Shown: piece after piece, positions 1 through 64,000 of the stretch
How the letters are laid out: every line of letters starts with the position of its first letter
Position numbering within the stretch: position 1 is the stretch's first letter
Virus record (IMG/VR): IMGVR_UViG_3300027985_000843
Location: 186,001 to 250,000 of that record
Direction: 5' to 3' (one strand)
Length of the DNA: 64,000 nt
The notes under the pieces: generated by a model
Told to the model about the DNA's origin: nothing
Databases searched by the model: none
The model's input: only the letters and a program-made list of their open reading frames with translations
Made by a program: the position numbers and the translations under genes

Positions 1-2090
1 ATGACTCCGAACCGGAAACCAGGAGAAGGCAACGTGAAATCGCCCTCAACGAGACCCCAATTCGTCGAGGTATAAGGCCAGCCCACCTCAGTGCCCGACC
101 CACCACCAGCACCAACAGTAACCCCCGATGATGCACGCATGGCTATACGTAAATAGTACCGATTCCCAGACGTGCCGAGCTTGTAGACATCGATCGCCCC
201 ACCTCCGTTGTCGGTCACGCGCATATTACGTATGCCCTCATAGGGAGACGCTGACTCCTTAGACAACGTGGCACCTGCTCCAGACAGATACGCAGAAGTA
301 TCAACCCCGTCCATGTTGAAGTCTGTGCTGTTTAATTGTGGCGCGTATGTGTAAGCCCCCTCGTACAACGGATCCACCCACGTCACGAGCCCAGCCCAAC
401 CCTCAAGCTCCGCGTCAGAAAGCTCGTCATAGGAGAGCGGGATGTTGTGCTTGTTCGACAACATCCTCTCGACGTTTGCACGCTCGGCATCCGTGAGAGC
501 GGTAGGACGAAACATGACATCGGCGTGCGAGCCCGTCATTGCGTACCCAACACCACCATATCCAAAGTTCATTGGGTAAGAGGGCAAGCCAGCAATAAAC
601 CCAGAAGTGGACGCTGTGTTGTGCACTAAAACGCCATCGATCCAGATCTTGAACGATCCTCCGAGACCTTCGTGAACCATCACCAGCTGGAACGGCTTGT
701 TTGCGATGATCGCACCCGTCGGCAAGCTGGTAGACCAAGCCGGAGCACCCGTACCATTCGCAATATAGATGGTGATCACACCAGTGGACGGCGACACGAG
801 CACGAGTATCCCAAACTGGGTGAACGTATTGAAGTTTCCAAAGATGGCACTTGAATCCGAAGTGACACTGAACACACCAGCTATCGAAAAAGGTCGGCCA
901 TCATGCAAGAAATCGAACGCGCCGTTGGGTAGGTTCGAGGCATTCCTGTCAGTCGAGCTTGTGTCGTACCTGACCCATCCCGTATTCGGATCGATCCACG
1001 ACATGGCCGTAGCACTCGCCTGAACGATGCTCCCGCACGGATCGTCAAGGTCTATCACTTCGATCTGGTCAAATTCAACCCATGATCCAACAATGGTGCC
1101 AATCGAGCCCACATACAGTGTTGTGTTTCCACCGCACAGAACCACGACATCAAAGTATTGCCAATCCGTGTTTGCCTCGCCGTCCCATCCTGCGTTCAGC
1201 CCGCACAGCACGCGTGGCGCTTGCGACGCCGTGGACGAACGCGCCCACCCACGCAACCTATAGGTGTGGCCTAGCGTAAGTATTCCGCTTTGGGTAGCGT
1301 AGAACGTGGCGGCCGTGCACGTCACGCGTAGGACTTGTGTTCCGTCTCCTGATGGCGAGCCACTTTCCTTGGTTAGTGTTGCATCGACTGCTGCCCACGA
1401 TGCAACCCCTACATATTCCATCCTCCCATCGTTGCAGCGATTGAGACCGGGGCCCCTCGCTTCAATGCCGACGACAGAGTGATTCGTGCCAGGGTTCACC
1501 TCGTCATACTCAGAATAAGTCGTTCCGACGGTCCACAACCGGGCGATGTTCACCGTTGCGGTGAATTCCCCCATGTCGAGCAGTGTCCAATCGGTGAGCG
1601 ACGTTTGTGCAAAGATGCTTCCGTCATGATACATGCGAGCATCGGAGGACCCGTCGCCTCTGCCATAAACCCCCACATCCGAGTAGCGATTGCCGACGGT
1701 TAGAAATGCAACAGGTATCGTGTACGGGTTGGCCGTGCCGTTGTAGGCTACGCGCATCCCGTTGCCAACCAGTCCAGTGACGGTCGTGAGCACTGCATCG
1801 TTGACAGGTGCCCAGCCAGTTGTGGTCTCCAGTGAAGTGTTCGGGAGACTCGGCGGTGGAGCATACGTCACGCTCAGCGGGTCCCCCACCGGATCGATCC
1901 ACCACGCATCCCCCAGGTCCGCGAAAGTGAAGGGGGTCGTTCCCCCGCGCACCACGCCGCAACCGACACCACAACCGATACCATCCGCCCCACGAGGAGT
2001 AGGGTAGCCTCCAATGAACTCGGCCGGGCTCAGGCCCATACTGAAGGCGAGTCCATACGCCCAGATTTTTGCCCACTGGAGGCTCTTCAC
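1..2090 (-). CDS. Fibre/receptor-binding-like protein with LamG (concanavalin-A-like) and CBM-like modules; partial, runs off the left edge
   Basis: Manual translation from GTG at 2090 (1 nt after the upstream TGA) stays open to the window edge, 696 codons. It contains KPFQLVMVHEGLGGSFKIWIDGVLV...DVMFRPTALTDAERANVERML (LamG-like) and two similar segments, DATLTKESGSPSGDGTQVLRVT and GATLSKESASPYEGIRNMRVT. It is absent from the ORF track because there is no stop in the window. Confidence 0.7.
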   Translation of the reverse strand, partial: MKSLQWAKIWAYGLAFSMGLSPAEFIGGYPTPRGADGIGCGVGCGVVRGGTTPFTFADLGDAWWIDPVGDPLSVTYAPPPSLPNTSLETTTGWAPVNDAVLTTVTGLVGNGMRVAYNGTANPYTIPVAFLTVGNRYSDVGVYGRGDGSSDARMYHDGSIFAQTSLTDWTLLDMGEFTATVNIARLWTVGTTYSEYDEVNPGTNHSVVGIEARGPGLNRCNDGRMEYVGVASWAAVDATLTKESGSPSGDGTQVLRVTCTAATFYATQSGILTLGHTYRLRGWARSSTASQAPRVLCGLNAGWDGEANTDWQYFDVVVLCGGNTTLYVGSIGTIVGSWVEFDQIEVIDLDDPCGSIVQASATAMSWIDPNTGWVRYDTSSTDRNASNLPNGAFDFLHDGRPFSIAGVFSVTSDSSAIFGNFNTFTQFGILVLVSPSTGVITIYIANGTGAPAWSTSLPTGAIIANKPFQLVMVHEGLGGSFKIWIDGVLVHNTASTSGFIAGLPSYPMNFGYGGVGYAMTGSHADVMFRPTALTDAERANVERMLSNKHNIPLSYDELSDAELEGWAGLVTWVDPLYEGAYTYAPQLNSTDFNMDGVDTSAYLSGAGATLSKESASPYEGIRNMRVTDNGGGAIDVYKLGTSGNRYYLRIAMRASSGVTVGAGGGSGTEVGWPYTSTNWGLVEGDFTLPSPGFRFGV

Positions 2091-2091
2091 G

Positions 2092-2349
2092 TCAGTACCC
2101 TCCCACCAGGTCCATGCCCGCACCGATGGCGGTGATCTCGATGATCTGCACCATCGCGACCTTCTCGTACTGTGCCAGGTACATGTCGACGGCCGCCGAG
2201 TCATCTGGCCCACGGAAAGAGAAGGTGCCCGCAGCACCGTTGTTCCAGACGGCCCGAATCGGCTCGGTGTACGTGGTGGCCGTCAAGGCCAGATGGTGAG
2301 TGGTGCCCCGCAGGGACGCAACCGCAGCTTGAATCGTCTGAGGCATCAC
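2092..2349 (-). CDS. Hypothetical protein (85 aa)
   Basis: Tightly packed minus-strand ORF overlapping the upstream stop codon. Confidence 0.6.
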   Translation of the reverse strand: MMPQTIQAAVASLRGTTHHLALTATTYTEPIRAVWNNGAAGTFSFRGPDDSAAVDMYLAQYEKVAMVQIIEITAIGAGMDLVGGY

Positions 2350-2975
2350 AGCTCCTCGTAAGTCACGATGGTGGAGTCAAGATTGTCGGCCTTCACCTTG
2401 ACGGTATCCCCAGCTTGAATCCCGCCCCCGGGAAGGTTGGCCGCGAGGATCACGATCTGTGTCGCCGAGACGGTACCCCCTGCCGCCGTGATCTGGGTGG
2501 CGGTACGTGTGAGGAAGGTCTCACCCCGGGCCAAGGTGACCGAGGTGACGTAAGGGTCGAAGGAATCGAAGGCTGTACCTGTGATGGTCAGGTCTCCGTT
2601 GACTTCTCGCACGACGGAGGTGATTACCGGTTGTACTGCGTCGGGCTTGAAAGCGTCGGCGGCCCGAGCGGCCTCACGGAACATACCGTCACGCTCGGAG
2701 AGAAGGTACATCACATGTTCGAGGCTCATCCCCATCTTGGCCGCCACCAAGACGGGTGGGTCATTGGCGATCTCGGGCAGCCCCGCCGGCTTCTTCTCGG
2801 CACCGTACCAGAGCAGCCACTTGATCACGTCGGCCTTCTGACCAGCGCCAAGTTCATCAAAGGTCTTGTAGGTGGGTGGTTCGTTGAGCCCAATCACTCG
2901 TGCAGCACCTGCAATGGCCTGCGACTCGGTCACGTACTGGCTCAGGATGGGAGCCACTTCAGCTAGGGATGCCAT
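2346..2975 (-). CDS. Virion-associated protein with C-terminal IPT/TIG (Ig-like) domain
   Basis: Start moved to MASLAEV (ATG 2975, AGGAG upstream). C-terminal QPVITSVV..LTITGTAF..TVSATQIVI pattern. Confidence 0.55.
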   Translation of the reverse strand: MASLAEVAPILSQYVTESQAIAGAARVIGLNEPPTYKTFDELGAGQKADVIKWLLWYGAEKKPAGLPEIANDPPVLVAAKMGMSLEHVMYLLSERDGMFREAARAADAFKPDAVQPVITSVVREVNGDLTITGTAFDSFDPYVTSVTLARGETFLTRTATQITAAGGTVSATQIVILAANLPGGGIQAGDTVKVKADNLDSTIVTYEEL

Positions 2976-2986
2976 ATTGGTTCTCC

Positions 2987-4093
2987 TTATGCCTGACCCA
3001 GCTTCTTGATCCGCAGCACCCAAGAAGATGTGCCCGCTGTCCACCCAGTGACCGTGGTCTGCACACGTAACCACTCGCAAGCCACAGGCGCGTCGGGAGC
3101 AATCCACGCAGAGCTGTCCACGATCTTGCTTACGTTGAAGCATTCCTTGGTCACGTCCTTGAACACGGCCGTCGTCGCATCCTCGACGTCATCATTGGAA
3201 TAGGCGACGGTGACCGCGATCTCTTCTGCTGCGGCCTTGGTCGATGCGAACAACAGACTCCACCGAAGGTACCCGCCCATCCGCACGTACTTGGTCACCG
3301 TGCCGTTTGCCCCAAGACTGCTGTCGAGAGGAGCCGCCGCGTAACCGTCGAGCTGAGACCAAACCGGCAAGACCTGGTTGGCAGCGGCGACGTCATTGTA
3401 CGCCTGGTCATGTGTGACCAGCTTGTGCTCGTCATCGATGAGCACCCTGCCGATGGCACCATCAGCAAGAAGGCTGGCAGAGGGGTCGGAGAGGTACTGC
3501 CCAGCCACCACCACAGGATTGGTCGTGGCTGCCGCCCCATCTGCATCCACGGCCAGCTTGGCGTCGAGGGAGGCCACCGACACTGCCGCTGCCGCCAATG
3601 TTACCTCCGTCGCCAGACCTGAGGCCGGAGAGATGTTGACGATGGCCTCAGCAGACGGATTCACATCCATGCCGATGTAGAACGAGTAGGTACCGGCCGG
3701 CTCACCACCAGCCGCAGCCACAACCAGTGCCAGCTCCAAGGACGTCGGCGTGCTGCTGTCGTCCAAGGCCACAGCTCTCAAGGCACCAATGAGATGCGGC
3801 AAGGGCTCGAATTGGATGTCCCCCGCTTCGAGGTCGAAGGTCACGGTGTCCAGCACGAACCACTGAGCACTCGTCCCGTCGTACACGTGAAGGGTGGCCG
3901 TGAGGGTCGGAGCTGGGCCAACGCCGTCGTACTTGTACCCCAGAGCGGCATTGTTGATCACCCGATGGGCGGGGACCTCCGTGATGTACACGTTGTCGTT
4001 GGTCAAGTAGGTGGCGTCAACGGGCACGACGTCAGCACCTAGGGCTGTACCTGCTCCACCGACGGTCCTGTCGAACTTGAATGGGAATCGCAT
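2987..4093 (-). CDS. Putative structural protein, beta-rich
   Basis: 368 aa Ala/Val/Thr-rich ORF within a packed minus-strand run. No family recognised. Confidence 0.55.
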   Translation of the reverse strand: MRFPFKFDRTVGGAGTALGADVVPVDATYLTNDNVYITEVPAHRVINNAALGYKYDGVGPAPTLTATLHVYDGTSAQWFVLDTVTFDLEAGDIQFEPLPHLIGALRAVALDDSSTPTSLELALVVAAAGGEPAGTYSFYIGMDVNPSAEAIVNISPASGLATEVTLAAAAVSVASLDAKLAVDADGAAATTNPVVVAGQYLSDPSASLLADGAIGRVLIDDEHKLVTHDQAYNDVAAANQVLPVWSQLDGYAAAPLDSSLGANGTVTKYVRMGGYLRWSLLFASTKAAAEEIAVTVAYSNDDVEDATTAVFKDVTKECFNVSKIVDSSAWIAPDAPVACEWLRVQTTVTGWTAGTSSWVLRIKKLGQA

Positions 4094-4120
4094 GCCTAAC
4101 CTCTCGACCGAGGGCCGTTG

Positions 4121-4528
4121 TCAGCCCCCTGCCCGTTCCTTCGCCACAAGATGATCATAGGAGATGGCCGCAGCTTCTCCCTTGGTCACCCGCACATGAT
4201 CCTGCACGTCCGCCCACTTGTCGGCCAACTGACCGCCGTGGTTGGGGACGAGCCTTGTCTTGGGAGCATGGTCCCTCTGACGACGGCCCATCTCCTCGTA
4301 GTGCTGGGCCCGGTAAGCCCTCTCCTTGCTCGTTCGAGAAGGCCAGCCGCCAGTCTCGCCATCCTTGAGGGTGAAGCTGACGCTGCCCGGGTCAAACACG
4401 AGCCTCAACTCGTTGTTGTCATCGTCGAGCAAGACCTTATCCCCATCTCGGATGGCCTTGTACTCGGTGATGGACAGTCTGTGTGAGAACCTCGTCCCGT
4501 CAGGGCACTCGAACGTGTAAACCGGCAT
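4121..4528 (-). CDS. FmdB-like small protein
   Basis: N-terminal MPVYTFECPDG resembles the FmdB family start, but the second Cys pair is not evident. Confidence 0.5.
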   Translation of the reverse strand: MPVYTFECPDGTRFSHRLSITEYKAIRDGDKVLLDDDNNELRLVFDPGSVSFTLKDGETGGWPSRTSKERAYRAQHYEEMGRRQRDHAPKTRLVPNHGGQLADKWADVQDHVRVTKGEAAAISYDHLVAKERAGG

Positions 4529-4542
4529 GTTTCATCTCCATT

Positions 4543-5361
4543 TCATTTGGTTGGGATCGTCCAGCCCCTCGTAATGAGGAGGGCTGCTGCGACGTGCTTG
4601 CAGACTTTGTTCACCCGATCGGGATCCCGGATGTCTGGAGTCGTCGCGGTGCCGCGAGGCTTACCAAGAAGGTAGCTCTGGCCTTTGGCGTGATACTCGG
4701 GCCCCAGCCACTGCCAAGCAGGGCAGGAACAGGTCAGCTCAAGACCGAGCTTCCCGAAGGCAGTCACGTTGCCCTTCGGTCGAATGGCCTTGATCTTCAC
4801 AGCCTTGGCCCCATGCCCGCAGTCGACGCTGAACACCCATCGCAGATTCTTGATGTCCGCCCGCTTGAGGGTCGCGGTGCACGCGGCCGCCTTCTGCTGT
4901 ACCTTGCCCGAGAGGCCCTCTAGGACCTCTTCCTGGGTCGCAGCGACCCGGAGGCCCTCCGACGACTGAAAGCACCGGGAAGGGGCCCTAGAGAGCAACC
5001 AGAGGGCCACAACGAAGTCTGCTGACGCATTGTGTCTGTTCGGGATGCCGTCCCGGTAGGGGTAGTCGGTTTTCGAGGTGTCCGACGGCCCCAACCCTCT
5101 GTAGCTCGTGTCGTAGTAGGTCTCGTTGGTGTCGTACTGGCTCCGCTCCTTGGGGATATCTCGGGGCCCACGAATCCTCGTGAGGGGTTCGTCGCGGTCC
5201 GGTTGCGAGGTCGAGTCATCAACCGGCTTGTTGAACGTGCTCGTTCCCGGGATGGAGGGGTCGACACCGACCCCCTTCCCAGCAGGAGGGCCCTCGGGGA
5301 GCTTTGATTCCGCGAGGGTGTTCTGTCCGTACGGCGGGCGGCTTACGAGGGGCTGGTTCAC
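4543..5361 (-). CDS. SWIM zinc-finger protein
   Basis: LTCSCPAWQW...VCKHVAAAL (CxC...CxH), preceded by a disordered Pro/Gly-rich N-terminus. Confidence 0.7.
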   Translation of the reverse strand: MNQPLVSRPPYGQNTLAESKLPEGPPAGKGVGVDPSIPGTSTFNKPVDDSTSQPDRDEPLTRIRGPRDIPKERSQYDTNETYYDTSYRGLGPSDTSKTDYPYRDGIPNRHNASADFVVALWLLSRAPSRCFQSSEGLRVAATQEEVLEGLSGKVQQKAAACTATLKRADIKNLRWVFSVDCGHGAKAVKIKAIRPKGNVTAFGKLGLELTCSCPAWQWLGPEYHAKGQSYLLGKPRGTATTPDIRDPDRVNKVCKHVAAALLITRGWTIPTK

Positions 5362-6452
5362 TTCGCGTCAGGCGCCTCCCACGGATCCACGCTGGCGGAT
5401 TTGAACTCGTCCTTGTGCTTCTCCTTCTCGGAGTGCCACTTCGCCTTGTCTTCGGGCGACATGTTCTTGGTGGGGTCGGCCGGCTTGCCTTCCTCGAAGC
5501 GGCTCTGCTTGTCCTCTTCGTCATCCGCGACGATGTCCAGCATGGAGGCCAGGCGCATCTTCTTGGCGATCTGGGCCGGCTTGGTGTTGTAGGCACCCCG
5601 TTGCAGGTCAATGGCAGCGGTGAAGCCATCGATCCACCAAGTCCCGTACTTGCTGCTCACACGCTTGTACGCCTTTTTCGCGTCATGGATGGAGATGCTG
5701 TCGTCAGCCTTGTACGCCTTCAGGCCCGCAGCGTAACCCGCCTTGAAGTGGTCATCGTATTTGGGCTTCCCGCCCTCTTCCTCGGAAGGAAGGTCCACGG
5801 CCACCTTGGCCGTCTTCTCGACGAAGGAGATACCGCCCCACCCGAACAGTTCCTTCCGAGCAAGGGTGGCCGCCCTCAAGAGGTTCTGCACACCGCGCTC
5901 GTCGATGTTCGAGACGACTTGGGACATGTCCGTGCCATGCATCTCCTTGAGGAGGGCTTCGCCATCCCTCTTGATGACGTCGAGGGCCCCTGCGATGTTC
6001 TGGGCGAGTTTGTTCATTTTCGGATACTCCCTCTCATGCGCGGCCGCGCGAGGAATGGGAGTGTCCACGTTCCAGATGTCATCGTTGGGATTGACCATGT
6101 TGGGCTCCGAGCGTCGTTGGACTTGGCGAATGCGAACGTCTTTCAAGACGTCGTCGAGTTGGTGCACCTTCTCGGGACGCAGGTCCGCTTTGATCTCCTC
6201 GGAGTCAAGCTTGTTCGTCGCGAGAGCTGCTGCTTGAAGGGCCTTTTGCAACCTGAAGAGAATGCGAGGGATCGTGAAGATCAGATGCCCAGCAGACTCG
6301 AAGACAGCCTCTCTATGAGGGCTGTCTTCGACCAGGCGTGTGGCTTGACCTACATACCGGATGAGCTGGTCACACCGCATACGGGCATCACTCAGCTCCT
6401 CGACCAGGTAGACGGTCGCTCCAGTTGCAGCCTTCTTGCTATCCTCGGACAT
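5358..6452 (-). CDS. Putative internal head protein
   Basis: 364 aa charged protein with several K/R-x-A motifs (KKAAT, KTAKV, RLASM, KSASV). Confidence 0.55.
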   Translation of the reverse strand: MSEDSKKAATGATVYLVEELSDARMRCDQLIRYVGQATRLVEDSPHREAVFESAGHLIFTIPRILFRLQKALQAAALATNKLDSEEIKADLRPEKVHQLDDVLKDVRIRQVQRRSEPNMVNPNDDIWNVDTPIPRAAAHEREYPKMNKLAQNIAGALDVIKRDGEALLKEMHGTDMSQVVSNIDERGVQNLLRAATLARKELFGWGGISFVEKTAKVAVDLPSEEEGGKPKYDDHFKAGYAAGLKAYKADDSISIHDAKKAYKRVSSKYGTWWIDGFTAAIDLQRGAYNTKPAQIAKKMRLASMLDIVADDEEDKQSRFEEGKPADPTKNMSPEDKAKWHSEKEKHKDEFKSASVDPWEAPDAK

Positions 6453-6517
6453 GCGGATTCCTCGGTTCTCACGTCTCCCCTCGGGGAGCTATCAACCAAG
6501 GGAGCCGCACAAGTAGA

Positions 6518-7150
6518 CTAAGGACGTCGAGCGGCTTCTTCCAACGCAGCCACTTCTTGCTGTCGTTGGGCGAATGTTTCGCGAGTCCCGGCACCTGATG
6601 GCAGAAGAGCCTCTCGCCGAGAAATGATCAGGCCCGTATCCGTGTCGTCACGGTCGAGGGTCGACTTGGTGCCGCCAGCATCGAGGGTGACCTTCCGCCG
6701 CAGCTTGGATATTCTCACCCGTCTTACCGTAGAGGTCCCCGCCTCCGGGTTGTAAGCCACGAAGCCGATCAGCAAGCGACGAGGATCGTCACATGTCTTG
6801 ACGTCCACATGTTCACGGAGGAAGTCGGCTACGACAGTCGGCTCAACGACCTGGTCGTCTGGAACCAACGGCTTGCCAAAGACAGGCCATTGGACACACG
6901 TAGCCTCGTCTTTGAGAACGCCTGCCTCCAGAAGGTCTCCCAGTTCCTCGGAAGGCTCCATCTGAACCGTTTCGCCCGTCTCGTTGTTGACAAACCGGTA
7001 GGCGACTACTCCTAGAAGAGCTTCTTCCGGCGAATCACAAGGGAGAAATCTCCCCCAGCCGTCCCCCACCATAGACTTGAGCTGACGCTCTGCCTCTTCT
7101 TGGCTTGAGACGACCCGAGGGGCACTACCTGAGGTGACTACGGTGCTCAT
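6518..7150 (-). CDS. Hypothetical protein (210 aa)
   Basis: Minus-strand ORF overlapping the upstream stop codon. Confidence 0.6.
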   Translation of the reverse strand: MSTVVTSGSAPRVVSSQEEAERQLKSMVGDGWGRFLPCDSPEEALLGVVAYRFVNNETGETVQMEPSEELGDLLEAGVLKDEATCVQWPVFGKPLVPDDQVVEPTVVADFLREHVDVKTCDDPRRLLIGFVAYNPEAGTSTVRRVRISKLRRKVTLDAGGTKSTLDRDDTDTGLIISRREALLPSGAGTRETFAQRQQEVAALEEAARRP

Positions 7151-8358
7151 CGCTCGAACGCCTCCGGGAACTCCTCGATGAGGCGTCGTTTGACCTCGCC
7201 GTCCGTCTCAGCAGCGGCGACGGCTCGGATGACGTCCGGACGGTCATCGTAATCCGCCTGGAGGCGAGCGATCTTCTTGCGAATGGGGTCGCCGAAACGG
7301 TAGTTGTCCGGGAAGTCGGGGCAGATAGCCACAGCGATGGTGCGGCACACGGCATCGTCCGCCGCATCCACGTTCCTGGTGGCCGGGGCGGGGGGAGGAG
7401 CCTCTTGAGCCTCTTGAGCCTGGGCATTCTTGTCGACGAGGCGAACCCCTCTGCGAGGTCCGTTGGTGGTCGTGAATCGGATGCCGCCTTCTTCGATGAC
7501 CTCGGTACGGTTCTGGCCGCCCGTCCCACCAAGGTCGGCGATCTCGGTGCCGCCACCCACCTCTGGAGTGAGCTGGAAGCCTTCAGTGGTACGTGCCTGA
7601 GGGGCTCGAACGCGACCCACCACCTGACGCTGAGGCTCTGCGTCCACAGGCTTCGTGGCCCGAGCAGCAGCCAACTCCATCTCGTATTCCATCAGCTCCT
7701 CGTCGGTGGCACCATTCCTGCGGGCTTCCTCAAGCAACTCCTCTCGCGTGCGACCCACACCCGGCCGGACACGCACCTTCTGCGCTTGCGAGATGACCGC
7801 ACCTGCCTTCATGGTGTCCACAGAGGAGCGCTTGGCTCTTTCACCTGCGATGGTCTGGAACTCGATGCCTGGGACCGGCACACCGTCCTGGGGCTCGACC
7901 GATACACCGAGATACCGCTGACCCGCAGTGGACTCCGAACGAGCCGTACGCTGCCGGCGATAATTGTCCTGATTCCGCTGACGAGTTGCAGCGGCGTGGT
8001 CGTTGACGTTCCCGACCTCTCGCTCTTCGTGGTCGATGTCCATGTTGACTGGTCGACGGGGAGCGGGGTCCATGGGGTTGCCACCATCAGCGGCACGCAT
8101 CGTCATACCGGCGGGCTGCGGACGCTCTTCGGGGGCATCAGGATCGTACCTGTTGGAAGGCACAAGCCATCCCGTTCGGAGGGCGCCTCTGAGCTGAGGC
8201 ATCATGATAGGTGCCATCCCCGCATAGGAGACGCTGGTGCCATCAAACTCGACCTCAGCACCCTTCGGCACGGTGATGCCACTTGAGCCCAACGCGAACG
8301 ACCGCGTTGCAACGAAGACCTGTACATGCCCCGACCGGAATTGGATCTGCTGATTCAT
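7147..8358 (-). CDS. Hypothetical protein (403 aa)
   Basis: Long ORF with GGAG upstream of the ATG and GC3-rich codon usage. Confidence 0.65.
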   Translation of the reverse strand: MNQQIQFRSGHVQVFVATRSFALGSSGITVPKGAEVEFDGTSVSYAGMAPIMMPQLRGALRTGWLVPSNRYDPDAPEERPQPAGMTMRAADGGNPMDPAPRRPVNMDIDHEEREVGNVNDHAAATRQRNQDNYRRQRTARSESTAGQRYLGVSVEPQDGVPVPGIEFQTIAGERAKRSSVDTMKAGAVISQAQKVRVRPGVGRTREELLEEARRNGATDEELMEYEMELAAARATKPVDAEPQRQVVGRVRAPQARTTEGFQLTPEVGGGTEIADLGGTGGQNRTEVIEEGGIRFTTTNGPRRGVRLVDKNAQAQEAQEAPPPAPATRNVDAADDAVCRTIAVAICPDFPDNYRFGDPIRKKIARLQADYDDRPDVIRAVAAAETDGEVKRRLIEEFPEAFER

Positions 8359-8443
8359 TTCAATTTGTCTCCCTGTAACGAGGTTGAAGAACCCCTTACA
8401 GAGTACAAACCAACAAATGAATCACCGAACGGGACGGTTGACC

Positions 8444-8956
8444 CTACAGGGAGGGCGGGTCAACCGTATCGTCCAGTGCATCCAACTCAACCAACTCGTC
8501 TTCGTCTTCTTGCTCGGCATCAATGCCGTGAATCTCGTCCAGAACGTCGAACAAGGTGCGCTCTGCCCCCTCGTCGATGATGACACAGGTCTCCAGGAAC
8601 TCATCGATCTCGTAGGTCCGAAGGTCCCCTTCCACGAAGGTGTCGATGAACGTCCCGTCAATGGCAACGGACCTTACCTGACCAGGGATGTCCTTGCGAG
8701 TGTCCCAGAAGTGAACGGGAAGTAAGGCAGCTGGGTCAAAGAGGAGTTCAGCAGACCGCCGACGCAGCTCATGCAGGTGGGGGTTCATGTCCCGCTTCTG
8801 GCGGTACATTTCCACTTGCTGACGGTGCTTCATCCGCCAGTGCTGGTTCTGTTGCTTGCTCTTGAGCTTGTTTCGACGGTACTGCCGGACCCTCTGTTTG
8901 CGGGCCCTGCCTCTTTGCTTGTACCGGATAGCTACTCTGCGTGCGAGGTCGTCCAT
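8444..8956 (-). CDS. Hypothetical protein with basic N-terminus and acidic C-terminus
   Basis: Start moved to MDDLARRVAIRY (ATG 8956, GAGGG upstream). Arg/Lys/Gln-rich helix, then an acidic tail. Confidence 0.55.
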   Translation of the reverse strand: MDDLARRVAIRYKQRGRARKQRVRQYRRNKLKSKQQNQHWRMKHRQQVEMYRQKRDMNPHLHELRRRSAELLFDPAALLPVHFWDTRKDIPGQVRSVAIDGTFIDTFVEGDLRTYEIDEFLETCVIIDEGAERTLFDVLDEIHGIDAEQEDEDELVELDALDDTVDPPSL

Positions 8957-8981
8957 CACCCTCACAGCAGCCAAAAGAAGA

Positions 8982-9653
8982 TCAGGGGACCCACCACCGG
9001 ACTGGAGATTGACCCATCTTCTCAAGGGCCTCGTTGGCACGAGAGAAAGGGCGGCTCCCAAAGAAACCCGTGTGAGCGGACATGGGGCTCGGGTGAGGAG
9101 AGGCAATTACGGCGTGCCTGGTGGTGTCTAAAAGAGCCCTCTTGCTCTGGGCATCCTTGCCCCACAGGATGAACACCATGGGCTCCTGGCGGGCGTCAAG
9201 AGCCCGTATGACGGCATCGGTAAACGCCTCCCACCCCATTCCCCGATGAGAGCCGGGTTCATGGGCCCGCACGGTCAGAACGGTGTTGAGCAGGAACACG
9301 CCTTGGCGCACCCATGCCTCAAGACAGCCATGGGCAGGAGGAGCTGCCCAGCCAAGGTCGTAACACGCTTCCTTGTAGATGTTCCGAAGACTCGGAGGGA
9401 TGGGCATGTCTGCCGGGACGCTGAAGCTCAGCCCGTGAGCTTGACCTGCATTGTGGTAGGGGTCCTGCCCGAGGATGACCACTCGAACATCCTCCAGGGG
9501 CAGGTCAAAGGCATGGAAGATCATGCCGGACGGAGGGAAGACCGTGTTGTCTCTCCGGTCCGACGTGATGTACTTCACAAGATCTGTAAAATAGGTCTTC
9601 TTGAATTCGTTGGCGAGGGCTTGTTTCCAGGACGCGTGCATGCCCTGGGACAT
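8982..9653 (-). CDS. ung: Uracil-DNA glycosylase, family 1
   Basis: GQDPYH, LLNTVLTV and HPSPMS motifs (canonical HPSPLS). The true start may be ATG 9641. Confidence 0.95.
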   Translation of the reverse strand: MSQGMHASWKQALANEFKKTYFTDLVKYITSDRRDNTVFPPSGMIFHAFDLPLEDVRVVILGQDPYHNAGQAHGLSFSVPADMPIPPSLRNIYKEACYDLGWAAPPAHGCLEAWVRQGVFLLNTVLTVRAHEPGSHRGMGWEAFTDAVIRALDARQEPMVFILWGKDAQSKRALLDTTRHAVIASPHPSPMSAHTGFFGSRPFSRANEALEKMGQSPVRWWVP

Positions 9654-9666
9654 ACACCAGGGAGGT

Positions 9667-12108
9667 CTAGATCTTGACCTCGATCTCCTTCATCTCGATC
9701 GTGCAGGAGACCTTCTTGCCAGCGACATCGATCTCGATGGTGTTCTCGTCGAGGCTGGCGAACTCCGAGAACCACACCTGCCCCACCACGACGGAGAACT
9801 TGATCTGGGCCAGCTCGAACATGAGACGTCGAGCTTCGGTTCGAGAGGCGTCGAGCTTGCCCTTGAGCCATGTGGCGAACATGTCGTCCTGGTTGGCCGC
9901 GCTCTTGTACGCGTCGGAGGCCAGGAACGCGTCGACTTCAGCAATCGCTGTTGCCATGAGGGCGACGGACGGCGTCAAGAGATCCACAACCGAGGCCGTC
10001 TTGTCCTTGCTCTTCTTGAGCTTCTCGGCGGCCTTGGTGATGCCTTCCTGGGCCTTCGCCAATGTGGGCAGGCTCGACAGCCCCTTGAGCTTCACATTCA
10101 GTTCCTTGCCCATGTACACGTCGGAGGCGTCAGCTTGCACAGTCTTGGGCCCGAAGCCATTGTAGTCCGTGATGCCTTCCTCCTGAAGCCACGCGGCGGC
10201 GACGTCTCCGTAGACGACCTTGAAGCCCTCCGACTTCTTGGGGAACTTCTCCTTCAGGATGCTGTTGAAGACCTTCTGGTCGGCCTTAGCTTGAAGCATC
10301 TCGTACGTCTTGCGGGCCACGACGGCAGCGCTCACGGAGTTGACCATCTTGCGGTTGATCACGGGGATCTTGAGAAGGTCCACCACGAAGGACACGGGGC
10401 GCCCCGTGCCTGCCTTCTTGATGCGGGTACGTGCCTGCTCCACCGTCTCTCCGTCGATGTTGAGAATGGCTTCCATCGGCATGCCCGCCTCCCGCATCTG
10501 ACGCACGGTGCCCGCCGTCATGCGTACTGGGAGACGCGTGACGTTGACGATGCCGTCCTTGACGATCGTGTAGTTCCGATGGATGTATGTCGGGAACTTC
10601 ATGGGCAGCTTCTTCGCCATCTCGGCCGGCACTCGCTTCGAGATGTCCACCACGCCTTCCTTGCGAATGAGAATGCTGATGTTGGGACGGGTCTCGTTGA
10701 ACGTGAGGTTGCTGACCGGGTAGCCATTGGGCTCGTCCTCGAAGTCGAACGACAGCGGAGGCAGGCGATCGAGTTGCTTCTCCAGGGCGGAAATCTCCTT
10801 CTTCAGCTCCTTGCACTTGGCCTTGTCGTTCTCGGAGGCGAGCTGCTCCTTGAGGTCCTCCAGTCTCTTGACGTCGGGATCGAGCTGCGGTCGACCGATA
10901 CGCTTGTACTCGAAGTCCTTGCTGTCGAGCAGCACACGGTTGTCGTCATCCGAGGCGAGGATTCGAAGGAAGTCGAACACAGTGAAGGCGTCCTCGGACG
11001 GCACCTTGTTCGGGTCCCACCCATTCTCGAACCGGCCCTCGCCATACGCAGCGGTCTGCGTGGCCGCCATGAACTCGTTGTACTTCTGCTTGCCGAAGCA
11101 CCCGCTGAACTGCTCGATGAACCGGACATCGCCAAGAGCCCCGAGAAGGGGTAGGACGATATTGGACTTCATGCGAAGAGCGAACAGAGTGGTGGCCGCG
11201 TACGCTGTAGCAACGCAGGCAGGATCGGAGGTCTTCGGATTCTTGGCAGCGATTTTCGAGACGTCCACCAGATTACCGTCATCCTTGCCCACAGAGGACG
11301 AAGAGAGATAGGCGATCCACTGGAGGTCCTTGGGGGCCGAGATCTTGCCACCGGTCACCTCGTAGCTGATGAGATCCTTGTCGGTGGTCGCCGTGAAGAC
11401 GAAGCCCTCGATGGGATCGCCCTCCACCTTGACCTCGACCCGAGGGGCGGTCGACACCGTCTGGGTAAGCTTGCCCTCGAAGACGGGGGCGTACTTGTTG
11501 AAGTCCTCAGCGAAGATGAGGGTGCCGCCGGCCTTCTGAGCCATGGCCGTGAGCAGCTGACGATCCGCGTAATGGCCGTATTCGACGATGGTGATCGATC
11601 CGAGCTTGCCCGAGAGCGACTCCATCGTGCTGAGGATCTCGGCTCGACCCCACTGGTTGTCGTAACCGTCGCTCATGAAGAAGAGACTGAACGCACTCCC
11701 GGGACGCTTCTTGGATACGCGATCCACGAGCTTGGCGGCCTCTTCCAGGGGCTCTTTGAACCCAGTGAGGCCGATGGGCCTCAGCCACCGATCGATGGCC
11801 GCATTGACGTCCTGGAGGTCCGTGAGGGTGGCAACCGGTTCGGCTTCCAACAGAACACCGAACTGACGCCGACCCGAGAACCAGATGACACTGATGGTGT
11901 CTTCCTGGGCGAGCAGCTTGGGGAGCTTCTTCTTGAGCTGTTCTCTGATTCGAGGGAGGTCGTAGTACATCGACCCCGAACAATCGATGACCACCAGGTG
12001 ATTCGTGGGGGTCTTGACGGGCTTGGCTACCTTCTTGGGTTCCGACCCAAGGGTCTGTCTGACGAGATAGAGGTTGGGTGCAATCTTGTACGACTTGGTT
12101 GAATCCAT
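9667..12108 (-). CDS. Large vWA-domain protein
   Basis: MIDAS motif VVIDCSGSMY and FFMSDGYD. Start moved to MDSTKS (GGAG upstream). Confidence 0.85.
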   Translation of the reverse strand: MDSTKSYKIAPNLYLVRQTLGSEPKKVAKPVKTPTNHLVVIDCSGSMYYDLPRIREQLKKKLPKLLAQEDTISVIWFSGRRQFGVLLEAEPVATLTDLQDVNAAIDRWLRPIGLTGFKEPLEEAAKLVDRVSKKRPGSAFSLFFMSDGYDNQWGRAEILSTMESLSGKLGSITIVEYGHYADRQLLTAMAQKAGGTLIFAEDFNKYAPVFEGKLTQTVSTAPRVEVKVEGDPIEGFVFTATTDKDLISYEVTGGKISAPKDLQWIAYLSSSSVGKDDGNLVDVSKIAAKNPKTSDPACVATAYAATTLFALRMKSNIVLPLLGALGDVRFIEQFSGCFGKQKYNEFMAATQTAAYGEGRFENGWDPNKVPSEDAFTVFDFLRILASDDDNRVLLDSKDFEYKRIGRPQLDPDVKRLEDLKEQLASENDKAKCKELKKEISALEKQLDRLPPLSFDFEDEPNGYPVSNLTFNETRPNISILIRKEGVVDISKRVPAEMAKKLPMKFPTYIHRNYTIVKDGIVNVTRLPVRMTAGTVRQMREAGMPMEAILNIDGETVEQARTRIKKAGTGRPVSFVVDLLKIPVINRKMVNSVSAAVVARKTYEMLQAKADQKVFNSILKEKFPKKSEGFKVVYGDVAAAWLQEEGITDYNGFGPKTVQADASDVYMGKELNVKLKGLSSLPTLAKAQEGITKAAEKLKKSKDKTASVVDLLTPSVALMATAIAEVDAFLASDAYKSAANQDDMFATWLKGKLDASRTEARRLMFELAQIKFSVVVGQVWFSEFASLDENTIEIDVAGKKVSCTIEMKEIEVKI

Positions 12109-12145
12109 GATGCTGTCTCCGAGGGTAAAATTCCCACGAAGAACA

Positions 12146-12152
12146 TACACCG
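12146..12152 (-). promoter_or_regulatory. CGGTGTA element upstream of the vWA gene
   Basis: Intergenic copy, 37 nt before ATG 12108. Confidence 0.55.
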
Positions 12153-12169
12153 GGGACCACCCCGAGCCA

Positions 12170-12364
12170 TCAGATTTTTCGCGTAACCACCACGCCTCTG
12201 AACTCGAAATCGTTCCGCTTGCAATCGGGATTCATGCAGGCCGCCCCGGACACAACAGAGTCACACACGAGGCACCTGTTCTGGAGCTTTTGCCTCTCGA
12301 AGCACTCGTCACAGATGTCGCCCCCCTGAGGGATTTCTTGCTCTTTGCAGCTCAGACACTTCAT
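12170..12364 (-). CDS. Small double zinc-ribbon protein
   Basis: CLSC..CDEC..CLVC..CMNPDC in 64 aa. Confidence 0.55.
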   Translation of the reverse strand: MKCLSCKEQEIPQGGDICDECFERQKLQNRCLVCDSVVSGAACMNPDCKRNDFEFRGVVVTRKI

Positions 12365-12425
12365 GAGCCACGAGGATACACCAATCAGGAACAGCTCTCA
12401 AACCCAACCTGCCGTGAAATGGGGA

Positions 12426-12454
12426 AGGCCGCCTCAGGTTTCCCTGGGCGGCCT
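12426..12454 (-). terminator. Hairpin after the major capsid gene, probable intrinsic terminator
   Basis: Minus strand AGGCCGCC-CAGG-GAAA-CCTG-A-GGCGGCCT, followed by TCCCCATTTC (weak U tract). Confidence 0.55.
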
Positions 12455-12483
12455 AGAAGGCGAGGTTGTCGAAGGACCGGCTA

Positions 12484-13365
12484 CTAGAACCGGGTGATGA
12501 CCATGCGGGTGAGACCGCGCGGGTTGAAGGCACCGATGCCCACGTTTTCGAAGCAGGAGAAGCCGATCGTGCGGGCCTTCGGGTCGTCCGCCGACAGCAC
12601 GGTCAGTTCCGTACGGACGGGGAAGCGGCCGAAGTTCTCGGGCTCTGCGCAGATGTACACGTAGCCGGCCGGAACCAGACGCGACGTGATGATCTGGGCA
12701 CCCCACAGGGTGGCCTGGAGGCCAGTCTTGAGCAGGGTCGCCTGCGACTCGATGTCGAGGATGTCACGGCCGAACTTGCGGATGTCCGCGTAGTCCACCG
12801 CGTTCATGTAGATGCGGGCGACGCGCAGGTCGTGACGCTCCACCTCGGCGAAGGCATCTGCGAGGACGCTCGGGGAGATGGGGGCGACGACGGCGACGTC
12901 CGGGTTGGTCTGGCCCGGCAGGGTGTCGAAGCCGGACACTGCGATGGAGTCCAGAACCGCGAAGACACGCTCGTCCTCCGCCGCCTGGATCTGCGCCTTG
13001 GCGAGGTCCTGGCTGCGTTCGATCAGGTCGAAGCGACGCTCCTTGATCTGGGTCAGGGGGATCTCGGGGTTCGAAGCGATCTCGAACAACGGGAAGATGA
13101 CTCGACGCGGCTTCTGCACCGCGAGGATGTTCTCACCCTCTTCGCCGACGACGAACGCCGTGACCTCGGGGTCCTTATCGTAGATGGGGAGGGCCCCATC
13201 AGGCAACCCCTCGACGGCGAAGGTCTTGCGGCCCACTGCCGTGTAGTCTCTGCGGAGACGGAGGGGCTGAATCATCGAAGCGGCAAGCTTCGCACGACCG
13301 GCGGCCGTCTTGATGTACTCCGAGATGACCTTTTGCTTTTGCTCGTTGCTGATTTGCTGGTCCAT
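12484..13365 (-). CDS. Major capsid protein, HK97 fold (Bxz1-like by recalled similarity)
   Basis: KLAASMIQPLRLRRDY..LPIYDKD..FEIASNPEI..AQIQAAEDERVF pattern. It sits downstream of protease, scaffold and decoration genes and is followed by a hairpin. Confidence 0.85.
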   Translation of the reverse strand: MDQQISNEQKQKVISEYIKTAAGRAKLAASMIQPLRLRRDYTAVGRKTFAVEGLPDGALPIYDKDPEVTAFVVGEEGENILAVQKPRRVIFPLFEIASNPEIPLTQIKERRFDLIERSQDLAKAQIQAAEDERVFAVLDSIAVSGFDTLPGQTNPDVAVVAPISPSVLADAFAEVERHDLRVARIYMNAVDYADIRKFGRDILDIESQATLLKTGLQATLWGAQIITSRLVPAGYVYICAEPENFGRFPVRTELTVLSADDPKARTIGFSCFENVGIGAFNPRGLTRMVITRF

Positions 13366-13411
13366 GTCTTTTCTCCTAGCGGATGATCCTTTTGGTTACG
13401 GGTTTCCTCCG

Positions 13412-14035
13412 CTAGATCCGGAGATCCAGCACCATCAGGGAGTTGTTGGCGTCCGGGGCGACCTTGAGGATGCCCACCAAGGTGACGAAGTCGGGGTCGT
13501 TCTGCCCCGCGACGTTGTATTGATACGCGTCTTGGATTCGGTTGGTCAGGAGACCATTGACCGAAGCGTAGAGTGCATCACCGGACGCGTAGGTCAGAGC
13601 GGTGCTGGCGCCGACCTGGATCTGCGTCTCCCAGAGGGTGACTCCGACGACGCCCTGACCGGAAGCGTAGGGCCCACGACCGGAGGCGACTCCGGGGGTG
13701 TTCTCGTACGCATTGCCGACCGCGTCGTTCAAGAAGAGGCCGAGCGGCTTCTGTCCGGCCTGGTAGGCAGCGGTCACGAGGACCGGGCCGCCGTGGTACC
13801 CGTTGCCCTGGTCCGGTCGCGTGAAGGCGATCGTGGCACCGAGGATACCGACCTTGGTGATACCCGAGAGGGTCGTCGAAACGTTTGCGGTGGTCGTGAC
13901 GACCGGCGGATTGGCCTGCGTGAACGCATCTGCCGTAAGGATTCCCATCGAATTGCGAATCCCCATGTGGAACAGATGAATTCTGGAGCTGGTTTCCGCG
14001 AAGTCGCCCGAGCCCTGTCCTTGCGCTAGAGGCAT
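13412..14035 (-). CDS. Capsid decoration/cement protein
   Basis: Directly upstream of the MCP gene. PLGLFLND..LTYASGDALYASVNGLLT..VGILKVAP is a beta-tulip-like pattern. Confidence 0.65.
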   Translation of the reverse strand: MPLAQGQGSGDFAETSSRIHLFHMGIRNSMGILTADAFTQANPPVVTTTANVSTTLSGITKVGILGATIAFTRPDQGNGYHGGPVLVTAAYQAGQKPLGLFLNDAVGNAYENTPGVASGRGPYASGQGVVGVTLWETQIQVGASTALTYASGDALYASVNGLLTNRIQDAYQYNVAGQNDPDFVTLVGILKVAPDANNSLMVLDLRI

Positions 14036-14114
14036 GTTGTTCTCTCCTTACGAAACTCTTGACTTTGGCTGGGGTTGACTCATCTACATTTTCATCTGGG
14101 GGTTCGCTGGGGTC

Positions 14115-15350
14115 CTACCCTTCCGGGTTGAAGACGCCAGACACGTCGGGAGCCGACCGCCACAGTCCGGAGAGCGAGTCGACTTCAGAAGAAGTCGTCG
14201 ATCCCTCGGAGTGGGCACCTGCTCCACCAATCTGCGAGACACCACCGGACGGGCGGGTTCCCACCGTCCGCACGGATGCGTTTCTGACGTTGGGCGGCGG
14301 GGCCATGGGAGCCACCGGCATGCCGCTCTGGATGGCCTGGGCCTGTCGGGCTTGACGGACCTCGGGGTTGCTGGCGAACAGCGCGGAGAGGGTGTCACCC
14401 TCTTCCTGCGAGAGCATCACCTCGCCGATGTCCATCGGGGCACCTTCGAGTTGGACGTCCATCTCGGGGACCTGCTGCTGCATCGGACTGTCGTCCTGAA
14501 GCATCTGGTCGAGGATCTGGTCATCGCTCTGTTGCTGCATCTGCTGTTGCTGACCCGGCTGTTGCTGACCCAGCTGTTGCTGCACTTGCTGTTGCGGGCC
14601 CTGGCCCATCTGCTGAATGGCCTGTTGTACGGCCTGTTGCACCATCTGCTGGACCTGGTCCGCCGAGATCATCTGGTTGCCGCAGGCTTGCTTCTGGCCC
14701 TGCTGCTGACCCTGGTCGGAGTCGCCGCCCTGGTCATCCTGGTCCTGATCGTCGTTGGCTTGCTTGGCCTGTTGACCTTGCTGCTGACCCTGGTCGGAGT
14801 CGCCGCCCTGGTCATCCTGGTCCTGGTCCTGGGACGCCTTCTTGTCGCCCTTGTCGTCGCCCTTGTCGTCGCCCTTGTCGTCGCCCTTGTTCTTCTTCTG
14901 TTGCTCCAAGAACTCGGGCGGGAGCTGACCGGCGGTCTGGATGCGCTCACTCGTCTCGACAAGGTCCTTGTCGGGGAGGTGCATCAGGGCGGCGGCCTGG
15001 AATTCGAGCATCGATTCATCCGCAGAGGGGAGCATGTGACGTGCGACGCGAAGGCAGATCTCGCCCTTCTTGTGCAGGGTCTCCATGTCGACACCGGCGG
15101 TCTTGAAGGTGTCATTGCGGAAGTCGGGCATCCCGATCTCGTTCCGCCTCGTCTCGCCGCCGGACTGTTCTGCTTCCCAAGTGTCCGTCGAAGGGTGGAC
15201 GTCTTCGGCGAACTCGGAAGGACCACCGGTCGTGTACTTGTCAGCGGCCGGCTGCTGTTGCAGGTGGTCCTGGTTCATGGCTCGGGGGTCTTCTGCGACC
15301 TTACCGTTACCGGCTCCCGTAGTCCTTGCCCAAGTGGTGCGCTTACGCAT
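14115..15350 (-). CDS. Probable scaffolding protein
   Basis: Lies between the protease and the decoration/MCP genes. Gln/Asp-rich low complexity. Start moved to MRKRTTW (AGGAG upstream). Confidence 0.55.
   Translation of the reverse strand: MRKRTTWARTTGAGNGKVAEDPRAMNQDHLQQQPAADKYTTGGPSEFAEDVHPSTDTWEAEQSGGETRRNEIGMPDFRNDTFKTAGVDMETLHKKGEICLRVARHMLPSADESMLEFQAAALMHLPDKDLVETSERIQTAGQLPPEFLEQQKKNKGDDKGDDKGDDKGDKKASQDQDQDDQGGDSDQGQQQGQQAKQANDDQDQDDQGGDSDQGQQQGQKQACGNQMISADQVQQMVQQAVQQAIQQMGQGPQQQVQQQLGQQQPGQQQQMQQQSDDQILDQMLQDDSPMQQQVPEMDVQLEGAPMDIGEVMLSQEEGDTLSALFASNPEVRQARQAQAIQSGMPVAPMAPPPNVRNASVRTVGTRPSGGVSQIGGAGAHSEGSTTSSEVDSLSGLWRSAPDVSGVFNPEG
14701..14890. repeat. Intragenic repeats in the scaffold gene
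   Basis: 47-bp direct repeat at 14701-14747 and 14779-14825 (encoding QDQDDQGGDSDQGQQQ), plus about four 12-bp units encoding GDDK. Confidence 0.85.
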
Positions 15351-15393
15351 GATGTCACTTCTCCTGCCCATGGAGGGCGTATAAAGAGAATCA

Positions 15394-16884
15394 CTACGCC
15401 CGGGAGCCCAGGTCGTACAATCTTCCCTTTGCCAACAGAGTGTCCTCTTCAGACCTCATCAATTCCCTACCCAATACCCGACGGCACGCTGCCAGGTAGC
15501 TCTTTTCATTTTCATAGGGGGCGAAGCCTCCGACAGCGACAATTGCACGATACAGGCGAGATTCGCCTGCTACCTTTGGAGTACCTTGGAACGTGTCGAG
15601 GAACCGAGACATTGCCAGGAAGTCCACACCCTTCAAACGGTCTGATGCTTGAACACACTTCCAGCCACCCCTGCGGTATAGAAGGAATCCAAACAAGACG
15701 CGGCGGGCAGTGTCACTACTACCCAACTTCGCAACGACCGCTCTGGAGATGCCTACCCATTGAGGGCTGGACATTGCTTCCTTCCTCAAGGTCTCATTGA
15801 GGTTTTCCTGAAGGTCAGCGTCAGGAGTCTCTCCGTCGCCCATCTCGTTGCGGACCTTTTTCAAGGCTTTTTCACGAAGGTACTCGGCGACGTCATTGAC
15901 TGCATCTTGCAGTGGGTCCTTCTGAGGTGCAGGTGTGGAAGAACCACCCTGACCTTGACCTTGACCCTGACTGTCATCACCGAAGTCAAAAGCTGCACGA
16001 AGGCTTGCAGCCCTCTGCATGACGCCTTTGTCGGCCATCCTCGTGGGTTGAGAAAAGGCAACCTGAATACGTGACCCGAGTGCCTTGACTTGGTCAGGGG
16101 TCAGGATGTTTCGAAGCACCGCACCGGTAAAGGCGGGGTTGGCTACCCATGACGCCTCGATGAACTTGACACTTCCAGGCTCGGCGTTGATGTGACCACA
16201 GATCTCAGCGATCCGACGATTCTTGCCAAGCTCGTCGGTGAAGGAGTTGCCCTTCTGGTACCGAATGTGTGAGCACAGCTGCGTCTCGTCCTCGGCCTTG
16301 TTTCCACACTTGGAGCAGAGGGTGAAGGCGACTTGACAACCCATGGACAGGGTTTGAAGTTCACCTGACTCAACTGCCGCAATGAGCGGCCTGTGCTTGC
16401 GGTCGGTAGCAACGAGGATATCGACATAGATCGAGTCCCCGATGTCCCTCGCAGCTGCGTCGAGGATCTTGCCCTTGGACAGCTCGGGGATCTGCAAGTG
16501 CTCGACGTAGTTCTCACCACCAGTGAAGGTGCGATAGGTCGCGAGCAGAAGCTTTCGCTCCCAGCTGTCATGGTTGTTGTTGACGTACTGACTCGTCTCG
16601 GGCTTGATCAGAAAGTCAGCGTACTGACGATTGATCTGGAAGCCGTCCACCATCTGTGTGCCCAACTTGACATTGGGTGGCGCCTCCGTGTCCACGGAAG
16701 CAATGATGGTGCAATGACTCAGCATGTACTGGTCAGGATGGAACTGCTGAAGCACGACCTCCGACGCCTGTCGAGTGCCGAAGGCCGAGCCGAGTTGCAT
16801 CGCTGTGGCCCGGACCGAGTCCCACACATCCATGGTGATGGAGGGCTTGATGACGGCCGCGTTGGCGTACTTCAGGAATGCCAT
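15394..16884 (-). CDS. Prohead (capsid maturation) protease with Zn-ribbon insert
   Basis: NNNHDSW..FTGGENYVEH (His) and LSMGC (Ser), then CSKCGN..CSHI. Located upstream of scaffold and MCP. Confidence 0.75.
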   Translation of the reverse strand: MAFLKYANAAVIKPSITMDVWDSVRATAMQLGSAFGTRQASEVVLQQFHPDQYMLSHCTIIASVDTEAPPNVKLGTQMVDGFQINRQYADFLIKPETSQYVNNNHDSWERKLLLATYRTFTGGENYVEHLQIPELSKGKILDAAARDIGDSIYVDILVATDRKHRPLIAAVESGELQTLSMGCQVAFTLCSKCGNKAEDETQLCSHIRYQKGNSFTDELGKNRRIAEICGHINAEPGSVKFIEASWVANPAFTGAVLRNILTPDQVKALGSRIQVAFSQPTRMADKGVMQRAASLRAAFDFGDDSQGQGQGQGGSSTPAPQKDPLQDAVNDVAEYLREKALKKVRNEMGDGETPDADLQENLNETLRKEAMSSPQWVGISRAVVAKLGSSDTARRVLFGFLLYRRGGWKCVQASDRLKGVDFLAMSRFLDTFQGTPKVAGESRLYRAIVAVGGFAPYENEKSYLAACRRVLGRELMRSEEDTLLAKGRLYDLGSRA

Positions 16885-17336
16885 CAGATGTCACCGTATT
16901 CGCCGTCTTTGATGGCCTTTTCGTATTCCTTCGCGAGCTTCTCTGCGAGGGCCATTCGCAACGACTTGGGGAAGAGATCCGGCATCCGAGTGCCCGGAGA
17001 CGCGTGTTGCTTGATGTACTCCTTGGCGCCGGACTCGACCCAGTACATCCACAGCTTCGGGGCGAGGTTGGGGTCGTACTGGCCCTTCTTCATCTTCCGC
17101 TTGATGTTGTCGATGATGCTCTTCTTCTGGTTGTGAATCTTGCCCTCGTTCTCCATGAATAGTTCAAGGTCATCGAGAGACGCCCGATCGAAGGCAGTCA
17201 CTTCACCAGCCACGCGGAAGGCCAGGTGACGAAGGATCGCAGCGATGGGGCCGCGAGCCATCTTCTGTCTGACCAAGAGGGCTTGAACGCGAACCAACTC
17301 GTCTTGAAGCTCTTGGGGGGATGCAATCTTGTCCAT
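16884..17336 (-). CDS. Hypothetical head-module protein (150 aa)
   Basis: Start moved to MDKIASPQ (ATG 17336, GGAG upstream). Confidence 0.55.
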   Translation of the reverse strand: MDKIASPQELQDELVRVQALLVRQKMARGPIAAILRHLAFRVAGEVTAFDRASLDDLELFMENEGKIHNQKKSIIDNIKRKMKKGQYDPNLAPKLWMYWVESGAKEYIKQHASPGTRMPDLFPKSLRMALAEKLAKEYEKAIKDGEYGDI

Positions 17337-17338
17337 TT

Positions 17339-18046
17339 TCACCACTCCACAGGGTTGCCGTCGGGCCCGAAGATGTCGTCTCGCTTGATGACGAACAGGT
17401 CGACCGGACACACAAACAGGTGCATCTTCTGGCCTTCCCGCATCTTGTAGGTAGTGCGACGCATAGCCGCCCCGCAACGAGGACAACTGGGGCACTTGGC
17501 CTCAAGCTCTCGGCGGGTGGCACGATGTTGACGGTTCTGGGCCATCCAGTAGGTAGCTGTCTTGGCGACGGCTGCCTGTAAGTAGAGGTTGAGTGTGTTG
17601 GATGCGAAACGGTAGAACTTGTCTACCTCGTCCCGGAGCGCCTCATCCTGCGAGTAAGAGGCATACCGATGCCACAGCTCGTTGTACGCCTGAATCTCGT
17701 TGGCTTTTCGATTGAAGAGTCGAGCGAGTTCCTTGTGAAACCCGTCCGGGACTTCTGTCGTCCTCCACTTGTTCATGGATGCCTGTTTGGCGACATCCAA
17801 TCCAGGGTGGTAGCCGAACGTGAGAGAGGGGGGCAGGTAGTACCCGAAACGAGGATCCACCTTCAGCAGCTCGTCGGGGAAGACACGCTCCGTCCCGAAA
17901 GGCCACTGCACATCCACGACGCCCAACCCCGGCAACGACGCAAGCACTCGACCGGAGTAGGGCGAGATGCCCTGACCCGCGAGCACTCGCTGGACGATGT
18001 CGCCAACGGCAAAGTCCTTTGCTAGCTGCCAGTAGTCGATCGTCAT
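17339..18046 (-). CDS. Head-module protein with C-terminal Zn ribbon
   Basis: SH3/KOW-like N-terminus (VGDIVQRV..GRVLA..VDVQWP) and C-terminal CPRC..CPVD. Confidence 0.6.
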   Translation of the reverse strand: MTIDYWQLAKDFAVGDIVQRVLAGQGISPYSGRVLASLPGLGVVDVQWPFGTERVFPDELLKVDPRFGYYLPPSLTFGYHPGLDVAKQASMNKWRTTEVPDGFHKELARLFNRKANEIQAYNELWHRYASYSQDEALRDEVDKFYRFASNTLNLYLQAAVAKTATYWMAQNRQHRATRRELEAKCPSCPRCGAAMRRTTYKMREGQKMHLFVCPVDLFVIKRDDIFGPDGNPVEW

Positions 18047-18055
18047 GGGGAAACC

Positions 18056-20953
18056 TCAGGGAGCGAGCGCTTCGCCGTTTTCTTCTCTGCCCGTCTCGAC
18101 GGCCGAGGACTGGTCATCGTTGTAGGCATTCATGAAGGGCTCGTCCGCGTCCGTCTGCACCGGCTGATGGGGGTTCCGGAACGTGTCCATGTAGGGCTCA
18201 TCCGAGTCGCGCTGATGCACGGCGCCCATGACCTCCCGGCGACGACGCTCCCACGACTCCCTGCCGAAGGCGTTGATCTCGAAGTTGTCCGCCATCCGGT
18301 CGAGGGCGTTGACCATCTTCTTGGCCTCTTCCATGGGGAGGCCCCACTGGTTGTAGCCCGCTTGAATCTCCCTTGCGGTCTCGTCGAGCTTGGTCAGAAC
18401 GCTGCTCGCCATCTTCTTCTGTTCGGCCGATAGCTTGGTCGTCATTGTGTCGGTCTCCCGTTGGTCGCTTGCATGGACCTCACATGGTGGTGAGGCACAA
18501 GTAGATTTCGCTTCCCGATTGAGGGTTTCTTCACCCGACAGACGGCCGAGAAGCATGTTGTACCGAGAAGGGTCGATGGCCCGGTTGTACGGGCTCGCCT
18601 GGATGGCGAGGTCCAGAGCCGCACGAAACCTTGCATCCGGAAGCATTCCGTCGATGTTCCGAGAGAGCATTGGCGTCTGGAGCCACTTCTTGGCGTTCGC
18701 CAAGATGATTCCGTAGTCCGTCTCCCCGATGTCCCGTTGGTGAGCGGGTTGCCACTCGGGGTACGGGCCTGGGTCCTGTTCGTACGGATCAACCCCGTGG
18801 TAGACGGCGGTCTTGTCGGATTGGTGTTCCATCGCCGATCCTCTTGAATAAATAGAATCTACGAACCGGGCCACTACGCGGGCAGTCTTCCCGGGCTCGG
18901 CACCCTTGTCAGACGGGGCTACGGTGGCTCGTTCGAGGGCCTTGTCCCGCTTGGCCTTGGACTCCTCCGGAGAAGCTAGACGTGCCGGGCGTAGGGGCTC
19001 TTGGGGCTCGGGCTCGTCGGAGGGCTTGTCTCGATAGGTCGTGACCTTGTCGAGCCATTCAGCGTGTTCCTTCTGCCACAGCTTGTAGTCCCGTTCGTAC
19101 TCCTGAACATCCATCTTGTCGACGATAGCCTGGACGTCTGGGTACTTGTCCGGGTTCAAGACCAGTAGGCGGTCAAGGATACGCTTACGAAATAGGGGGG
19201 CCGCCATAGGGGTTTTTCGAACCCCATACAAGCGAGCACGCTTCTCAAAGAAGTCGTTGGCCTTCTTGAGAGTGCTTGCGATCTTCGAGGGATTGTCCCA
19301 CTCAGACAGCTTCGAACCGAAACGTTCCTTCGCTACCTGGTAGTCATTGCCCATGAAGAAGGCTTGTGCGATCTCCTTGGTCGCAAGATCCAACTTCCCC
19401 AACAGCTTCTGAGCTGACTTCGGGGGAATGTCATGAGCCTGGCCTGACTCGATCATGGTATCGAAGGCCGTCTGAGCCATGCCCCGAGTGTCACCCTTGG
19501 GCGACAACATGGCACCGGCCACGAGGCTCAACATTTCCTCAGGAAACTCGCCCCGGCCCGTCGCAGAGTGCGTCTGCAAGGAAGCTGCGATCTGCTCTCT
19601 CGCAGCCAAGCTCATGGCAACGATCTGCGTCTGGTGTTTGACGTAGGCGTCAGCCTTCTCTTTCGGACTCAGATCGTCGAACGGGACTTCTTGACCGTCT
19701 TTCTCCCACGTCTTCGGGGGCTCAACCTCGTCCATGTCGGTCGTGTAGACCTTGGAGATGGACTCAGCGAACTTCTGAGGATCCTTGACAGGCTCGTTCT
19801 TCGCCAACAGATACTCGTTGATCAGGTTACGGGCGTCATGCGGGTGAAGGTTCATCGCAATGAAGCGATCGGCGATCTCTGGAGGGAAGGTCAGAGCAAG
19901 GTCGACCTCCATCTTGTTCTTCTCTGCGGGCGTAGGCTCCGGCCGAGAAGGCTTCGAGATGCCGTGTGCTTCGGCAATTGTCTCAGGCTCGGGCTCCTTC
20001 TTGCTCGGCTTTCCCTTGGCCGGCTTCTTGGGCTTTTTCTCAGCCGGCTTCTTGGGTTTTTTCTCAGCTGGCTTCTTGGGCCCTTCCTCGGCCGGTTTTG
20101 CCTCTTCCTCGGCTGGCTGCCCTTCCGCAGGGGCTTCGTCCTTCTTTGGGGGCTGGGCCTCTTCTGGGGGCTGTTCCGTCGGCTTGTCGGGTTCTTGTGA
20201 AGGGTCCTCGAACCTGGGCTCTTCCGGTTTGGACTCCTCAGGCTTGGGAGCTGGCGCGGGCTCAGGCTTGGGCTCCTCAGGCTTGGGCTCCTCAGGCTTG
20301 GGCTCCTCAGGCTTCGGTGGTTCGAACTGAAGAGCCTTTTGCAGGTCCCCGAGGGTCTTGATACCTGGGGGCATCTTGACGTCTTTGAAGTACCCGCCAA
20401 ACGTCAAGGGCAGATGAGGGTTGTACTTCACGTCCTGGCCTATGCCCGGACGTGAAGTGTTCATGAGATACCCGAACCCCTTTGCTACGTTGGGATTGCT
20501 CTTTGCCAACTCCTGCAAGGCGGCATGCGTCTCAGCGGGGTCTGGCTCGGGCTCAGGCTTCGGTTGAGAGTCTTCCTTTGGAGAGGGTTCTGGGGCTTCT
20601 GGAGTCTTCGGAGATTCCTTGTCCGGCTCAGCCTCGATCTTCTCGTACTTGCCAGGGTTCTCTTTGAGGGTCTTGGGAGACACGCCGCCGGGAACAGGCT
20701 TCCCTGTCTCTCGATTGACGACGGGGATGTTTTTGCGAGCAGCCCACAACGTGATCACTCGTTGAACGGAGCCGCCGACATTCTTGCGGTTGAGGCTCAG
20801 GTCCTTGTCCTGTTCCTCTTCCTCGGAAGTATCCATGCGCTCGCGACGACGATCCCGACGAGGAGGCTTGAGCTTCGGGCTCTCTCGAACCAGACGCTCC
20901 GCCTCTTCGTCCTCTCGCTCGGGCTCAGTCTTCTTGGACCAACGATCTGCCAT
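18056..20953 (-). CDS. Large multi-segment head-associated protein (965 aa) with Pro/Glu/Lys repeats
   Basis: Long ORF between portal and protease with PKPEE and KKPAE repeats. Confidence 0.7.
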   Translation of the reverse strand: MADRWSKKTEPEREDEEAERLVRESPKLKPPRRDRRRERMDTSEEEEQDKDLSLNRKNVGGSVQRVITLWAARKNIPVVNRETGKPVPGGVSPKTLKENPGKYEKIEAEPDKESPKTPEAPEPSPKEDSQPKPEPEPDPAETHAALQELAKSNPNVAKGFGYLMNTSRPGIGQDVKYNPHLPLTFGGYFKDVKMPPGIKTLGDLQKALQFEPPKPEEPKPEEPKPEEPKPEPAPAPKPEESKPEEPRFEDPSQEPDKPTEQPPEEAQPPKKDEAPAEGQPAEEEAKPAEEGPKKPAEKKPKKPAEKKPKKPAKGKPSKKEPEPETIAEAHGISKPSRPEPTPAEKNKMEVDLALTFPPEIADRFIAMNLHPHDARNLINEYLLAKNEPVKDPQKFAESISKVYTTDMDEVEPPKTWEKDGQEVPFDDLSPKEKADAYVKHQTQIVAMSLAAREQIAASLQTHSATGRGEFPEEMLSLVAGAMLSPKGDTRGMAQTAFDTMIESGQAHDIPPKSAQKLLGKLDLATKEIAQAFFMGNDYQVAKERFGSKLSEWDNPSKIASTLKKANDFFEKRARLYGVRKTPMAAPLFRKRILDRLLVLNPDKYPDVQAIVDKMDVQEYERDYKLWQKEHAEWLDKVTTYRDKPSDEPEPQEPLRPARLASPEESKAKRDKALERATVAPSDKGAEPGKTARVVARFVDSIYSRGSAMEHQSDKTAVYHGVDPYEQDPGPYPEWQPAHQRDIGETDYGIILANAKKWLQTPMLSRNIDGMLPDARFRAALDLAIQASPYNRAIDPSRYNMLLGRLSGEETLNREAKSTCASPPCEVHASDQRETDTMTTKLSAEQKKMASSVLTKLDETAREIQAGYNQWGLPMEEAKKMVNALDRMADNFEINAFGRESWERRRREVMGAVHQRDSDEPYMDTFRNPHQPVQTDADEPFMNAYNDDQSSAVETGREENGEALAP
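20261..20314. repeat. 15-bp tandem repeat encoding PKPEE
   Basis: ctcaggcttgggctc three times, plus a partial copy. Confidence 0.9.
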
Positions 20954-20974
20954 TGATCCTACGGGCGTATAGAA

Positions 20975-22807
20975 TCAGAACCGACCCCCGCCGCCCTCAT
21001 CGCCACCCGGGGCCTTCATTTTGAGGCTCATGTACTTGGCGACTCTCTCGACGATGTCCGTGTTTTCAGCAAGCATACGGCCGACCTCGGAGTAGACGCT
21101 TCGCAGGACCTCGTTGAAGGTGGCGTCATTCACGGTAAGCATATCGTCTTCGAGCTGGACTCTGGTGTCGTCCGGATCGATTCCGAGAGCTTCGAGAACG
21201 AGGCCCACGCCAATAGAGCCCTTCGTGTACATGTTGAAGATGGCATCGAAGTAGTCTTGGCTGTCCCGCAGCGGCTGACGCGTGAAGCTCAGTTTGGGAT
21301 ACAGCACGACTTCCTGGCCCCACTTGTCTGTCTCGACGAAGCCCATGCGGCGAGCCACCGGCTTGAACAAGAACTCCTCGACGTATTCCTGGAGGCGCTC
21401 TCGCAGGTGGATGTACCGCTGGTTGATGACTTCGAGCTTGAGACGATCCCCGCTGTAGAGCGACTCGCCACTCATGAGAGACTCAGTGACCCCCAACCCA
21501 GTGATGAGCCGGCGTTCCGCCTGTTCATACTCCACGCTGAGGTCCAGGAGACGATCACGCGCCCCCATTTCCTCCCAGTGAATCTCGTAGTTGGCAACGA
21601 TCGTGTAATCAGGGTCGACGAGAGACAGGTCCACCTGCTCACGAAGGTCCTCGACATCCACGTCACTCAGACCCTCAGCCCACACGATGCGCTTCGGCGT
21701 CATGGCTCTGGAAGCAATGCTTGTCTGAGCCTGACGGAGCTTGTCACGGTAGATCAACGTGTGCATGCATCGCCGTAGGATGCTCTGCCCTAGCTCTTCG
21801 TCGGCCCCCTTGCGGCCGGACAACAGATAGACGAAGCTGCCCTCATCAGGGTCTGTGCCGAGAGGGATCAGACGATTCTGCTCGATGTACAGCCGGACCT
21901 CTTCCGGAATCTCGTTCAGAATTTCCTCAGCCGTGGGATCCCCCGAGTGAGCTTGTTCTACCAGCCGGCGATCTCGGTCGGAAGGGATCAACTCGACCTT
22001 CGACTTGTTCGAGAACGGGTAGGCCGTGATTTTCACCTGGTCGATGGGCAGAACGATGAGCTTGTCCCAGCCCATGTAGTGCTTCTGGTAGTAGGCCAGC
22101 TCCTGGTCCTCGCGGTCGGTCTTCTCGACCCAGGTGTACTCTTCTTGCTCGACAGGAGTGCCATCGTCTCGCAAGACAGACGTGACTCCCTTGTGTACGT
22201 CATGCCCGATCTCTTGAGGCACGTCGACGGTACCATCCTCCGCGAAGATCGCGCACACACCGTCCAGCCAGTAGTGGTGCGTCATCGTGATGAGGCTGCT
22301 GAACATGCGGGTGTGATCACACATCCGCTGGAATCTGCTGAGGATGTACTTGCTGTAGTCGTGAGGGTCCTCGAAGCCAGCCGGACAGGTCCGGGGCTTC
22401 GGTGGTGTGAGTCTGACCTTCGACAAGGGCAGCTCGGTGTGCAGGTCGATGGCCTGACCGACGATCTCATCGTTGTTGTAGAAATGCCGGTAGATCTCCC
22501 TCCACTCACGGATGGATTGCGGCATCTCAAGGAAGTCAGTCGAGAGCTGGACCGAGAAGAAGTTGTCGTTCCCGCTCATGACGGTGTTCATGCCCATGCC
22601 GCCACCGGAGTAGCCGCCACCACCGCCACCGAAACAGCTGGCCTTCTTGGTCTCTTTCGCCTGTTGGCGAGCGAGCCTTTCCTTGGGGGTGAGCTGATTC
22701 GAAAACTTCTGAGCCACGTAGGGTTTCACCTGGGGTGTGGTTCTGACTCGGGTCTGAACCAGATACTGGGGGGCTCGACCCGCATTGGTGAATGGGCTGT
22801 CAGGCAT
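20975..22807 (-). CDS. Portal protein
   Basis: STDFLEMP..YRHFY..IVGQAIDLHTELPLSK..SILRRCMH..MTPKRIV pattern. 610 aa, between terminase and protease. Confidence 0.75.
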   Translation of the reverse strand: MPDSPFTNAGRAPQYLVQTRVRTTPQVKPYVAQKFSNQLTPKERLARQQAKETKKASCFGGGGGGYSGGGMGMNTVMSGNDNFFSVQLSTDFLEMPQSIREWREIYRHFYNNDEIVGQAIDLHTELPLSKVRLTPPKPRTCPAGFEDPHDYSKYILSRFQRMCDHTRMFSSLITMTHHYWLDGVCAIFAEDGTVDVPQEIGHDVHKGVTSVLRDDGTPVEQEEYTWVEKTDREDQELAYYQKHYMGWDKLIVLPIDQVKITAYPFSNKSKVELIPSDRDRRLVEQAHSGDPTAEEILNEIPEEVRLYIEQNRLIPLGTDPDEGSFVYLLSGRKGADEELGQSILRRCMHTLIYRDKLRQAQTSIASRAMTPKRIVWAEGLSDVDVEDLREQVDLSLVDPDYTIVANYEIHWEEMGARDRLLDLSVEYEQAERRLITGLGVTESLMSGESLYSGDRLKLEVINQRYIHLRERLQEYVEEFLFKPVARRMGFVETDKWGQEVVLYPKLSFTRQPLRDSQDYFDAIFNMYTKGSIGVGLVLEALGIDPDDTRVQLEDDMLTVNDATFNEVLRSVYSEVGRMLAENTDIVERVAKYMSLKMKAPGGDEGGGGRF

Positions 22808-23291
22808 TGGTCACGCCCTCCTGATCGTCATCGTCCTCGAAGCTGCCGAACAGTTCCTCGAAGTCGTTGTCCGACCCTTGCAATTCGAGCATCCTTCGCT
22901 GGTTCTCAGCTTCCTGCCGAGCCTTGTCTTCTCGTCGCTGCCTTTGCGCGGCAATCCTCTCCTGCTCCCTCTTCTCGGCCTCACCGATCTTGAGGACCTT
23001 GTCCAGAGAGGCGGTCCGCCTGGATACCTGTAGCACCACACCAGCCATCCGAAGGTTGGCATTCGTGTACATAACCACGGAGCTGGAACTCTCAGTAGGG
23101 CTCCGACGAACGCGGGTTCTGAGCTTGTCGCACATTTCCTGGAGTCTCGACGCGAGGACCTCCAGCTCGTCACGAATCTTCTGAATTTCAGCGATGTCTG
23201 CCTGGACTTCTTTCGCCTGACGACGCTCGGCCCCTTCCCTCTCCTGGAAAAGGCGCTCTCGGGCTTGTTGTAGGGGCGTTTCAGGCATCAC
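22800..23291 (-). CDS. Coiled-coil hypothetical protein
   Basis: Glu/Arg/Gln-rich heptads and a RRTASL motif. Confidence 0.55.
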   Translation of the reverse strand: MMPETPLQQARERLFQEREGAERRQAKEVQADIAEIQKIRDELEVLASRLQEMCDKLRTRVRRSPTESSSSVVMYTNANLRMAGVVLQVSRRTASLDKVLKIGEAEKREQERIAAQRQRREDKARQEAENQRRMLELQGSDNDFEELFGSFEDDDDQEGVTNA

Positions 23292-23800
23292 ATCACCGTC
23301 TGGATCCCTAGAAACCAGTTGTTCTGTGCCTTGGGCACCTGAGCAACAACCCCCGCAAGAGGTGCGGGAGCCTTCACGTGTCCAGACGCCGTAAGCTCGT
23401 CTTCAGGGGTCCAGTAGCCTCGAAGCGACAAGTAGAGTTTCTGGTTCGGGCTGAACGACAACGGTACCAGAGGGCCTGCTTGACGAGAAGCCCAGGTGTA
23501 TCGCTCGTAGGTCGACGTACTGAGTAGGGATGCTCCGGATAGCATCGTGGCGAACCGGTAGTGGGGCTGGTTTCGGGTCGTGGCCGTGTAGTCATCCGCC
23601 GATTCGTCGGAGCCCCATACGAGAAAGCCACCGAACAGACCATAGGAAAAGGTCACGGTGAACTCGTCGGGGGAAGCGGTCCATTGGACGCCCTGACCTC
23701 CGGCCCAGCCTTGTGCCACGAGCGCGTCGTCCACGGTCACAGTGTACGCGTCGTCCTTGAAAAAGACAATGCAATCACGAGAGCGAAGAATCTCTGCCAT
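23288..23800 (-). CDS. Decoration-protein paralogue 1
   Basis: Aligns by eye along its full length with 23800..24321 and in its C-terminal half with 13412..14035. Confidence 0.6.
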   Translation of the reverse strand: MAEILRSRDCIVFFKDDAYTVTVDDALVAQGWAGGQGVQWTASPDEFTVTFSYGLFGGFLVWGSDESADDYTATTRNQPHYRFATMLSGASLLSTSTYERYTWASRQAGPLVPLSFSPNQKLYLSLRGYWTPEDELTASGHVKAPAPLAGVVAQVPKAQNNWFLGIQTVM

Positions 23801-24321
23801 CAGATTCTCACCTGCAAAGTGATGTAGTTGTCGGTCAATGCCGAGGGAGGCTTGACCACGACCCCCACCACATTTTCATTTGGGGCCCGAGGGTCGCCCG
23901 ACAGGGTCCACTCATCCTCGTTGGTGAAGAGACCTCGCAGAGAAAACACGACGTCGTCCTGTTCCTGGTAGGTAATCTCCACGAGAGGGCCGCCAGCCAA
24001 CCGACTGGCGTAGGTGTAGCGCTCGAAAGAACGAGTGGCGAGAAGCCACCCGCCGAACCCGAAGACACAGAACCGGTAGTGTGGCTGGTTCCGCGTCATC
24101 GACGTGAAACGATCGCTGTCCTCGTCGGACCCCCACAGGAGAAAGCCTTGGGCCGCTCCGTCCGACAGCTCCACGGTGAACTCATCCCTCGTGGCATCGA
24201 ACCATTGACCGGCCTGGCCTCCGACCCAACCCTGCTGGGCCGTGCTCTCGCTCACGGCCACCGCATAGGTGTCGCCCTTCTTGAAAACAATCAGGTCCCG
24301 GCTGCGAATGACCTCCGGCAT
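23800..24321 (-). CDS. Decoration-protein paralogue 2
   Basis: MPEVIRSRDLIVFKKGD versus MAEILRSRDCIVFFKDD. Both share RNQPHYRF. Confidence 0.6.
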   Translation of the reverse strand: MPEVIRSRDLIVFKKGDTYAVAVSESTAQQGWVGGQAGQWFDATRDEFTVELSDGAAQGFLLWGSDEDSDRFTSMTRNQPHYRFCVFGFGGWLLATRSFERYTYASRLAGGPLVEITYQEQDDVVFSLRGLFTNEDEWTLSGDPRAPNENVVGVVVKPPSALTDNYITLQVRI

Positions 24322-24602
24322 CAGGTCACCTCGATCTCCCGCTGGTTCTTACGGTTGCTGCCCCAGGTCTGAACGATCTGGTTCAGAAGACCGATGTGCT
24401 TGGCGTCGCCTAGGGCCACGCTTTCCCACAAGCCCCCAAGGTGACGGAAGACCGTCCGCATCAGGAGGTAGTCAGCGGGCAGCACCATGAGTTCGCCGCC
24501 AAACAGGTTGTCAACGAACTGCCGGATCGAACGATCCGAGAAGGCGAGGGGAACCTTATCTTCCACGGAGCCTCCCAATAGACCGCGCACCAGGAACGAC
24601 AC
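24321..24602 (-). CDS. Hypothetical protein (93 aa)
   Basis: GTG start with AGGAG upstream. Overlaps the end of the terminase gene. Confidence 0.5.
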   Translation of the reverse strand: MSFLVRGLLGGSVEDKVPLAFSDRSIRQFVDNLFGGELMVLPADYLLMRTVFRHLGGLWESVALGDAKHIGLLNQIVQTWGSNRKNQREIEVT

Positions 24603-26562
24603 GGTCTCCTATGCCGCCGTGGCGTCTCGCTCGAACCATCTGGTAACGCTCTGGAGTCATGGTCGTAACTGCTCGTGGCCGGCCCGCATTGTATCGACCC
24701 GTGGCAGCGTGCTTGGTGTTGAGCATGGCATCCACGCTCAACCAGACGCTTCTCACCAAAGCATCACTCACGTCGTCATGAGCACCCCGCTTGGGAGGAG
24801 CCTCCACGAGGACGATATTCTTGCTGATTTGACGGGCCTGGAGAGAAAACAGCTCTCGAATGAGAGACGAGTGTCTTTCGTCCTCGGCCCCCATCTCCGG
24901 GAGGGGAAAGTCATACAGCTCCAACCGTTCGTCGAACATCATCAGCTTGGCCGTCTGGAAGAGCTTAGATGTTGCGTCTCGGGTGAAGAACTGCGCAGTG
25001 AACTGCTTGAGCCCTCGCTTGTGCAGTGTCTGCTCCAACGGGATGCCGTTCCACCGGTCGAATAGTCCAGCCGTGATGTGAAACCGCAAGCACAGGGTGG
25101 AGATCCAATCAGCAATGGCGTCGAAGTCCAACCGCTCGACGTCGCGAAGGATCTTGGCGTAGTCCGTGGTGAAGTCCGAGCCCAGATGCGGATTGGTCTC
25201 CCGCCAGTCTTTGCCCGCGTACCACACCTCGTGGTAGTCGAGGATGACCCTGTCCTCTTCGACGTGCGTGATGGCGATGGCCGTGCCGTCATCCACCAAG
25301 CCAACGTCGACGCCCATCTGGTGAGGGGCCTTCGGACGTCCTCGCGTGAGGGGCCGTCTGACCGGACTGACGCACGCTAGGAGGTCGTTCTTTCTCTCGA
25401 TCCACCCAACGGACTGGTCGCTGAACTCGGCCCCGTATTCGGTGGCGTACGAGCGAGGGTCTGCGTGGTACGCCTCGCGGAACGCACTCGACGGGACCGT
25501 CGGATTGATCTCCCAAGTGGGAGCCTGGATCGCCAAGATGTTCTCGGAACCCTCGCCCCCGCCCATGGCCTGCTCAAACTTCTCGTAGAACTTGCCCGAC
25601 TTGCCGAGAGGACTGGAGATCAGAATTATGCGTGACTCGACGGGGGATTCTTCCCCTGTGGTGGGATCAACCCACACGCGTTTGGTTAGGGGGTTCTTCC
25701 GAGAAAAGGCGTTCTTCGACGGAGCGACGGCCTCATAGATTTCCTTCGCAGAGCTGCTGCCCTTATCGATGAAGTGGGCCACCTCGTCGAGAATGATGAC
25801 GATGTTGCCAGCGCCTCGAAGGCCCTTAGCGATGCAGCTCTTGAACGTGGTGCGGAGGGTCGCCTTGCCATTGAGTGAAACGAACTTGCCGTCCTCTTGC
25901 CGGACGTTTGGTCCGAACTTCTCGATGTCATACGGCGTGCGGAAATCCACCCACCCCTTCGTGTTGCTGGCGATGTAGGGGGCGAAGTAGTCGCACTTTG
26001 CAAGGTGGCTTGTGACCTCGTTGAACAGCAGGCCCGCTTGTTCCTTGTCAGTCGCGACGCTGATGAGCTGGATGCGGTTGCCGTTGGGCAAACCGTAGTA
26101 TGCCTGCGGATTGTACAGGTTGAGGAGTCGGTAGATCTCGTAGCTGGCGAAGATGCCCGACAGGGTTGTCTTGCCGCTACGGCGACCAATCGCGAGGACC
26201 AGCTCACGTCGAATGTGGTCCTGCTCGCCGATGTTGCACCGGCCCTCGTTGTACAAGTACGAGAGGTACTCTCGCTCAGTGAAGGTGAAGCGCACCTTCT
26301 CACCAAACATGTCCCGCACTTGGATCTGAAGGTGCTCTTGTTCCGGCAGCGTCTCGTCAAGCGGGATGTTGTAGTACAGCTTGACGATGACTCTCTGTGC
26401 CGGATAGAGAACCATGTCGAGCCCCCAGGGGGACTCGATGTAGTCGAGGATGGAGAAGATTCTTGGGGCCCCATCGGAGCCGACCTCAGACTGATTACGC
26501 TTGGCGTCTCGGCCTACAGATCGAACCAGTGAGGCAAGTCCCGTCTTGCGTCTTTCTGCCAC
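24556..26562 (-). CDS. terL: Terminase large subunit
   Basis: Walker A GRRSGKTT, Walker B IILDE, ILISSP, and nuclease motifs MGVDVG and HDDVSDA. Confidence 0.9.
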   Translation of the reverse strand: MAERRKTGLASLVRSVGRDAKRNQSEVGSDGAPRIFSILDYIESPWGLDMVLYPAQRVIVKLYYNIPLDETLPEQEHLQIQVRDMFGEKVRFTFTEREYLSYLYNEGRCNIGEQDHIRRELVLAIGRRSGKTTLSGIFASYEIYRLLNLYNPQAYYGLPNGNRIQLISVATDKEQAGLLFNEVTSHLAKCDYFAPYIASNTKGWVDFRTPYDIEKFGPNVRQEDGKFVSLNGKATLRTTFKSCIAKGLRGAGNIVIILDEVAHFIDKGSSSAKEIYEAVAPSKNAFSRKNPLTKRVWVDPTTGEESPVESRIILISSPLGKSGKFYEKFEQAMGGGEGSENILAIQAPTWEINPTVPSSAFREAYHADPRSYATEYGAEFSDQSVGWIERKNDLLACVSPVRRPLTRGRPKAPHQMGVDVGLVDDGTAIAITHVEEDRVILDYHEVWYAGKDWRETNPHLGSDFTTDYAKILRDVERLDFDAIADWISTLCLRFHITAGLFDRWNGIPLEQTLHKRGLKQFTAQFFTRDATSKLFQTAKLMMFDERLELYDFPLPEMGAEDERHSSLIRELFSLQARQISKNIVLVEAPPKRGAHDDVSDALVRSVWLSVDAMLNTKHAATGRYNAGRPRAVTTMTPERYQMVRARRHGGIGDRVVPGARSIGRLRGR

Positions 26563-26565
26563 GGG

Positions 26566-27255
26566 TCACCTCACGATCTCGTTGGCCTTGTCCTCCCACC
26601 CTTCCAGCCTGGTCTCCAGTCTGTTCCAGATGAGGTCGAACTGTTCCTCGGGCAGCATGTCGTGCAGCACATCCCGGAACACTTCGAGGAACATGGCGAA
26701 GACTCGCTGAAGTCTCTCGTCTCGTAGGTTCAACGTCGAAGCGTTGAAGTGAGCGATCTCTTTCTCGATGCTCGCAACTTCCTTGAGGGCCGCGATACGT
26801 CGGGACGTGATCTGCGAGATCTCCTTGGCCGTGTTGCGACGCTTCTGTAGCTCCAGCTGTTGAAACTCCAGACTGGCGGCAGCCATTGCGATCTGCTCTT
26901 GAAGTGCCTTGAGCTTCAGCAGCGAGGGGGCATCCCCTCGGACAGACTTGACGACGTCGTTGTTGTCCATCATCTCGGCCTGACGCCGCATCATCTCTTC
27001 GTGATACTGGACGTCGTCCCAGTCCGGGCGACGGTCAGTCTTGAGGGGCGCACCCCTCCGACGCTTGGGAGCGGTTTGGATTGGGACCACGGCGGCGGTC
27101 TTCAAAACCTGCTGCGTGTGGCCGCTGGGTTCGACAGGGTCAGACGCTTCTGCCTCGGCTAGCTCCCCGAGGATCTCGTTGACCTTCTCGTCAGTGATGG
27201 CGGTGTTTCCGTCAACCATGACTCTACTTCCCTTCCGGTCCGCCTTCTCCTCCAC
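26566..27255 (-). CDS. Probable terminase small subunit
   Basis: Helical 229-aa ORF immediately upstream of terL. The call rests on position. Confidence 0.45.
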   Translation of the reverse strand: MEEKADRKGSRVMVDGNTAITDEKVNEILGELAEAEASDPVEPSGHTQQVLKTAAVVPIQTAPKRRRGAPLKTDRRPDWDDVQYHEEMMRRQAEMMDNNDVVKSVRGDAPSLLKLKALQEQIAMAAASLEFQQLELQKRRNTAKEISQITSRRIAALKEVASIEKEIAHFNASTLNLRDERLQRVFAMFLEVFRDVLHDMLPEEQFDLIWNRLETRLEGWEDKANEIVR

Positions 27256-27613
27256 CTTCCGTTCGGATCAGATACTGGCTGAGGTTGTCGACCGTCTCGT
27301 GGCCCTTGTCCTTCTGGATCTGTCGATCCACGGCATCCGAGAGGTCTTTGCCCGTCTCAGCAAATTCACGAACCCCCACGTTCTTTGGCAGTGGGGGGTA
27401 AAACACGTCTCGCGGGGTTACGTCATCCTTATCGGGTTTGGTGATGCCGTCTCCCTTGCTCTTGGACTTGCCCTCGTCTTCAATGGTCTTCCTACCAACA
27501 CCTTTCGGCTTGTTGATAGGTCTCACCATGTCACGCACGTGTTTGCGTTGTCCGGGCTGCTGGTCTGCCTGGAGAAGGTATCGGGCAACAACGCGAGCCG
27601 TGAGCTTGTTCAC
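27224..27613 (-). CDS. Small putative internal protein
   Basis: Begins MNKLTARVVARYL, followed by a disordered charged body. Confidence 0.55.
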   Translation of the reverse strand: MNKLTARVVARYLLQADQQPGQRKHVRDMVRPINKPKGVGRKTIEDEGKSKSKGDGITKPDKDDVTPRDVFYPPLPKNVGVREFAETGKDLSDAVDRQIQKDKGHETVDNLSQYLIRTEGGGEGGPEGK

Positions 27614-29595
27614 AGCCTGATCTCCTGACCACCGAACTCGATATCCAGATCCGGTGTGGTGTCGGCGGCATTCAGTTCGATGGAGGATGCCTGGTGTTGC
27701 AGCTCATACTCGTGCATCATGGCGAGGCCGTTGTGCATGAGCTGGTCGAACCGGACCTCAGTGCTGGCACCGGACTCCAGGACGGCTTTCTGCTCCGCTG
27801 CCTTGTCGATGTAGGGGGGCTCAACGACAAGTTGCTTGTTCAGCACGGAGCACACACCAGGCATCGACTGGTGTACACACGAGCCGCAAGCGGAGCCCAC
27901 CTTGGCAAACTTGACGGACGCTCGCGGACGAAGAAGTCTCGAAGCCGTCGCACAGCCGTGACCGTAGTCGTCGTAGACGGAGGGGTCGACGTACTTGATG
28001 CCCTGAAGCCCTTGCTCGGCGAGCACAGCGGCAAGCTCGTCCTTGGTCGCGACCAGGTCGCGCGTCTCAAACCTGCTCTTGAGGACGGTGCCGAGCTGCG
28101 AGCCGTACAGGCCCTCGTTCATGTACCGCTGGGCAGCGAGAACGATCTCTCGCTTGGTGAGATCACTCGTTCCCGCCTGGCGACTGGTGTTGCCATAGAA
28201 GCCCTTCTCGATGACGCCGCGAAGGCCAACGGAGAAGACTGGTGGCTGGATGTTCGTGGCCGCCCGATGAATGGCCTTGAGCTGTTCGGTGGGCGTGGAC
28301 CCCCACTTCTGACGACCAGCGACAGTAGGCAGGCGCCCGGCCATCTTGTGCTCGTCGATGACAGCTGCCACCGTCTCTTGCGTCAGGATGTCTTCCTTCG
28401 TGGCGACAAGCTTGCGGCCGTACATGAGGCACCGACCGACCTTGGCAAAGATGCAGCTCGTGCACTTCTCTCCGGCCACGATAGCTCGAACCTTTGATCC
28501 GTGCTTGTTGAGGAAGTCTGCACCAACCCGGCAATCGTCGAAGCTCGTCTGTGTACTGTAGACGGCCCCATACAGGCCCGCTTCCTTGAAGACGGGTTCC
28601 CATTGATGGCGAAGGGCCTGGAGGTCTTCCTTGCCAAAAGCGAGCTTCAGAGCATGCACCAGCTCGGCTTCGCCGCGACCCTTGAGCATCTCTCGACGGA
28701 GCAACGACACGATGGGCCGAGCCTTGGCAGCGGCGAGCTTCTGGGCAGCGTCCTCTTCCTTTTCCTTCGCCAACTGCGCGGCCGCAGCAAGTGTTTCCGT
28801 CGAAGCCATTTTGTCGAGAGGCTTCTTGGGCTGGGGCTGTGCTCGACCTGTGAAGGCTTCCCTGGCTTGTGCCTGCCCGAGGATGGCGAGCTGGATACGC
28901 CGCTTCGGATCGGTTGCCTTCTCGGAGGCTGTGAGCCCCTTGGCTGCCTGCGTTCTCTCGACCGCCTCGGCCAGCTCTTCGGTGTAGGGAACGTTGACCA
29001 GCACCTGCTTGTGGAAGATCCCGCAGTGGGAGGTGCCGCTCGGAAGCTTCTGTCTGTGCAGGCACTCGACACAGGCTTTCTTGGCGATGATATACTTGGC
29101 CTCGGGGGCATGCCTCCGCACGAACTCCGTCGACGTGCGACTGTTCACGTTGGCGCAGTCCGGGAAGTCGGAGGAGTAGACATACAATCCTCCAAGTAGC
29201 CCTCTCTCGGCCAAGACGGGCCTCAGAAGGTCCGCCGCCTGCTTGATGGTGTCCGCATCGTAGCGGCTCAGCAAAGACTCTCTGATGGCCTTTGCGTCGT
29301 ACGTACGCACCATGATGAGCCGGGCTGTCCGAAGAAGGTCTTCGGGAACTTTCCGAACGGGCCCTCGCGGACCGAGGTCCACCATCGTCTTCGGCGCCCC
29401 TGTGTTGGGAACGAGACGCGAGGCCGGTGTGTCGTCATGCCGCCACTGGGCTTCGAGGTCGGGCGCGATGTCGAGGTTCTGCTTCGGGAGCCGATCCAGC
29501 TTCCGGTATTCTTCCTCGTTCACATCCAACCAGTCCAGGTTGCTGACTCCGCCTTCCTTCAGGAGGTTGGAGATGTCGCCAAGTTCGCCTGCCAT
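27610..29595 (-). CDS. Protein with three Cys-rich repeats
   Basis: Start moved to MAGELG (overlaps the upstream TAA). Three copies of E-x-G-L-x-G-x2-Y...C...CxxC...C. Confidence 0.7.
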   Translation of the reverse strand: MAGELGDISNLLKEGGVSNLDWLDVNEEEYRKLDRLPKQNLDIAPDLEAQWRHDDTPASRLVPNTGAPKTMVDLGPRGPVRKVPEDLLRTARLIMVRTYDAKAIRESLLSRYDADTIKQAADLLRPVLAERGLLGGLYVYSSDFPDCANVNSRTSTEFVRRHAPEAKYIIAKKACVECLHRQKLPSGTSHCGIFHKQVLVNVPYTEELAEAVERTQAAKGLTASEKATDPKRRIQLAILGQAQAREAFTGRAQPQPKKPLDKMASTETLAAAAQLAKEKEEDAAQKLAAAKARPIVSLLRREMLKGRGEAELVHALKLAFGKEDLQALRHQWEPVFKEAGLYGAVYSTQTSFDDCRVGADFLNKHGSKVRAIVAGEKCTSCIFAKVGRCLMYGRKLVATKEDILTQETVAAVIDEHKMAGRLPTVAGRQKWGSTPTEQLKAIHRAATNIQPPVFSVGLRGVIEKGFYGNTSRQAGTSDLTKREIVLAAQRYMNEGLYGSQLGTVLKSRFETRDLVATKDELAAVLAEQGLQGIKYVDPSVYDDYGHGCATASRLLRPRASVKFAKVGSACGSCVHQSMPGVCSVLNKQLVVEPPYIDKAAEQKAVLESGASTEVRFDQLMHNGLAMMHEYELQHQASSIELNAADTTPDLDIEFGGQEIRL

Positions 29596-30818
29596 TACAC
29601 TGTCCTCGTTGTTCCCGGGGCCGTCAGCGGCAACCATGGGGTTGATAGGTCCTCGTGAACGTAGCCAGTATCGATATCAACACCTGTGTCCACCTCCCCG
29701 GGAGCGTTGTCCCCGTCCGGGAGGGTGTCGGCCCATGCTTCGGCCGTTTGCACCAGGTTGCCCTTGGCGCCTTCGTATTCGTCTCGACGGGCCACAGGGT
29801 CATCGTAGTCGCCCGGGAGGCCCGTTTCGGCGTGACGCTCGTTGATGCTCACATCCACGACGGGCGTATCACCAGAAGATTGTGGAGGTGCCCCCGGGAG
29901 ACCGCTGTGCGGGCCCCAGATGCCCTTTCCGTTGCCTTCGTCGGACGGGTTGGCGTAACCACCAGCCCCCTGCCCACGAGCCCCGTATCCGAGGCCCCAG
30001 TCCCAAGCATCGGTGGGCGTGTCGTCAGACGGCAGGGCTGTCTGGGCCCACTGCTGGGAAGACGCCTCCAGGTCACTGTAGTCGTACTGAGGCCCTTCAA
30101 GGCCCCAGTCGTCTTGGACAGCATCTTCCTGAGGATTGAACGATCCGTGAGGGCCGTCACCTCCCATGGGGTCGCGATTGTCCACGCGAGGGCCGCCCGT
30201 CTGAGCGTCAAGTCCTGCTAGAGCGTCGCCCTCACCAAGGAACCGGGCCACAACACTCGACGCAGAAGCTTGCTTCGTGGGATTGGGCCTCTCGGGTTCT
30301 TGGGGCGGGGCGTCCCCACCATCTGGCAGTTCCGACTTGGTGTCCTTCGGGCCGTCGTTTTCTTTCTCGATCTTTTCGATTTCGTCCTCGGCCTCTTCCT
30401 CGGGGTTGTCGAGAACGTGCTTGGACTCTTCCACGAACCTCTCGACGTCTTCCTGTTCGTTGTCGTCCAGGAGGGCCAGCTTCGGCTTCCAGTGGGGAGC
30501 GCTGATCTCGTCATAGAGCGTGTCAGAGATGGCACTGAGACGTTCACAGACGTCGTACAGGTCCTTACGAACCTGGGACACCTCGCGGATGTAGCCCCTA
30601 CCACCCAAACGGCCATCCGGACTGATGGTGGCGGACTTGAGTCGCGTGAAGTACCGGTAGGCTGTGAGGGCGTGCCCGAGGGCGACGCTGCAAGCCCACA
30701 GGGTCTGCGACATCGGCTTGAGCGCTTTCGGGTCGTACGAGTGATCTTTGGGGATCTCTCGCTTCTGAGCCGGCGGGGGTGGCTCCTCGAAGGCTGCTGT
30801 CTTGTCCCAGGTATCCAT
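29595..30818 (-). CDS. Acidic, partly disordered putative internal protein
   Basis: KTAAF and KQASASSVVARFL motifs. Asp/Gly/Pro-rich C-terminal half. Confidence 0.6.
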   Translation of the reverse strand: MDTWDKTAAFEEPPPPAQKREIPKDHSYDPKALKPMSQTLWACSVALGHALTAYRYFTRLKSATISPDGRLGGRGYIREVSQVRKDLYDVCERLSAISDTLYDEISAPHWKPKLALLDDNEQEDVERFVEESKHVLDNPEEEAEDEIEKIEKENDGPKDTKSELPDGGDAPPQEPERPNPTKQASASSVVARFLGEGDALAGLDAQTGGPRVDNRDPMGGDGPHGSFNPQEDAVQDDWGLEGPQYDYSDLEASSQQWAQTALPSDDTPTDAWDWGLGYGARGQGAGGYANPSDEGNGKGIWGPHSGLPGAPPQSSGDTPVVDVSINERHAETGLPGDYDDPVARRDEYEGAKGNLVQTAEAWADTLPDGDNAPGEVDTGVDIDTGYVHEDLSTPWLPLTAPGTTRTV

Positions 30819-30825
30819 GCTTGCC

Positions 30826-31110
30826 TCAGCCCTTCAACGGGTCCCCGTCTTGGAACAGGCGTTCGATGTAGAAAGCCCCACCTTCCTCACGAAGAGCCCA
30901 CAAGTCGTTCGTCGACTTGTGAATGAGGGCATCAGCAGCGGTTCGCTGGAAGCCCTTCAGATCGCTGAGTGCCGTGATCTTCACACGCTTCGGAGGGGCC
31001 ACAGGCTTCGCCTCACCCACCGGGCTGACGATCTGGGGCTCGCTCGCAAAGAAGGCATCCGTACCGGTTGCTCCGCCGGTCTCGATGCTGCTCAGTTTGA
31101 AGTTGCTCAT
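30826..31110 (-). CDS. Hypothetical protein (94 aa)
   Basis: AGGAG upstream and tight packing. Confidence 0.6.
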   Translation of the reverse strand: MSNFKLSSIETGGATGTDAFFASEPQIVSPVGEAKPVAPPKRVKITALSDLKGFQRTAADALIHKSTNDLWALREEGGAFYIERLFQDGDPLKG

Positions 31111-31118
31111 GTAGGCTC

Positions 31119-32018
31119 CTACGAGATCACTAGCTGAATGAGGATGTCGATATAGGAATTAGTGCTGTACCCGCTGACCCTGAGAGTCTCCTCGTAGGTA
31201 CCTCTCGCCATGCCTTCGATGGGTGCGCACGTAACGGTGGTCACCTGCATGCCTCCTGACGACAGGATCTCGGTCACAGGAGCGAAGCTCGACAACCAGT
31301 CGTCCGAAAGGCCAGTGAGCCTCTGGATCTGGTAGTCCAGCACGGAGCCGGCGGGACCGCTGTTTTCGATCGTGACCTGCTGACTCGGGATCGGCGGGAA
31401 CGCACCAGTAACCGGAGCCGTGACCGAGAAGGACATCACCAAGGTGGATGCCGAGACAGTGGCCTTGGGTCTGACCGTGATGGTCACAGGAAGGCTCTGT
31501 GGGTTGTTGGATGCGTTGGGGTCCTGAACCGTCACAGTCTCGCTGTAGGGGCTGCTAGCGCTCAGCAACAGTGTTGAATCGACGGACACCTCGAAGGTAC
31601 CGGACTCGTTCGCGGCGAGGCCGCCGACATTGGCAGGGCTGACCGAGACATAGCCCGCCGACGTCGAGAGGGTAGCCCCCAAAAGGGACCCAAACACACC
31701 ACTGTTGGTGAGCGTCACCTCTTGGGCGTCGCTGAAGCCTCGGCCCTCGTCCACCTCGATAGTGATAGACGAGGGAGGCCCAATGAGAATGCTCGGAAGG
31801 AAATTGGCTCGGATGTCAGTGATGGACTGAGCCATGGACTCGATCACTTCACCCGGAATGGGAATGCTATCCCGAAGGATGCCGTACGGGCTGACAACGT
31901 CCAGTACCTGGAAGGCAGGGGAGGCCCCAGACACATCCATCCGCGTCGTCCAGCGCCATGTTCCTGTGGCGACCTGGTACTGGAATTGATAGTCCTGAGT
32001 TCTGATGGCTGCTGACAT
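31119..32018 (-). CDS. Ig-like (BACON-type) repeat protein, probably virion surface
   Basis: Two similar modules (QEVTLTNSGVFGSLL..YVSVSP and QQVTIENSGPAGSVL..WLSSFAP). Start moved to MSAAIRT. Confidence 0.6.
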   Translation of the reverse strand: MSAAIRTQDYQFQYQVATGTWRWTTRMDVSGASPAFQVLDVVSPYGILRDSIPIPGEVIESMAQSITDIRANFLPSILIGPPSSITIEVDEGRGFSDAQEVTLTNSGVFGSLLGATLSTSAGYVSVSPANVGGLAANESGTFEVSVDSTLLLSASSPYSETVTVQDPNASNNPQSLPVTITVRPKATVSASTLVMSFSVTAPVTGAFPPIPSQQVTIENSGPAGSVLDYQIQRLTGLSDDWLSSFAPVTEILSSGGMQVTTVTCAPIEGMARGTYEETLRVSGYSTNSYIDILIQLVIS

Positions 32019-32067
32019 GGTCAAGACGGACCTCTCCACCCCTGAGAGAACATAAGTAGACTAGGGG

Positions 32068-32074
32068 CGGTGTA
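32068..32074 (+). promoter_or_regulatory. CGGTGTA element 10 nt before ATG 32085
   Basis: Same motif and spacing on the plus strand. Confidence 0.65.
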
Positions 32075-32084
32075 TGATCCGATC

Positions 32085-32309
32085 ATGACTTGGGATGTCG
32101 TTGTTTCGGTCGTCTTCCTCTTGGCCGTCCTGCTGACCATGGCTCGGTGCTTCTACTCGACCTACAAGCACCACCGACAGGTCGCGGACTGGTCCAGGGG
32201 AATGGATGCCGAAAGAGCGGAAATCGTGAGGCTGTCAAACGAGGGTCGGACGGATGAAGCGATCAAGTTGTGGGAAGCCCACCTCAAGAAACACCCACCC
32301 CTACCCTAG
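32085..32309 (+). CDS. Small membrane protein on the opposite strand
   Basis: N-terminal hydrophobic helix VVVSVVFLLAVLLTMA. CGGTGTA lies exactly 10 nt upstream of ATG 32085. Confidence 0.6.
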   Translation: MTWDVVVSVVFLLAVLLTMARCFYSTYKHHRQVADWSRGMDAERAEIVRLSNEGRTDEAIKLWEAHLKKHPPLP

Positions 32310-32983
32310 GTGCACTCATCTCCGCCCCGACCGGCCCACTGGGGCAACCGTACTTCTCGCAGGATATTGAACCGCTTACCATCCGAGATGGCCGAGAAGA
32401 TCCTGTAGTAGGGCTCGAAGGTTTCGTCTTCCTTGGCCGCTCTCTCCAGCACCTTGGCCGCCTTGAAGAAACGGTGTCTGACGCGACCCTGCGTCAGGTT
32501 GAGTCTGGATGCCACCTCGGACTGGCACGTGGTCTCCCACATGCCAACGAGGATGTCCACGTCGATGTTCCGCGTCTCCTTCGCCTTCATGGGGAAGATC
32601 TTCGGCAGGTCGCGTCGAAGATCTTCCTCGGTCACGTCGGGGATCGACAACAGGAACTTGATCCGTTGGATACCTCGGTCGAGGCGATAGCTCACGGCCG
32701 CCTGCGTGATGCCGAACATCGTGGCGATGTCAGCCTGACGCTTATTGCAGCAGAAATATAGGTGAATGAGGTCCGCTTCCCTTTCGGGAATACGATCCAG
32801 AAGGGGGGCTATGCGTTCCTCGAAGTCGTTGCCGTCTCCGAGGAACTCTTGCATGTCCTCAACAGAGACCTGGCACTCCTCGGCGTCGAGGTAGTCTTCC
32901 TCGTCATCGCATCTGGGATCGTATGACGGGAATCGGCTTGCCAACTCGTTGGGATCGATGGGGATGACGTACCCTGCTGCCAT
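32306..32983 (-). CDS. Tandem sigma70 region-4-like HTH protein
   Basis: LDRIPEREADLIHLYF..QADIATMFGITQAAVSYRLDRG and QSEVASRLNLTQGRVRHRFFKA. No region 2 is visible. Confidence 0.7.
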   Translation of the reverse strand: MAAGYVIPIDPNELASRFPSYDPRCDDEEDYLDAEECQVSVEDMQEFLGDGNDFEERIAPLLDRIPEREADLIHLYFCCNKRQADIATMFGITQAAVSYRLDRGIQRIKFLLSIPDVTEEDLRRDLPKIFPMKAKETRNIDVDILVGMWETTCQSEVASRLNLTQGRVRHRFFKAAKVLERAAKEDETFEPYYRIFSAISDGKRFNILREVRLPQWAGRGGDECT

Positions 32984-33026
32984 AAGAATCTCCGTGGACC
33001 CATCCCCGATCCCTACCGAACCCCTC

Positions 33027-34829
33027 TCACCCGAGAAGGATTCCGAGTAGCGGCGTCGGGTTCGTGTTTATCTCTCGCAGCCGGCTGGCTGCTGTTTCTA
33101 CATCCGGATTTGGGTCTGTCACGGAGACGTCGACGTCCGCGAGGGACATCAGCTCTCGATTTAGTCTGACCTGAGGTTCAGACGTGCGCAACCTTTCATA
33201 CTGTCCTTTGCTTACACCGGTCAAGCCCGACGAGTAGACACCATTGATCGTACCGTGAGCTTGGACCAGGGAGCACAGGACCTTCTTTGGGACACGCGGC
33301 ACCCCAGGCAGGTTGTCGGAACTGTCCCCGTAGAAGGCTCGCAAGTCCAGGAGTGTAGACGGGCCAACCCCAAAGGACTTCTTCACCGAGTCCGGGTCGT
33401 GCACCACATCTTTTCGACTCCCCACCCCTGGCACAAGCATGTAGGTTGTCTCCGTGACTAGAGACAGAAGATCACGATCCGTGGAAAAAATCAAGTTGTG
33501 TTGTTCCTTAAGTGAACCGCGCACGAGTGTCGCCAGGACGTCATCAGCCTCTTCACCCGTGTTTTCGGCCTGCCACACCCCACACAAGGGCAGGATCGAC
33601 CGAAGGTAATCCACCTGCGCAACGAAGCCCTCCGGGACCGGAGGCCGCTGAGCCTTGTACTCCCCGTAGACGGCCTTGCGTCGCCTTGAGCTACCATCCC
33701 ACGCCACATACAGTCGGGCTTCCGGATAACGCTTCTTGAGGGAACCGAGAGACCGGAGAAAGCCAAGGACAACACCTGTCGGTCGACCCTGGTCATCCTT
33801 GAGTTCGGACATGCCCGGAGCATGGAAGCATCGGCGAGCAAGGTTGTTTCCGTCCACCAAGACGTTCTGGATGACTTTCACGTTGTTGTCTTTCTTTCTC
33901 TTGGCGACGCGGTGCGCCAAAACTTCGATTTCCTTCTGTAGGAGGTTGATGCGTTCCAGGACGTCCTCGAACCAATACAGCTCCAAGAGCTTGCTCTCGA
34001 TGTGCTGTGTACGTCGATCGAAGTGCGTGTTGTAGAACGTCTTGACGAACGCCAACCTGGGACTGAACTGCGCGTTCCACTCGTCCAGCCATACGAATTG
34101 ATGGAGCTTGTCTTGAAGGTCGTCGGCACGGGACTTCTGATAGAAGGACCGGACGAAGGCGACTCGCTTGGACAACGAGCCGTCCCACGCAGATATGGAC
34201 TCAAGGTCCGACCACTTCCGACGAAGTTCGTCACCCCGAGACGCGTGCCACCGGAAGACCGGCCGTGCGAGACGTGTCCAGCCCCGCAGGGCCGTAAGTC
34301 GACTGAAGAACCCAGACAACGGAGTCCTCTTGACCACTTGTAGAAAGGGTCGAGGCAGCGTCACGATTGTCTGCTTGCTCCGTAGCTTGACGAACACCTG
34401 GACCATCCCCTGCTCGGGGATGTCCTCGACAACAGTGGCCTCGATGTTCTGGTAGGGGCCCGAACAGATCATCACTCGATCGCCCACTCCAATGCCCTGG
34501 TCGATCTCCTGATGAAGTTGCGACTGCATCCCAAGGATCTCTTCCTGGGAGATCAGAGACAGGCGCCCCTGCCCGTCTCTCAAGGCCGACTGCACGAAAC
34601 GGCTGTCCTCGATCCGTAGGTATGGGGCCGGATTCCCAGTGTACTCCACGAAGATGTAACCCTCGACAAGGTAATGGATGACCTTGTCCTCGCCTACCTG
34701 TGTCACAGCGGCAGGCACGAAAACGTTGGCCTTGGGGTCTTTCAAAGCACTCCGGAGGCCCCTCTTCAGGACCTCAGGGTCTTCCCCCTCGCTTCTGGGA
34801 GACAGCTCGAAAACAACCCAACCTGCCAT
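33027..34829 (-). CDS. NusG-like (NGN+KOW) domain fused to a Pol I-type 5'-3' exonuclease/flap nuclease
   Basis: N-terminus WVVFE..VFVP..LVEGYIFVE..GDRVMICSGPYQNIEATV. C-terminus LVDGNNL..WDG..YKAQR..EADD..STDRD..GDSSDNLPGV. Start moved to ATG 34829 (TGATG overlap with dnaX). Confidence 0.85.
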   Translation of the reverse strand: MAGWVVFELSPRSEGEDPEVLKRGLRSALKDPKANVFVPAAVTQVGEDKVIHYLVEGYIFVEYTGNPAPYLRIEDSRFVQSALRDGQGRLSLISQEEILGMQSQLHQEIDQGIGVGDRVMICSGPYQNIEATVVEDIPEQGMVQVFVKLRSKQTIVTLPRPFLQVVKRTPLSGFFSRLTALRGWTRLARPVFRWHASRGDELRRKWSDLESISAWDGSLSKRVAFVRSFYQKSRADDLQDKLHQFVWLDEWNAQFSPRLAFVKTFYNTHFDRRTQHIESKLLELYWFEDVLERINLLQKEIEVLAHRVAKRKKDNNVKVIQNVLVDGNNLARRCFHAPGMSELKDDQGRPTGVVLGFLRSLGSLKKRYPEARLYVAWDGSSRRRKAVYGEYKAQRPPVPEGFVAQVDYLRSILPLCGVWQAENTGEEADDVLATLVRGSLKEQHNLIFSTDRDLLSLVTETTYMLVPGVGSRKDVVHDPDSVKKSFGVGPSTLLDLRAFYGDSSDNLPGVPRVPKKVLCSLVQAHGTINGVYSSGLTGVSKGQYERLRTSEPQVRLNRELMSLADVDVSVTDPNPDVETAASRLREINTNPTPLLGILLG

Positions 34830-36337
34830 CAGACACCGTTTTGAGGAAAGAAGAACAGCCGGAACTCGCGAGACCACTGTTCAGTGGTCAGAATGTCGCC
34901 CTTGCTCAACCCGTTGGCGCCACGGAATTGGTGCGACCCGTTACTGGAGTTGCCGTTGAACCCTCGTGGCATCTTGTCCGGCCGAGCCTGACGATCGATC
35001 TCCGTGAGGGCACAAGGATCTCCCGACCCAAGATTGCCGATCTTGTCCGCTGGCTTCGAGGGCGGGGGAGCTGCAACTTTGGGTTCGGGAACCTTGGGTT
35101 CGGGCTTCGGTTCTGGGGCGGCCGCCACGGGCGCCTCAGGGGCCGCCACGGGCGCCTCTGCCTCCGGGACGGGCTCATGGGCCTCCGGCGCCTCCGAAGC
35201 TACCTGAGGCCGCTCTGAGGGCGGGGGAGGCGGGCTTACTGGGGCAGAGGTAAGTACAGGAGCCGAGACAACAACAGGCGGAGCCGCAGACTGCGCGGCC
35301 GAGGCCACAGGCAGACCGCTGGAACACCTGACCACGTCGCACACCAGACCGACCTTCGTGGGGCGAGACGACCGCAAGAAGTATTCTGCTAGTCGAACGA
35401 CGTCATCCCCGTAAACGGCGAACACTTGCTTCGCGAGGTCCTTGTCCATGTGACCGGACTCGGAGAAGATGCCGTGAGCCAGGCGATAAGAGTTCATGGC
35501 CGCCTCAGCTAGGCCGACGGTCACATCGTCTACGCCCACACGATCACAGGCTGCCTCTACCATGTCCACCGACTTCGAGGGATCCCCGAGCGAGAGCAAG
35601 ACCTCGTAATACCTCGAAACCAGAGCTAAGTCCAGATATTCCCGCACGGTGGGTAAATCTACCCGGCCAAGTTGGGCAATCATCTCCAGGCGATTGAGGA
35701 CGTCACGAACATGGCCGTCGCTGTAGTCGATGACCGTCATGACGGCATCGTCCTCAAAAGGTATCCCTTCGGCCGTGAGAACTTTCTGCATGCGTTCGAG
35801 AATCGCCTCGCGGGAGATGCGCCGAATCGGGTACTCCTCACACCGCGACCTGATGGTGCCCCGAATCTTCGAAGGCTCAGTAGTACAGAAGATGCCCACG
35901 AGCCGCTTGTCCTCCAGGGGCTTGAGCAGCACGTCCTGCGAGTCCCGGCTCATCCGGTGCATCTCGTCGAACAGATAGATCCGCTTGGGAGCCCCCACGA
36001 CAGAGAACGACAGATCCTCCACGATCTTTCGAACGCTGTCGATGGTGCCCCGGCTCGCGGCGTCTAGCTCATGGAACGCCTCGGCGGTCTCACTCAGGAT
36101 GGCCTGGCAATTGTCGCACTGATTGCAGGGGTCGCCACTGTCCTGGATGTTCTGACACAACAGGGCCCGACCAAGAATGCGTGCGAGAGTCGTCTTCCCC
36201 TGACCGTGACCGCCCGAGAATATGTAGCTTGTGTCCAGGGCAGTGCCCTTGCGAATACGCTCCCGGAGGACCTGGACCGAGCCGTCTTGGCCCAGGACAT
36301 CCCCGAACGTCATGGGTCTGTATTTGACATCCCACAC
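34829..36337 (-). CDS. dnaX: DNA polymerase III gamma/tau-like clamp loader ATPase
   Basis: KYRP..FGDVLGQ, GQGKTT, C..CNQCDNC, ELDAAS, DEMH, TIRSRC, and a Pro/Ala-rich linker. Confidence 0.92.
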   Translation of the reverse strand: MWDVKYRPMTFGDVLGQDGSVQVLRERIRKGTALDTSYIFSGGHGQGKTTLARILGRALLCQNIQDSGDPCNQCDNCQAILSETAEAFHELDAASRGTIDSVRKIVEDLSFSVVGAPKRIYLFDEMHRMSRDSQDVLLKPLEDKRLVGIFCTTEPSKIRGTIRSRCEEYPIRRISREAILERMQKVLTAEGIPFEDDAVMTVIDYSDGHVRDVLNRLEMIAQLGRVDLPTVREYLDLALVSRYYEVLLSLGDPSKSVDMVEAACDRVGVDDVTVGLAEAAMNSYRLAHGIFSESGHMDKDLAKQVFAVYGDDVVRLAEYFLRSSRPTKVGLVCDVVRCSSGLPVASAAQSAAPPVVVSAPVLTSAPVSPPPPPSERPQVASEAPEAHEPVPEAEAPVAAPEAPVAAAPEPKPEPKVPEPKVAAPPPSKPADKIGNLGSGDPCALTEIDRQARPDKMPRGFNGNSSNGSHQFRGANGLSKGDILTTEQWSREFRLFFFPQNGV

Positions 36338-36340
36338 GTG

Positions 36341-36856
36341 TCACTCCTCGTCTTCGCCCTCGCCCTGTGACAGCTCTTCTTCTCCCAGTTCTTCCTGCCC
36401 CTGCCCCTCCTCCGAGAGGATCTGTTCGAGGTCGACTTCCTTGGAGATGGACACGAAGGTGTGTAGGTCGGCGTTCCACGCACCGTAACGGTCCAGGATC
36501 GTACCGAACTCCTGCACATCGGGCTCTCGGATCTTCCAAGAGATCTCGCCGGTGTCTTCGTTCTCCTCGCCGTAGCAACGCTCCAATAAGTGGTCGATGA
36601 GGGCCGTGCGCTGCTGGTCGTCCAGCTCGTTCCACATGTCCGCTGCGACCTCGACCACGAAGTCCTTCCCGATGATCCATTCCAGGAAGCCGCTCAGCTT
36701 GCGCACCTTCCCAAGGATCTTTCTGCCACCCTTCGAGCTGGCTTCGCTCACGAAGCAATACAGCATTCTGGCAGTGGCGATCTCCGGATGGTAGTTGGGG
36801 ATGAGACCCGCAGCGATGTTTTCCAAGCTTTCGGCGTTTTCCCAAGTCTTAGGCAT
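36341..36856 (-). CDS. Phage metallopeptidase-like protein with degenerate HExxH motif
   Basis: DFVVEVAADMWNELDDQQRTALIDHLLERC..EPDVQEF matches the putative phage metallopeptidase pattern, but HLLER replaces HELxH. Confidence 0.6.
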   Translation of the reverse strand: MPKTWENAESLENIAAGLIPNYHPEIATARMLYCFVSEASSKGGRKILGKVRKLSGFLEWIIGKDFVVEVAADMWNELDDQQRTALIDHLLERCYGEENEDTGEISWKIREPDVQEFGTILDRYGAWNADLHTFVSISKEVDLEQILSEEGQGQEELGEEELSQGEGEDEE

Positions 36857-36857
36857 G

Positions 36858-37562
36858 TTACTCTCCTAGCTGTTCTCGGATGAAGTTCTGTAGCTTACGG
36901 TCACCCCAAGCGAGCCATAGTTCGTTGGGGTCTTTCACTCGACCCTTGCCGTCGAGCCTGGGGACTCGCGGGAAGACGACATCGTGTATTCGGTCGAACT
37001 TGTCGTGGTGTTCTCGAATGACACGAGCTGCCGCGTCTCGGCCCTTAGGGTCCATATCGTACGCCAACCACAACTCGTCGACAACCCTGCGAAGGCATCG
37101 AGCTGCCTCACTGGTCAGGTGGTTGGTCAGGGTAGACACAATGTTCGGGCGTGTCCTCTGAATGGGAAAAAGATCGAATGCACCTTCGGTAAGGACCACG
37201 TACTTGGTCTCCCAAGCACTTGCCATGGCCTGACCCAGGCCGAACAGGACGGGTTCCTCATCGTACACGGAGAAGTGCGAATAGCCCTTCTTGTTCACGT
37301 CCACGTGCCGGAGCTGGAACCCCTTGAACTGACACAGCGTGTTGGTCAGGGGCAAGACAAACACGTCCCGAAGCCAACCAGTGCTCTGGTACGTCTCGTA
37401 GAGAATGTCAGCCCCTTCGATGTCGGGCAACCCGTTCGAGATGTACCCGAGGCGGTACAGGCTGATCTGCTCATCGCTCACACCACGAGCCCACAAGGCT
37501 TCCCTCTCCCGGTCCGTCAGTTGACCGTGAGCGTAGTCGACAAGTGCCTCGATCCAACTCAT
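36858..37562 (-). CDS. DnaG-like TOPRIM primase core
   Basis: LFGL..VVLTEGAFD..LAYDMD..KDPNE. No N-terminal CHC2 zinc finger. Confidence 0.8.
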   Translation of the reverse strand: MSWIEALVDYAHGQLTDREREALWARGVSDEQISLYRLGYISNGLPDIEGADILYETYQSTGWLRDVFVLPLTNTLCQFKGFQLRHVDVNKKGYSHFSVYDEEPVLFGLGQAMASAWETKYVVLTEGAFDLFPIQRTRPNIVSTLTNHLTSEAARCLRRVVDELWLAYDMDPKGRDAAARVIREHHDKFDRIHDVVFPRVPRLDGKGRVKDPNELWLAWGDRKLQNFIREQLGE

Positions 37563-38164
37563 CCGACCATCACCAAAGAGCGGTCGGCCTTTCGAATCAG
37601 GACAGCCACGTGGTCATACGAACGAACGTAGGCCCCCACCGAGTCAGACGCCAGCAGGGACTTCCCCTCTGGAAGGTCGGATGCCAGGATCAGAAGTCCG
37701 TCGGAAGTACGGGAGACGTAGCCCTGCATCATCATCAGCCGTTCTGCTTGTTCGACGGGCATGGCTTCTCCGCAGGCTTCCTCAAGAGTTGACGGTGGGA
37801 CTACCAGGGCCCTCGGTGTTTCTCCAAGAGACCGCATGACGTCCTGGGCTTCGGTCAGATCCTTACACCGGTTGGACCAGCCCTCCCTCTCAGAAACCTC
37901 CGACAGGACACGAAACAGTTCCACCATGAGCGGACCTTCTTTCCCAGGAGGGCAGAAGGTCGGAGCGAACCGAACGATGCCGTCGCGGGATAGCCTCGTC
38001 TGAAGAAACGTGCCCCGCATGTTGCTCGACAGAAAGGGCGCATTGCAAAGCTCGTCCGAATACTCCATGAGGACGGGCACAGCGAAGCCTGCCCCCCTTG
38101 ACTGATCTGCCCTTCGGCGGATGCGATCAGTTTTCAGCAGGATCTCAAGAGCTGACGTCCTCAT
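37559..38164 (-). CDS. Hypothetical protein resembling the C-terminal half of the major capsid protein
   Basis: By-eye alignment to 12484..13365 (see findings). Start moved to MRTSAL. Confidence 0.5.
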   Translation of the reverse strand: MRTSALEILLKTDRIRRRADQSRGAGFAVPVLMEYSDELCNAPFLSSNMRGTFLQTRLSRDGIVRFAPTFCPPGKEGPLMVELFRVLSEVSEREGWSNRCKDLTEAQDVMRSLGETPRALVVPPSTLEEACGEAMPVEQAERLMMMQGYVSRTSDGLLILASDLPEGKSLLASDSVGAYVRSYDHVAVLIRKADRSLVMVG

Positions 38165-38768
38165 TCTTCGACCTCCGAATCTGGACCAGTCTGCCGTCCC
38201 CATCCTGCATCTCCAGCAAAGCGGGAGCGTCCGGGCCCGGTGGCAAGAGGTCGAAGTCGGTGACCGCCTGAATCGGAACGATCTGAATGCGCAACACCCA
38301 CCGGTACCACAGAGCTTTCCACCACGGCACGAGGGCGGGGAGGGACGGAGACTCGTCGAGGACCCACAGAAGTTCCCGAACTGCCGGCATGTTGCTAGCC
38401 ACCCAGGCCGGATCGGCTACATCCCTCAGGAATTCGTTCCACAGAGTCCGCTTCGATCGGGTGGGCTGGAAGTAGGGACACTTCATGGCATCGACGTCGT
38501 CCTCGCAGATGGCGCCTTTCCACTGCTCGATGTCTTCGGCACCCAGCATGCACAGACCGATCGTTTGATCCACGGGCTCACCGTTTACGGCGATCCGATT
38601 GTACTGGTCGTTCGTCTCGCCGTAGACTTCCTTGCGACTATCCAGCGGCTGCAACCAGTTGTGAGCACACAAGTGCGGCCGTCGCTGCTGTGCCTCGTGA
38701 ATGCGACGGTCCAACTCCTCACACAGAAGCTGCCGGATTCTGGACTTGATCTCTCCACGGTCGACCAT
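38145..38768 (-). CDS. Cys-containing hypothetical protein
   Basis: Start moved to MVDRGE (TGATG overlap). Contains CAHN..CML..C..CPYF. Confidence 0.55.
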   Translation of the reverse strand: MVDRGEIKSRIRQLLCEELDRRIHEAQQRRPHLCAHNWLQPLDSRKEVYGETNDQYNRIAVNGEPVDQTIGLCMLGAEDIEQWKGAICEDDVDAMKCPYFQPTRSKRTLWNEFLRDVADPAWVASNMPAVRELLWVLDESPSLPALVPWWKALWYRWVLRIQIVPIQAVTDFDLLPPGPDAPALLEMQDGDGRLVQIRRSKNEDVSS

Positions 38769-39442
38769 CAGAGCCTCTTCACCTTCAGGTGCTCCAGGCC
38801 GTCTTCCTCGACACAGGAGCACCGGTATGCCTGGTCTGCGTGTTCCGCAAAGGCCGGCTTGTGGGTCACGAGTACAACGTCCAGCCCCATCTTGGAGGAC
38901 AGCTCTCGTAGTAGTTGGCTCGTCGCCAGCACGTATTCGTCGGAGATAGCCAACAGAGTCTCATCCAGCAACAAGATGGGGTACCGCTTCAACCGAATGA
39001 TGGTCAGCAAGCGGATGACAAGGGAGGCCATGCTCGAAGGGCCGCCGCCAAAGGATTCCAGCGGCTTGCCCCGGTGTGATAGAGGGTCATCCTTCTTCTT
39101 GCTTCGGATGAAAAAGTCGATCGACACCTTGCCGTACTTCTGACTCACGTCCGCTTCGAACAGCAGATCCTGGTCATCGAAAATCGTCTGAAAGCTCTCT
39201 GAAACCAGGTCCTCCACAGAACGCACCTGATTGACAAGGAGCGCATCCATCAGGACTTGGTACAACTCCCCGACCTTCGACAACACGTCGATCTCGGTCG
39301 AAAGGTCTGCAACCTCTCGTTGCTTGGACTCCCTCTCGGATTGGAGACGATCTCGGAGCGTGGTCAGCCGGACTCCCTTGGCCGCCACGCTCCGGACACG
39401 CTGCCTCAACCCATCGAGGGAGCGTACCTCGTCACTCGACAC
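38768..39442 (-). CDS. SbcC/Rad50-like ATPase, C-terminal half
   Basis: Signature-like ESFGGG, Walker B ILLLDE and H-loop LVTH, after a short coiled coil. Confidence 0.85.
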   Translation of the reverse strand: MSSDEVRSLDGLRQRVRSVAAKGVRLTTLRDRLQSERESKQREVADLSTEIDVLSKVGELYQVLMDALLVNQVRSVEDLVSESFQTIFDDQDLLFEADVSQKYGKVSIDFFIRSKKKDDPLSHRGKPLESFGGGPSSMASLVIRLLTIIRLKRYPILLLDETLLAISDEYVLATSQLLRELSSKMGLDVVLVTHKPAFAEHADQAYRCSCVEEDGLEHLKVKRL

Positions 39443-40644
39443 AGGAATACCCCTTCCTTGTTGTCGTCGTCGGGAATGACGACCTTGCCATCTCGATTGA
39501 GGTGGTATTCCTCGACCGTGCGGAGAAGCGTCATCTCGCTGCGATTTGCCGTCGCCGGAATCACAGCCACTCGGAGGATGACAGCATTCCCTCGAACGGG
39601 TTCGATCAAGCCGCGAAGGTGCTCCGTGCCAATACTGGCTGCGAAGTCCTTGTCGCTGGCGTCTCCGCCGAAGTCATCGGTGTCTGAAACGACAGGATTG
39701 GCGCCGACAGGAGCAGATGTGACAGGCCCCGCCCGGCCGACAGCGTGTAGCTGCAACATCTTGTGCTCGGCGTCGTACTTGATTCGGATCTTGTCGGACC
39801 CGCTGGAACTGACGTGCTTGAAGGCACGTACCAAGGTCACCTTCGGAATCGCCAGCACGTAGCCGTCATTCTTGAGGGCGTAATACTTGAACTTCTTGTG
39901 CTCCTCGACCGTGCTGGACCAGCCTACAGCCGACCCGTTCGGAGCCACGATAAATCGAATGGGGCCCATGTGGACGGTGACGTCCTCGTTCCCGCACTTC
40001 GAAAGGAAGGATGTCACGAGACCGACATCCTTCGTGCTGATTGCGAAGGCTCGGCCGCACAGACCCTCGCTGAAGTAGTAGCAAGATCGGATGTTGTCCG
40101 CCCCGAACATCGTCCCGTCGCCGCCCTTCAGGGTCGAGTCGAAGAGCTGCAACGTCTTGTACACCTCGGGCACAGTGTCCTTCTTGGCGACGTGGGCGTT
40201 GACGCAGGCCAGGGCATCCTTGAGGATTGCCGGCGGAACCTTGTAGGTATCCTCGGAGATCTCGTCATCCACGGTCTTCATCAGACGAGGATCGAACGAG
40301 GACACGTTGGCGTTGGCGCCGCCCTCCGTCTCGTACTTGATCCAGAACCGATCTTCCTTCTCGTCATGACCGTATTCGATGTCGATCCAGCCGTCCAGGA
40401 ACTTGAGCCCTTCGGCGGCAAGCGACGGGTAGATGAACGAGCCGTCACCCTCCGACTCGATGACAGGGACATTGACTCTCACGCGGTGCGTGTCGTCTCT
40501 GCCATGGATAGAGCACACCCCGTCCTTGACCACGAACAGGTACCCCGTGCTGTTTTCCTTCTGGGGTGTCGCGGCCGACGGAGACACGATGCTGCTGACG
40601 CTGAGCGCCTCATTGAGGGCTTCTGTGCTGACCCGGATCTTCAT
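39406..40644 (-). CDS. dnaN: Probable DNA polymerase III beta sliding clamp (divergent)
   Basis: MKIRVSTEALNEAL start, alternating alpha/beta pattern and 412 aa length. DnaX, HolA and HolB are present in the same module. Confidence 0.6.
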   Translation of the reverse strand: MKIRVSTEALNEALSVSSIVSPSAATPQKENSTGYLFVVKDGVCSIHGRDDTHRVRVNVPVIESEGDGSFIYPSLAAEGLKFLDGWIDIEYGHDEKEDRFWIKYETEGGANANVSSFDPRLMKTVDDEISEDTYKVPPAILKDALACVNAHVAKKDTVPEVYKTLQLFDSTLKGGDGTMFGADNIRSCYYFSEGLCGRAFAISTKDVGLVTSFLSKCGNEDVTVHMGPIRFIVAPNGSAVGWSSTVEEHKKFKYYALKNDGYVLAIPKVTLVRAFKHVSSSGSDKIRIKYDAEHKMLQLHAVGRAGPVTSAPVGANPVVSDTDDFGGDASDKDFAASIGTEHLRGLIEPVRGNAVILRVAVIPATANRSEMTLLRTVEEYHLNRDGKVVIPDDDNKEGVFLCRVTRYAPSMG

Positions 40645-40922
40645 TTTTCCTCCTTGTCGAACTCTTCCAAAGCGCCCTCGACCTCTTGCAGATCTTGCTC
40701 GAACGAAGTGAGGAGAGTCTCCAGCTCCGCATGGGCCTGGTCTCTCTGCTCCTTGAGCCGACGAGGGTCGAAGCCGGCGTCTTCGATCTCCTTGCCGATG
40801 TCGGAAAGTTCCTGCATGCGAGCTTCGAGCTGGCCTCTGAGCTTGTCCCTCTTACGAGTGACGCTTGCGTGTCGGGTGAGAGCATTCTCTACCCGTTGTT
40901 TCAGTTGAGCGACTGTTGCCAT
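40641..40922 (-). CDS. Coiled-coil protein (93 aa)
   Basis: Continuous heptad pattern. CGGTGTA lies 10 nt upstream of the ATG. Confidence 0.7.
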   Translation of the reverse strand: MATVAQLKQRVENALTRHASVTRKRDKLRGQLEARMQELSDIGKEIEDAGFDPRRLKEQRDQAHAELETLLTSFEQDLQEVEGALEEFDKEEK

Positions 40923-40932
40923 CCTTCTCTCC

Positions 40933-40939
40933 TACACCG
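40933..40939 (-). promoter_or_regulatory. CGGTGTA element 10 nt before ATG 40922
   Basis: Recurring motif. An SD-like AGGAG is also present here. Confidence 0.55.
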
Positions 40940-41854
40940 CTACGACCGCTTCTTGGCTATCTTTTGGACGACCGACGCTCCCCAGGTACACCGGGAAGGG
41001 GTCGCGAACTCGCAGAATCGACAGTTGTCCTCATTCGCCTTGGGTTTGAACAGCCCTTTGGCGAGAGCCATCTTGTCGGTCTCGTCCAAGTCCGGAATCC
41101 TTGCCGACAGCTCTTCGATCGAGTCCAGGGCCGCGAGGACGTCCTCCAGCAACTGGTCCGTGTCGGCCTGCGAGAACTCCACCCAGTCGATACTACGAGG
41201 GGGAGTGAATCGCCAGTACAGAAACCCCAGCTTGTCGGGCAGCCGGCCATGCTGCAACTGGTACAGCATCCCGTACCAGTAGAGCTGCCGGGGGTCCACG
41301 TACTTGCCACCCCACTTCGAGCCCTTGCCGTCAAGGATGATCAGGTCCTTGTGGGGGGCAATTCGACGGATGATGAAGTCCGCCCGCCCCGCGATCTTGT
41401 GGCCCTTGACGACCTGGTCCAGCTTGACCTCTGCACGGGCGTACGGGCCGAGGAATCGACCGAACTTGATGCTGTCAATCCCACGAGCGATGGACTTTCG
41501 AACGTCATCGATCAGCTCTTCCTTGTCCGCGTACATCCCGCGAGGGTTCTGGCCCTTGCCTTCACCCTTCCACTTGATGATGCCGCATTTGCCGTCCCAT
41601 GACGGGGACGTCTGATCTCTGATGACCTTGTCCACCGTGGGGCGGACCTTCCGCAGGAGCTTGTCCCTCACAGACGCGGGATCTCGCCACAACTCCTCGT
41701 TGTAGAACTCCTCGAAGATGATCCCGATGACCGAACCGTACAGGGACCCGCCCTTGTCCTCAGGCTCGTCCATCTCCGTCTTGTTGATGTACTTGTGCCA
41801 GAACGCGTAAGCACACGAGCTGAACAGCTTGAATCCGGAATACGAGATGTACAT
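40940..41854 (-). CDS. PD-(D/E)XK nuclease, Cas4/AddB-like with four Cys
   Basis: SYS..SSCAY, GRADF, ILDGKGS, QLYWY and CRFCEF..C. Confidence 0.85.
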   Translation of the reverse strand: MYISYSGFKLFSSCAYAFWHKYINKTEMDEPEDKGGSLYGSVIGIIFEEFYNEELWRDPASVRDKLLRKVRPTVDKVIRDQTSPSWDGKCGIIKWKGEGKGQNPRGMYADKEELIDDVRKSIARGIDSIKFGRFLGPYARAEVKLDQVVKGHKIAGRADFIIRRIAPHKDLIILDGKGSKWGGKYVDPRQLYWYGMLYQLQHGRLPDKLGFLYWRFTPPRSIDWVEFSQADTDQLLEDVLAALDSIEELSARIPDLDETDKMALAKGLFKPKANEDNCRFCEFATPSRCTWGASVVQKIAKKRS

Positions 41855-42835
41855 CTACTTTGCCTCCCTCGCCCTCTCCAGGTAGCTTAGGGCGCGGTCC
41901 CGAACTTCCGGGGCGAAGCCCAGCCCCCGAATGGTCGTGGTCACGTCACCATCGGAAGACGCACCGACCTCTTTCTGGAGACGCTCTACGAACTGCGAGA
42001 TGATCGCACCCTCTTGCTCGCGTCTCTGTTTCCGGACTACGTCGAAGACCTCTTCGGCCGGCGGGACACGAAGGGGAATGGTCCCCACAGTCAGGGTCCC
42101 GTCGTCCACCTCAATAAGGGCCACCTGAGGAATCCGAGTCATGTTCTCGTTGTTCAGGGATCCTCGCGACACAGCCCCGGGGTTGACGAAGTACCGACCA
42201 TCGATCCGAACTATCCCCTGGTCCTTGTGCCAGTGGCCGAAACAGCAGACGTCGGGGCCGCCCTCGTAAACGAGGTCCTTGTAGGCGAACACCTCTTCCC
42301 CATAGAAGTCTCGCGTCTCTTCCTGGGGCGGGGGGTTCTCCGAGGCTAGGGCGTGGATGATGAAGATGAGAACATCCTCGTCCCCACGTTCGACAGCCTT
42401 GAAGTCATCGAGGGTCCGAACGAGGCTGTAGGGAAAGCCCACCACCCGGACCTTCATGCCGCCGTCCTCGAAGGTGGTGTCGGTCATACGTTGAATTACA
42501 CCGGCGGCGAACAACACTTGCAGAGGCTGTCGTTCAAGAGTGTCGAGGTTGTTGTAGGCGATGTCGTGGTTGCCGATGTTCAGGTAGACAGGACACGGGT
42601 ACGCGGCGTGGATCTCCGCCGCCCTTGCCACCAGGTAGTGACTGTTGCGGGTGGGCGCCTTGATGTGAAAGAAGTCCCCGCCGTCGAGAATCGCCTTCGC
42701 GCCGTACTTCCGGGCCAAGCTGCCGATCTGTTCCAAGCTGGCCCACACCTCCGACGGATAGTCCGCCTTCCAGGAGTCCGGGTTCTTGTCGGTGGCGTGG
42801 ACGTCCGTTCGGAAGATGAAAGCCAGGTGACCCAT
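41855..42835 (-). CDS. SbcD/Mre11-like metallophosphoesterase nuclease
   Basis: TDVH, GGDFFH, IGNHD and FGHWH motifs. Start moved to MGHLAF. Confidence 0.9.
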   Translation of the reverse strand: MGHLAFIFRTDVHATDKNPDSWKADYPSEVWASLEQIGSLARKYGAKAILDGGDFFHIKAPTRNSHYLVARAAEIHAAYPCPVYLNIGNHDIAYNNLDTLERQPLQVLFAAGVIQRMTDTTFEDGGMKVRVVGFPYSLVRTLDDFKAVERGDEDVLIFIIHALASENPPPQEETRDFYGEEVFAYKDLVYEGGPDVCCFGHWHKDQGIVRIDGRYFVNPGAVSRGSLNNENMTRIPQVALIEVDDGTLTVGTIPLRVPPAEEVFDVVRKQRREQEGAIISQFVERLQKEVGASSDGDVTTTIRGLGFAPEVRDRALSYLERAREAK

Positions 42836-44079
42836 TACTCTTCTCCCAGGTGCAAGCAGTGATCTGCCGTGATGTCTTGCGAGCAGGTCGGGCACATGCC
42901 CATCGCCCGAAACTCGTCGAGGACCGCCTTCTCCTGTTCGACTGTCTCCTGAAGCTCCGCGTCCAGCCTGGCTTGTTCCTCTTGGAGATGAGTTCGACGC
43001 GTCCAGAGCGAGTCCAGATGCTCGTAACGCCCACGCGCCTCCTCGACAGATGTCTTGTCAGGCACAGGCTTCGCCTGGGCGGCCTTGATGCGGGACATGC
43101 TATCCTTGAAGGTCCGCAGACGCTGAATCCACCCCTCGGCCGCCTTGGCCTTCGCGTATGCCGCCCGTAGAGGGTCGGAGTCCAGCTCCCGCACCGACTT
43201 GATGCCTCGGAGCTTTCGAATCTCCGGGGCCAAGGCACGGACACGCTGCAACAGGTCGTCCGCCTTAGCTGCCCGTACGTGCATCGCACGGACATCTGAG
43301 GTGTCCGGTACCGAGGGCTTCGTAGCGGCCTTCAGAGACTGGATAGAGAGCAGGACACGGCTCAAGGTCTTCCGGTACCTGTCCAGCCTCAAGACGCGTT
43401 CCTGGGCCGTCTCTATCGCTTCGTAGCGAGCTTCGATGTCGGACCCTCGACTCACCACGCCATCGAGGCCGGCGTACCGCTCCAAGTCCTTGTCGAGGCT
43501 GCTGATGTCCTTCTCTCGAATCTTCCGTGTGCTGGCCGCCGCCTTGCGGTCCTTCGAAGCTAGAGACACGGCCTTATTGATTTCGTCGAGGTTCGCGACG
43601 TCACTCAGAACATCAGCGATCGTGGTGCCACCCTGGTTCAGGAGAAAGATGGGCTCGAACTGTTCAGCCACCTGAATCAGATCTCGGTGGTCCCCGATCT
43701 TGACCGGCTCGAACAACGGCAAGAGAAAGTCAGGCGCCCCCCGATTCACGGCACTGTAGACGTCAGGATTCTCGGCCCCGTCCTTCCAAACCGTGTATTG
43801 GTTGACAGCGTCACCCTTCTCCCACAGCACACGCATGGCGGGAAAGTGAATGTCGACGGACGCGAAGCACTTGCACTTCTTTTTGCCCTGAGTGCGGCGA
43901 GGGCAGTCCGAAGCGTGACGAACGAAGTCGGTGCCGGAGGCCCCCGTCAGACAACATCGAAGTGCCCGCACGATGGCGCTCTTGCCGACGTTTGATCGCC
44001 CAACAAGTGCCGCGAATCCGTCGACCTTCAGCTTCGTCCGCTTGATCGACTGGAAGTTCTGGATCTCGAACTCAATCAT
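42835..44079 (-). CDS. SbcC/Rad50-like ATPase, N-terminal half ending in a zinc hook
   Basis: IQNFQSI, Walker A GRSNVGKS, QVAEQ (Q-loop) and a coiled coil ending in CPTC. Start moved to MIEFEI. Confidence 0.88.
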   Translation of the reverse strand: MIEFEIQNFQSIKRTKLKVDGFAALVGRSNVGKSAIVRALRCCLTGASGTDFVRHASDCPRRTQGKKKCKCFASVDIHFPAMRVLWEKGDAVNQYTVWKDGAENPDVYSAVNRGAPDFLLPLFEPVKIGDHRDLIQVAEQFEPIFLLNQGGTTIADVLSDVANLDEINKAVSLASKDRKAAASTRKIREKDISSLDKDLERYAGLDGVVSRGSDIEARYEAIETAQERVLRLDRYRKTLSRVLLSIQSLKAATKPSVPDTSDVRAMHVRAAKADDLLQRVRALAPEIRKLRGIKSVRELDSDPLRAAYAKAKAAEGWIQRLRTFKDSMSRIKAAQAKPVPDKTSVEEARGRYEHLDSLWTRRTHLQEEQARLDAELQETVEQEKAVLDEFRAMGMCPTCSQDITADHCLHLGEE

Positions 44080-45487
44080 CGCTGGGTTCGGCGGGAGCCT
44101 CTTCGCCACCGTCGCTCTCAGAGTCGCCGCCGCTCTCGGGGTCATCACCTTCGTCGGTGCCCTCTTCATCCTCGAAGCCGTCGGGGAGATCGATGGTCAT
44201 CTCCTCGGGGTCGACCTCCTCCTCATCGACCATGTTCGAATAGTCCTCCGAGTCTTCCTCTTCGCCGAACTCCTTGCGAGCCATGACGTCAAGGCTGTCC
44301 CCGTCCTCTTCTTCGTCCATGGGAACCTCACGGACTTCCGCGTCTAGGGCCTTGAGGACATCGTCCTTGATCTTCTGGAAGACAATCGGATTGCCCTTGA
44401 GCCACTGACGAAACGCCTCTCGCCCCCGCACCTCCGTGTCACCGTAGGAGTGGAAGCCGCCCGATCGCTTTTTGACAATCTTGGCCGACACGGCAGCGGC
44501 GATCACTGAGTAGAACTCGTCGATTCCGTAGCCGTACCGAATGAACAGCTCAGCCTCCTGGCCTTGACGCGAATCCATCTTGTTCTTGATGATCTTCGCG
44601 ACGGTGTGCGTGCCGAAGGGGATCTTCTTTCTCTTGCCTGTGAGGGGGTCGATCCTCTCGATGGACTCGACCGTCTTCTTGTACAGGTTGATGCGGACCG
44701 AGGCGTAGTATTTCAGGGCCTTGCCGCCGGCCGTATTGCTGCCGCCCTTGCCGCCGCCGATGGAACTACGCTCCTGGTTGATGCAGATCAGAGCCGTGCC
44801 CTTCGCGTTCCGCTTCTTGGCGTTCGGGTCATGCATCCACGAGTTGACGAGCCGCTTGAGCAAGGTGGAGAGACGCTTGGCCTGGATCCCCACGATGTCC
44901 TCATCGTCGATGTCTCGCTCCAGCTCCTTCTTCGGAGTCATGGCGGCCACGGAATCGACCACGATGAGATCAATGCCGCCCATGATGCCGAAGAACATCA
45001 TTTTGAAGCCCTCCTCAAGGGTTCGAGGACCGTAAAGCAGGAGCTTGGACGGGCTGAAGTCGACACCGATCGACTTCGCGTACTTGTGATCGATCGCCTG
45101 TTCGAAGTCCAAGAACATGGCGGTACCGCCTTGCTTCTGGACCTCGGCCACAGCTTGGAGTGCCGTAGTGGTCTTGCCCGACCCAGCAGCCCCAAAGATC
45201 TCAGTGACCCTACGTCTGGGGTAACCAGGGCACACCCTTCCCTTACCGTCGAGAGTGAGGGAGCCGCCGATGGTATGGTCGATGAAGATGTTGCCCGAAG
45301 GCACGCAGGGCGTCGGAGTGTTGTAGGACGCCTTGATAGGCTTTTCGCCGGTATCCTTGAGGATGGATGCCTGGATGACCGCCATCAGTCCCACGGGCTT
45401 GTCTCCCTTGGCAGACTTCTTCGTGGCTTTCTTGGCAGGTGCTTTTGCGGCCGCCTTCTTTGAAGGGGCCTTCTTGGTATCAGCCAT
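44072..45487 (-). CDS. recA: RecA-family recombinase
   Basis: VTEIFGAAGSGKTT, FLDFEQAID, VVDSVA, INQER and GGKALKYYASVR. Confidence 0.95.
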   Translation of the reverse strand: MADTKKAPSKKAAAKAPAKKATKKSAKGDKPVGLMAVIQASILKDTGEKPIKASYNTPTPCVPSGNIFIDHTIGGSLTLDGKGRVCPGYPRRRVTEIFGAAGSGKTTTALQAVAEVQKQGGTAMFLDFEQAIDHKYAKSIGVDFSPSKLLLYGPRTLEEGFKMMFFGIMGGIDLIVVDSVAAMTPKKELERDIDDEDIVGIQAKRLSTLLKRLVNSWMHDPNAKKRNAKGTALICINQERSSIGGGKGGSNTAGGKALKYYASVRINLYKKTVESIERIDPLTGKRKKIPFGTHTVAKIIKNKMDSRQGQEAELFIRYGYGIDEFYSVIAAAVSAKIVKKRSGGFHSYGDTEVRGREAFRQWLKGNPIVFQKIKDDVLKALDAEVREVPMDEEEDGDSLDVMARKEFGEEEDSEDYSNMVDEEEVDPEEMTIDLPDGFEDEEGTDEGDDPESGGDSESDGGEEAPAEPSDD

Positions 45488-45494
45488 ATGGACC

Positions 45495-46178
45495 TCACTC
45501 AGGACGTTCGAAGTGAACGCCCGTCAGGACATCATTCGAACCGAGGATTGAGAACCGGAAGAACCGGTCATCCTCCTTGAACAAGAGGCCCCTGTGCTCT
45601 TCGGTGCCTGCACGAGGCCCCTGCTTGAACACATGGATGCGGTGGAAGGTGATCACCTCAGAAGGTGTCAGCTCTTCCCGTTCGAGAAGCCCTTGCTGAT
45701 ACTCCCAAAAACGAGCAGCGGATCGGGCAATCAAGTACGCATCAGCCTCGTTGTGATTCCAGCGCTTGATCTTGGTCTCTGCCCGGGCCGCCCCAATCAT
45801 GTCCCGCTTGTCCATCGTTCCTTGACGAACACTGGGATCCATCTTGGCGAGCCGCTTGACGGTCATGGGGTCGAAGAACACCACGTCCTTCCTACGGGAG
45901 AACAGTGCCTCGACCACGTAAAGAAACAAGCCGTACAAGCCCTCGCTCCACAACTCCCCGAAGGGGGGCGACTCCACGCCGACACTTTCGATCTCCGGGT
46001 ACGCGTCCACGAGCTGCTGAACAGACTCTCTCAGGAACATGTACCGCCAGACGAACACGCGACTTGCAGGCGTCATCCACACACCTTTGGCGATGACCCG
46101 AGCCGGACCTACAACATCCGACCGGTGCACGCACCAGCCGAAGCCGGTCAGGCTCGGATCAAGACCTAGGGTGATCAC
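45495..46178 (-). CDS. RuvC-like Holliday junction resolvase
   Basis: LGLDPSLTGFGW, VGVESP, DKRDM and NEADA. Confidence 0.85.
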   Translation of the reverse strand: MITLGLDPSLTGFGWCVHRSDVVGPARVIAKGVWMTPASRVFVWRYMFLRESVQQLVDAYPEIESVGVESPPFGELWSEGLYGLFLYVVEALFSRRKDVVFFDPMTVKRLAKMDPSVRQGTMDKRDMIGAARAETKIKRWNHNEADAYLIARSAARFWEYQQGLLEREELTPSEVITFHRIHVFKQGPRAGTEEHRGLLFKEDDRFFRFSILGSNDVLTGVHFERPE

Positions 46179-46180
46179 GC

Positions 46181-47032
46181 CTACACGTTGTCGAGCATGT
46201 CCGAGAAGTCTTCGTCAGAGACGTCCTCCCCGGCCGGCTCGCTCACGCCCAACTTGATCTTCAGGTCGGCGGTCGACATCTCGCGGAACGGCTGAAGTTC
46301 CTTGTACACGCTGCACGCCGATTGCAGCACCATGTCACGGAACTTGTCGTTCTTGACCCACAGGGCCTTGCCGGCGCCATCGAGCTGGAAGTTCTGGTAC
46401 TCTGCGTTCTCGCAGGTCAGCAGAACGTCCTGCGTGGCGATGCTCAGATCGTTCGATCTGAGTCCGTCGGCGACCTTGTGCAGACGACCATAGATGCGGG
46501 GAGAGAAGCGCCAGGGCTTGACCTGCCAGCCGTCCTTGAGGAGGTTCTTGTTCAGCTCGCCGTCCTTGTTGGTCGGGTAGATCAGCAACACGGTGTTGAA
46601 GTACGTCTTGGCTTCTCCAAGCTGCTCCCACACCTTGTCGGCTTCCTTGCCATCCATGCCCAATCTGGAGACGACGTACCCGACGCCCTCCTTGTAGTGG
46701 GCGACGATGCGTCTGAACTGAATCTGGTTCGTGTCGAGCTTCTCCCACTCCTCCAGTTCGTCCACGGACTTGCCCAGTTTCTCGGCCTGTTCCTTGAGGG
46801 CGGCCGCGCCGACCTTCTTCAGTTCGGCACCGGAGATGGATGGGTTTTCCTTCTTGGCCGCTCGCATCGCAGTGATGTCGAGGGGGTGGAAGTAGACGAA
46901 GGCCACGCGGTACGTGAACCCCTTCTCGCCCTTGAATCTCTCCTTCTTGTCGGACTTGGCGTACTTCTTGTCCTCTTCGCCGAGACCAACGTCATCACCA
47001 TAATCGCCAAAGACATCTTCACTTCCAGCCAT
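46181..47032 (-). CDS. Probable single-stranded DNA-binding protein
   Basis: Aromatic-rich core with acidic C-terminus DVSDEDFSDMLDNV, located next to RecA and RuvC. Confidence 0.6.
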   Translation of the reverse strand: MAGSEDVFGDYGDDVGLGEEDKKYAKSDKKERFKGEKGFTYRVAFVYFHPLDITAMRAAKKENPSISGAELKKVGAAALKEQAEKLGKSVDELEEWEKLDTNQIQFRRIVAHYKEGVGYVVSRLGMDGKEADKVWEQLGEAKTYFNTVLLIYPTNKDGELNKNLLKDGWQVKPWRFSPRIYGRLHKVADGLRSNDLSIATQDVLLTCENAEYQNFQLDGAGKALWVKNDKFRDMVLQSACSVYKELQPFREMSTADLKIKLGVSEPAGEDVSDEDFSDMLDNV

Positions 47033-47112
47033 GATGCTTCTCCATGTTAAGGTTGCCCGGCCTAACAGGTACTGTACAGGATAGGTCAGGCGAACAGCTT
47101 ACCTTGCCTTTA

Positions 47113-47119
47113 TACACCG
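47113..47119 (-). promoter_or_regulatory. CGGTGTATAAA element upstream of the SSB gene
   Basis: Intergenic copy of the motif, 80 nt before the ATG. Confidence 0.6.
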
Positions 47120-47126
47120 GATACGG

Positions 47127-48320
47127 TCAAAGCTCGTCGAAAATGTTCGACAAGTCGTCCTCTTCTTCAGCGTCAGGACCATCCAAAAATTGCGTGATGG
47201 CAGGGTCGACGTCCGTGGACTCAGGGCTTGCGTCGGAATCAACGGGTGAATCACCTTCACCCATCGACAGCACGTACTCGCCCATCGACAACGTGGCATC
47301 GGAATCGAACTTGCGCAGGTCCTGTTCGACCACGGGAGCTTGCTCTGTCACGAGAGCAGGCTCGACTGACTTCTGGGCCTTCTTGCCCTTGCTCTTGGGT
47401 TCCGGTTCCAGGGGCGGATGGTCGTCCAAGTTGACGTCGTCGAAGTCCAGTTCGGCAAGCTTCAACAGAGCATCTGTTGTAGTTTCCGGTTCGGGCTCAT
47501 CTGCCGCCGGTTCTTCCTCGTCAACCTCAGAATCGGCTAGGGGCTCTTCTTCGTCGACCTCTGAGTCCGCCGCCGGTTCCACAGACTCCTCAACCGGTTC
47601 CACAGACTCCCCGGTCTCTTCGGAGTCCTCGGCACCTTCTTCGACCTCTTCAGAGTCCTCAGCACCTTCCTCGGTTCCATCCTCGACCTCTTCGGAATCC
47701 TCGGCACCCTCGGACAAGGCACCCTCTTCCGCCTCCATAGCCGAATTGAAGATGGCGTCCAGGGACCTTTCGTCGAGTTCAGGATCCTTGGGGGGCTGCT
47801 TGCTCCGTGGGTTGTGCCCGTCATCACCACCGAGGCTGGTCTCGTCCCCGTAGAAAGCTCCGGTTTTGATTTCGGTCTGGATGAGGCTGCGTTGCAGTCG
47901 AATGGCTGACATCGTGTGTTCCAGCTCTCGATGCCGGTGCCGAATGGCCTTCTCTATTGCCTGAGCCTCTCGAATCCTCTGCCCGAGCTTCAGAATCTCC
48001 GCCCGAGCCTCTCGCTCGATGACATTGATCATTGCTTCCCGGTCACGAACGGCCGGTAGGGCTTTGACCCGCTTGTCCGTCGCCATCAGGTCGTCGGACC
48101 GAATCTGAAACAACGTTTCCCTGGCATTCAGGTCACTCTCCAAGGTGCCCAGGTGTCGAAGGACTTCCTGGATCATGACGCCGGTCTCGTTGAGATACGA
48201 CCTCGTTGTGAAGATGGCCTTCTGTAGGTGGGCAGGACCTCTGGAGGTCGGGTCTGGATCTAGCTCGACTACGAGCTTTGGCAGACGATCCAGTATTTGT
48301 AAAACTCTTTGGGGATTCAT
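47127..48320 (-). CDS. Coiled-coil protein with a long acidic repeat tail
   Basis: Helical N-terminal half followed by EEGAEDSEEV-type repeats. Confidence 0.65.
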   Translation of the reverse strand: MNPQRVLQILDRLPKLVVELDPDPTSRGPAHLQKAIFTTRSYLNETGVMIQEVLRHLGTLESDLNARETLFQIRSDDLMATDKRVKALPAVRDREAMINVIEREARAEILKLGQRIREAQAIEKAIRHRHRELEHTMSAIRLQRSLIQTEIKTGAFYGDETSLGGDDGHNPRSKQPPKDPELDERSLDAIFNSAMEAEEGALSEGAEDSEEVEDGTEEGAEDSEEVEEGAEDSEETGESVEPVEESVEPAADSEVDEEEPLADSEVDEEEPAADEPEPETTTDALLKLAELDFDDVNLDDHPPLEPEPKSKGKKAQKSVEPALVTEQAPVVEQDLRKFDSDATLSMGEYVLSMGEGDSPVDSDASPESTDVDPAITQFLDGPDAEEEDDLSNIFDEL

Positions 48321-48679
48321 TGTTCGTCACCCTGAACCTTGCTGTTTCCAAGGAATCTCGCGATGTCCGCGTCGTACTTTCGGAAAGCCGACTCAAGTTC
48401 GGCCCGAGCCTCCACTTGATTCATGGCGCCCCGAGCCACAGCATCACGAAGGACCTCAGAAGTCACTCGCTTGCTCAGCACACAAGACACGATGCGAGAT
48501 TCTTCCGGCGTGAATTGCTTGCCTCGAAGGTCGACGGTTCGGGTGACCATACACCACTTCTTGGTGCCTGTAGGATCCCGGGTCTCGACCGAAAACCCTA
48601 CAGTCACCTTGTCCTCTTCGATGCTGTCACTGATTTCTCTGAGCCGGGCTTTCTGCTCAGACGATAGCTTGAGCGCCAT
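48317..48679 (-). CDS. Hypothetical protein (120 aa)
   Basis: Start moved to MALKLSS. CGGTGTA lies 9 nt upstream. Confidence 0.6.
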   Translation of the reverse strand: MALKLSSEQKARLREISDSIEEDKVTVGFSVETRDPTGTKKWCMVTRTVDLRGKQFTPEESRIVSCVLSKRVTSEVLRDAVARGAMNQVEARAELESAFRKYDADIARFLGNSKVQGDEQ

Positions 48680-48687
48680 GGGTGGAT

Positions 48688-50841
48688 CTACACCGTTACC
48701 AGCTGCCGAAGGACGGTATTTCGCTGAATGACTCGGTTGTTGTCGATGGCCTTTTGGATCGCTGTCGAGCTGCCGATCAACCACACAGACTTACGAGCAC
48801 GAGTCACGGCGGTGTACAGCAAGTTCCGCTGAAGCATCCGACCTTGGCTCATCGTCACCGGCAAGATGATGTGGTTGAACTCACTGCCCTGCGATTTGTG
48901 CACGCTGATGGCGTAGGCCAGGCGGAGCTTCTCTTCCGCAGCATGGTAAGTGAAAGACACCTCTGTGTCTAGGTCACCCTCGCCAATACCGTGAACGCGA
49001 ACGAACAGGTTCTCGCGATCGATCCCTACCAGCTTCCCCATGTCTCCGTTGTACACACCGAGTTCGTAGTCATTCTGTACAACCATCACACGGTCGCCCA
49101 CGCGAAAGTGCTGGTTTCCCTGCTTCCACTCCTTGGGGCCGCTTGGATTGAGCTTGTCTCGAAGATGGTCGTTGAGGGTGTTGACCCCCACCCGACCCTC
49201 GTACTTGGGACTGAGAACCTGGAAGTTGTCGTTGCGATCCTTGAGTTTCACCGCCATCGCGACGATCAAAGCAAGGATGCGATCCTCGTCGTCCATGGAC
49301 ACGAAGTGGAATTCTGTCTTCTCTTTTGGCCCCTGGAGGGTGGGCATCTCGCCCCGGTTGATCCGGTGAGAGTTGGCGACGATCTCTCCCTTCTCAGACT
49401 GCCTGAAAATCTGGGTCAGCCTCACGTGAGGAACGCCATCACAGGCGACCAGCTCCCGCAGGACATTCCCTGGCCCTACTGACGGAAGCTGGGCGTCGTC
49501 ACCGACGAAGACAAGGTAGGTGTCGGGCCGGAGTGCCGACAGGAGCCGATAGAACAGCTCTTGGTCCACCATGCTCATCTCGTCGATGATGACCGCATCG
49601 ACGACATACCGACTGTCTGCGTTGTACCCCCAGGAGTTCCCATCGTACCGAAGGGCGCGGTGGATGGTGGAAGCCGGATGGCCTGTCACGGACGATAGCC
49701 GCTTGGCTGCGATCCCTGTGGGGGCCATGAGAGTGAACGAAGCCCCGGTCGTCTCGAACAAGCGAACGATGGCCCTCACGGCAGTCGTCTTGCCTGTGCC
49801 GGGGAGACCCGTGAGCACAAGCACGCGGTTGTTGCTCAGCGTATCGACGGCCTGTCGCTGAGCCTCCGACAGGGTCATCCGGTTGGACTTCTCGTATTCA
49901 GCAATGAAGGTGCCGACATCGATGCGGAGGTCGTTGGCTTCTTCGGCCAGAGCCGCTCGAAGACAGGCCGCCGCCTCCCTCTCGTACATGTAGAGGTCGT
50001 CCAGATAAATCCCCACCTCGTCTTCCAGCTTCACGCTCTTGGACTCCACAAGGGTCTTGATGGCCTCGCGGTAGTCGCCTCGCGGGGGAATCAGGTTGTA
50101 GCTGGAGAAGACGGCCGGCACGACCTCTTTGAGTTCGCCTCTGCGCAGGAACAGGTGCCCCTGCTTGGAACTCTCGCGAAGAGCCAACAGAATCCCGCCC
50201 TGGACCCTCTCGGGTGACCCAAGGTTGAACCCTAGCTTCAATGCGAGCTTGTCGACCCTCGCGAAGTCGTTCATGACCTCCAGAAGACGGTAGGGGTTGT
50301 TCTTGAGGATGGTCGCTGCGTTCTCCCCGAACCGGCCCATGGCTAGCTGGATCTCAACACCATGGATGCCGCCCTCTTGAAGTAGCATCGACAGGTCCCT
50401 CGTAGACAGTGCCCGTTCCCACCCCAGAATGGCCTCTTGAACGGCCTCAGGGTCCCCAATGGGTGGTTGGGCCTCCAACAGCTCGTTCGGGCGTTCTGAG
50501 AGCGTACGGAAGACGCTGGGACCGTTCGCGCTGATGCCCCGAAGCACGTCGGAGTTGTTGAAGCCTGGGATGCAGTTCCACAAGAACTGTCGGACCTCTT
50601 GAGGGTAGCGGGCCCACGGCTCCCAGTTGCGGATGGCGAACTGCTTACCGTATTTGTTGTGCTTCGCCCATTTGCCGATAAACCTGATGGTCACGCCGGT
50701 CACGAGACGAGACAGCCCGAAGACATTGCCCTTCGCCGTGATGTTACCCATCTCTTCCGAAAACAAGGCGAGGATGTAGAAGTCGCCGCTCTGGAAGATG
50801 ACCTTGTCAACCTTCCCTTCGATCGTCACCAATTCTGCCAT
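48688..50841 (-). CDS. recD2: RecD2-type SF1B helicase
   Basis: N-terminal OB and HhH region, GLPGTGKTT, APTGIAA, DEMSM, GDDAQL, SVHKSQGSEF and LYTAVTR. Confidence 0.93.
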   Translation of the reverse strand: MAELVTIEGKVDKVIFQSGDFYILALFSEEMGNITAKGNVFGLSRLVTGVTIRFIGKWAKHNKYGKQFAIRNWEPWARYPQEVRQFLWNCIPGFNNSDVLRGISANGPSVFRTLSERPNELLEAQPPIGDPEAVQEAILGWERALSTRDLSMLLQEGGIHGVEIQLAMGRFGENAATILKNNPYRLLEVMNDFARVDKLALKLGFNLGSPERVQGGILLALRESSKQGHLFLRRGELKEVVPAVFSSYNLIPPRGDYREAIKTLVESKSVKLEDEVGIYLDDLYMYEREAAACLRAALAEEANDLRIDVGTFIAEYEKSNRMTLSEAQRQAVDTLSNNRVLVLTGLPGTGKTTAVRAIVRLFETTGASFTLMAPTGIAAKRLSSVTGHPASTIHRALRYDGNSWGYNADSRYVVDAVIIDEMSMVDQELFYRLLSALRPDTYLVFVGDDAQLPSVGPGNVLRELVACDGVPHVRLTQIFRQSEKGEIVANSHRINRGEMPTLQGPKEKTEFHFVSMDDEDRILALIVAMAVKLKDRNDNFQVLSPKYEGRVGVNTLNDHLRDKLNPSGPKEWKQGNQHFRVGDRVMVVQNDYELGVYNGDMGKLVGIDRENLFVRVHGIGEGDLDTEVSFTYHAAEEKLRLAYAISVHKSQGSEFNHIILPVTMSQGRMLQRNLLYTAVTRARKSVWLIGSSTAIQKAIDNNRVIQRNTVLRQLVTV

Positions 50842-52781
50842 CAGAGCTTCCCAACCATCCCCAGGAAGTTTTCCTCGGAGATGCATTCGGTGTTGTTCTT
50901 GCGGGCCGCCTTCGCCTTGGAGGACGTCGAGTCAGGGTCGGCCATGACGAGATAAGTCAGTCCTTTGACCACGCTCTTCTTCACAGTGCCGCCCGCCTCC
51001 TCCGCCAACCGGATGAGGTCTGTTCGTTTCATGTTTGAAGTCCCTGTGAAGCACACGGTCTTACCTGTGAGAGCCCCTACCGAGCGCTCCTTGACACCAA
51101 CCAGGCCAACAAGATCATCCAACATGTCCCCGTGACGAGCCAGCCACTTCGTGAGCGACTGGGCCCGCTTGGGACCTACTCCTGGGATGTTCGTCAGCTC
51201 TTGCAGGGTCGCAGCCTTGAACCTGCCCACGCTGTCGTAGCCTGCATCTACGAGCAGACGCATCGTGCTCGTGGCACACAACGGAACGGCCAGGGCACCC
51301 ATGAGCTGTTCCAAGGGCAACGGGGTCACAGCCCACAACTGGTCAACAGCCTTCTTTGCAGACGCAACGCCCATTCGATCCAAGTCCTGTACCTGCTCCA
51401 CCTTGAGTCGATACAGGTCTGGCACCGAGTTGACCAAGCCCTCAGCCACAACCTTCGAGACGAGGGTGGGGCCCCACTCCAGGATGCCCAGCTCGTGGAC
51501 CCACTGCCGGATACGGCCTTCTACCTGTGCCGGGCACTCGCCCGTGTTCGGGCAGATGACGAACTCCCCACTTCTTTCCGTGGGGGCGCCGCACTCAGGA
51601 CAGTGGGTGGGCGGCTGGGAGGTCTGGCCCGTCCCCTCGACCACGGAAGCCACACGGGGGATGACGTCGTTGGACCGGCCTACGAGCACGCGGCACCCGA
51701 CATCGAACCCGATCTGCTCGATATACCTCTGGTTGTAGAGCGACGCTCGACTCACCTCCGCCCCAAGAAGCCGCACCGGCTTGAATTCGGCCACGGGTGT
51801 GATGATGCCGGTACCACCCACCTGATCGATGCGAGCGGTGACGACCGTCTCCCTCGTGACCATGTTGAACTTGAATGCGATGGCACCAAGAGGACGGTCG
51901 TTCTTCTCCCCGAGACTTAGCTGGTGGGCCATGTCATTGATCCGGACCACAAGCCCGTCGATCTCATAGGGCAGGGTCTCACGGGTGTCCTTCTGGTACT
52001 GTTCCCAGATGTCTTGGGGCGCCATGACGCCAGGGACGGCAACCGACGGAGTGGTGATGCCAGAGGCGGCCGACAGGTAATACTTGGGCGTGCTGAGGCC
52101 CATCTCCTGGAGGAACTCGAACTGTTGTTTCTCCGTTTCGAAGTCGAGCCCATCGAGCACCTGGTACACCAAGACGGTGAGATGCTCAGAACCCACACCG
52201 TCGAGGCGTTTAGCAATGCCACTCGCGGCATTCCGGGGGTTCTGCATGGTCGGGAAGTGCTCGATCAGGTCGTCCTTGTACAGGAGAATCTCCCCCCGGA
52301 ATTCAGCCGTGATAGGGGCCTTCAGTGTGGGTAGCACGCACTTCATTCGAGCCACGTTCGGCGTGATGTCCTCCCCCAACTGGCCGTCACCTCTGGTGAG
52401 CCCCTGGGTAAACTTCCCGTTCTCGTACCGAAGGGAAACGCTGATGCCGTCCAGCTTCTCCGTCACCAGCAGCCACTCACACTTCTCGCTAGGGCGTGAG
52501 ACAGCCCGAACCCACGCCGCCATCTCGTCTGGGGTCTGTACCTTGGACAAGGACCCCATGGGGATGAGATGGCGGACCTTCGGCCAATCCGACACAGGAG
52601 GGGCGCCCACCGCAGTCACGACCGGATGGTCCTCTCTCAATTCGGCAAGCTCGTCCACCCACGCGTCGTAAACGTCGTCAGGAACACTCGGCTGATCGTT
52701 GTAGTAGTCGTGTCGAGCCTGAGCGACTTTGGCCTCAAGCTCCTCGACACGTTCTTGGTCAAGCTGGTCGAAGAGATCCAT
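50841..52781 (-). CDS. ligA: NAD-dependent DNA ligase
   Basis: KLDG, TRGDG, RGE, DGLV, C4 zinc finger and a C-terminal BRCT domain. Confidence 0.96.
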   Translation of the reverse strand: MDLFDQLDQERVEELEAKVAQARHDYYNDQPSVPDDVYDAWVDELAELREDHPVVTAVGAPPVSDWPKVRHLIPMGSLSKVQTPDEMAAWVRAVSRPSEKCEWLLVTEKLDGISVSLRYENGKFTQGLTRGDGQLGEDITPNVARMKCVLPTLKAPITAEFRGEILLYKDDLIEHFPTMQNPRNAASGIAKRLDGVGSEHLTVLVYQVLDGLDFETEKQQFEFLQEMGLSTPKYYLSAASGITTPSVAVPGVMAPQDIWEQYQKDTRETLPYEIDGLVVRINDMAHQLSLGEKNDRPLGAIAFKFNMVTRETVVTARIDQVGGTGIITPVAEFKPVRLLGAEVSRASLYNQRYIEQIGFDVGCRVLVGRSNDVIPRVASVVEGTGQTSQPPTHCPECGAPTERSGEFVICPNTGECPAQVEGRIRQWVHELGILEWGPTLVSKVVAEGLVNSVPDLYRLKVEQVQDLDRMGVASAKKAVDQLWAVTPLPLEQLMGALAVPLCATSTMRLLVDAGYDSVGRFKAATLQELTNIPGVGPKRAQSLTKWLARHGDMLDDLVGLVGVKERSVGALTGKTVCFTGTSNMKRTDLIRLAEEAGGTVKKSVVKGLTYLVMADPDSTSSKAKAARKNNTECISEENFLGMVGKL

Positions 52782-52791
52782 CCCCCCTATT

Positions 52792-52798
52792 TACACCG
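52792..52798 (-). promoter_or_regulatory. CGGTGTA element 10 nt before the ligA ATG
   Basis: Member of a recurring motif family (see findings). Confidence 0.65.
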
Positions 52799-52822
52799 GA
52801 GGGGGATGGAAAGTGGCGGATT

Positions 52823-54781
52823 TCAACGGATTGGACAGACTCCGCTAGAGCATTCTTCGATCTCCATGTCGCCGCCTCGGGTGAGTCGGCTTTCATGATT
52901 GATGGTGCGGGCCATCTCTTTGTAGGTGTTCTCGTCGATGGCCTCATAGGGAGGCTGTTGGTACCCGTGGGTTTTGGGCATCACCGACGTCGACTTGAGG
53001 CGAGGCACAAACTCCTTCAGGCAGGAAGCGAGTTCTTTCCGCTCCGTCTTGGCGTCGAAGTTGATGGTGCTCGACACGGCATTGTCAGCCCACCACTCCT
53101 GGATGGCCGCCTGACGCTCGAACTGGTCTCTGAGGGACTCCGTTTCCTTGGTGACGCGCGGGTCCACAGCCTTCATCGGGAACGAGAACACCCACGTGTT
53201 GCCGGTGCTGTCGTAGCTGTCATCCTCGTACGTCACCCCGGCCTCGGCCATGGCAACCGACATGGGGTCGTTCTTCGCGATGCGGATGCGACGAATGTAG
53301 TAGGGGGAATGGGAAGCGTGGACACCAGGACTGGACCCATTGAGAAGCGATATGGTGCCCGACGGCTTCACGGTCGTGACCGTGATCGGCTTGTTGACTC
53401 CCAACTCTTCGGCGTAGGCATCAGCCTCTCGACGACATGCACCAAACCACTTGGCGAGCAACTCGGGGGTCCACTCGAAGTCGCAGATCCCTCCCAGCCC
53501 GACACCAATCCGCATGTTGCGGCGACCCACTGCCTGGCTCTGAGGATCTGACAGCGGCGTGAGACGCTGACGCAGACAGTAGCGGGTCACGAGACGGAAC
53601 ACAGTGATAGGATCGGTACCCGCCTCGAACTTGGCCGGGAACACCTCCGCCAGATTGCATGCCTCACGGTCATGCAGGAGCTGCTCGCCGCAAGGATTGA
53701 CGCCCTGTGCATTCGGGTCGGTCTGCCGGCCAAGAGGGAGGTTCAGGATCCCAGGCTCGCCGTATTCGATGTTGTCGTCCACCAACTCGTCCCAGTCGAA
53801 GTTGTTCAGCTGGTCCCAGCTCTGAAAGGCGATCGAGTTGTTGGAAGTGTGGCGGTGGCTCATCACAGCGGCCGCGTCCTTCTTGGCATCGCGGAAACCG
53901 TGATCGGTAGCACGCCCCAACGCAATCAAGGCGGACCGTCGAACGTTGCCCGCCTTGATGCACAGACCGATGTGGTTCGTGATGTCGAGAGCTTCCACCG
54001 ACGTGAGCTGGCGACCACTCGCTTGGCGCACGAAGCCCCACGAGGATCTGAGGAGATGCGTGAGCGGGCCCGGACCACAAGCTGTGCCGCCGAACGTCTT
54101 GATGGGCTCGCCTCTGGCTCTGACCTTCGAGACGTCGATGATCAAGTCCTTGCCTGAAAAGGCGTATTCCAGCACGCTCCGGAGGGATGACACCCAGCCC
54201 TCGCGGGAGTCTTCGCAGACGTGTATGGGGGTCTGACCGTTCAGGAACTCGGGGCCGTTGGGCTTGACCTCACCGTGATTCGGGTGGTCACCCCGGCATC
54301 TGACTGCAAACCGGGCCGGGCGATCAGAGACATTCGGAAGATCGTTGATCTCCGTCAAGCCCACGCCCACACCGCCTCCGAGCATGAGCTGGTTTGCAGT
54401 CCAGCACCAGTCGTCGATCCCGTGCAGGGTCGTGTACCAGCAGTTGAATCGAGCATCGGAGGGGATGCCGTCAACACCGCCCGTCCAAAGACCACGGCCC
54501 GGGGGCAAAGCCTGCCCGGTCCAGAACAAGTGGAACAGGAGCTGCGCCTCGTCCATGCTCACGCCCGGAGCGAGGTTCGCGTTGCCCTCCACCACTCGCT
54601 TGATGGTGTCGGTCCAGCTCTCCCCGCCGCCGTCTCTGGAGTATTTGGTGAGGTACGTCGACCTCGCCAGAAGGGATCCAAAGACGTCGCCCTTTTCACG
54701 ATAAGGAGCGAGAAAGCTTTCACTGAGTCTAATTTGAGACAGGTGGCGTGTTTCGACGATCTCCATCAGGGGTTCCCTCAC
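52823..54781 (-). CDS. nrdJ: Class II (adenosylcobalamin) ribonucleotide reductase, monomeric type
   Basis: PPGRGLW, FNC, GNVRRSA, NPCGE, TTVKPSGT and C-terminal CSSGVCP. No nrdB is present. Confidence 0.92.
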   Translation of the reverse strand: MREPLMEIVETRHLSQIRLSESFLAPYREKGDVFGSLLARSTYLTKYSRDGGGESWTDTIKRVVEGNANLAPGVSMDEAQLLFHLFWTGQALPPGRGLWTGGVDGIPSDARFNCWYTTLHGIDDWCWTANQLMLGGGVGVGLTEINDLPNVSDRPARFAVRCRGDHPNHGEVKPNGPEFLNGQTPIHVCEDSREGWVSSLRSVLEYAFSGKDLIIDVSKVRARGEPIKTFGGTACGPGPLTHLLRSSWGFVRQASGRQLTSVEALDITNHIGLCIKAGNVRRSALIALGRATDHGFRDAKKDAAAVMSHRHTSNNSIAFQSWDQLNNFDWDELVDDNIEYGEPGILNLPLGRQTDPNAQGVNPCGEQLLHDREACNLAEVFPAKFEAGTDPITVFRLVTRYCLRQRLTPLSDPQSQAVGRRNMRIGVGLGGICDFEWTPELLAKWFGACRREADAYAEELGVNKPITVTTVKPSGTISLLNGSSPGVHASHSPYYIRRIRIAKNDPMSVAMAEAGVTYEDDSYDSTGNTWVFSFPMKAVDPRVTKETESLRDQFERQAAIQEWWADNAVSSTINFDAKTERKELASCLKEFVPRLKSTSVMPKTHGYQQPPYEAIDENTYKEMARTINHESRLTRGGDMEIEECSSGVCPIR

Positions 54782-55749
54782 GCGGCGATTGAGAATAGAG
54801 CTAGCTCGACGTGGGTTCGTTTGGATCGAGCTGAGCCCTTGACCAATGTGTCCAGTTTACATGCAATCTTCATTTTGGCTCTCAGCCGGTCAGCCTCGTG
54901 CAGTTGAGCCATCGGAAGGAGATTCTTCTTCAGAGCGAACTCGTGCATCCCCACCCTCTCCGCGATGATCCTTGTGGAGTCCCCACGGTCCAACATGTCC
55001 CGTACAACGAGGATCTTTTCCAACAGGCGCATCAGGGAGTAGGAAACAGGCACGTGCGCCCCGTCTCCGAGGTTGCGGTACACGAACCCCAACAAGGTCA
55101 TGGCCCTGTTGAGGTTCTTACTGAGAGCCGCTTCCGCAACCTGATACGGCTCCGCAGGAAAAATAAGAGGGGCGAGCTGCTTGACGTGCTCTCGCTGTGC
55201 CACCCCGCCGTCAACGAGGTAGTGGAGCTTGTGTAGCTCGTTGACAATCAAGCGCAGGTCGTAACCGAGGACCTTGATCAACAGCTCGGGCACATCGTCG
55301 GCAATCTTCACACCAACCTTGGCCGCCTGCTGCCGAACGCGAGCAACTCGATCCTCAGGCTTCCATGGCTTGGGTTGTTGGAAGTTCTTGACCACCCCGC
55401 GATCGGCCGCAACCTTGATCCACTCGCCGCTGAGATTCTCCGAACGAACGATGATGAGAAGGACCACTGAGTCGTCCTTCAGATCGCGGCTCCGAATGAA
55501 CTCAAGAAGGGGCTCGGGCTTCTTCAGCTTGTTGGCACTGTCGATGACGATGCCGCGATCGGACCCTAGGAAGTTGGGCGTCTCGCACAACGCAGCGATG
55601 TCCTTGCCCGTGATGCCCTTGTCGGCACAGTCGAAGACGGACACATCGCGGTCGCCCTGCCGCTTTGCCTTCTGCCGGACCTCGTCGAGAAGATAGGTCT
55701 CATCCCCAAAGAAGACACGGAAAGGACCAGGATTGGACTTGGGTGCCAT
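54778..55749 (-). CDS. holA: DNA polymerase III delta subunit
   Basis: FFGDETYLL..NFLGSDR..LGYDLRLIVNELHKL pattern, adjacent to holB. Confidence 0.8.
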   Translation of the reverse strand: MAPKSNPGPFRVFFGDETYLLDEVRQKAKRQGDRDVSVFDCADKGITGKDIAALCETPNFLGSDRGIVIDSANKLKKPEPLLEFIRSRDLKDDSVVLLIIVRSENLSGEWIKVAADRGVVKNFQQPKPWKPEDRVARVRQQAAKVGVKIADDVPELLIKVLGYDLRLIVNELHKLHYLVDGGVAQREHVKQLAPLIFPAEPYQVAEAALSKNLNRAMTLLGFVYRNLGDGAHVPVSYSLMRLLEKILVVRDMLDRGDSTRIIAERVGMHEFALKKNLLPMAQLHEADRLRAKMKIACKLDTLVKGSARSKRTHVELALFSIAA

Positions 55750-55753
55750 CCGA

Positions 55754-56695
55754 TCACGCTCCGAAGGATGTGGCTAGGTAGGTCTTGATGTGAAAGGGCA
55801 GGTGGATGCTTCCACGCATGCGGTTCCGAAGCTGAGCAAACCCAACGAGAAGGTTGTCCAGTCGCTTGGCCCCCAGCCTCTCGCGGAACAAGGCGAGCTG
55901 GTCCCGCATGTCAACGTTGGCAAGTCGTTCGGGAGCATACGGCAGAACAGTCAGGTCCCGAAGAAGGTACTCCATAAACCGGAGCCCTTGGGCCAAGTCG
56001 TCTTCCACGGCGTCAATAGTTGAGAACAAGGGCGACAGGTCTCCGACCAACCCCATCTCAAGGAGGTTGAACATCTTCGTTCGAAGCGACAATCGGCCGG
56101 ACGCGAGGATCTGATACGCTCGGCCTACGGAACCCTCTGAAAGACGTGTGCACACAAGTGCCTTAGTGGCGTCGTTCGTGTGCTGACTCAAAAAATTCAA
56201 GATGAACGATTCGGACAAGGGGCGATAACGCACAAGACCACACCGAGAACGGATAGTCGGTATGACCGCTTCCGACGAGGTGGCAAGCAAGAAGAATCTC
56301 GTGGTGGGAGGAGGTTCCTCCAACGTCTTGAGCAGTGCGTCGGACGCTGAGACGGTCATAGTATCCGCCCCGTCAATGATAACGTAACGCACAGGAACCA
56401 TCGACGGGTATGAGGACACCAGTCGGGTAATGTCACGCACGGCATCCACTCCGATGTCCTTCTTGTCGTCAGGACGCAGAGTGATCAGATCGGGATGCAC
56501 CTCTTTGGAGATCCGGAAGCAGTTGTCGTCCTCCGGGTTACCTTTGGAGAAGGCTTCCTTTGCCGCCTCTACTACAGAGTACCGGCGACCCACCCCCTCA
56601 TCACCAATCAGCAACAGTGGCGTTGTCAACGCCCCGTCAACAACACGCCTCAGGAACCGAACACCCTCACTCTGTTCCTGGACATCGTTCAGCAT
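55754..56695 (-). CDS. holB: DNA polymerase III delta-prime subunit
   Basis: LLIGDEGVG, HPDL, IGVDAVR, LLKTLEEPP and TIRSRC. Start moved to MLNDVQ. Confidence 0.9.
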   Translation of the reverse strand: MLNDVQEQSEGVRFLRRVVDGALTTPLLLIGDEGVGRRYSVVEAAKEAFSKGNPEDDNCFRISKEVHPDLITLRPDDKKDIGVDAVRDITRLVSSYPSMVPVRYVIIDGADTMTVSASDALLKTLEEPPPTTRFFLLATSSEAVIPTIRSRCGLVRYRPLSESFILNFLSQHTNDATKALVCTRLSEGSVGRAYQILASGRLSLRTKMFNLLEMGLVGDLSPLFSTIDAVEDDLAQGLRFMEYLLRDLTVLPYAPERLANVDMRDQLALFRERLGAKRLDNLLVGFAQLRNRMRGSIHLPFHIKTYLATSFGA

Positions 56696-56867
56696 CGGCA
56701 CTCTCCAAAAGCGGGACTTGTGGCGGCGCCTCAACAGGCACCAATTGCATCACCAGCATGAAGTGCTGTCCGCAGTTTGGACAGACGAGCCGATGAGGTT
56801 CCTTGCCGCTTCTCTCCAGTGCTTCTTTACACCGAAGACACCGGACGAGGCCCAAAGAATCGGACAT
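56667..56867 (-). CDS. Small Zn-ribbon protein
   Basis: CLRC..CPNCG. Confidence 0.55.
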   Translation of the reverse strand: MSDSLGLVRCLRCKEALERSGKEPHRLVCPNCGQHFMLVMQLVPVEAPPQVPLLESADAERCPGTE

Positions 56868-56870
56868 CGA

Positions 56871-57668
56871 TCAGCTCTTGAGGAAAGTGTAGATGAGTTG
56901 GTATGGATCAGAGAGCGTGCCGTTCTTGGCACGCACGTTGTATTCCTTCATGGTCTCGACGACCTTCGACTTGGACCAGCACATGTAATAGTAGCTGGGG
57001 CCGACGAACTGGCTGAGAATGCTCTCAAGATGCCGCGTCGAGAAGGTGTTGTAAAGCCACTGGGCCAAGGCGATGTTCATGCCGTAGCCCCTAAGCTCCC
57101 ACTGGGTCCGCCATAGCGCCGGCCACGGGCACAAGCACAAGACAGCACCCAACGCCACGAGGAGGTGATACCACCCTCCGAAGTGCACGAGGAGCACACC
57201 CGTGGCGCCAAGGGCCACACCGAAGAAGGACCAGAACAGCGCGACGTGTGCCGGGCGCACAAGAGCGCCCAAGACGTAGCCGAGCAACAAGACCCCGAGG
57301 ATCCACGAGTTGATGCCCAGCATTGCGATGAGTACGCCAAGGGGTACGAGAACCAAGATCTGAGGGAACATGTACGAGAGCTTGAAGTACCAGTGCCGAT
57401 CGCTATCCCACAAGTGAACGAACTCATGGGCGAGGATGCTGAAGCTCTGGGAAGGGCTGTTCCGATAGAAGTCCCTGCTCGGAAAGTAGACCGTCTTGCC
57501 CCACGTGGTCGTGTACTTGGTGGAGAAGTCCTTGTTGAACGGAGAGGCGAGGGTGCCAAGGATCGCCATCACCTCGGATTCGTCCTTGTAGGCCACACGG
57601 AAGCCTGGGACATGGCTGGCGATGAGTGCCTCGAACTTCTCCAGCGTCTCTACGTTCAGGTTCCTCAT
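56871..57668 (-). CDS. Membrane-embedded zinc metallopeptidase-like protein
   Basis: ILAHEFVH (HExxH) followed by about four hydrophobic segments and a later ELRGY. Start moved to MRNLNV. Confidence 0.7.
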   Translation of the reverse strand: MRNLNVETLEKFEALIASHVPGFRVAYKDESEVMAILGTLASPFNKDFSTKYTTTWGKTVYFPSRDFYRNSPSQSFSILAHEFVHLWDSDRHWYFKLSYMFPQILVLVPLGVLIAMLGINSWILGVLLLGYVLGALVRPAHVALFWSFFGVALGATGVLLVHFGGWYHLLVALGAVLCLCPWPALWRTQWELRGYGMNIALAQWLYNTFSTRHLESILSQFVGPSYYYMCWSKSKVVETMKEYNVRAKNGTLSDPYQLIYTFLKS

Positions 57669-57889
57669 CCGAAGTTGACTCCTCCACCGACATTGATCGT
57701 GATGGGGTGCCCACACTCAGTACACCGGTAGAGCCGCTGGTGAGTGTTGCCAGGGATCTCAAGAATCTCGACGGTCATCGATTCACACTTCGGGTTGCGG
57801 CATTTCATGTTGGCGATCTTCTTGCCGTCGCTCCTCGGAGGGGACTGGGGAATCTTCATGCCGGGAACGAGGCCGTTGTTGTCTGACAT
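57665..57889 (-). CDS. Small Zn-ribbon protein
   Basis: CRNPKC..CTECGH, with AGGAG upstream. Confidence 0.6.
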   Translation of the reverse strand: MSDNNGLVPGMKIPQSPPRSDGKKIANMKCRNPKCESMTVEILEIPGNTHQRLYRCTECGHPITINVGGGVNFG

Positions 57890-57898
57890 TGGGTTCTC

Positions 57899-58294
57899 CT
57901 ACACATTTGACGTGGGGTAACTCTCGGTGAACAGCTGTTGAAGGACACCAAGGATCCGCTGGTAGAAGTACCAGTCCCTGCTATCCAACGTCGACCCATC
58001 AAACTGAACCTTCGGATCGAGGTATCTGAAACCAGCTGACACCGGAAACATGATGGGACTGAACGAGCCGTCTTCGACATACGGCAGGATGCGATCCCAT
58101 TCCGACGATAAGAGGACCTCGTCCACGTTGGAACCCACCAGGCGAACGTATCCAACGTTCTGGTACTTTCCCCTGGTGGCCTTCGCTTGTTTGCGAGCTA
58201 CGGCCACAATGGCCCTCGCCACCGAGGGAAGGTCCTGGTGACGAAGGCCATGCATCCGCTGGCCGAAGACTTCGAAGAGACGAGTGTCCACCAA
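57899..58294 (-). CDS. Hypothetical protein (131 aa)
   Basis: Fills the gap between groEL and the next gene. Confidence 0.5.
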   Translation of the reverse strand: MVDTRLFEVFGQRMHGLRHQDLPSVARAIVAVARKQAKATRGKYQNVGYVRLVGSNVDEVLLSSEWDRILPYVEDGSFSPIMFPVSAGFRYLDPKVQFDGSTLDSRDWYFYQRILGVLQQLFTESYPTSNV

Positions 58295-58319
58295 CCGAGC
58301 GTTCCAACAAGAAGGTCCG

Positions 58320-60397
<2,078 letters not shown>

Positions 60398-60398
60398 G

Positions 60399-60830
60399 CT
60401 ACTCCTCATCCTCCGAATCGTTCCAACCAGGGTCATCGAGCAGACGTGACCAACAAGTCGGGGACTCGGGCTGTGGGTCCAGACCAAAGATCCCCTGAAG
60501 CTCTGACTGGACCCGGCTCTCCGAAGTGTTCTGACGAAGGCCCAGACAGGATCGGATCACTTCCCCCAACGGACGAGAAGTCAGCTTGATGCGCCTGTAT
60601 GTACCATCAGGCAGAACCTCGATGATGTTGTGAGCCTTGAAGTTCAGGGCCTTGGGGAGGCTGGTAACCCTGTCCACCACGCGAGCCGATGGGCATAGGA
60701 TCGACAACCGGCCATCAAAGTGGAAACGACAGTCAGGGTACAGCTCTTGAATGCGGATGAGGGCCTCACGTCGGCGCTCCAGCTGTGACAGCAAGACGGT
60801 GACTTCACGAGCTTTGGAGGCTAAAGGCAT
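60399..60830 (-). CDS. Hypothetical protein (143 aa)
   Basis: CGGTGTA lies exactly 10 nt upstream of the ATG. Confidence 0.6.
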   Translation of the reverse strand: MPLASKAREVTVLLSQLERRREALIRIQELYPDCRFHFDGRLSILCPSARVVDRVTSLPKALNFKAHNIIEVLPDGTYRRIKLTSRPLGEVIRSCLGLRQNTSESRVQSELQGIFGLDPQPESPTCWSRLLDDPGWNDSEDEE

Positions 60831-60840
60831 GAGGGATCTC

Positions 60841-60847
60841 TACACCG
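60841..60847 (-). promoter_or_regulatory. CGGTGTA element 10 nt before ATG 60830
   Basis: Recurring motif with the same spacing. Confidence 0.65.
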
Positions 60848-60873
60848 ACAGGCAGCCTGGCTTGTTCGTTACG

Positions 60874-61461
60874 TCACGCGACGCGGAGGAAGGGAGCCCA
60901 CTCTTCGGGGGCCTGACGGGGATCGATTCTCGGACCGCACATGGGCAGAGTCTTCGGTTGTACCGGGACAGACAGCAGCTGCATCCCAGCCTCTTCCGGC
61001 GTGCGGTTCGCCTTATGGCTGTTGCAAGCAGTACAGGCCATCACAATGTTGTCCCACACAGTCTTGCCGCCCTTGCCACGAGGTACGACGTGTTCGTACT
61101 CCAGCTGGCTCATGGGCAGCACCGTGCCGCAATACTGACACGAGAAGTTGTCGCGCAGGCAGACGTTGAGCTTGCTGAACTTCACCCCGGACTTGACGGA
61201 TCGCACCTTCCGACGAAGGACGGCCACAGCCGGCACCTTGATCGTCAGGGACTCGGTGTCCGTTCCGATGACCTGCCGAAGAGCCCGACGCAACTCGGGG
61301 AACTCTCGGAGGTGATTGGGTCCGACGACGGTCACGATCTCGTCGTACTGAACGAGAACCTCGACCGTGCCACGGAACATTCGGGTGATGGCATCTTTCC
61401 AGTCCACAATCTCGTGGGGGATGTATGCCTTCGTAAGGATCAAAGTCTGCGTGAACGACAT
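60874..61461 (-). CDS. HNH endonuclease (McrA-like)
   Basis: RDNFSCQYCG..EYEHVVPRGKGG..NIVMACTACNSHK. Start moved to MSFTQT. Confidence 0.9.
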   Translation of the reverse strand: MSFTQTLILTKAYIPHEIVDWKDAITRMFRGTVEVLVQYDEIVTVVGPNHLREFPELRRALRQVIGTDTESLTIKVPAVAVLRRKVRSVKSGVKFSKLNVCLRDNFSCQYCGTVLPMSQLEYEHVVPRGKGGKTVWDNIVMACTACNSHKANRTPEEAGMQLLSVPVQPKTLPMCGPRIDPRQAPEEWAPFLRVA

Positions 61462-61524
61462 GGTAGTTACCGTTTCTTTCTCACGACTGTCTCCATAGAC
61501 GCAAGAGCTTCTCGCGTCTGACCT

Positions 61525-61553
61525 ATGAAAAAGCCCCCGACTCTCGGAGGCTT
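61525..61553 (-). terminator. Intrinsic terminator directly after the tmRNA
   Basis: Minus strand AAGCCTCCGA-GAG-TCGGGGGCTT, then TTT. Confidence 0.8.
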
Positions 61554-61919
61554 TGGTGGAGATGTGGGGAATCGAACCCCAGTCCAAGACAGCTTCAAAG
61601 TCGTCTCGCTCGCGTGCGTAGCTGGTCTACCCTTCCAGCAGGGTCACTGGCCTTTCAACCAGCATGCGGGTATTCACATTAATCTCATCCGGTGGGCATC
61701 GGACCCCTTGCAGTTTTTCACCGGACCAGCTCGTGTGGTTTACACCTCGGGGGTACTCGAACTCCTCCCCCTTCGATGGCCTGTCTCTACCTAAGCAGCG
61801 ACGGGCATTGCAGAATTGTCATTCGCAATTGTGTTCTGTCTGGTTCTTCAAGGGGGGCCTGACAAACCCCCTGCACGATCAACGTCCTCTCCACTACCCT
61901 GTCGAAACCGATCATCCCC
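61554..61919 (-). ncRNA. ssrA: tmRNA, 366 nt, tag (A)ANDNSAMPVAA
   Basis: 5' GGGGATGATCGGTTTCGAC and 3' GGGGTTCGATTCCCCACATCTCCACCA. The tag frame 61826-61791 reads gcg aat gac aat tct gca atg ccc gtc gct gct tag. Confidence 0.95.
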
Positions 61920-61964
61920 AGAGGATACGGCCATTGTAGACCCCCGAAGGGGGCGGACCGTACC

Positions 61965-62051
61965 TGGTGCTCAGGGAGGGACTTGAACCCTCACGTCCAC
62001 AAGGGACAACAGTTTTTGAAACTGCCGCGTCTGCCATTTCGCCACCTGAGC
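61965..62051 (-). tRNA. tRNA-Leu(CAA)
   Basis: Cloverleaf with anticodon loop TTCAAAA, long variable arm and encoded CCA. Confidence 0.93.
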
Positions 62052-62139
62052 AAATGTCCGCCGACCGAAGTGCCGGCAGACTGGGGGCCAAGTTTCCCTG
62101 GCACCTTCCACCACTTCCTGACCCGAGGGTCGGGGAAGA

Positions 62140-62370
62140 TCAGAACCTTATATCATGAACCCTACACCACTCGGCATAGTTGACCCACACAAATCGGTCA
62201 TGCTTGCAGTTCGGGCATGGCCTCTTGCTGGGCCTGGACCGCCATGTGTGGCCGCAGCTACAGCACTTGTAGACAGCACAACCACTGCACTGACATTCCG
62301 TACGCCACGAGCCGGACCCGGGGAACCCTTCCTCGACGGTCGTTCTCGTGATTGTCCTGCGCTTATTCAC
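62140..62370 (-). CDS. Small Zn-finger protein starting at tRNA position 76
   Basis: CCSCGH..CPNC..VWVNY. The GTG start follows the CC of the tRNA 3' end. Confidence 0.55.
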   Translation of the reverse strand: MNKRRTITRTTVEEGFPGSGSWRTECQCSGCAVYKCCSCGHTWRSRPSKRPCPNCKHDRFVWVNYAEWCRVHDIRF

Positions 62371-62446
62371 GGTGCGTCCCCCCGGATTTGAACCGAGACA
62401 CGCCCAGTTATGAGCTGGGGGCTCTGACCTATTGAGCTAGGGACGC
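62371..62446 (-). tRNA. tRNA with CAT anticodon (elongator Met or Ile2)
   Basis: Cloverleaf with loop CTCATAA and G1:C72. It lacks the three consecutive G:C anticodon-stem pairs of an initiator. The 3' end reads ACCG rather than ACCA. Confidence 0.88.
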
Positions 62447-62628
62447 GCACACTCCGCACACCGAGCCTTCTCTTTGGGCGCTTCTCCACGATACACCTTC
62501 TGGTGGCCGCATTCCAGCGTCACCGTGATGATGTCGATCCCTCGACGCCAGCTGAACGCGCCACCCCGAACCGACGTGCGATCCGGTTCCTTCTCGACCT
62601 TGCGGCCTACAATCGCTCGGTATGTCAT
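62437..62628 (-). CDS. Small Zn-binding protein with its stop codon inside the tRNA
   Basis: LECGH..RCAEC. CGGTGTA lies 10 nt upstream of the ATG. The TAG is at tRNA nt 8-10. Confidence 0.65.
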   Translation of the reverse strand: MTYRAIVGRKVEKEPDRTSVRGGAFSWRRGIDIITVTLECGHQKVYRGEAPKEKARCAECARP

Positions 62629-62638
62629 GGGAGGACCA

Positions 62639-62645
62639 TACACCG
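62639..62645 (-). promoter_or_regulatory. CGGTGTA element 10 nt before ATG 62628
   Basis: Recurring motif with the same spacing. Confidence 0.65.
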
Positions 62646-62646
62646 C

Positions 62647-62865
62647 TCAGTCGAGCGGTACCCCCTCCAGCGTCCTGTGGATGGTCCGTATGGCCCACCC
62701 CACCGCATCTTTCAAGGGGACTCGATGGAACTCCTTGCCACACTCCGTACACTGACGGAAAAACTCTCTCGTCTTGAGGTCGACATGATTCCACAAGACG
62801 CCCTTACATCCCGGGTCCTCACAAGGAGGGCCTACGGGCTCGAACTGGGGGATATTTGTTGTCAT
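62647..62865 (-). CDS. Small Zn-ribbon protein whose ATG shares the A of the tRNA CCA
   Basis: MTTNIP..CEDPGC..CTECG. Confidence 0.6.
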   Translation of the reverse strand: MTTNIPQFEPVGPPCEDPGCKGVLWNHVDLKTREFFRQCTECGKEFHRVPLKDAVGWAIRTIHRTLEGVPLD

Positions 62866-62951
62866 GGTGGCCCTCCCGGGACTCGAACCCGGACACCCAC
62901 GAGGGGTAGCGGGGTTTAAGCCCGCCGCGTCTGCCATTTCACCAGAGAGCC
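62865..62951 (-). tRNA. tRNA-Leu(TAA)
   Basis: Cloverleaf with loop CTTAAAC, long variable arm and CCA. Confidence 0.93.
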
Positions 62952-62952
62952 G

Positions 62953-63028
62953 TGGTAGCCGGTGCGAGGATCGAACTCGCCTAGAACTGCTTGTAAAACA
63001 GCCACCGTCGCCAGACGGTTCACCGGCC
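62953..63028 (-). tRNA. tRNA-Val(TAC) with atypical D arm
   Basis: 7-bp acceptor stem, 5-bp T stem, loop TTTACAA, A73 and CCA. D arm is ACCGTC-TGGC-GACGGT. Confidence 0.8.
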
Positions 63029-63550
63029 GTGAAGCACCTCCTGCACCCACAAGGTGTTGAGGCGGAGAATCTCCTCCCCGATGCGACGATTGATCTCTCG
63101 GTGGGCCTCGTACATACGGGGCGTAAACTTCCTGTATCGCAAGTGATCCATAGCGGTGCAATCATTCTTGACCCTAGCCCACCCCCACTTGGCGTCAACC
63201 TTCTGACCCCACAACAGAAGAGGCACCGCTTCATACCCGTCGTAGACGTAGTACGGGACGGGTTCGGGGATGCCCTTGAACGCCCGTCGACGGCCAATTT
63301 TACGGGCGATCCACCGAACGACGCAGAAGCCATACTCGCGATCCCGGCCACCAGCTCCATACTCGAAGCCGATACGGCACTTCCCACGGTCGTACACCAG
63401 CTCCTTCTCGGTGAGAGGGCCGTGGATGCCGGAGGTCTCCCAGCTCAAGCCCATGAAGGTGTGAAAGGGTCGGTAGTTCAGGCTCAAGAACTCGACCATC
63501 CTGGCCTGAGCCTTGCGACTCCGGCAGGGCACTGCGATGGCGTAGCCCAT
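63020..63550 (-). CDS. Hypothetical protein (176 aa) with its stop codon inside tRNA-Val
   Basis: Starts 1 nt after the upstream stop. The TGA is at tRNA nt 7-9. Confidence 0.65.
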   Translation of the reverse strand: MGYAIAVPCRSRKAQARMVEFLSLNYRPFHTFMGLSWETSGIHGPLTEKELVYDRGKCRIGFEYGAGGRDREYGFCVVRWIARKIGRRRAFKGIPEPVPYYVYDGYEAVPLLLWGQKVDAKWGWARVKNDCTAMDHLRYRKFTPRMYEAHREINRRIGEEILRLNTLWVQEVLHGR

Positions 63551-63551
63551 G

Positions 63552-63830
63552 CTAGTCCTCGTTCAAGGTGCCCTTGTTGAGGATCAAAAGGCTCATAATC
63601 ACGAACCCCTCTTCAAGACCAGGGAACTCCCCGTGCTTCAAGAGGTGCGTCACCTTCGCGACCACATGTCGACCGGTGAACTTCTTCGTGATGGGGTTCC
63701 ATTCATGCAGGTCCAACAGAGACCCGACCTCGAAGCCACGGTCATCCTTCCGCAGCTCGTAGGTCTTGATACCGTCCCAGACAGCCATGAAAGCCGAGGG
63801 CCATGTCTTGAGCCTATGTAGCTTCTGCAT
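63552..63830 (-). CDS. DUF3850/ASCH-like (PUA-fold) protein
   Basis: HRLKTWP..F..V..G.KTYELRKDDRGFEVG..L.L.EW..TGR. TGGTGTA lies 10 nt upstream of the ATG. Confidence 0.8.
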   Translation of the reverse strand: MQKLHRLKTWPSAFMAVWDGIKTYELRKDDRGFEVGSLLDLHEWNPITKKFTGRHVVAKVTHLLKHGEFPGLEEGFVIMSLLILNKGTLNED

Positions 63831-63840
63831 GACCCTAAGA

Positions 63841-63847
63841 TACACCA
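63841..63847 (-). promoter_or_regulatory. TGGTGTA element 10 nt before ATG 63830
   Basis: Recurring motif with the same spacing. Confidence 0.6.
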
Positions 63848-63848
63848 C

Positions 63849-63935
63849 TGGTCGGCACGGGGGGAATTGAACCCCCACGGTCGCGAGGACCACCAGGGCC
63901 TAAACCTGGCGCGGCTGCCATTACGCCACGTGCCG
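63849..63935 (-). tRNA. tRNA-Leu(TAG)
   Basis: Cloverleaf with loop TTTAGGC, long variable arm and CCA. Confidence 0.92.
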
Positions 63936-64000
63936 GTGCACGGCGCGGGAATCGAACCCGCCTATGCCATCGCGTGAAGATGGTGCCCTCCCAGAGTGCT
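63936..64000 (-). tRNA. tRNA-Val(CAC), partial (5' end beyond the window), atypical D arm
   Basis: Anticodon arm CCATC-TTCACGC-GATGG, T arm GCGGG-TTCGATT-CCCGC and A73. Confidence 0.75.

What the first reader, a model, noticed from the sequence alone, without database searches (positions are those of the whole stretch)
37559..38164. Truncated major-capsid paralogue inside the replication module
Seen by eye: VELFRVLSEVSEREGW aligns with ERVFAVLDSIAVSGF of the MCP. DLTEAQDVMRSLGETPRALVV aligns with VLADAFAEVERHDLRVARIYM. ERLMMMQGYVSRTSDGLLILASDLPEGKSLL..GAYVR aligns with ATLLKTGLQATLWGAQIITSRLVPAGYVYI..GRFPVR. This would be an axial-domain-centred fragment lacking the N-arm and E-loop, encoded about 24 kb from the head genes, between primase and SbcC. 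Inference: it could be a decoy for capsid-sensing host defences, an assembly modulator, or a repurposed fold.
Basis: inference. Interest (0 to 1): 0.6.

Follow-up and report, generated by a model that had tools for sequence, protein, structure and literature searches.

The report
Mini capsid-fold protein beside phage primase
A conserved 201-residue gene in the DNA-replication operon of a giant phage folds like a stripped-down phage capsid protein, so the shell-building fold seems to have been reused away from the head genes, for a job not yet known.

Summary
The ORF at 37559..38164 (minus strand, 201 aa) has no Pfam, PHROG or PDB sequence match. Its pairwise similarity to the window's major capsid protein (MCP, 12484..13365) is at chance level (z -0.65).

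An exhaustive profile search found 196 relatives (clusters at 50% identity), most of them 165-215 aa. With 146 of them, AlphaFold2 gives pLDDT 97.3 and pTM 0.92. Every top structural match in four libraries is an HK97-fold capsid protein or encapsulin. The best are Z 11.5 to M. xanthus EncA and Z 11.3 to HK97 Prohead II, with about 150 of 201 residues aligned at about 3.4 Å.

It is not a broken fragment. It is a compact P-domain plus A-domain core without the N-arm, kept at about 200 aa. In six independent loci and in the window it lies directly upstream of a short DnaG-type primase that lacks a zinc-binding domain. It sits inside a conserved replication-recombination block.

Function is inferred only. 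My best guess is an exapted capsid fold acting off the virion as an oligomeric partner of the replisome. Decoy, minor capsid and mini-shell roles remain open.

The parts
37559..38164 (-). Gene for the 201-aa compact HK97-fold protein (the finding). The stop codon is included.
   Evidence: ORF list. Homologues begin at the same Met, one with an extra N-terminal residue. 196 relatives, most 165-215 aa. AF2 pLDDT 97.3. HK97-fold matches up to Z 11.5.
38172..38176 (-). GGAGG Shine-Dalgarno-like motif 7 nt upstream of the ATG at 38164. It lies inside the end of the upstream gene.
   Evidence: Read directly from the sequence.
37883..37936 (-). Codons for residues 77-94, the long helix in the position of the HK97 P-domain spine helix.
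   Evidence: Secondary structure of the high-confidence model. Peptide position.
37628..37864 (-). Codons for residues 101-179.
   Evidence: hhalign.
37559..37562 (-). ATGA overlap. The primase start codon (37562..37560) overlaps the stop codon of the HK97-fold gene (37561..37559). This arrangement is typical of translational coupling.
   Evidence: Sequence. The same butt-joined or overlapping arrangement is seen in six other loci.
36858..37562 (-). Short DnaG-type primase (234 aa, Toprim_2). No zinc-binding domain was detected. It is always the next gene downstream.
   Evidence: Pfam Toprim_2 6.6e-9 and phrog_47 5.4e-20. The family is 222-250 aa throughout.
38145..38768 (-). Upstream neighbour of 207 aa, function unknown, with four conserved cysteines. 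Its end overlaps the start of the HK97-fold gene by 20 nt.
   Evidence: Alignment of five orthologues. No Pfam or PHROG hit. Only viral hypothetical clusters in the Atlas.
12484..13365 (-). The phage's true major capsid protein (293 aa), used as the comparator.
   Evidence: Pfam Phage_capsid 2.3e-5 and phrog_2522 3.1e-53. It is the only PF05065 match in the 371.7-kb record.
32306..46178 (-). Conserved replication-recombination block that carries the gene. In the direction of transcription it reads: RuvC-like, RecA/UvsX, SbcC N-half, SbcD, PD-(D/E)XK, 93-aa protein, sliding clamp, SbcC C-half, 207-aa Cys protein, HK97-fold protein, primase, PhageMetallopep, clamp loader, KOW + 5'-3' exonuclease, sigma region 4 protein.
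   Evidence: Pfam and PHROG scans. Same order in L002 and L004.

Best explanation
The ORF is a real, conserved gene. It encodes the smallest full HK97-fold core that I met in these searches: a P domain with a spine helix plus an A domain, no N-arm, and only short hairpins where the E-loop would be. It is a very divergent relative, probably an ancient duplicate, of tailed-phage capsid proteins. It is no longer part of the head module.

It is a fixed, single-copy member of the replication-recombination operon of a lineage of giant phages related to Bacillus phage G. Its stop codon overlaps the start codon of a primase that lacks a zinc-binding domain.

My preferred mechanism is inferred, not shown. 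The capsid fold has been exapted. The protein works inside the infected cell rather than in the virion, using the fold's built-in tendency to form pentamer- or hexamer-like rings. It would serve as an oligomeric platform or partner for the primase and neighbouring replisome proteins. This is analogous to the truncated 'A-domain encapsulins', which sit in operons with enzymes and are thought to bind them.

The fold assignment carries about 0.95 confidence. The off-virion, replisome-linked role carries about 0.45, and that is the figure given below.
For: Fold:
- AF2 on 146 family members gives pLDDT 97.3 and pTM 0.92, and all five models agree.
- An all-against-all structural search of 48,161 PDB representatives returns only HK97-fold capsid proteins and encapsulins in the top 50. 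The top Z is 10.4, with rmsd 3.4 Å over 146 residues and model range 2-201. Thirty-five chains reach Z >= 8.
- The second look gives Z 11.5 to EncA and 11.3 to HK97 Prohead II.
- Foldseek probability is 0.99-1.0 to capsids.
- In BFVD the best matches are the MCPs of phages Motura and G, with TM 0.60 and 0.59.
- In the ESM Atlas all nine rows shown are phage capsid-type clusters, TM 0.57-0.65.
- Even the poor 6-sequence model gave 49 capsid-fold hits in its top 50.

A real family rather than a remnant: 196 clusters with conserved length, and a single copy in the 371.7-kb record.

Context:
- The 15-gene order is the same in L002 (68% identical target) and L004 (37%).
- The primase begins at or over the end of the gene in 6 of 6 distinct loci and in the window.
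- No excess of promoter-like or terminator-like sites breaks the block.

Rate: between the window and L002 the target is 68% identical, like its replication neighbours (61-80%). The MCP of the same two phages is 94% identical.

Against: - No experiment or computation here shows oligomerisation, binding to primase or absence from virions.
- The whole block is syntenic in every locus seen. Adjacency to primase is therefore not independent evidence of a specific partnership.
- All loci come from one phage lineage.
- Structural genes are often scattered in giant phages, so position alone does not exclude a virion role.
- The protein is near neutral (pI 5.6, family median 6.5) and has no obvious nucleic-acid-binding patch.
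- The family's conserved residues (R181, G177, E76, P30) have no known catalytic meaning.
- Phage G and Tunturi_5, the cultured relatives by MCP, show no detectable homologue. Phage G has no such gene upstream of its primase. The gene is therefore not essential to all phages of this kind.
Confidence: 0.45

Rival explanations
1. It is a minor capsid component or head-assembly factor. Examples would be a vertex or special-site subunit, or a protein that caps or modulates MCP capsomers. It would simply be encoded away from the head genes.
For: It has the fold that builds capsids. It shows weak sequence similarity to this phage's own MCP family. The model resembles HK97 prohead forms (Z 11.3 and 10.9) somewhat better than mature heads (Z 9.3-9.4). 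T4 gp24 shows that capsid paralogues can fill vertices (established knowledge; 1yue is among the hits).
Against: It lies 24 kb from the MCP inside a tightly packed replication operon. It lacks the N-arm that ties subunits together in HK97-type lattices. It diverges much faster than the MCP with which it would have to fit, 68% against 94% in the same pair of phages. In LR745208.1 the MCP is 83% identical, yet the positional equivalent is barely recognisable.
Confidence: 0.2
2. It forms a small encapsulin-like shell or facet inside the infected cell. This would enclose or concentrate replication or repair enzymes, as a phage-encoded nanocompartment.
For: The best solved match is an encapsulin shell protein (EncA, Z 11.5, 151 residues). 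The protein is as compact as, or more compact than, encapsulins. It sits in an operon with enzymes, as encapsulins do (PMC8346489).
Against: There is no Pfam encapsulin signature in any of 146 members. The N-terminal helix of classical encapsulins is missing, since alignment begins at EncA residue 29. Cargo-targeting peptides were not looked for. The Z scores for encapsulins and phage capsids are effectively tied.
Confidence: 0.15
3. It is a decoy or inhibitor for host defences that sense capsid proteins. It would be made early, with the replication genes, to occupy the sensor before the real MCP appears.
For: Capsid proteins are direct triggers of some bacterial immune systems (CapRel; bioRxiv 10.1101/2022.05.30.493996, listed). 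The protein has the capsid fold and sits in a non-late-looking operon. It is among the faster-evolving genes of the block, at 37% identity in L004 against 32-59% for its neighbours.
Against: Its divergence is within the range of its neighbours and not an outlier. It shares only about 13% identity with the window's own MCP over the aligned part, so mimicry of a sensed surface is doubtful. A mimic would be as likely to trigger as to block a sensor. It is a stable core gene with fixed synteny, unlike typical anti-defence cargo. No defence-related neighbour was seen.
Confidence: 0.1
4. The resemblance is convergent or an artefact of structure prediction, and the protein is unrelated to capsid proteins.
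For: Pairwise sequence similarity is at chance level. There is no Pfam, PHROG or PDB sequence hit. The hhalign probability is only 29-41%. Everything rests on a predicted model.
Against: Two independent alignments, of 6 and 146 sequences, both led to capsid-fold hits. Five models agree at pLDDT 97. Two different aligners and four libraries give only HK97-fold proteins across the whole chain. The profile alignment falls in the structurally equivalent region and beats all controls.
Confidence: 0.04

Closest known systems
HK97-fold major capsid proteins of tailed phages (for example HK97 gp5; Bacillus phage G gp27, the nearest cultured relative of this window's MCP)
   Same: The P-domain spine helix, P-domain sheet and A-domain alpha/beta core are the same. 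About 142-160 of the 201 residues superpose at 3-4 Å (Z 9-11). There is a weak profile similarity to the A-domain region of the window's own MCP.
   Different: It is about 80-90 residues shorter than the mature or near-minimal capsid chains it matches. It has no N-arm and no delta or scaffold domain, and only short hairpins in place of the long E-loop. It has no Pfam capsid signature. It is encoded in the replication operon next to the primase rather than with portal, protease and scaffold genes. It evolves far faster than the real MCP.
Classical encapsulin shell proteins (Family 1, for example Myxococcus xanthus EncA)
   Same: This is the best solved structural match (Z 11.5, rmsd 3.4 Å, 151 residues). 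It is a compact HK97 fold used outside a virion and encoded beside enzymes.
   Different: The target lacks the encapsulin N-terminal helix. It has no PF04454 match. It is phage-encoded rather than cellular, and its neighbours are replisome proteins. No shell formation is shown.
Family 4 'A-domain encapsulins' (DUF1884 / PF08967, for example P. furiosus PF0899, PDB 2PK8)
   Same: It is a cut-down HK97 fold kept in a conserved operon with an enzyme, with a proposed role as a structural partner of that enzyme (PMC8346489).
   Different: Family 4 proteins are about 100 aa and consist of the A domain only. This protein is 201 aa and keeps the P domain and spine helix. There is no PF08967 hit. The gene lies upstream of the enzyme, not downstream. 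It is viral, not archaeal.
T4 gp24 vertex protein (capsid paralogue with a specialised place in the shell)
   Same: It is a second HK97-fold protein in a phage that already has an MCP. 1YUE and 6UZC are among the structural hits.
   Different: By established knowledge, gp24 is MCP-sized, clearly similar in sequence to gp23 and encoded beside it in the head module. None of that holds here.

Membership tests
HK97-fold capsid-protein superfamily (Pfam clan CL0373, Phage-coat) | Three-dimensional fold: a P domain with a long spine helix and sheet, plus an A domain alpha/beta core, in the canonical order | tested here: met
   On a predicted model (pLDDT 97.3). Z reaches 10.4-11.5, about 150 residues align, and the whole chain is spanned. 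All top hits in PDB, BFVD and the ESM Atlas are capsid proteins or encapsulins.
HK97-fold capsid-protein superfamily (Pfam clan CL0373, Phage-coat) | Sequence-profile match to a member family (PF05065, PF25209, PF04454, PF08967 and others) | tested here: inconclusive
   None of the 146 members has a match to a capsid or encapsulin Pfam family at E <= 0.1, and there is no PHROG hit. hhalign to the window's own PF05065/PF25209 MCP family gives P 2.8e-4 and probability 41%, above all controls.
HK97-fold capsid-protein superfamily (Pfam clan CL0373, Phage-coat) | An N-arm and a long E-loop that interlock neighbouring subunits | tested here: not met
   Structural alignments begin at HK97 gp5 residue 128-132 and EncA residue 28-30, which is after the N-arm or N-helix. 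Before the spine helix the model has only short strands (11-14, 33-36, 44-47, 53-56, 63-66). A short E-loop-like hairpin may remain. Residue-level mapping was not available.
HK97-fold capsid-protein superfamily (Pfam clan CL0373, Phage-coat) | Self-assembly into pentamers or hexamers and closed shells | not tested
This needs expression followed by SEC-MALS or electron microscopy.
Major capsid protein of this phage (virion shell subunit) | Encoded in the head-morphogenesis module, and the sole or dominant PF05065-type gene | tested here: not met
   The MCP is at 12484..13365. The target lies 24 kb away between a 207-aa Cys protein and the primase.
Encapsulin Families 1-3 | PF04454 or PF05065-type shell protein next to a cargo enzyme with a targeting peptide; N-terminal helix present | tested here: not met
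   No Pfam hit. The N-helix is absent by alignment range. The neighbours are replisome proteins. Targeting peptides were not examined.
Encapsulin Family 4 (A-domain encapsulins, DUF1884) | About 100 aa, A domain only, PF08967 | tested here: not met
   The target is 201 aa with a spine helix and P-domain strands. No PF08967 hit.
Encapsulin Family 4 (A-domain encapsulins, DUF1884) | Conserved small operon with one enzyme | tested here: inconclusive
   The gene is always directly upstream of the primase, often with overlapping stop and start codons. The whole 15-gene block is syntenic, however, and the gene order (shell protein first) is the reverse of the archaeal operons.

The most novel reading that the evidence does not exclude
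A capsid-building fold has been recruited as a working part of a giant phage's DNA-replication machinery. For instance, it could be a ring- or capsomer-like hub that organises a zinc-finger-less primase and its neighbours, or a minimal shell around them. That would be the first HK97-fold protein with a role that is neither capsid nor encapsulin. It would also define the smallest self-standing P+A core of the fold.
Probability: 0.3. Interest if true: 0.85.

Novelty: new variant of a known kind. Interest (0 to 1): 0.66.

Why it matters
The HK97 fold is known almost only as a shell builder, in tailed-phage and herpesvirus capsids, gene transfer agents and encapsulins. This is a conserved family of about 200 aa that keeps the P and A domains, drops the N-arm and sits in a replication operon. 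It offers three things.

First, it gives a natural minimal version of the fold for studying what is needed for folding as against lattice formation.

Second, it is a possible case of a capsid protein being exapted by the virus itself for an intracellular task.

Third, it is a concrete, cheap experiment: express one small protein, alone and with its primase neighbour.

The case also shows that deep family alignments plus structure prediction can recover capsid homology that Pfam, PHROGs and PDB sequence searches all miss. This matters for the annotation of giant-phage 'dark matter'.

Tried and rejected
- **Sequence family and pairwise searches.** BLASTP and Smith-Waterman between the target and the MCP gave nothing above chance. 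Pfam and PHROGs on the target gave no hit, and Pfam on all 146 members gave no capsid-family hit. PDB sequence searches with both profiles gave only noise. tblastn against 50,697 phage records gave no match.
- **ESM Atlas.** The feature and structure look-up of the single sequence used the Atlas's own model, which is poor (pLDDT 0.34). Its hits (RegA-like cluster, GntR and others) were weak and mutually inconsistent, so I dropped them.
- **The search for related loci.** The 146-sequence alignment failed because it has no conserved 7-10-residue stretch. The 6-sequence alignment found only one extra viral contig, L008. Its profile scores and ORF lengths are identical to those of L002, so I treated it as the same phage.
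- **Complex prediction of primase + target.** The verdict was 'no answer' (ipSAE 0.00 in both runs, controls not run).
- **Profile search in relatives.** A profile search for the family in LR745208.1, Tunturi_5 and phage G found nothing. Inspection of the primase locus of LR745208.1 found a 180-aa positional equivalent with only a 9.8-bit match to the N-terminal motif. Phage G has no gene in that position.
- **Expression.** The only sequencing runs that hold the stretch are DNA runs, probably the source samples, labelled hydrothermal vent metagenome. There were no RNA runs.
- **Promoter and terminator scan of the block.** Counts equalled the shuffle expectation.
- **Literature.** Five full-text searches found no description of a second, small HK97-fold protein in a phage replication module. 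This is a limited library, not proof of novelty.
Full report
**1. What is at the coordinates**

On the minus strand there is an ORF with ATG at 38164 and TGA at 37561..37559, giving 201 aa. An upstream in-frame ATG at 38203 would give 214 aa. All full-length homologues begin at the Met of the 201-aa reading, one of them with an extra N-terminal residue. A GGAGG lies 7 nt before that ATG.

The window is bases 186001-250000 of a 371,739-bp IMG/VR virus record estimated at 78% complete. It is therefore a giant phage. Only DNA runs labelled hydrothermal vent metagenome hold the stretch. Virtually all genes of the window are on the minus strand.

The true major capsid protein (MCP) is at 12484..13365, minus strand, 293 aa. 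It matches Pfam Phage_capsid at 2.3e-5 and phrog_2522 'major head protein' at 3.1e-53. It is the only PF05065 match in the record.

**2.

The quoted peptides are present. As a pairwise comparison the answer is no. BLASTP gives E 0.7 on unrelated scraps. The best local score is 29, against 32 +/- 5 for 1000 shuffles.

The target has no Pfam, PHROG or PDB-sequence match and no tblastn match in 50,697 phage records.

Because the protein was left open, I ran the exhaustive profile search. It found 196 representative proteins (clusters at 50% identity) at E <= 1e-3, and 91 at E <= 1e-30. Most of the 150 listed are 165-215 aa. I aligned 146 of them (A2). No member hits a capsid or encapsulin Pfam family; the eight matches, each in a single member at E 0.02-0.1, are unrelated.

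Profile against profile, the picture changes.
- A2 against 18 MCP relatives aligns target 103-179 with MCP 168-248, P 5.7e-4.
- I then built a more diverse MCP profile by adding LR745208.1, Tunturi_5, phage G and four actinophage MCPs. With it the alignment is 101-179 against 166-248, score 33.5, P 2.8e-4, probability 41%.
- The controls were a reversed profile (11.1), 40 column-shuffled profiles (maximum 17.8, mean 12.9) and an unrelated primase profile against the MCP profile (13.7).

The signal is weak but real.

**3. Structure**

With only six sequences, AlphaFold2 gave a mediocre model (pLDDT 62). Even so, 49 of the top 50 hits of an all-against-all search of 48,161 PDB representatives were HK97-fold capsid proteins or encapsulins. 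The fiftieth was 2PK8, the A-domain-only DUF1884 protein.

With the 146-sequence alignment the model is excellent: pLDDT 97.3, pTM 0.92, all five models at 97.1 or better. Its elements are:
- short N-terminal helix 5-9;
- strands 11-14, 33-36, 44-47, 53-56 and 63-66;
- a long helix 77-94;
- helices 103-112, 124-131 and 137-147, interleaved with strands 117-122 and 158-161;
- a C-terminal sheet of strands 169-173, 177-182, 185-190 and 197-200.

Results with this model:

| Library and method | Result |
|---|---|
| PDB, Foldseek | 15 hits at E < 1e-3; all hits listed are HK97-fold; probability 0.99-1.0 for the best |
| 48,161 PDB representatives, wide structural search | top 50 all capsid or encapsulin; Z 10.4 (8eco_A, rmsd 3.4 Å, 146 residues, model 2-201); 35 chains at Z >= 8 |
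| PDB, second look at Foldseek's matches | Z 11.5 to M. xanthus EncA (151 residues); 11.3 to HK97 Prohead II (chain 130-380); 437 chains at Z >= 5 |
| BFVD (viral models) | MCP of Achromobacter phage Motura (E 1.7e-6, TM 0.60) and Bacillus phage G gp27 (E 2.8e-6, TM 0.59) lead |
| ESM Atlas | all nine rows shown are phage capsid-type clusters; TM 0.57-0.65; 146-160 residues at about 3 Å |

The alignments span the whole chain. On the capsid side they begin just after the N-arm, at HK97 gp5 residue about 129, or just after the encapsulin N-helix, at EncA residue about 29.

So the protein is a compact complete core (P + A domains) without an N-arm and with at most a short E-loop-like hairpin. It is not an 'A-domain-centred fragment'. 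I could not obtain residue-level superpositions, so the fate of the E-loop is stated only from the secondary structure.

**4. Context**

Pfam and PHROG scans give this block in the direction of transcription:
1. RuvC-like resolvase
2. RecA/UvsX
3. SbcC N-terminal half (444 aa)
4. SbcD (Metallophos)
5. PD-(D/E)XK nuclease
6. a 93-aa protein
7. sliding clamp (412 aa, phrog_947)
8. SbcC C-terminal half (224 aa)
9. a 207-aa protein with four conserved cysteines
10. the HK97-fold protein
11. Toprim primase (234 aa, no zinc-binding domain detected)
12. PhageMetallopep
13. clamp loader
14. KOW + 5'-3' exonuclease
15. sigma region 4 protein

Genes are butt-joined or overlapping. The 207-aa gene overlaps the target start by 20 nt. 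The target's TGA overlaps the primase ATG as ATGA. Promoter-like and terminator-like sites are no more frequent than in shuffles.

The same order is found around homologues that are 68% identical (L002, a 282.8-kb contig) and 37% identical (L004, a 185.7-kb contig). It is also seen on short contigs (L003, L005, L006, L007). In all six distinct loci the primase begins at, or a few bases from, the end of the homologous region.

The gene is single-copy in its genome.

**5. Lineage and rates**

The MCP belongs to a very large, extremely conserved family: 2065 clusters, with the best 120 at 84-96% identity, on contigs up to 620 kb. Among deposited phages its nearest relatives are an uncultured 485-kb phage (LR745208.1, 83%), Tunturiibacter phage Tunturi_5 (49%) and Bacillus phage G (39%).

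Between the window and the L002 phage the MCP is 94% identical. The HK97-fold protein is 68% identical, within the 61-80% range of its replication neighbours.

In LR745208.1 the primase locus has the same layout, with a 180-aa gene in the target's place. That gene keeps only a weak match to the family's N-terminal motif (9.8 bits). Phage G and Tunturi_5 gave no match, and phage G has no gene in that position.

The protein thus evolves like, or faster than, replication accessory proteins. It does not evolve like a lattice partner of the near-frozen MCP.

**6. Mechanism**

*Shown:* a conserved gene; a confident predicted HK97-fold core lacking the N-arm; a weak sequence link to the window's own MCP family; fixed placement and probable translational coupling with a short primase inside a replication-recombination operon.

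*Inferred:* the fold was duplicated or acquired from a capsid gene and exapted for an intracellular task. I favour an oligomeric, capsomer-like platform or partner for the primase and replisome (about 0.45).

My reasons are the operon context, the evolutionary rate, the loss of the lattice-locking N-arm and the precedent of A-domain encapsulins paired with enzymes (PMC8346489).

The rivals are a minor capsid or assembly protein (0.2), a small encapsulin-like shell (0.15), a decoy for capsid-sensing defence (0.1) and a prediction artefact (0.04).

The one complex prediction allowed (primase + target) returned 'no answer' and counts for nothing either way.

**7. Known or new**

The fold is known. 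The family has no Pfam or PHROG model. Five full-text searches found no description of a small second HK97-fold protein in a phage replication module. The phage G multi-omics paper mentions only the MCP as HK97-like.

I class it as a new variant of a known kind: a minimal HK97 core in a non-morphogenetic operon. Interest is moderate to high because the function is open and the decisive experiments are simple.

**Housekeeping**

No alternative genetic code was used. Read laying was not used because no RNA run holds the locus.

Noticed in passing
window 42835..44169 (-) and 38768..39442 (-): The SbcC/Rad50-like ATPase appears to be split into two genes. The N-terminal half is 444 aa (phrog_16465, phrog_77). 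The C-terminal half is 224 aa (SMC_N, phrog_15167). Between them lie SbcD, a PD-(D/E)XK nuclease, a 93-aa coiled-coil-like protein and the sliding clamp. The same split is seen in L002 and L004.
   Followed up: partly
window 38145..38768 (-): A 207-aa protein of unknown function lies directly upstream of the HK97-fold gene. It has four cysteines conserved in all full-length orthologues aligned, in motifs resembling C-x-H-N, G-L-C-M, I-C-E/D and R-C-P-Y-F. This may be a metal site. Given that the primase lacks a zinc-binding domain, it might supply that function. It has no family or fold assignment.
   Followed up: partly
window 36858..37562 (-): The DnaG-type primase is only 234 aa, consisting of Toprim plus the preceding subdomain. 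It has no zinc-finger domain and only two cysteines. Its whole family (242 clusters) is 222-250 aa.
   Followed up: partly
window 12484..13365 (-): The 293-aa MCP is extraordinarily conserved. The best 120 of its 2065 clusters are 84-96% identical, on contigs up to 620 kb. The replication genes of the same phages are only 61-80% identical.
   Followed up: partly
L004 6001..6738 and L005 74..790: In two distant relatives the HK97-fold ORF runs about 57 codons past the end of the homologous region. It overlaps the start of the primase gene in another frame, giving 238-245-aa gene calls. This could be a lost stop codon, a real extension or an assembly error.
   Followed up: no
L014 2214..2756 (-) (LR745208.1): A 180-aa gene sits between the Cys-protein homologue and the primase. 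It occupies the place of the HK97-fold gene but keeps only a weak N-terminal motif match (9.8 bits). It is probably a very divergent member.
   Followed up: partly
window 33027..34877 (-): A 616-aa protein joins a KOW motif, weak here and called NusG (weak) for the L004 orthologue, to a 5'-3' exonuclease (FEN) domain. This is an unusual fusion, and it is conserved in L002 and L004.
   Followed up: no
window 14115..15371 (-): A 418-aa protein lies two genes upstream of the MCP in the direction of transcription. It has long Gln-rich and Asp/Lys repeat stretches (a repeated D-D-K-G-type unit). It looks like a scaffold or a low-complexity head protein.
   Followed up: no
model m8a7fab4fe4b9 (window 37559..38164): The model superposes better on HK97 prohead forms (Prohead II Z 11.3, Prohead I Z 10.9) than on mature heads (Z 9.3-9.4). 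This hints at an unexpanded-type conformation.
   Followed up: no
window 36341..36856 (-): A PhageMetallopep (PF18894) protein with an acidic tail lies immediately after the primase. It is conserved in all larger loci. Its role in a replication operon is unexplained.
   Followed up: no

What the first reader, a model, noticed from the sequence alone, without database searches (positions are those of the whole stretch)
62140..63550. tRNA-punctuated operon: stop codons inside tRNA 5' ends and start codons at tRNA position 76, upstream of a tmRNA
Seen in the sequence: ORF 63020..63550 stops (TGA) at nt 7-9 of tRNA-Val(TAC), and ORF 62437..62628 stops (TAG) at nt 8-10 of tRNA-CAT. ORF 62647..62865 starts with the A of the tRNA-Leu(TAA) CCA. 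ORF 62140..62370 starts with a GTG whose G replaces the A of CCA, which explains the odd ACCG end. In both start cases an SD-like run (GGAGG or GGGGGGA) lies 6 nt upstream, paired inside the T/acceptor stems. Established: RNase P cuts at tRNA nt 1, RNase Z cuts after nt 73, and tmRNA rescues ribosomes on non-stop mRNA. Inference: tRNA maturation would strip the stop codon from the upstream mRNA, creating a substrate for the phage's own downstream tmRNA, and would release CC-AUG/CC-GUG near-leaderless mRNAs. Alternatively, a ribosome terminating in the 5' acceptor strand could open the stem and expose the SD and start at the tRNA 3' end, so the tRNA acts as a translational coupler. Two independent cases of each geometry argue against chance.
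Basis: partly seen in the sequence, partly recalled or inferred. Interest (0 to 1): 0.85.

Follow-up and report, generated by a model that had tools for sequence, protein, structure and literature searches.

The report
Phage genes sharing ends with tRNAs
In a 372-kb phage, four real small protein genes sit between tRNA genes so tightly that they borrow stop or start codons from the tRNAs; this is a genuine, partly conserved but largely precedented packing arrangement, and its link to the phage's tmRNA is unproven.

Summary
On the minus strand, orf176 stops (TGA) at nt 7-9 of a non-canonical tRNA-Val(UAC). orf63 stops (TAG) at nt 8-10 of tRNA-CAU. orf72 starts with A76 of tRNA-Leu(UAA). orf76 starts with a GTG directly after ACC of tRNA-CAU. 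A tmRNA and a terminator close the array.

All four ORFs are real genes. orf176 belongs to a large family, and orf76 has a 64% homologue. orf72 and orf63 have dN/dS of 0.08 and 0.25 against a 78%-identical relative (L011).

L011 keeps both testable junctions in register. It lacks orf176 and orf76, whose homologues elsewhere have no tRNA neighbours.

The stops are nucleotides the tRNAs need anyway: TAG at nt 8-10 occurs in 5 of 10 array tRNAs, and TGA is kept in L011 without orf176. ACC-G ends occur without ORFs.

There is precedent. T5 has annotated CDS/tRNA overlaps. A T4 segB paper proposes that processing during tRNA-Arg maturation cuts off the segB stop codon. [quoted passage not shown]

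Best reading: a compacted, indel-prone tRNA/ORF array in which processing and translation exclude each other on any one RNA. Nothing supports a designed tmRNA or coupling mechanism. The start-at-76 junction is the unusual part.

The parts
63849..63935 (-). tRNA-Leu(TAG). The third tRNA of the array; tRNA-Gln and tRNA-Val(cac) lie just beyond the window end.
   Evidence: ARAGORN; Rfam tRNA 51.6 bits.
63837..63846 (-). GGTGTATCTT motif, 6 nt before the ASCH ATG. Candidate -10/TSS-like or processing element.
   Evidence: The motif occurs 7 times in the window against 0.47 expected. It is conserved in L011 with the same 6-nt spacing to an ATG.
63552..63830 (-). ASCH/DUF3850 gene (92 aa).
   Evidence: Pfam PF12961, E=2.5e-23, residues 5-80; PHROG 986 RNA-binding protein.
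63020..63550 (-). orf176. Its last 2 codons and TGA stop are tRNA-Val(tac) nt 1-9.
   Evidence: 379 representative homologues, the closest at 57% identity. AF2 pLDDT 93.9. The C-terminal tail after the conserved W168 is variable across the family.
62953..63028 (-). Non-canonical tRNA-Val(TAC) with G8-A9.
   Evidence: Read from the sequence. Rfam tRNA-Sec 34.9 bits. The L011 orthologue scores 45.8 bits as tRNA, with compensatory pairs 3-70, 50-64 and 52-62.
62865..62951 (-). tRNA-Leu(TAA). Its 3' strands contain GGGAGGG, and A76 is the A of the orf72 ATG.
   Evidence: ARAGORN; Rfam 47.7 bits; sequence.
62647..62865 (-). orf72, a four-Cys zinc-ribbon-like protein.
   Evidence: The L011 orthologue is 78% identical at the amino-acid level, with dN/dS 0.083. 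Codons 2-12 differ only synonymously. The ATG at nt 76 is the only conserved start.
62635..62644 (-). GGTGTATGGT motif, 6 nt before the orf63 ATG.
   Evidence: It lies in an 18-nt block identical in L011 (62654-62637) while the following spacer diverges.
62437..62628 (-). orf63. Its last codons and TAG stop are tRNA-CAT nt 1-10.
   Evidence: The L011 orthologue (P0153) is 76% identical, with dN/dS 0.25. The upstream GTG extension is not conserved.
62371..62446 (-). tRNA-CAT (Met or Ile2 type), ending ACC and then the G of the orf76 GTG.
   Evidence: ARAGORN; Rfam tRNA 61.5 bits.
62140..62370 (-). orf76, a Cys-rich zinc-ribbon-like protein with a GTG start.
   Evidence: A 64% identical homologue occurs in L006, with its ATG start aligned within 2 residues. 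GTG is the first start after an in-frame stop.
61965..62051 (-). tRNA-Leu(CAA).
   Evidence: ARAGORN; Rfam 56.9 bits.
61554..61919 (-). tmRNA with tag ANDNSAMPVAA.
   Evidence: ARAGORN; Rfam RF00023 114.5 bits, full length.
61528..61551 (-). Intrinsic-terminator-like hairpin followed by UUUUU, directly after the tmRNA.
   Evidence: RNAfold -17.1 kcal/mol, z=-2.9.
60874..61470 (-). HNH endonuclease gene downstream of the array.
   Evidence: Pfam HNH_5 E=1.8e-15; PHROG 16726.

Best explanation
This is a very compact, co-oriented tRNA/tmRNA array of a 372-kb phage. Small accessory protein genes have been inserted, or left behind by deletions, between the tRNA genes with no spacer. The upstream ORFs simply run into the tRNA and end at the first stop that the tRNA's own constrained bases provide: U8-A9-G10 gives UAG, and U7-G8-A9 gives UGA in the odd tRNA-Val. 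This costs nothing, because the affected C-terminal tails are unconstrained. The downstream ORFs begin at tRNA position 76, and their SD-like purine run lies inside the T/acceptor 3' strands.

The consequence is inferred, not shown. On any one RNA molecule, tRNA maturation and translation of the neighbouring ORF exclude each other. RNase P removes the last codons and the stop of orf176 and orf63, giving a non-stop mRNA that is handled by any ribosome-rescue system. 3'-end maturation removes the SD, and usually the start codon, of orf72 and orf76. Proteins would therefore be made only from unprocessed precursor, or from transcripts that begin at internal promoter-like motifs, probably at low level. 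The tmRNA sits in the array because it is a tRNA-like gene needing the same transcription and processing. The evidence does not suggest it serves these ORFs.
For: Shown:
- Exact geometry.
- tRNA-tRNA spacers of -1 to 2 nt in the same array.
- All four ORFs are real genes.
- orf176 and orf76 homologues occur without tRNAs in L002, L008 and L006. L006 is syntenic (response regulator ... GroEL).
- L011 lacks ASCH, orf176 and orf76, and its spacers there are 91, 74 and 7 nt where the window has 820, 1 and 319 nt, so the array is indel-prone.
- TAG at nt 8-10 is present in 5 of 10 array tRNAs, and TGA nt 7-9 of Val(tac) is kept in L011 without orf176.
- orf176-family tails after the conserved W vary from 0 to 17 aa.
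- Two junctions stay in register at dS 0.6-1.4.

Precedent:
- T5 has annotated CDS/tRNA overlaps of 6-24 nt.
- DSS3P8 and BCP8-2 have ORF-to-tRNA spacers of 1-4 nt.
Against: GGAGG is kept before the orf72 start in both relatives, although three acceptor pairs changed. The background for a 5-mer SD is 2.6%. This hints at selection on translation from the unprocessed, folded region, which is more than passive compaction. The two conserved junctions sit in an otherwise indel-rich array. No transcript, processing or protein data exist. Only one diverged relative is available.
Confidence: 0.6

Rival explanations
1. This is a selected regulatory device. The tRNA acts as a switch or coupler. A ribosome terminating in the 5' acceptor strand opens the stem and exposes the SD and start at the 3' end. 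RNase P and RNase Z processing deliberately create non-stop mRNAs for the phage tmRNA and near-leaderless CC-AUG or CC-GUG mRNAs.
For: The stop at nt 8-10 and the start at nt 76 lie on the same tRNA-CAT. GGAGG is retained before orf72 in both relatives. Modelled accessibility of the orf76 SD and start rises from 0.10/0.23 to 0.32/0.41 when a ribosome footprint is imposed on the orf63 stop. The L011 tRNA-Leu(taa) lacks CCA (A-CU-AUG), so an RNase Z-type cut would leave a 2-nt leader. ASCH and orf63 have leaderless-like spacing behind a conserved motif, which suggests the host may translate leaderless mRNAs. The tmRNA is in the same array.
Against: The coupler geometry is not conserved. L011 has the orf63 stop in tRNA-CAT but no orf76. 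In the window, no ORF terminates in tRNA-Leu(taa). The stops are pre-existing tRNA bases. SD-like runs also occur in tRNAs with no ORF (Arg(ccg), L011 tRNA-CAT). The modelled opening is modest. Tagging would only destroy the proteins. The tmRNA link is circumstantial.
Confidence: 0.15
2. The array is not one operon. A phage promoter-like element (GGTGTATNNT) starts separate, leaderless or near-leaderless transcripts at ASCH and at orf63, and possibly one for tRNA-CAT. Part of the ORF expression would then be independent of tRNA-containing precursors.
For: The motif occurs 7 times in the window against 0.47 expected, with 6 on the coding strand and mostly intergenic. It lies exactly 6 nt before the ATGs of ASCH and orf63, both of which lack a 4-nt or longer SD core. 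It is conserved in L011 at both sites, 6-7 nt before an ATG, while the spacer sequence before orf63 diverged.
Against: No sigma-70-type promoter was found and no -35 element is evident. The motif could equally be an RNase site or an RNA element. It does not apply to orf72 and orf76, whose upstream sequence is tRNA. There are no transcript data.
Confidence: 0.3
3. This is an artefact. The small ORFs are not genes, and the overlaps are chance open frames next to tRNAs in GC-rich DNA.
For: orf72, orf63 and orf76 have no Pfam or PHROG family. The gene caller on L012 did not call orf76. Few relatives exist.
Against: dN/dS is 0.083 for orf72 and 0.25 for orf63. orf76 has a 64% homologue in a lower-GC phage. 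The orf176 family has 379 representatives and a pLDDT-94 model. GC3 in these ORFs is elevated (0.69-0.77), as in the window's genes.
Confidence: 0.03

Closest known systems
Phage T5 (and T4) tRNA gene clusters with interspersed small ORFs and homing endonuclease genes
   Same: Both have co-oriented tRNAs with short spacers and small ORFs plus an HNH gene among them. In T5, same-strand CDS 3' ends are annotated inside tRNA 5' ends: T5.057/tRNA-Met 6 nt, hegC/tRNA-Ser2 14 nt, hegD/tRNA-Gln2 23 nt, T5.069/tRNA-Asn 24 nt. [quoted passage not shown]
   Different: No T5 or T4 ORF in the annotated regions starts at a tRNA 3' end; their spacers are about 17-25 nt or more. In the T4 RefSeq annotation, segB ends 5 nt before tRNA-Arg. 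Those clusters have no tmRNA. The ORFs here are zinc-ribbon-like proteins of unknown function, not endonucleases.
[quoted passage not shown]
   Same: The same idea: a same-strand CDS whose stop lies inside a t(m)RNA gene should become a non-stop mRNA when the RNA is matured, and hence a tmRNA substrate.
   Different: It is rare in bacteria: 250 upstream and 106 downstream overlaps among 115,660 t(m)RNAs, and the authors distrusted the downstream class. Here 2 of 10 array tRNAs have each kind. The downstream starts are fixed by N-terminal conservation. The genome is a phage carrying its own tmRNA.
Mitochondrial tRNA punctuation model
   Same: tRNAs directly abut mRNAs in a polycistronic precursor, so tRNA excision defines the mRNA ends. 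Gene overlaps with tRNAs occur there too.
   Different: In mitochondria, incomplete stop codons are completed by polyadenylation. Here complete stop codons lie inside the tRNAs and would be lost. Bacterial-type SD sequences are used. Only some ORFs are flanked by tRNAs.
Translational coupling by ribosome-driven opening of RNA structure (e.g. MS2 coat/replicase, rpmI-rplT); from general knowledge
   Same: At tRNA-CAT, the orf63 stop lies in the strand that pairs with the region just upstream of the orf76 start.
   Different: The structure here is a functional tRNA. The arrangement is not conserved in the one relative. The effect is untested.
tmRNA genes of huge phages and cluster C mycobacteriophages
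   Same: This is a phage-encoded tmRNA. tmRNAs have been reported in huge phages (PMC7162821), in Bxz1-like mycobacteriophages and in Bacillus phage G (PMC4131195).
   Different: Here it is the last gene of an array that also contains stop-in-tRNA ORFs. No functional link between the two has been shown.

Membership tests
Phage tRNA gene cluster with interspersed ORFs (T4/T5 type) | Several co-oriented tRNA genes with very short spacers | tested here: met
   There are 8 tRNA(-like) genes plus a tmRNA on one strand. tRNA-tRNA spacers are -1 to 2 nt.
Phage tRNA gene cluster with interspersed ORFs (T4/T5 type) | Small ORFs and/or homing-type endonuclease genes among or beside the tRNAs | tested here: met
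   ASCH, orf176, orf72, orf63 and orf76 lie between the tRNAs, and an HNH gene follows the tmRNA.
Phage tRNA gene cluster with interspersed ORFs (T4/T5 type) | Same-strand CDS 3' ends running into tRNA 5' ends | tested here: met
   The overlaps are 9 nt (orf176) and 10 nt (orf63). T5 has 6-24 nt.
Phage tRNA gene cluster with interspersed ORFs (T4/T5 type) | Transcription as one precursor that is processed into tRNAs | not testable with these tools
   Only indirect evidence exists. Divergent genes lie upstream and a terminator follows the tmRNA. No sigma-70 promoter was found. An internal promoter-like motif is possible.
Non-stop mRNA by t(m)RNA gene overlap (PMC4131195) | A functional CDS on the same strand whose stop codon lies inside a valid tRNA gene | tested here: met
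   orf63/tRNA-CAT: the tRNA scores 61.5 bits and orf63 has dN/dS 0.25. orf176/tRNA-Val(tac): a large protein family; the tRNA is non-canonical but shows covariation.
Non-stop mRNA by t(m)RNA gene overlap (PMC4131195) | RNase P cleavage actually yields truncated mRNA and tmRNA-tagged protein | not testable with these tools
   This needs RNA-end mapping and proteomics.
Mitochondrial-type tRNA punctuation | Incomplete stop codons completed after tRNA excision | tested here: not met
   Complete TGA and TAG codons lie inside the tRNAs, 6-7 nt past the RNase P site.
Mitochondrial-type tRNA punctuation | tRNAs flank essentially every mRNA | tested here: not met
   ASCH/orf176 and orf72/orf63 are adjacent ORF pairs with no tRNA between them. 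orf76 is followed by an 88-nt spacer.
Structure-opening translational coupling | The upstream stop lies in the strand that sequesters the downstream RBS | tested here: met
   This holds at tRNA-CAT only: stop at nt 8-10, start at nt 76, acceptor strands paired.
Structure-opening translational coupling | The arrangement is conserved in relatives | tested here: not met
   L011 has the stop in tRNA-CAT but no downstream ORF. In the window, tRNA-Leu(taa) has a start but no ORF terminating in it.
Structure-opening translational coupling | Ribosome occupancy of the stop frees the SD and start | tested here: inconclusive
   The partition-function model gives P(unpaired) of 0.10/0.23 rising to 0.32/0.41. 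This is thermodynamic modelling of an unmodified tRNA only.
tmRNA | A tRNA-like domain plus a tag reading frame that matches the covariance model | tested here: met
   ARAGORN finds the tag ANDNSAMPVAA*. Rfam RF00023 scores 114.5 bits against a threshold of 47, over model positions 1-374.
Canonical elongator tRNA (for the 'tRNA-Val(TAC)') | A cloverleaf with conserved U8 that passes tRNA detectors | tested here: inconclusive
   The window copy has G8, ARAGORN miscalls it, and Rfam reports only tRNA-Sec at 34.9 bits (below 47). The L011 orthologue also has G8 but is called Val(tac) and scores 45.8 bits as tRNA. There are 3 compensatory pairs between the two copies.

The most novel reading that the evidence does not exclude
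The junctions form a selected processing-versus-translation switch. An SD and a start codon are built into the 3' strands and position 76 of functional tRNAs. The small zinc-ribbon proteins are therefore made only from unprocessed precursor, or from RNase Z-released near-leaderless mRNAs. RNase P-truncated upstream messages are channelled to the phage's own tmRNA. This would tie the output of the accessory proteins to the state of the host's tRNA-processing and ribosome-rescue machinery.
Probability: 0.12. Interest if true: 0.75.

Novelty: new variant of a known kind. Interest (0 to 1): 0.4.

Why it matters
If the junctions are functional, they would show that a working tRNA can double as the ribosome-binding region and start codon of a protein gene, and that phages can trade tRNA maturation against protein output on one transcript. 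The finding also has practical value for annotation. Gene callers and curation rules that forbid CDS/tRNA overlap would miss or mis-start genes like orf72 and orf76. Callers that ignore tRNAs produce false extensions, such as the 113-aa ASCH call. As it stands, this is a well-documented, partly conserved example of a phenomenon already noted in T5, T4 and a few bacteria, found here in an uncultured huge phage.

Tried and rejected
- The word-indexed protein search found nothing for orf76, only itself for orf72, and one relative for orf63.
- The metagenome scan with the orf72 alignment gave only a spurious hit, L013, on a bacterial protease contig.
- Genome-contig scans with the orf63 and orf76 alignments found nothing.
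- The viral scan with the orf76 alignment returned only the source contig and the already-known L006 contig.
- DNA-pattern scans for the tRNA-CAT 5' half and the tRNA-Val(tac) anticodon/T arm returned only the source contig.
- GenBank phages share only tRNA segments with the region.
- The sigma-70 promoter scan found none. Its terminator hits were the D-arm of tRNA-Val and were rejected.
- The orf176 model had no PDB match (best E=0.17). The ESM Atlas gave no usable lead. Function remains unknown.
- Phabba gave no useful precedent.
- I considered that G8 in tRNA-Val(tac) evolved to create the orf176 stop. I rejected this because L011 has the same T7-G8-A9 without orf176.
- I considered the in-frame ATG in the D-loop of window tRNA-Leu(taa) as an alternative orf72 start. 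I rejected it because it is absent in L011 (ACG).
- The thermodynamic fold of the Leu(taa) region did not recover the cloverleaf, so its accessibility numbers were discarded.
Full report
**Source and layout.** The window is part of IMGVR_UViG_3300027985_000843, a 371,739-bp phage contig (window x = contig 186000+x). An identical copy was assembled from another sample (L012). GC content is 59%, and every confident gene in the window is on the minus strand with the usual GC3-rich pattern.

Upstream of the array, genes run the other way: response regulators and a histidine kinase. Read 5' to 3' on the minus strand, the array is:
- tRNA-Gln, tRNA-Val(cac) and tRNA-Leu(tag). The first two lie just beyond the window.
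- An ASCH/DUF3850 gene, then orf176.
- tRNA-Val(tac), then 1 nt, then tRNA-Leu(taa).
- orf72, then orf63.
- tRNA-CAT, then orf76, then tRNA-Leu(caa).
- The tmRNA, a terminator hairpin, and an HNH gene.

Further downstream lie GroEL, clamp-loader subunits, a ribonucleotide reductase, a DNA ligase and a RecD-like helicase.

**Observation check.**
- The TGA of orf176 is nt 7-9 of tRNA-Val(tac).
- The TAG of orf63 is nt 8-10 of tRNA-CAT.
- The orf72 ATG uses A76 of tRNA-Leu(taa).
- The orf76 GTG follows ACC of tRNA-CAT.
- GGAGG and GGGGGGA each lie 6 nt before their start codon.

The tRNA-Val(tac) is non-canonical. It has G8-A9, ARAGORN miscalls it, and Rfam reports only a sub-threshold tRNA-Sec match. 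Its orthologue in L011 has the same G8-A9, is called tRNA-Val(tac), and scores 45.8 bits on the tRNA model. The two copies differ by compensatory changes at pairs 3-70, 50-64 and 52-62. It is therefore a conserved structured RNA.

**Are the ORFs genes?** Yes, all four.
- orf176 belongs to a family with 379 representative sequences at E<=1e-3. The closest is 57% identical over the full length. An AlphaFold model from 41 sequences has pLDDT 93.9, but no PDB match better than E=0.17 and no Pfam or PHROG family.
- orf76 has a 64%-identical homologue in another huge-phage contig of lower GC (L006). That homologue's ATG aligns within two residues of the window's GTG. GTG is the first possible start after an in-frame stop.
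- orf72 and orf63 have orthologues on a 1,187-bp contig, L011, which is 78% identical in DNA. dN/dS is 0.083 and 0.25, at dS 1.41 and 0.62.
- In orf72, codons 2-12 differ only at synonymous sites plus one inserted Thr codon. Translation must therefore begin at the ATG at position 76.
- An in-frame ATG in the window's D-loop, and a GTG at codon 12 in L011, are each absent from the other genome.

**Is the register conserved?** L011 carries this order: Leu(tag), 91 nt, Val(tac), 74 nt, Leu(taa), orf72, orf63, tRNA-CAT, 7 nt, Leu(caa).
- The orf72 ATG again begins at tRNA position 76, although the 3' end there reads A-CT-ATG, with no encoded CCA.
- The orf63 TAG is again nt 8-10 of tRNA-CAT.
- GGAGG is retained before the orf72 start even though three acceptor pairs have changed (GAGGGCC versus AGGAGCT).
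- L011 lacks ASCH, orf176 and orf76.
- The homologues of orf176 (L002, L008-L010) and of orf76 (L006) have no tRNA within the fetched flanks.
- L006 is syntenic with the window (response regulator ... orf76 homologue ... GroEL) but has no tRNAs.

The array is therefore a fluid, indel-prone region. Two junctions are stable, and two are specific to this lineage.

**Where the stops and the ACC-G end come from.**
- TAG at nt 8-10 is simply U8-A9-G10. It is present in 5 of the 10 tRNAs of this array.
- T7-G8-A9 of Val(tac) is present in L011 without orf176. There it closes a 27-codon ORF.
- If ORFs read into these tRNAs in random frames, 18% of tRNA-frame combinations would stop by nt 10, and many frames would run on for tens of codons. 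Only early-stop outcomes are likely to be tolerated.
- The residues encoded by the overlap are dispensable. The orf176 family has tails of 0-17 residues (median 5) after the conserved ...RLxxLW motif. The overlap in orf63 lies after its final CxxC.
- The 'odd' ACC-G end needs no start codon to explain it. Val(cac) in the window, and Leu(tag) and Leu(caa) in L011, also end ACC-G without any ORF.
- Strong SD-like runs also occur in the 3' strands of tRNA-Arg(ccg) and L011 tRNA-CAT, which have no downstream ORF.
- This phage does use SD sequences: 53% of first starts have one, against 13.9% background, and a 5-mer core has a 2.6% background. The conserved GGAGG before orf72 is therefore suggestive. 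The G-run before orf76 is weak.

**Precedent.**
- T5's curated annotation has same-strand CDSs ending 6, 14, 23 and 24 nt inside tRNA genes, plus one ending flush against a tRNA.
- DSS3P8 and BCP8-2 have ORF-to-tRNA spacers of 1-4 nt.
[quoted passage not shown] A similar idea was raised for the T5 endonucleases in the tRNA cluster (PMC2330249). In the T4 RefSeq annotation, segB ends 5 nt before tRNA-Arg.
[quoted passage not shown] They found 250 upstream and 106 downstream same-strand overlaps among 115,660 t(m)RNAs, and regarded the downstream class as probable start miscalls (PMC4131195).
- tmRNAs are already known in huge phages and mycobacteriophages.

What is unusual here is the density (two of each kind among ten tRNAs) and a downstream overlap whose start is firmly established and conserved.

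**Mechanism.** Geometry, gene reality and conservation are shown. The rest is inferred from general knowledge of RNase P and 3' maturation.
- An RNase P cut at nt 1 removes 'GR-stop' from orf176 and 'RP-stop' from orf63, leaving non-stop mRNAs.
- 3' maturation of a CCA-encoding tRNA removes the SD and destroys the ATG of orf72. This normally involves an endonuclease cut downstream followed by exonuclease trimming, and CCA is normally an anti-determinant for RNase Z.
- A cut after nt 73 would leave a 2-nt leader. This would be expected only for the CCA-less L011 version and perhaps for the ACC-G tRNA-CAT.
- Maturation and translation are therefore mutually exclusive on any one molecule, and protein yield is probably low.
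- A partition-function model puts the orf76 SD and start at 0.10 and 0.23 unpaired. These rise only to 0.32 and 0.41 with a ribosome placed on the orf63 stop. That is weak support for coupling.
- The coupler layout is also absent from L011.

**A complication.** The motif GGTGTATNNT occurs 7 times in the window against 0.47 expected.
- Six copies are on the coding strand, and most are intergenic.
- It lies exactly 6 nt before the ATGs of ASCH and orf63, both of which lack an SD core.
- It is conserved at both places in L011, within an 18-nt identical block, while the adjacent spacer diverges.
- It may be a promoter/TSS element that gives leaderless transcripts, or it may be a processing site. 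Either way, the 'single operon' assumption is unproven.

**Verdict.** The best explanation is a compacted phage tRNA/ORF array whose gene ends borrow tRNA nucleotides, so that processing and translation exclude each other. An adaptive switch or a tmRNA-feeding role remains possible but unsupported. The evidence base is thin: one diverged relative and no expression data.

Noticed in passing
window 63846-63837, 62644-62635, 62497-62488, 48555-48546, 12382-12373, 12151-12142 (all - strand); 32069-32078 (+); L011 127-136 and 680-689: The motif GGTGTATNNT occurs 7 times against 0.47 expected. It is strand-biased and mostly intergenic. It lies 6 nt before the SD-less ATGs of ASCH and orf63, and it is conserved in L011. 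It is a candidate promoter/TSS or RNA-processing element of this phage lineage.
   Followed up: partly
window 62535-62492 (- strand, inside orf63): A 44-nt stretch is identical between the window and L011, against a 77% identity background (5 of 5000 shuffles reach this length). Synonymous sites are included. It ends in a copy of the GGTGTAT motif about 42 nt upstream of tRNA-CAT. It may reflect an RNA- or DNA-level constraint, or recent recombination.
   Followed up: partly
window 63028-62953; L011 218-295: tRNA-Val(UAC) has G8-A9 instead of U8 and T at the usual A14 position in both relatives, with compensatory stem changes between them. ARAGORN miscalls the window copy as a 90-nt 'tRNA-???(gg)'.
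   Followed up: partly
L011 143-226 and 293-406: L011 has two micro-ORFs with the same junction style. A 27-codon ORF starts 6 nt after the motif and ends at TGA nt 7-9 of tRNA-Val(tac). A 37-codon Cys-rich ORF starts at the CCA-TG of tRNA-Val(tac) and ends at the TAA anticodon of tRNA-Leu(taa). Whether either is real is unknown.
   Followed up: no
L001 5543-5702; window 62951-62953: tRNA-tRNA spacers in the array are -1 to 2 nt. Val(cac) and Leu(tag) share a base, and Val(tac) and Leu(taa) are 1 nt apart. Several tRNAs lack a complete encoded CCA (ACC-G, A-CTA, A-CAA). One RNase P cut therefore nearly creates the upstream tRNA's 3' end.
   Followed up: partly
window 63550-63020 (orf176): orf176 represents a widespread phage/metagenome protein family: 379 representatives, a conserved N-terminal alpha/beta domain and a C-terminal helix ending in RLxxLW. 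The AF2 model is confident (pLDDT 94). It has no Pfam or PHROG family and no significant PDB fold match.
   Followed up: partly
L006 5000-7400 versus window 58320-64000: The two huge phages are syntenic. In both, a response regulator on the opposite strand is followed by an orf76-type gene and, further on, GroEL. L006 has no tRNAs, ASCH, orf176, tmRNA or HNH in this interval, so the tRNA array is an insertion into an older gene neighbourhood.
   Followed up: partly
L012 5919-6260 (= window 63893-63552): The public gene call for the ASCH protein (113 aa, GTG start) begins inside tRNA-Leu(tag). The DUF3850 match and the conserved motif point to the ATG at 63830 (92 aa). This is an example of a false CDS/tRNA overlap next to the real ones.
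   Followed up: yes
L011 1-38 and 1047-1100: The 5' edge of L011 matches the 3' end of the tmRNA model (E=0.0055, cut off by the contig end), upstream of tRNA-Leu(tag). After tRNA-Leu(caa) there is a T-arm/acceptor-like piece ending in CCA instead of the tmRNA seen in the window. The order of array elements may differ between the relatives.
   Followed up: no
L002 5620-5832: In L002 a 70-aa multi-CxxC zinc-ribbon ORF lies upstream of the orf176 homologue, with weak similarity to orf72 (44% over 25 aa, E=0.012 in a tiny database). Small zinc-ribbon genes may travel with the orf176 family.
   Followed up: no

What the first reader, a model, noticed from the sequence alone, without database searches (positions are those of the whole stretch)
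62953..64000. Two tRNA-Val genes with a tRNA-Sec-like D arm on an otherwise canonical body
Seen: tRNA-Val(TAC) has G8 instead of U8, U14 and C15 instead of A14 and a purine, a D stem extendable to 6 bp with a 4-nt loop (ACCGTC-TGGC-GACGGT), and G48. The partial tRNA-Val(CAC) has the same TCTGG D region (GCACTC-TGG-GAGGGC) and a variable loop ending in TAG. Established: an extended D stem with G8, U14-A21 and C15-G20a is characteristic of bacterial tRNA-Sec. These tRNAs instead have 7/5 stems, a short variable loop, and Val determinants A35, C36 and A73. Inference: this is a remodelled tRNA core, possibly evading host tRNA-cleaving defence nucleases or serving a non-translational role.
Basis: partly seen in the sequence, partly recalled or inferred. 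Interest (0 to 1): 0.6.

Follow-up and report, generated by a model that had tools for sequence, protein, structure and literature searches.

The report
Phage valine tRNAs with selenocysteine-type core
Two valine tRNA genes of a 372-kb phage are ordinary in outline but hold their fold together with the inner contacts otherwise known from bacterial selenocysteine tRNA. The same design recurs in many large phages and horizontally spread tRNA arrays, where standard gene finders often miss it.

Summary
tRNA-Val(UAC) lies at 62953-63028 (-). The 3' 65 nt of tRNA-Val(CAC) lie at 63937-64000 (-). Both have a 7/5 acceptor/T arm, a 5-nt variable loop, A35, C36 and A73. Both also carry U14, C15, G20a(G20), A21 and G48, so the D stem extends to six pairs.

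This matches the bacterial tRNA-Sec core, where C15:G20a:G48 is invariant (PMC3711452). It is not a quirk of this phage. Pattern scans found 70 distinct tRNA-Val genes with the same core:
- in about 30 viral contigs, many of 290-460 kb, with locus GC of 36-67%;
- in 43 loci of bacterial MAGs, mostly Polyangia, nearly all inside dense tRNA arrays.

Compensatory changes preserve the cloverleaf: 99% of cells pair, and 20 of 23 pairs show changes on both sides. The same core occurs in Asp, His, Glu, Gln and CAU tRNAs, including two cultured phages.

Best reading: working elongator tRNAs of a mobile (phage plus array) tRNA lineage with an alternative tertiary core. Whether the host's own tRNA-Val shares the core could not be checked. 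I found no published description.

The parts
62953..63028 (-). tRNA-Val(UAC), 73 nt plus encoded CCA. It has G1.U72, G8, U14, C15, G20a, A21, G26.U44, G48 and A73. The anticodon is at 62995-62993.
   Evidence: Sequence; parse; cloverleaf MFE. Rfam tRNA-Sec scores 34.9 bits. ARAGORN misfolds it. It is a member of alignment A1.
63004..63019 (-). Extended D arm of Val(UAC): a 6-bp stem (ACCGUC/GACGGU) with the 4-nt loop UGGC. The pairs U14:A21 and C15:G20a are the two extra pairs.
   Evidence: Searches recover the hairpin. RNAalifold predicts the same six pairs on 52 relatives.
62981..62985 (-). Variable loop UCUAG of Val(UAC), ending in A47 G48. G48 is the third member of the Sec-type C15:G20a:G48 triple.
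   Evidence: A47 is present in 51/52 relatives without being imposed by the search pattern. G48 was imposed for Val, but it co-varies with C15 in tRNAs that were not selected.
63937..64000 (-). tRNA-Val(CAC), positions 9-73, cut by the window end (full gene: L001 2570-2641 -). It has U8, U14, C15, G20, A21, G48, A73 and an A12.G23 mismatch. It is followed by CC, and the second C is also base 1 of tRNA-Leu(UAG).
   Evidence: (RF00005, 40.1 bits).
63849..63935 (-). tRNA-Leu(UAG), canonical class II, directly downstream of Val(CAC).
62865..62951 (-). tRNA-Leu(UAA), canonical, starting one base after the CCA of Val(UAC).
63020..63550 (-). 176-aa ORF with no Pfam family. Its UGA stop codon is U7-G8-A9 of tRNA-Val(UAC).
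   Evidence: coordinates.
63552..63830 (-). 92-aa DUF3850 (ASCH-like) ORF lying between the tRNA genes.
   Evidence: PF12961, 2.5e-23.
61554..62446 (-). Rest of the cluster on the same strand: tRNA-Met(CAU) 62371-62446, tRNA-Leu(CAA) 61965-62051, and a tmRNA at 61554-61919 (tag ANDNSAMPVAA). A hairpin plus U-run follows the tmRNA.
   Evidence: tmRNA 114.5 bits.
60874..61587 (-). HNH endonuclease ORF just downstream of the tmRNA. Homing endonucleases of this kind are typical neighbours of phage and L-array tRNA clusters.
   Evidence: PMC8421152.

Best explanation
Both genes most likely encode working elongator tRNA-Val that read GUA/GUG (UAC) and GUG (CAC) during infection.

They are probably cut out of a long same-strand transcript that also carries small ORFs, other tRNAs and a tmRNA. 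They are probably charged by the host ValRS through A35, C36 and A73.

Their L-shape is held by a different tertiary core. The canonical contacts are U8:A14 (reverse Hoogsteen) and the R15:Y48 Levitt pair. Here U14 pairs with A21 and C15 pairs with G20a, which lengthens the D stem to six pairs. G48, and the base at position 8, then dock on those pairs as in bacterial tRNA-Sec. G18, G19 and the T loop stay canonical.

This core is the inherited mark of a mobile tRNA lineage. That lineage is shared by large phages and by horizontally spread long tRNA arrays (L-arrays), mainly in Polyangia.

What is shown: the sequence states, the covariation and the distribution. What is inferred: the base triples (by analogy with the tRNA-Sec crystal structure), charging by ValRS, and use in translation.

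Why the lineage keeps this core is open. My guess is a fold that is self-sufficient and less dependent on host modifications: no G46 in most members, no U8 in a quarter, and a longer D stem.
For: 1. Cloverleaf under selection. In 52 distinct relatives, 99% of cells pair, 20 of 23 pairs show changes on both sides, and 0 of 500 shuffles reach this. RNAalifold predicts the 6-bp D stem on its own.

2. G20a was not fixed by the first patterns, yet C15:G20a holds in 51/52. A47 is 51/52 and A73 is universal.

3. Among 727 unselected non-Val tRNAs, U14+C15 goes with G20x+A21+G48 (odds ratio 64, p = 3e-18). The members are Asp 11, His 3, Glu 2 and Asn 1.

4. The tRNA-Sec crystal structure shows exactly these triples (PMC3711452). 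A real tRNA-Sec (L021) has the same UC-UGGU-GA apex.

5. Distribution. There are 70 distinct Val genes, in about 30 viral contigs with locus GC of 0.36-0.67 and in 43 MAG loci. Of those loci, 36 are Myxococcota, and nearly all sit in arrays of up to 32 tRNAs per 8 kb. L-arrays are known elements spread by horizontal transfer (PMC8421152).

6. Cultured phages carry the core in other isotypes: a KVP40-like tRNA(CAU) and a tRNA-Gln in cyanophage BUCT-ZZ01.

7. FelixO1-like phages of Pectobacterium and E. coli have tRNA-Val with A14-U15...A47-G48 and G1.U72 or A1-U72. E. coli valT has A14, G15, C48 and G1-C72. No E. coli genome holds anything similar to the phage gene.

8. GUG plus GUA make up 44% of the Val codons in the window's ORFs.
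Against: - There are no expression, charging or structure data.
- U14, C15, A21 and G48 were imposed by my search patterns for the Val set, so their invariance there is not independent evidence. The independent evidence is the set of unselected isotypes and G20a.
- 14:21 and 15:20a never vary within the Val family, so covariation does not prove these two pairs.
- The 7-nt D-loop variant, as in Val(CAC), leaves only a 3-nt loop if C15:G20 forms.
Host mimicry is therefore not excluded for this phage.
- The window's two genes are only about 70% identical to their nearest relatives.
Confidence: 0.7

Rival explanations
1. Host mimicry. The phage's host lineage, perhaps Polyangia, uses this core in its ordinary housekeeping tRNA-Val, and the phage simply copied host genes.
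For: Of the 43 bacterial loci with the same tRNA-Val, 36 are Myxococcota MAGs. Some lie in chromosomal surroundings: Ser/Thr kinases in L029 and L107, glycosyl hydrolase and transferases in L025, and a 9.07-Mb chromosome in L030. The phage's GC of 59% is close to that of several of those loci.
Against: - Nearly all bacterial hits sit in dense arrays of odd tRNAs (4-32 per 8 kb), not in dispersed housekeeping positions.
- No cultured isolate among 185,579 species representatives matched.
- The same design occurs in viral contigs with locus GC from 36% to 67% and in cultured Vibrio and Synechococcus phages.
- The E. coli host tRNA-Val is canonical, while a coliphage tRNA-Val is not.
- The nearest array genes are only about 70% identical to the window's genes.
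Confidence: 0.12
2. Self/non-self marking. The altered core lets phage tRNAs escape host enzymes that read the canonical core. Alternatively, it lets them survive a phage-driven attack on host tRNAs. It would thereby act as a counter-defence.
For: The core is concentrated in phages and mobile arrays and differs from host tRNAs where a host is known. Phage tRNAs are known to counter tRNA-cleaving defences (PMC10264068, PMC11555353). G8 in 16 of 70 members removes the s4U8 site, and G46 is rare.
Against: All documented cases act through the anticodon loop or arm, not the core. I know of no nuclease that reads positions 8/14/15/48. The trait is limited to a few isotypes (Val, Asp, His and some others) within the same clusters, whose other tRNAs are canonical. 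The bacterial arrays that carry it are not phages.
Confidence: 0.15
3. Not a tRNA in function. It could be a decayed pseudo-tRNA, a transcription terminator for the 176-aa ORF, or an attachment-site remnant.
For: ARAGORN and Rfam at gathering threshold fail on Val(UAC). A consensus scan flags the D hairpin plus the U-run of the anticodon loop as terminator-like. The ORF's stop codon lies inside the gene.
Against: All four stems are perfect, the T loop is canonical, G18 and G19 are present, CCA is encoded, and the MFE fold is a cloverleaf. Seventy relatives keep every stem through compensatory changes. The terminator count equals the shuffle expectation.
Confidence: 0.04
4. A tRNA-Sec or allo-tRNA derivative used for recoding: Ser or Sec inserted at Val codons, or an 8/4 fold.
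For: The best Rfam model is tRNA-Sec. G8 could pair with C65 to give an 8/4 arrangement in Val(UAC).
Against: There is no long extra arm, which SerRS needs, and the discriminator is A73, not G73. The anticodon is UAC or CAC. G8:N65 can pair in only 3 of the 7 other G8 members checked, so 8/4 is not conserved. Val(CAC) has U8.
Confidence: 0.02

Closest known systems
Bacterial tRNA-Sec (selC; Aquifex aeolicus structure, PMC3711452)
   Same: A 6-bp D stem with a 4-nt loop. C15:G20a plus G48, which is invariant in bacterial tRNA-Sec. A 14:21 pair contacted by base 8. The apex UC-UGGU-GA is identical to that of the real tRNA-Sec in L021.
   Different: The acceptor/T arm is 7/5, not 8/5. The variable loop is 5 nt instead of a long extra arm. 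The anticodon is UAC or CAC, not UCA. The discriminator is A73, not G73. The 6-bp anticodon stem is not a family trait.
Canonical bacterial tRNA-Val (E. coli valT)
   Same: Length, 7/5 arms, 5-nt variable loop, A35, C36, A73, A37, G18 G19, and the T loop UUCGAUC.
   Different: valT has U8, A14, G15, C48 and G1-C72. The phage genes have G8 or U8, U14, C15, G20a and G48, G1.U72 in Val(UAC) (Val(CAC) has G1-C72), and no G46.
[quoted passage not shown]
   Same: Dense same-strand clusters of supernumerary tRNAs, spread by horizontal transfer and often next to homing endonucleases. The window has an HNH gene beside the cluster.
   Different: In the passages I searched, two of those papers (PMC8421152, PMC4758250) do not mention a Sec-type core and PMC4758250 does not mention Myxococcota arrays; PMC5966550 was listed but not read.
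allo-tRNAs (PMC5389517; review PMC7609411)
   Same: Non-Sec tRNAs with Sec-like traits, found in metagenomes and in some phages.
   Different: allo-tRNAs are 8/4 or 9/3, with long extra arms and serine identity. The tRNAs here are 7/5 class I with valine identity.
Phage tRNAs that resist anticodon nucleases (PMC10264068, PMC11555353)
   Same: Phage-encoded isoacceptors that differ from the host's at positions that matter to host enzymes.
   Different: Those differences lie in the anticodon loop, and the effect has been shown by experiment. Here the difference is in the tertiary core, and no effect is known.

Membership tests
Elongator tRNA-Val (class I) | Cloverleaf with a 7-bp acceptor stem, 5-bp T stem, 5-bp anticodon stem and a short variable loop | tested here: met
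   The family alignment shows 99% of cells paired.
Elongator tRNA-Val (class I) | Valine identity bases A35, C36 and A73 | tested here: met
   Both genes have them. All ARAGORN-called Val tRNAs in the fetched loci have A73.
Elongator tRNA-Val (class I) | Canonical core: U8:A14 and an R15:Y48 Levitt pair | tested here: not met
   The genes have G8 or U8, U14, C15 and G48. Compare E. coli valT.
Elongator tRNA-Val (class I) | Charged by ValRS and used on the ribosome | not testable with these tools
   This needs tRNA sequencing or aminoacylation assays.
Bacterial tRNA-Sec | 6-bp D stem with a 4-nt loop; C15:G20a:G48 | tested here: met
Bacterial tRNA-Sec | 13-bp acceptor/T branch (8/5) | tested here: not met
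   The arms are 7/5. The optional G8:C65 pair is not conserved among relatives.
Bacterial tRNA-Sec | Long extra arm, UCA anticodon and G73 | tested here: not met
   The variable loop is 5 nt, the anticodons are UAC and CAC, and the discriminator is A73. Rfam gives 34.9 bits against a cut-off of 47.
allo-tRNA | 8/4 or 9/3 acceptor branch with a long extra arm | tested here: not met
   PMC5389517 abstract.
Phage / L-array tRNA cluster | Many same-strand tRNA genes at high density, supernumerary, with mobile-element neighbours | tested here: met
   L002 holds 9 canonical ARAGORN tRNAs, the misfolded Val(UAC) and a tmRNA within 5.5 kb, plus one weak CAU tRNA-like match (Rfam, 23.7 bits). An HNH gene lies next to the cluster.

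The most novel reading that the evidence does not exclude
Phages and horizontally moving tRNA arrays maintain a parallel stock of elongator tRNAs built on the tRNA-Sec tertiary core: Val and Asp above all, also His, Glu, Gln and CAU. This structural signature would be functional. It would make mobile-element tRNAs distinguishable from host tRNAs, so that they escape host enzymes that read the canonical core. Alternatively, they would be spared by phage-directed destruction of host tRNAs.
Probability: 0.15. Interest if true: 0.85.

Novelty: new variant of a known kind. Interest (0 to 1): 0.6.

Why it matters
U8:A14 and R15:Y48 are treated as near-universal in bacterial elongator tRNAs, and the Sec-type D arm is treated as a hallmark of tRNA-Sec. 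A natural, widespread family of 7/5 class-I tRNAs that uses the Sec core matters in three ways.

First, the two cores would be interchangeable in ordinary translation. That is of interest for tRNA structure and for designing orthogonal tRNAs.

Second, it links jumbo-phage tRNA clusters to bacterial L-arrays, and it gives a sequence signature for tracing that mobile tRNA pool.

Third, it exposes an annotation gap. ARAGORN and Rfam at gathering threshold miss or misfold such genes. Examples are Val(UAC) in this window and an unannotated tRNA-Gln in a cultured cyanophage. Phage tRNA counts and codon-compensation analyses may therefore be biased.

Tried and rejected
- BLAST of Val(UAC) and of the 2.5-kb region against 50,697 cultured phage records found nothing that covers the D arm. 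Two family members searched against 72,556 plasmids gave no match.
- Relatives of the neighbouring 176-aa ORF: only one other viral contig (L003), and it has no tRNAs nearby.
- An 8/4 Sec-like fold (the Rfam alignment) is rejected, because G8:N65 is not conserved.
- A terminator reading of the D hairpin is rejected, because the hit count equals the shuffle expectation and the cloverleaf is conserved.
- A 6-bp anticodon stem (G26.U44) is present in Val(UAC) but is not a family trait.
- Recent transfer between this phage and the Polyangia arrays is not supported. The best identities are about 70% for the Val genes and only partial for the other tRNAs.
- A host housekeeping control was not obtainable. 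The absence of isolate hits is weak evidence, because the pattern also fixed the T loop.
- Literature searches for this core in elongator or phage tRNAs, and for tRNA arrays in Myxococcota, found nothing.

Full report
**Where we are.** The window is a stretch of a 371,739-bp viral contig, IMGVR_UViG_3300027985_000843. GC is 59%, and every plausible gene lies on the minus strand. Most of the window is a replication and recombination module: class II ribonucleotide reductase, NAD-dependent ligase, RecD2-type helicase, RecA, clamp-loader subunits, 5'-3' exonuclease and GroEL.

Its last 2.5 kb hold part of an RNA gene cluster. In transcription order, using the extension L002, the cluster reads:
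- Arg(UCG), Arg(CCG)
- a weak CAU tRNA-like element
- Gln(UUG), Val(CAC), Leu(UAG)
- a DUF3850 ORF and a 176-aa ORF
- Val(UAC), Leu(UAA), Met(CAU), Leu(CAA)
- a tmRNA, then an HNH endonuclease gene

.

- G8, U14, C15 and G48
- the hairpin ACCGUC-UGGC-GACGGU
- 7/5 arms and a five-base variable loop
- A35, C36 and A73, plus an encoded CCA

It also has a G1.U72 wobble. The UGA stop of the upstream 176-aa ORF is U7-G8-A9 of the tRNA.

tRNA-Val(CAC) is cut by the window end. Positions 9-73 are 64000-63937, and the full gene is in L001. It has U8, U14, C15, G20, A21 and G48, with an A12.G23 mismatch.

Standard tools stumble on Val(UAC). ARAGORN returns a 90-nt 'tRNA-???'. Rfam lists nothing at gathering threshold, and its best model at that site is tRNA-Sec at 34.9 bits against a cut-off of 47.

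**The comparison with tRNA-Sec is correct.** The crystal structure of Aquifex aeolicus tRNA-Sec has a six-pair D stem and a four-base loop. It has two base triples, G14:C21:U8 and C15:G20a:G48, sitting where canonical tRNAs have U8:A14 and R15:Y48. C15, G20a and G48 are invariant in bacterial tRNA-Sec (PMC3711452). A genuine tRNA-Sec that one of my scans fetched by chance (L021, 67.3 bits) has the D-arm apex UC-UGGU-GA and G48. That is letter for letter the consensus of the family described next.

**It is a family, not a one-off.**
- A pattern fixing UCUGG..A, the NAC anticodon, G48 and a UUCGAU T loop found the same architecture in other viral contigs of 116-427 kb, plus a register-shifted variant on a 455-kb contig.
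- The same pattern plus A73, run over one genome for each of 185,579 species, gave 103 stretches. About half of these are chance hits with no cloverleaf. 43 loci hold a tRNA-Val with a perfect acceptor stem, and nine more hold a tRNA-Val in a slightly shifted register.
- A relaxed T-loop pattern added 18 more distinct genes from some 20 further viral contigs. Their locus GC ranges from 0.36 to 0.67, and several contigs are 290-460 kb.

In all there are 70 distinct genes:
- Anticodons: UAC 53, CAC 15, GAC 2
- Base 8: U 48, G 16, C 4, A 2
- Positions 1:72: G.U in 40

. The window's genes are about 70% identical to their nearest relatives, so the family is old and diverse.

**The family is under selection as a tRNA.** On 52 distinct members, 99% of cells form standard pairs and 20 of 23 pairs show changes on both sides. 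No shuffle or slid register comes close. RNAalifold predicts the six-pair D stem unaided.

One caveat applies. U14, C15, A21 and G48 were imposed by the patterns, so their invariance in the Val set proves nothing. The independent evidence is:
- G20a, left free in the first patterns, pairs with C15 in 51/52.
- A47 is 51/52.
- Among 727 unselected non-Val class-I tRNAs from the same loci, C15 goes with G48 (odds ratio 17, p = 3e-18).
- In the same set, U14+C15 goes with G20x+A21+G48 (odds ratio 64). The carriers are Asp (11), His, Glu and Asn.

The five positions therefore behave as one module that replaces the canonical one.

**Where the bacterial copies sit.** Of the 43 bacterial loci, 36 are Myxococcota MAGs: Polyangiaceae, Labilithrix, Sandaracinaceae, Kofleriaceae and a Sorangium sp. 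The rest are Bryobacterales, Gemmataceae and a few others. None is a cultured isolate.

Almost all lie in dense tRNA arrays. I counted up to 32 tRNAs per 8 kb, and 868 ARAGORN calls in the first 118 loci. Many of these tRNAs are otherwise odd. Some arrays are clearly chromosomal: one lies on a 9.07-Mb chromosome, and others are flanked by Ser/Thr kinases or glycosyl hydrolases.

These match the 'L-arrays' of Santamaria-Gomez et al. (PMC8421152). Those are long, supernumerary tRNA operons spread by horizontal transfer, often beside homing endonucleases and also seen in phages. In the Anabaena L-array studied there, 23 functional tRNAs are induced under translational stress.

**Cultured phages.** Close relatives of the window's genes are absent from cultured phages, but the design is not:
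- A KVP40-like vibriophage has a tRNA(CAU) with U8, UCUGGUGA and G48. Its own Val and Asp tRNAs are canonical.
- Cyanophage BUCT-ZZ01 has an unannotated tRNA-Gln(UUG) with the same core, which ARAGORN misses.
- FelixO1-like phages of Pectobacterium and E. coli carry tRNA-Val with A14-U15...A47-G48 and G1.U72 or A1-U72. This looks like a half-way state.
- E. coli's own valT has U8, A14, G15, C48 and G1-C72. No E. coli genome contains anything similar to the coliphage gene.

Where the host is known, the trait therefore belongs to the phage and not to the host.

**Interpretation.** The most economical reading is that both genes are working valine tRNAs from a mobile tRNA lineage that uses the Sec-type core.
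- Shown: the sequence states, the structural covariation, and the distribution in phages and arrays.
- Inferred: the base triples (by analogy with tRNA-Sec), charging by ValRS, and ribosomal use. GUG and GUA make up 44% of the window's Val codons.

Why the core is kept is unknown. A fold that depends less on host modification is my guess: a longer D stem, no G46, and often no U8.

However, all documented cases of phage tRNAs escaping defence nucleases involve the anticodon loop or arm (PMC10264068, PMC11555353, PMC13056530). The core is also confined to a few isotypes within clusters whose other tRNAs are canonical.

Host mimicry is the main rival for this particular phage, and I could not test it directly.

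**Novelty.** Neither the 2020 review of non-canonical natural tRNAs (PMC7609411) nor the full-text searches turned up a 7/5 elongator tRNA with a Sec-type core. A term search of the 2015 array survey found no mention of Myxococcota (PMC4758250). I rate the finding a new variant of a known kind, of moderate to high interest. It also has a practical side: such genes are under-annotated.

Noticed in passing
L001 2724-2792 (-), about 90-160 nt beyond the window's right end: This is a tRNA-like gene with a CAU anticodon. It has a CGCGGUG/CAUCGCG acceptor stem, A73, CCA, a very small D arm and a UCCGAGU T loop. Rfam tRNA scores it at only 23.7 bits, and ARAGORN is silent. Twenty distinct 69-72-nt tRNA(CAU) genes with CGC..GCG-A ends and reduced D arms occur in the bacterial arrays.
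   Followed up: partly
L016-L118, e.g. L030 1-8000, L078, L032, L080: Polyangia and other Myxococcota MAGs carry long tRNA arrays, with up to 32 tRNAs in 8 kb. One lies on a 9.07-Mb chromosome, and some are flanked by Ser/Thr kinase genes. I found no paper that mentions tRNA arrays in Myxococcota.
   Followed up: partly
L031 467-541, L040 193-268, L145 4627-4703 (-), L147 1664-1740: tRNA-Leu genes with a short, class-I-type variable loop (74-77 nt) are common in the arrays and viral contigs. There were 41 distinct ones in the first 118 loci, and they also occur in cultured KVP40-like and FelixO1-like phages. The three Leu tRNAs of the window are normal class II.
   Followed up: no
L051, L028, L043, L091, L004 (Asn, Thr, Arg and Lys tRNAs): A second non-canonical core recurs: C8-A9 with G14:C21 and A15:U20, giving D loops such as GAUGGUC or GAAGGUC. 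These also form six-pair D stems, with a three-base loop.
   Followed up: no
L146 1494-1565 (+) (ON615601.1, Synechococcus phage BUCT-ZZ01): This is an unannotated tRNA-Gln(UUG) with U1.U72, G73 and the Sec-type core. ARAGORN misses it.
   Followed up: partly
L145 8537-8609 (-) (MN794232.1 180533-180608, KVP40-like vibriophage): This gene is annotated as tRNA-Met(CAU). It has the Sec-type core, U1.U72 and A73, and is 80% identical to a viral tRNA-Val(UAC). It may be a Val-family gene whose anticodon changed. A similar UGCG..CGCU-A tRNA(CAU) is in L140.
   Followed up: partly
L106 5312-6880 (+): A Ro60-like gene (TROVE plus vWA domains) lies inside or next to a Polyangiaceae tRNA array.
   Followed up: no
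window 61554-61919 (-) and 60874-61587 (-): The phage encodes a tmRNA (tag ANDNSAMPVAA, 114.5 bits). It closes the tRNA cluster and is followed by a hairpin plus U-run and an HNH endonuclease gene.
   Followed up: partly
window 63020-63022 (-): The UGA stop codon of the 176-aa ORF is formed by U7, G8 and A9 of tRNA-Val(UAC). G8-A9 also occurs in relatives that have no such ORF, so the overlap probably does not explain G8.
   Followed up: partly
L109 3382-3454 (-): ARAGORN calls this 'tRNA-SeC(tca)', inside a Sandaracinaceae array next to the family tRNA-Val. It is 73 nt with no extra arm, and it reads better as a CAU tRNA with a six-pair D stem (C14:G21, C15:G20a).
   Followed up: no
window 58320-59978 (-), 52823-54781 (-), 50841-52781 (-), 44072-45487 (-): The phage carries its own GroEL-type chaperonin, class II ribonucleotide reductase, NAD-dependent DNA ligase and RecA. 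This is in keeping with a very large phage genome.
   Followed up: no
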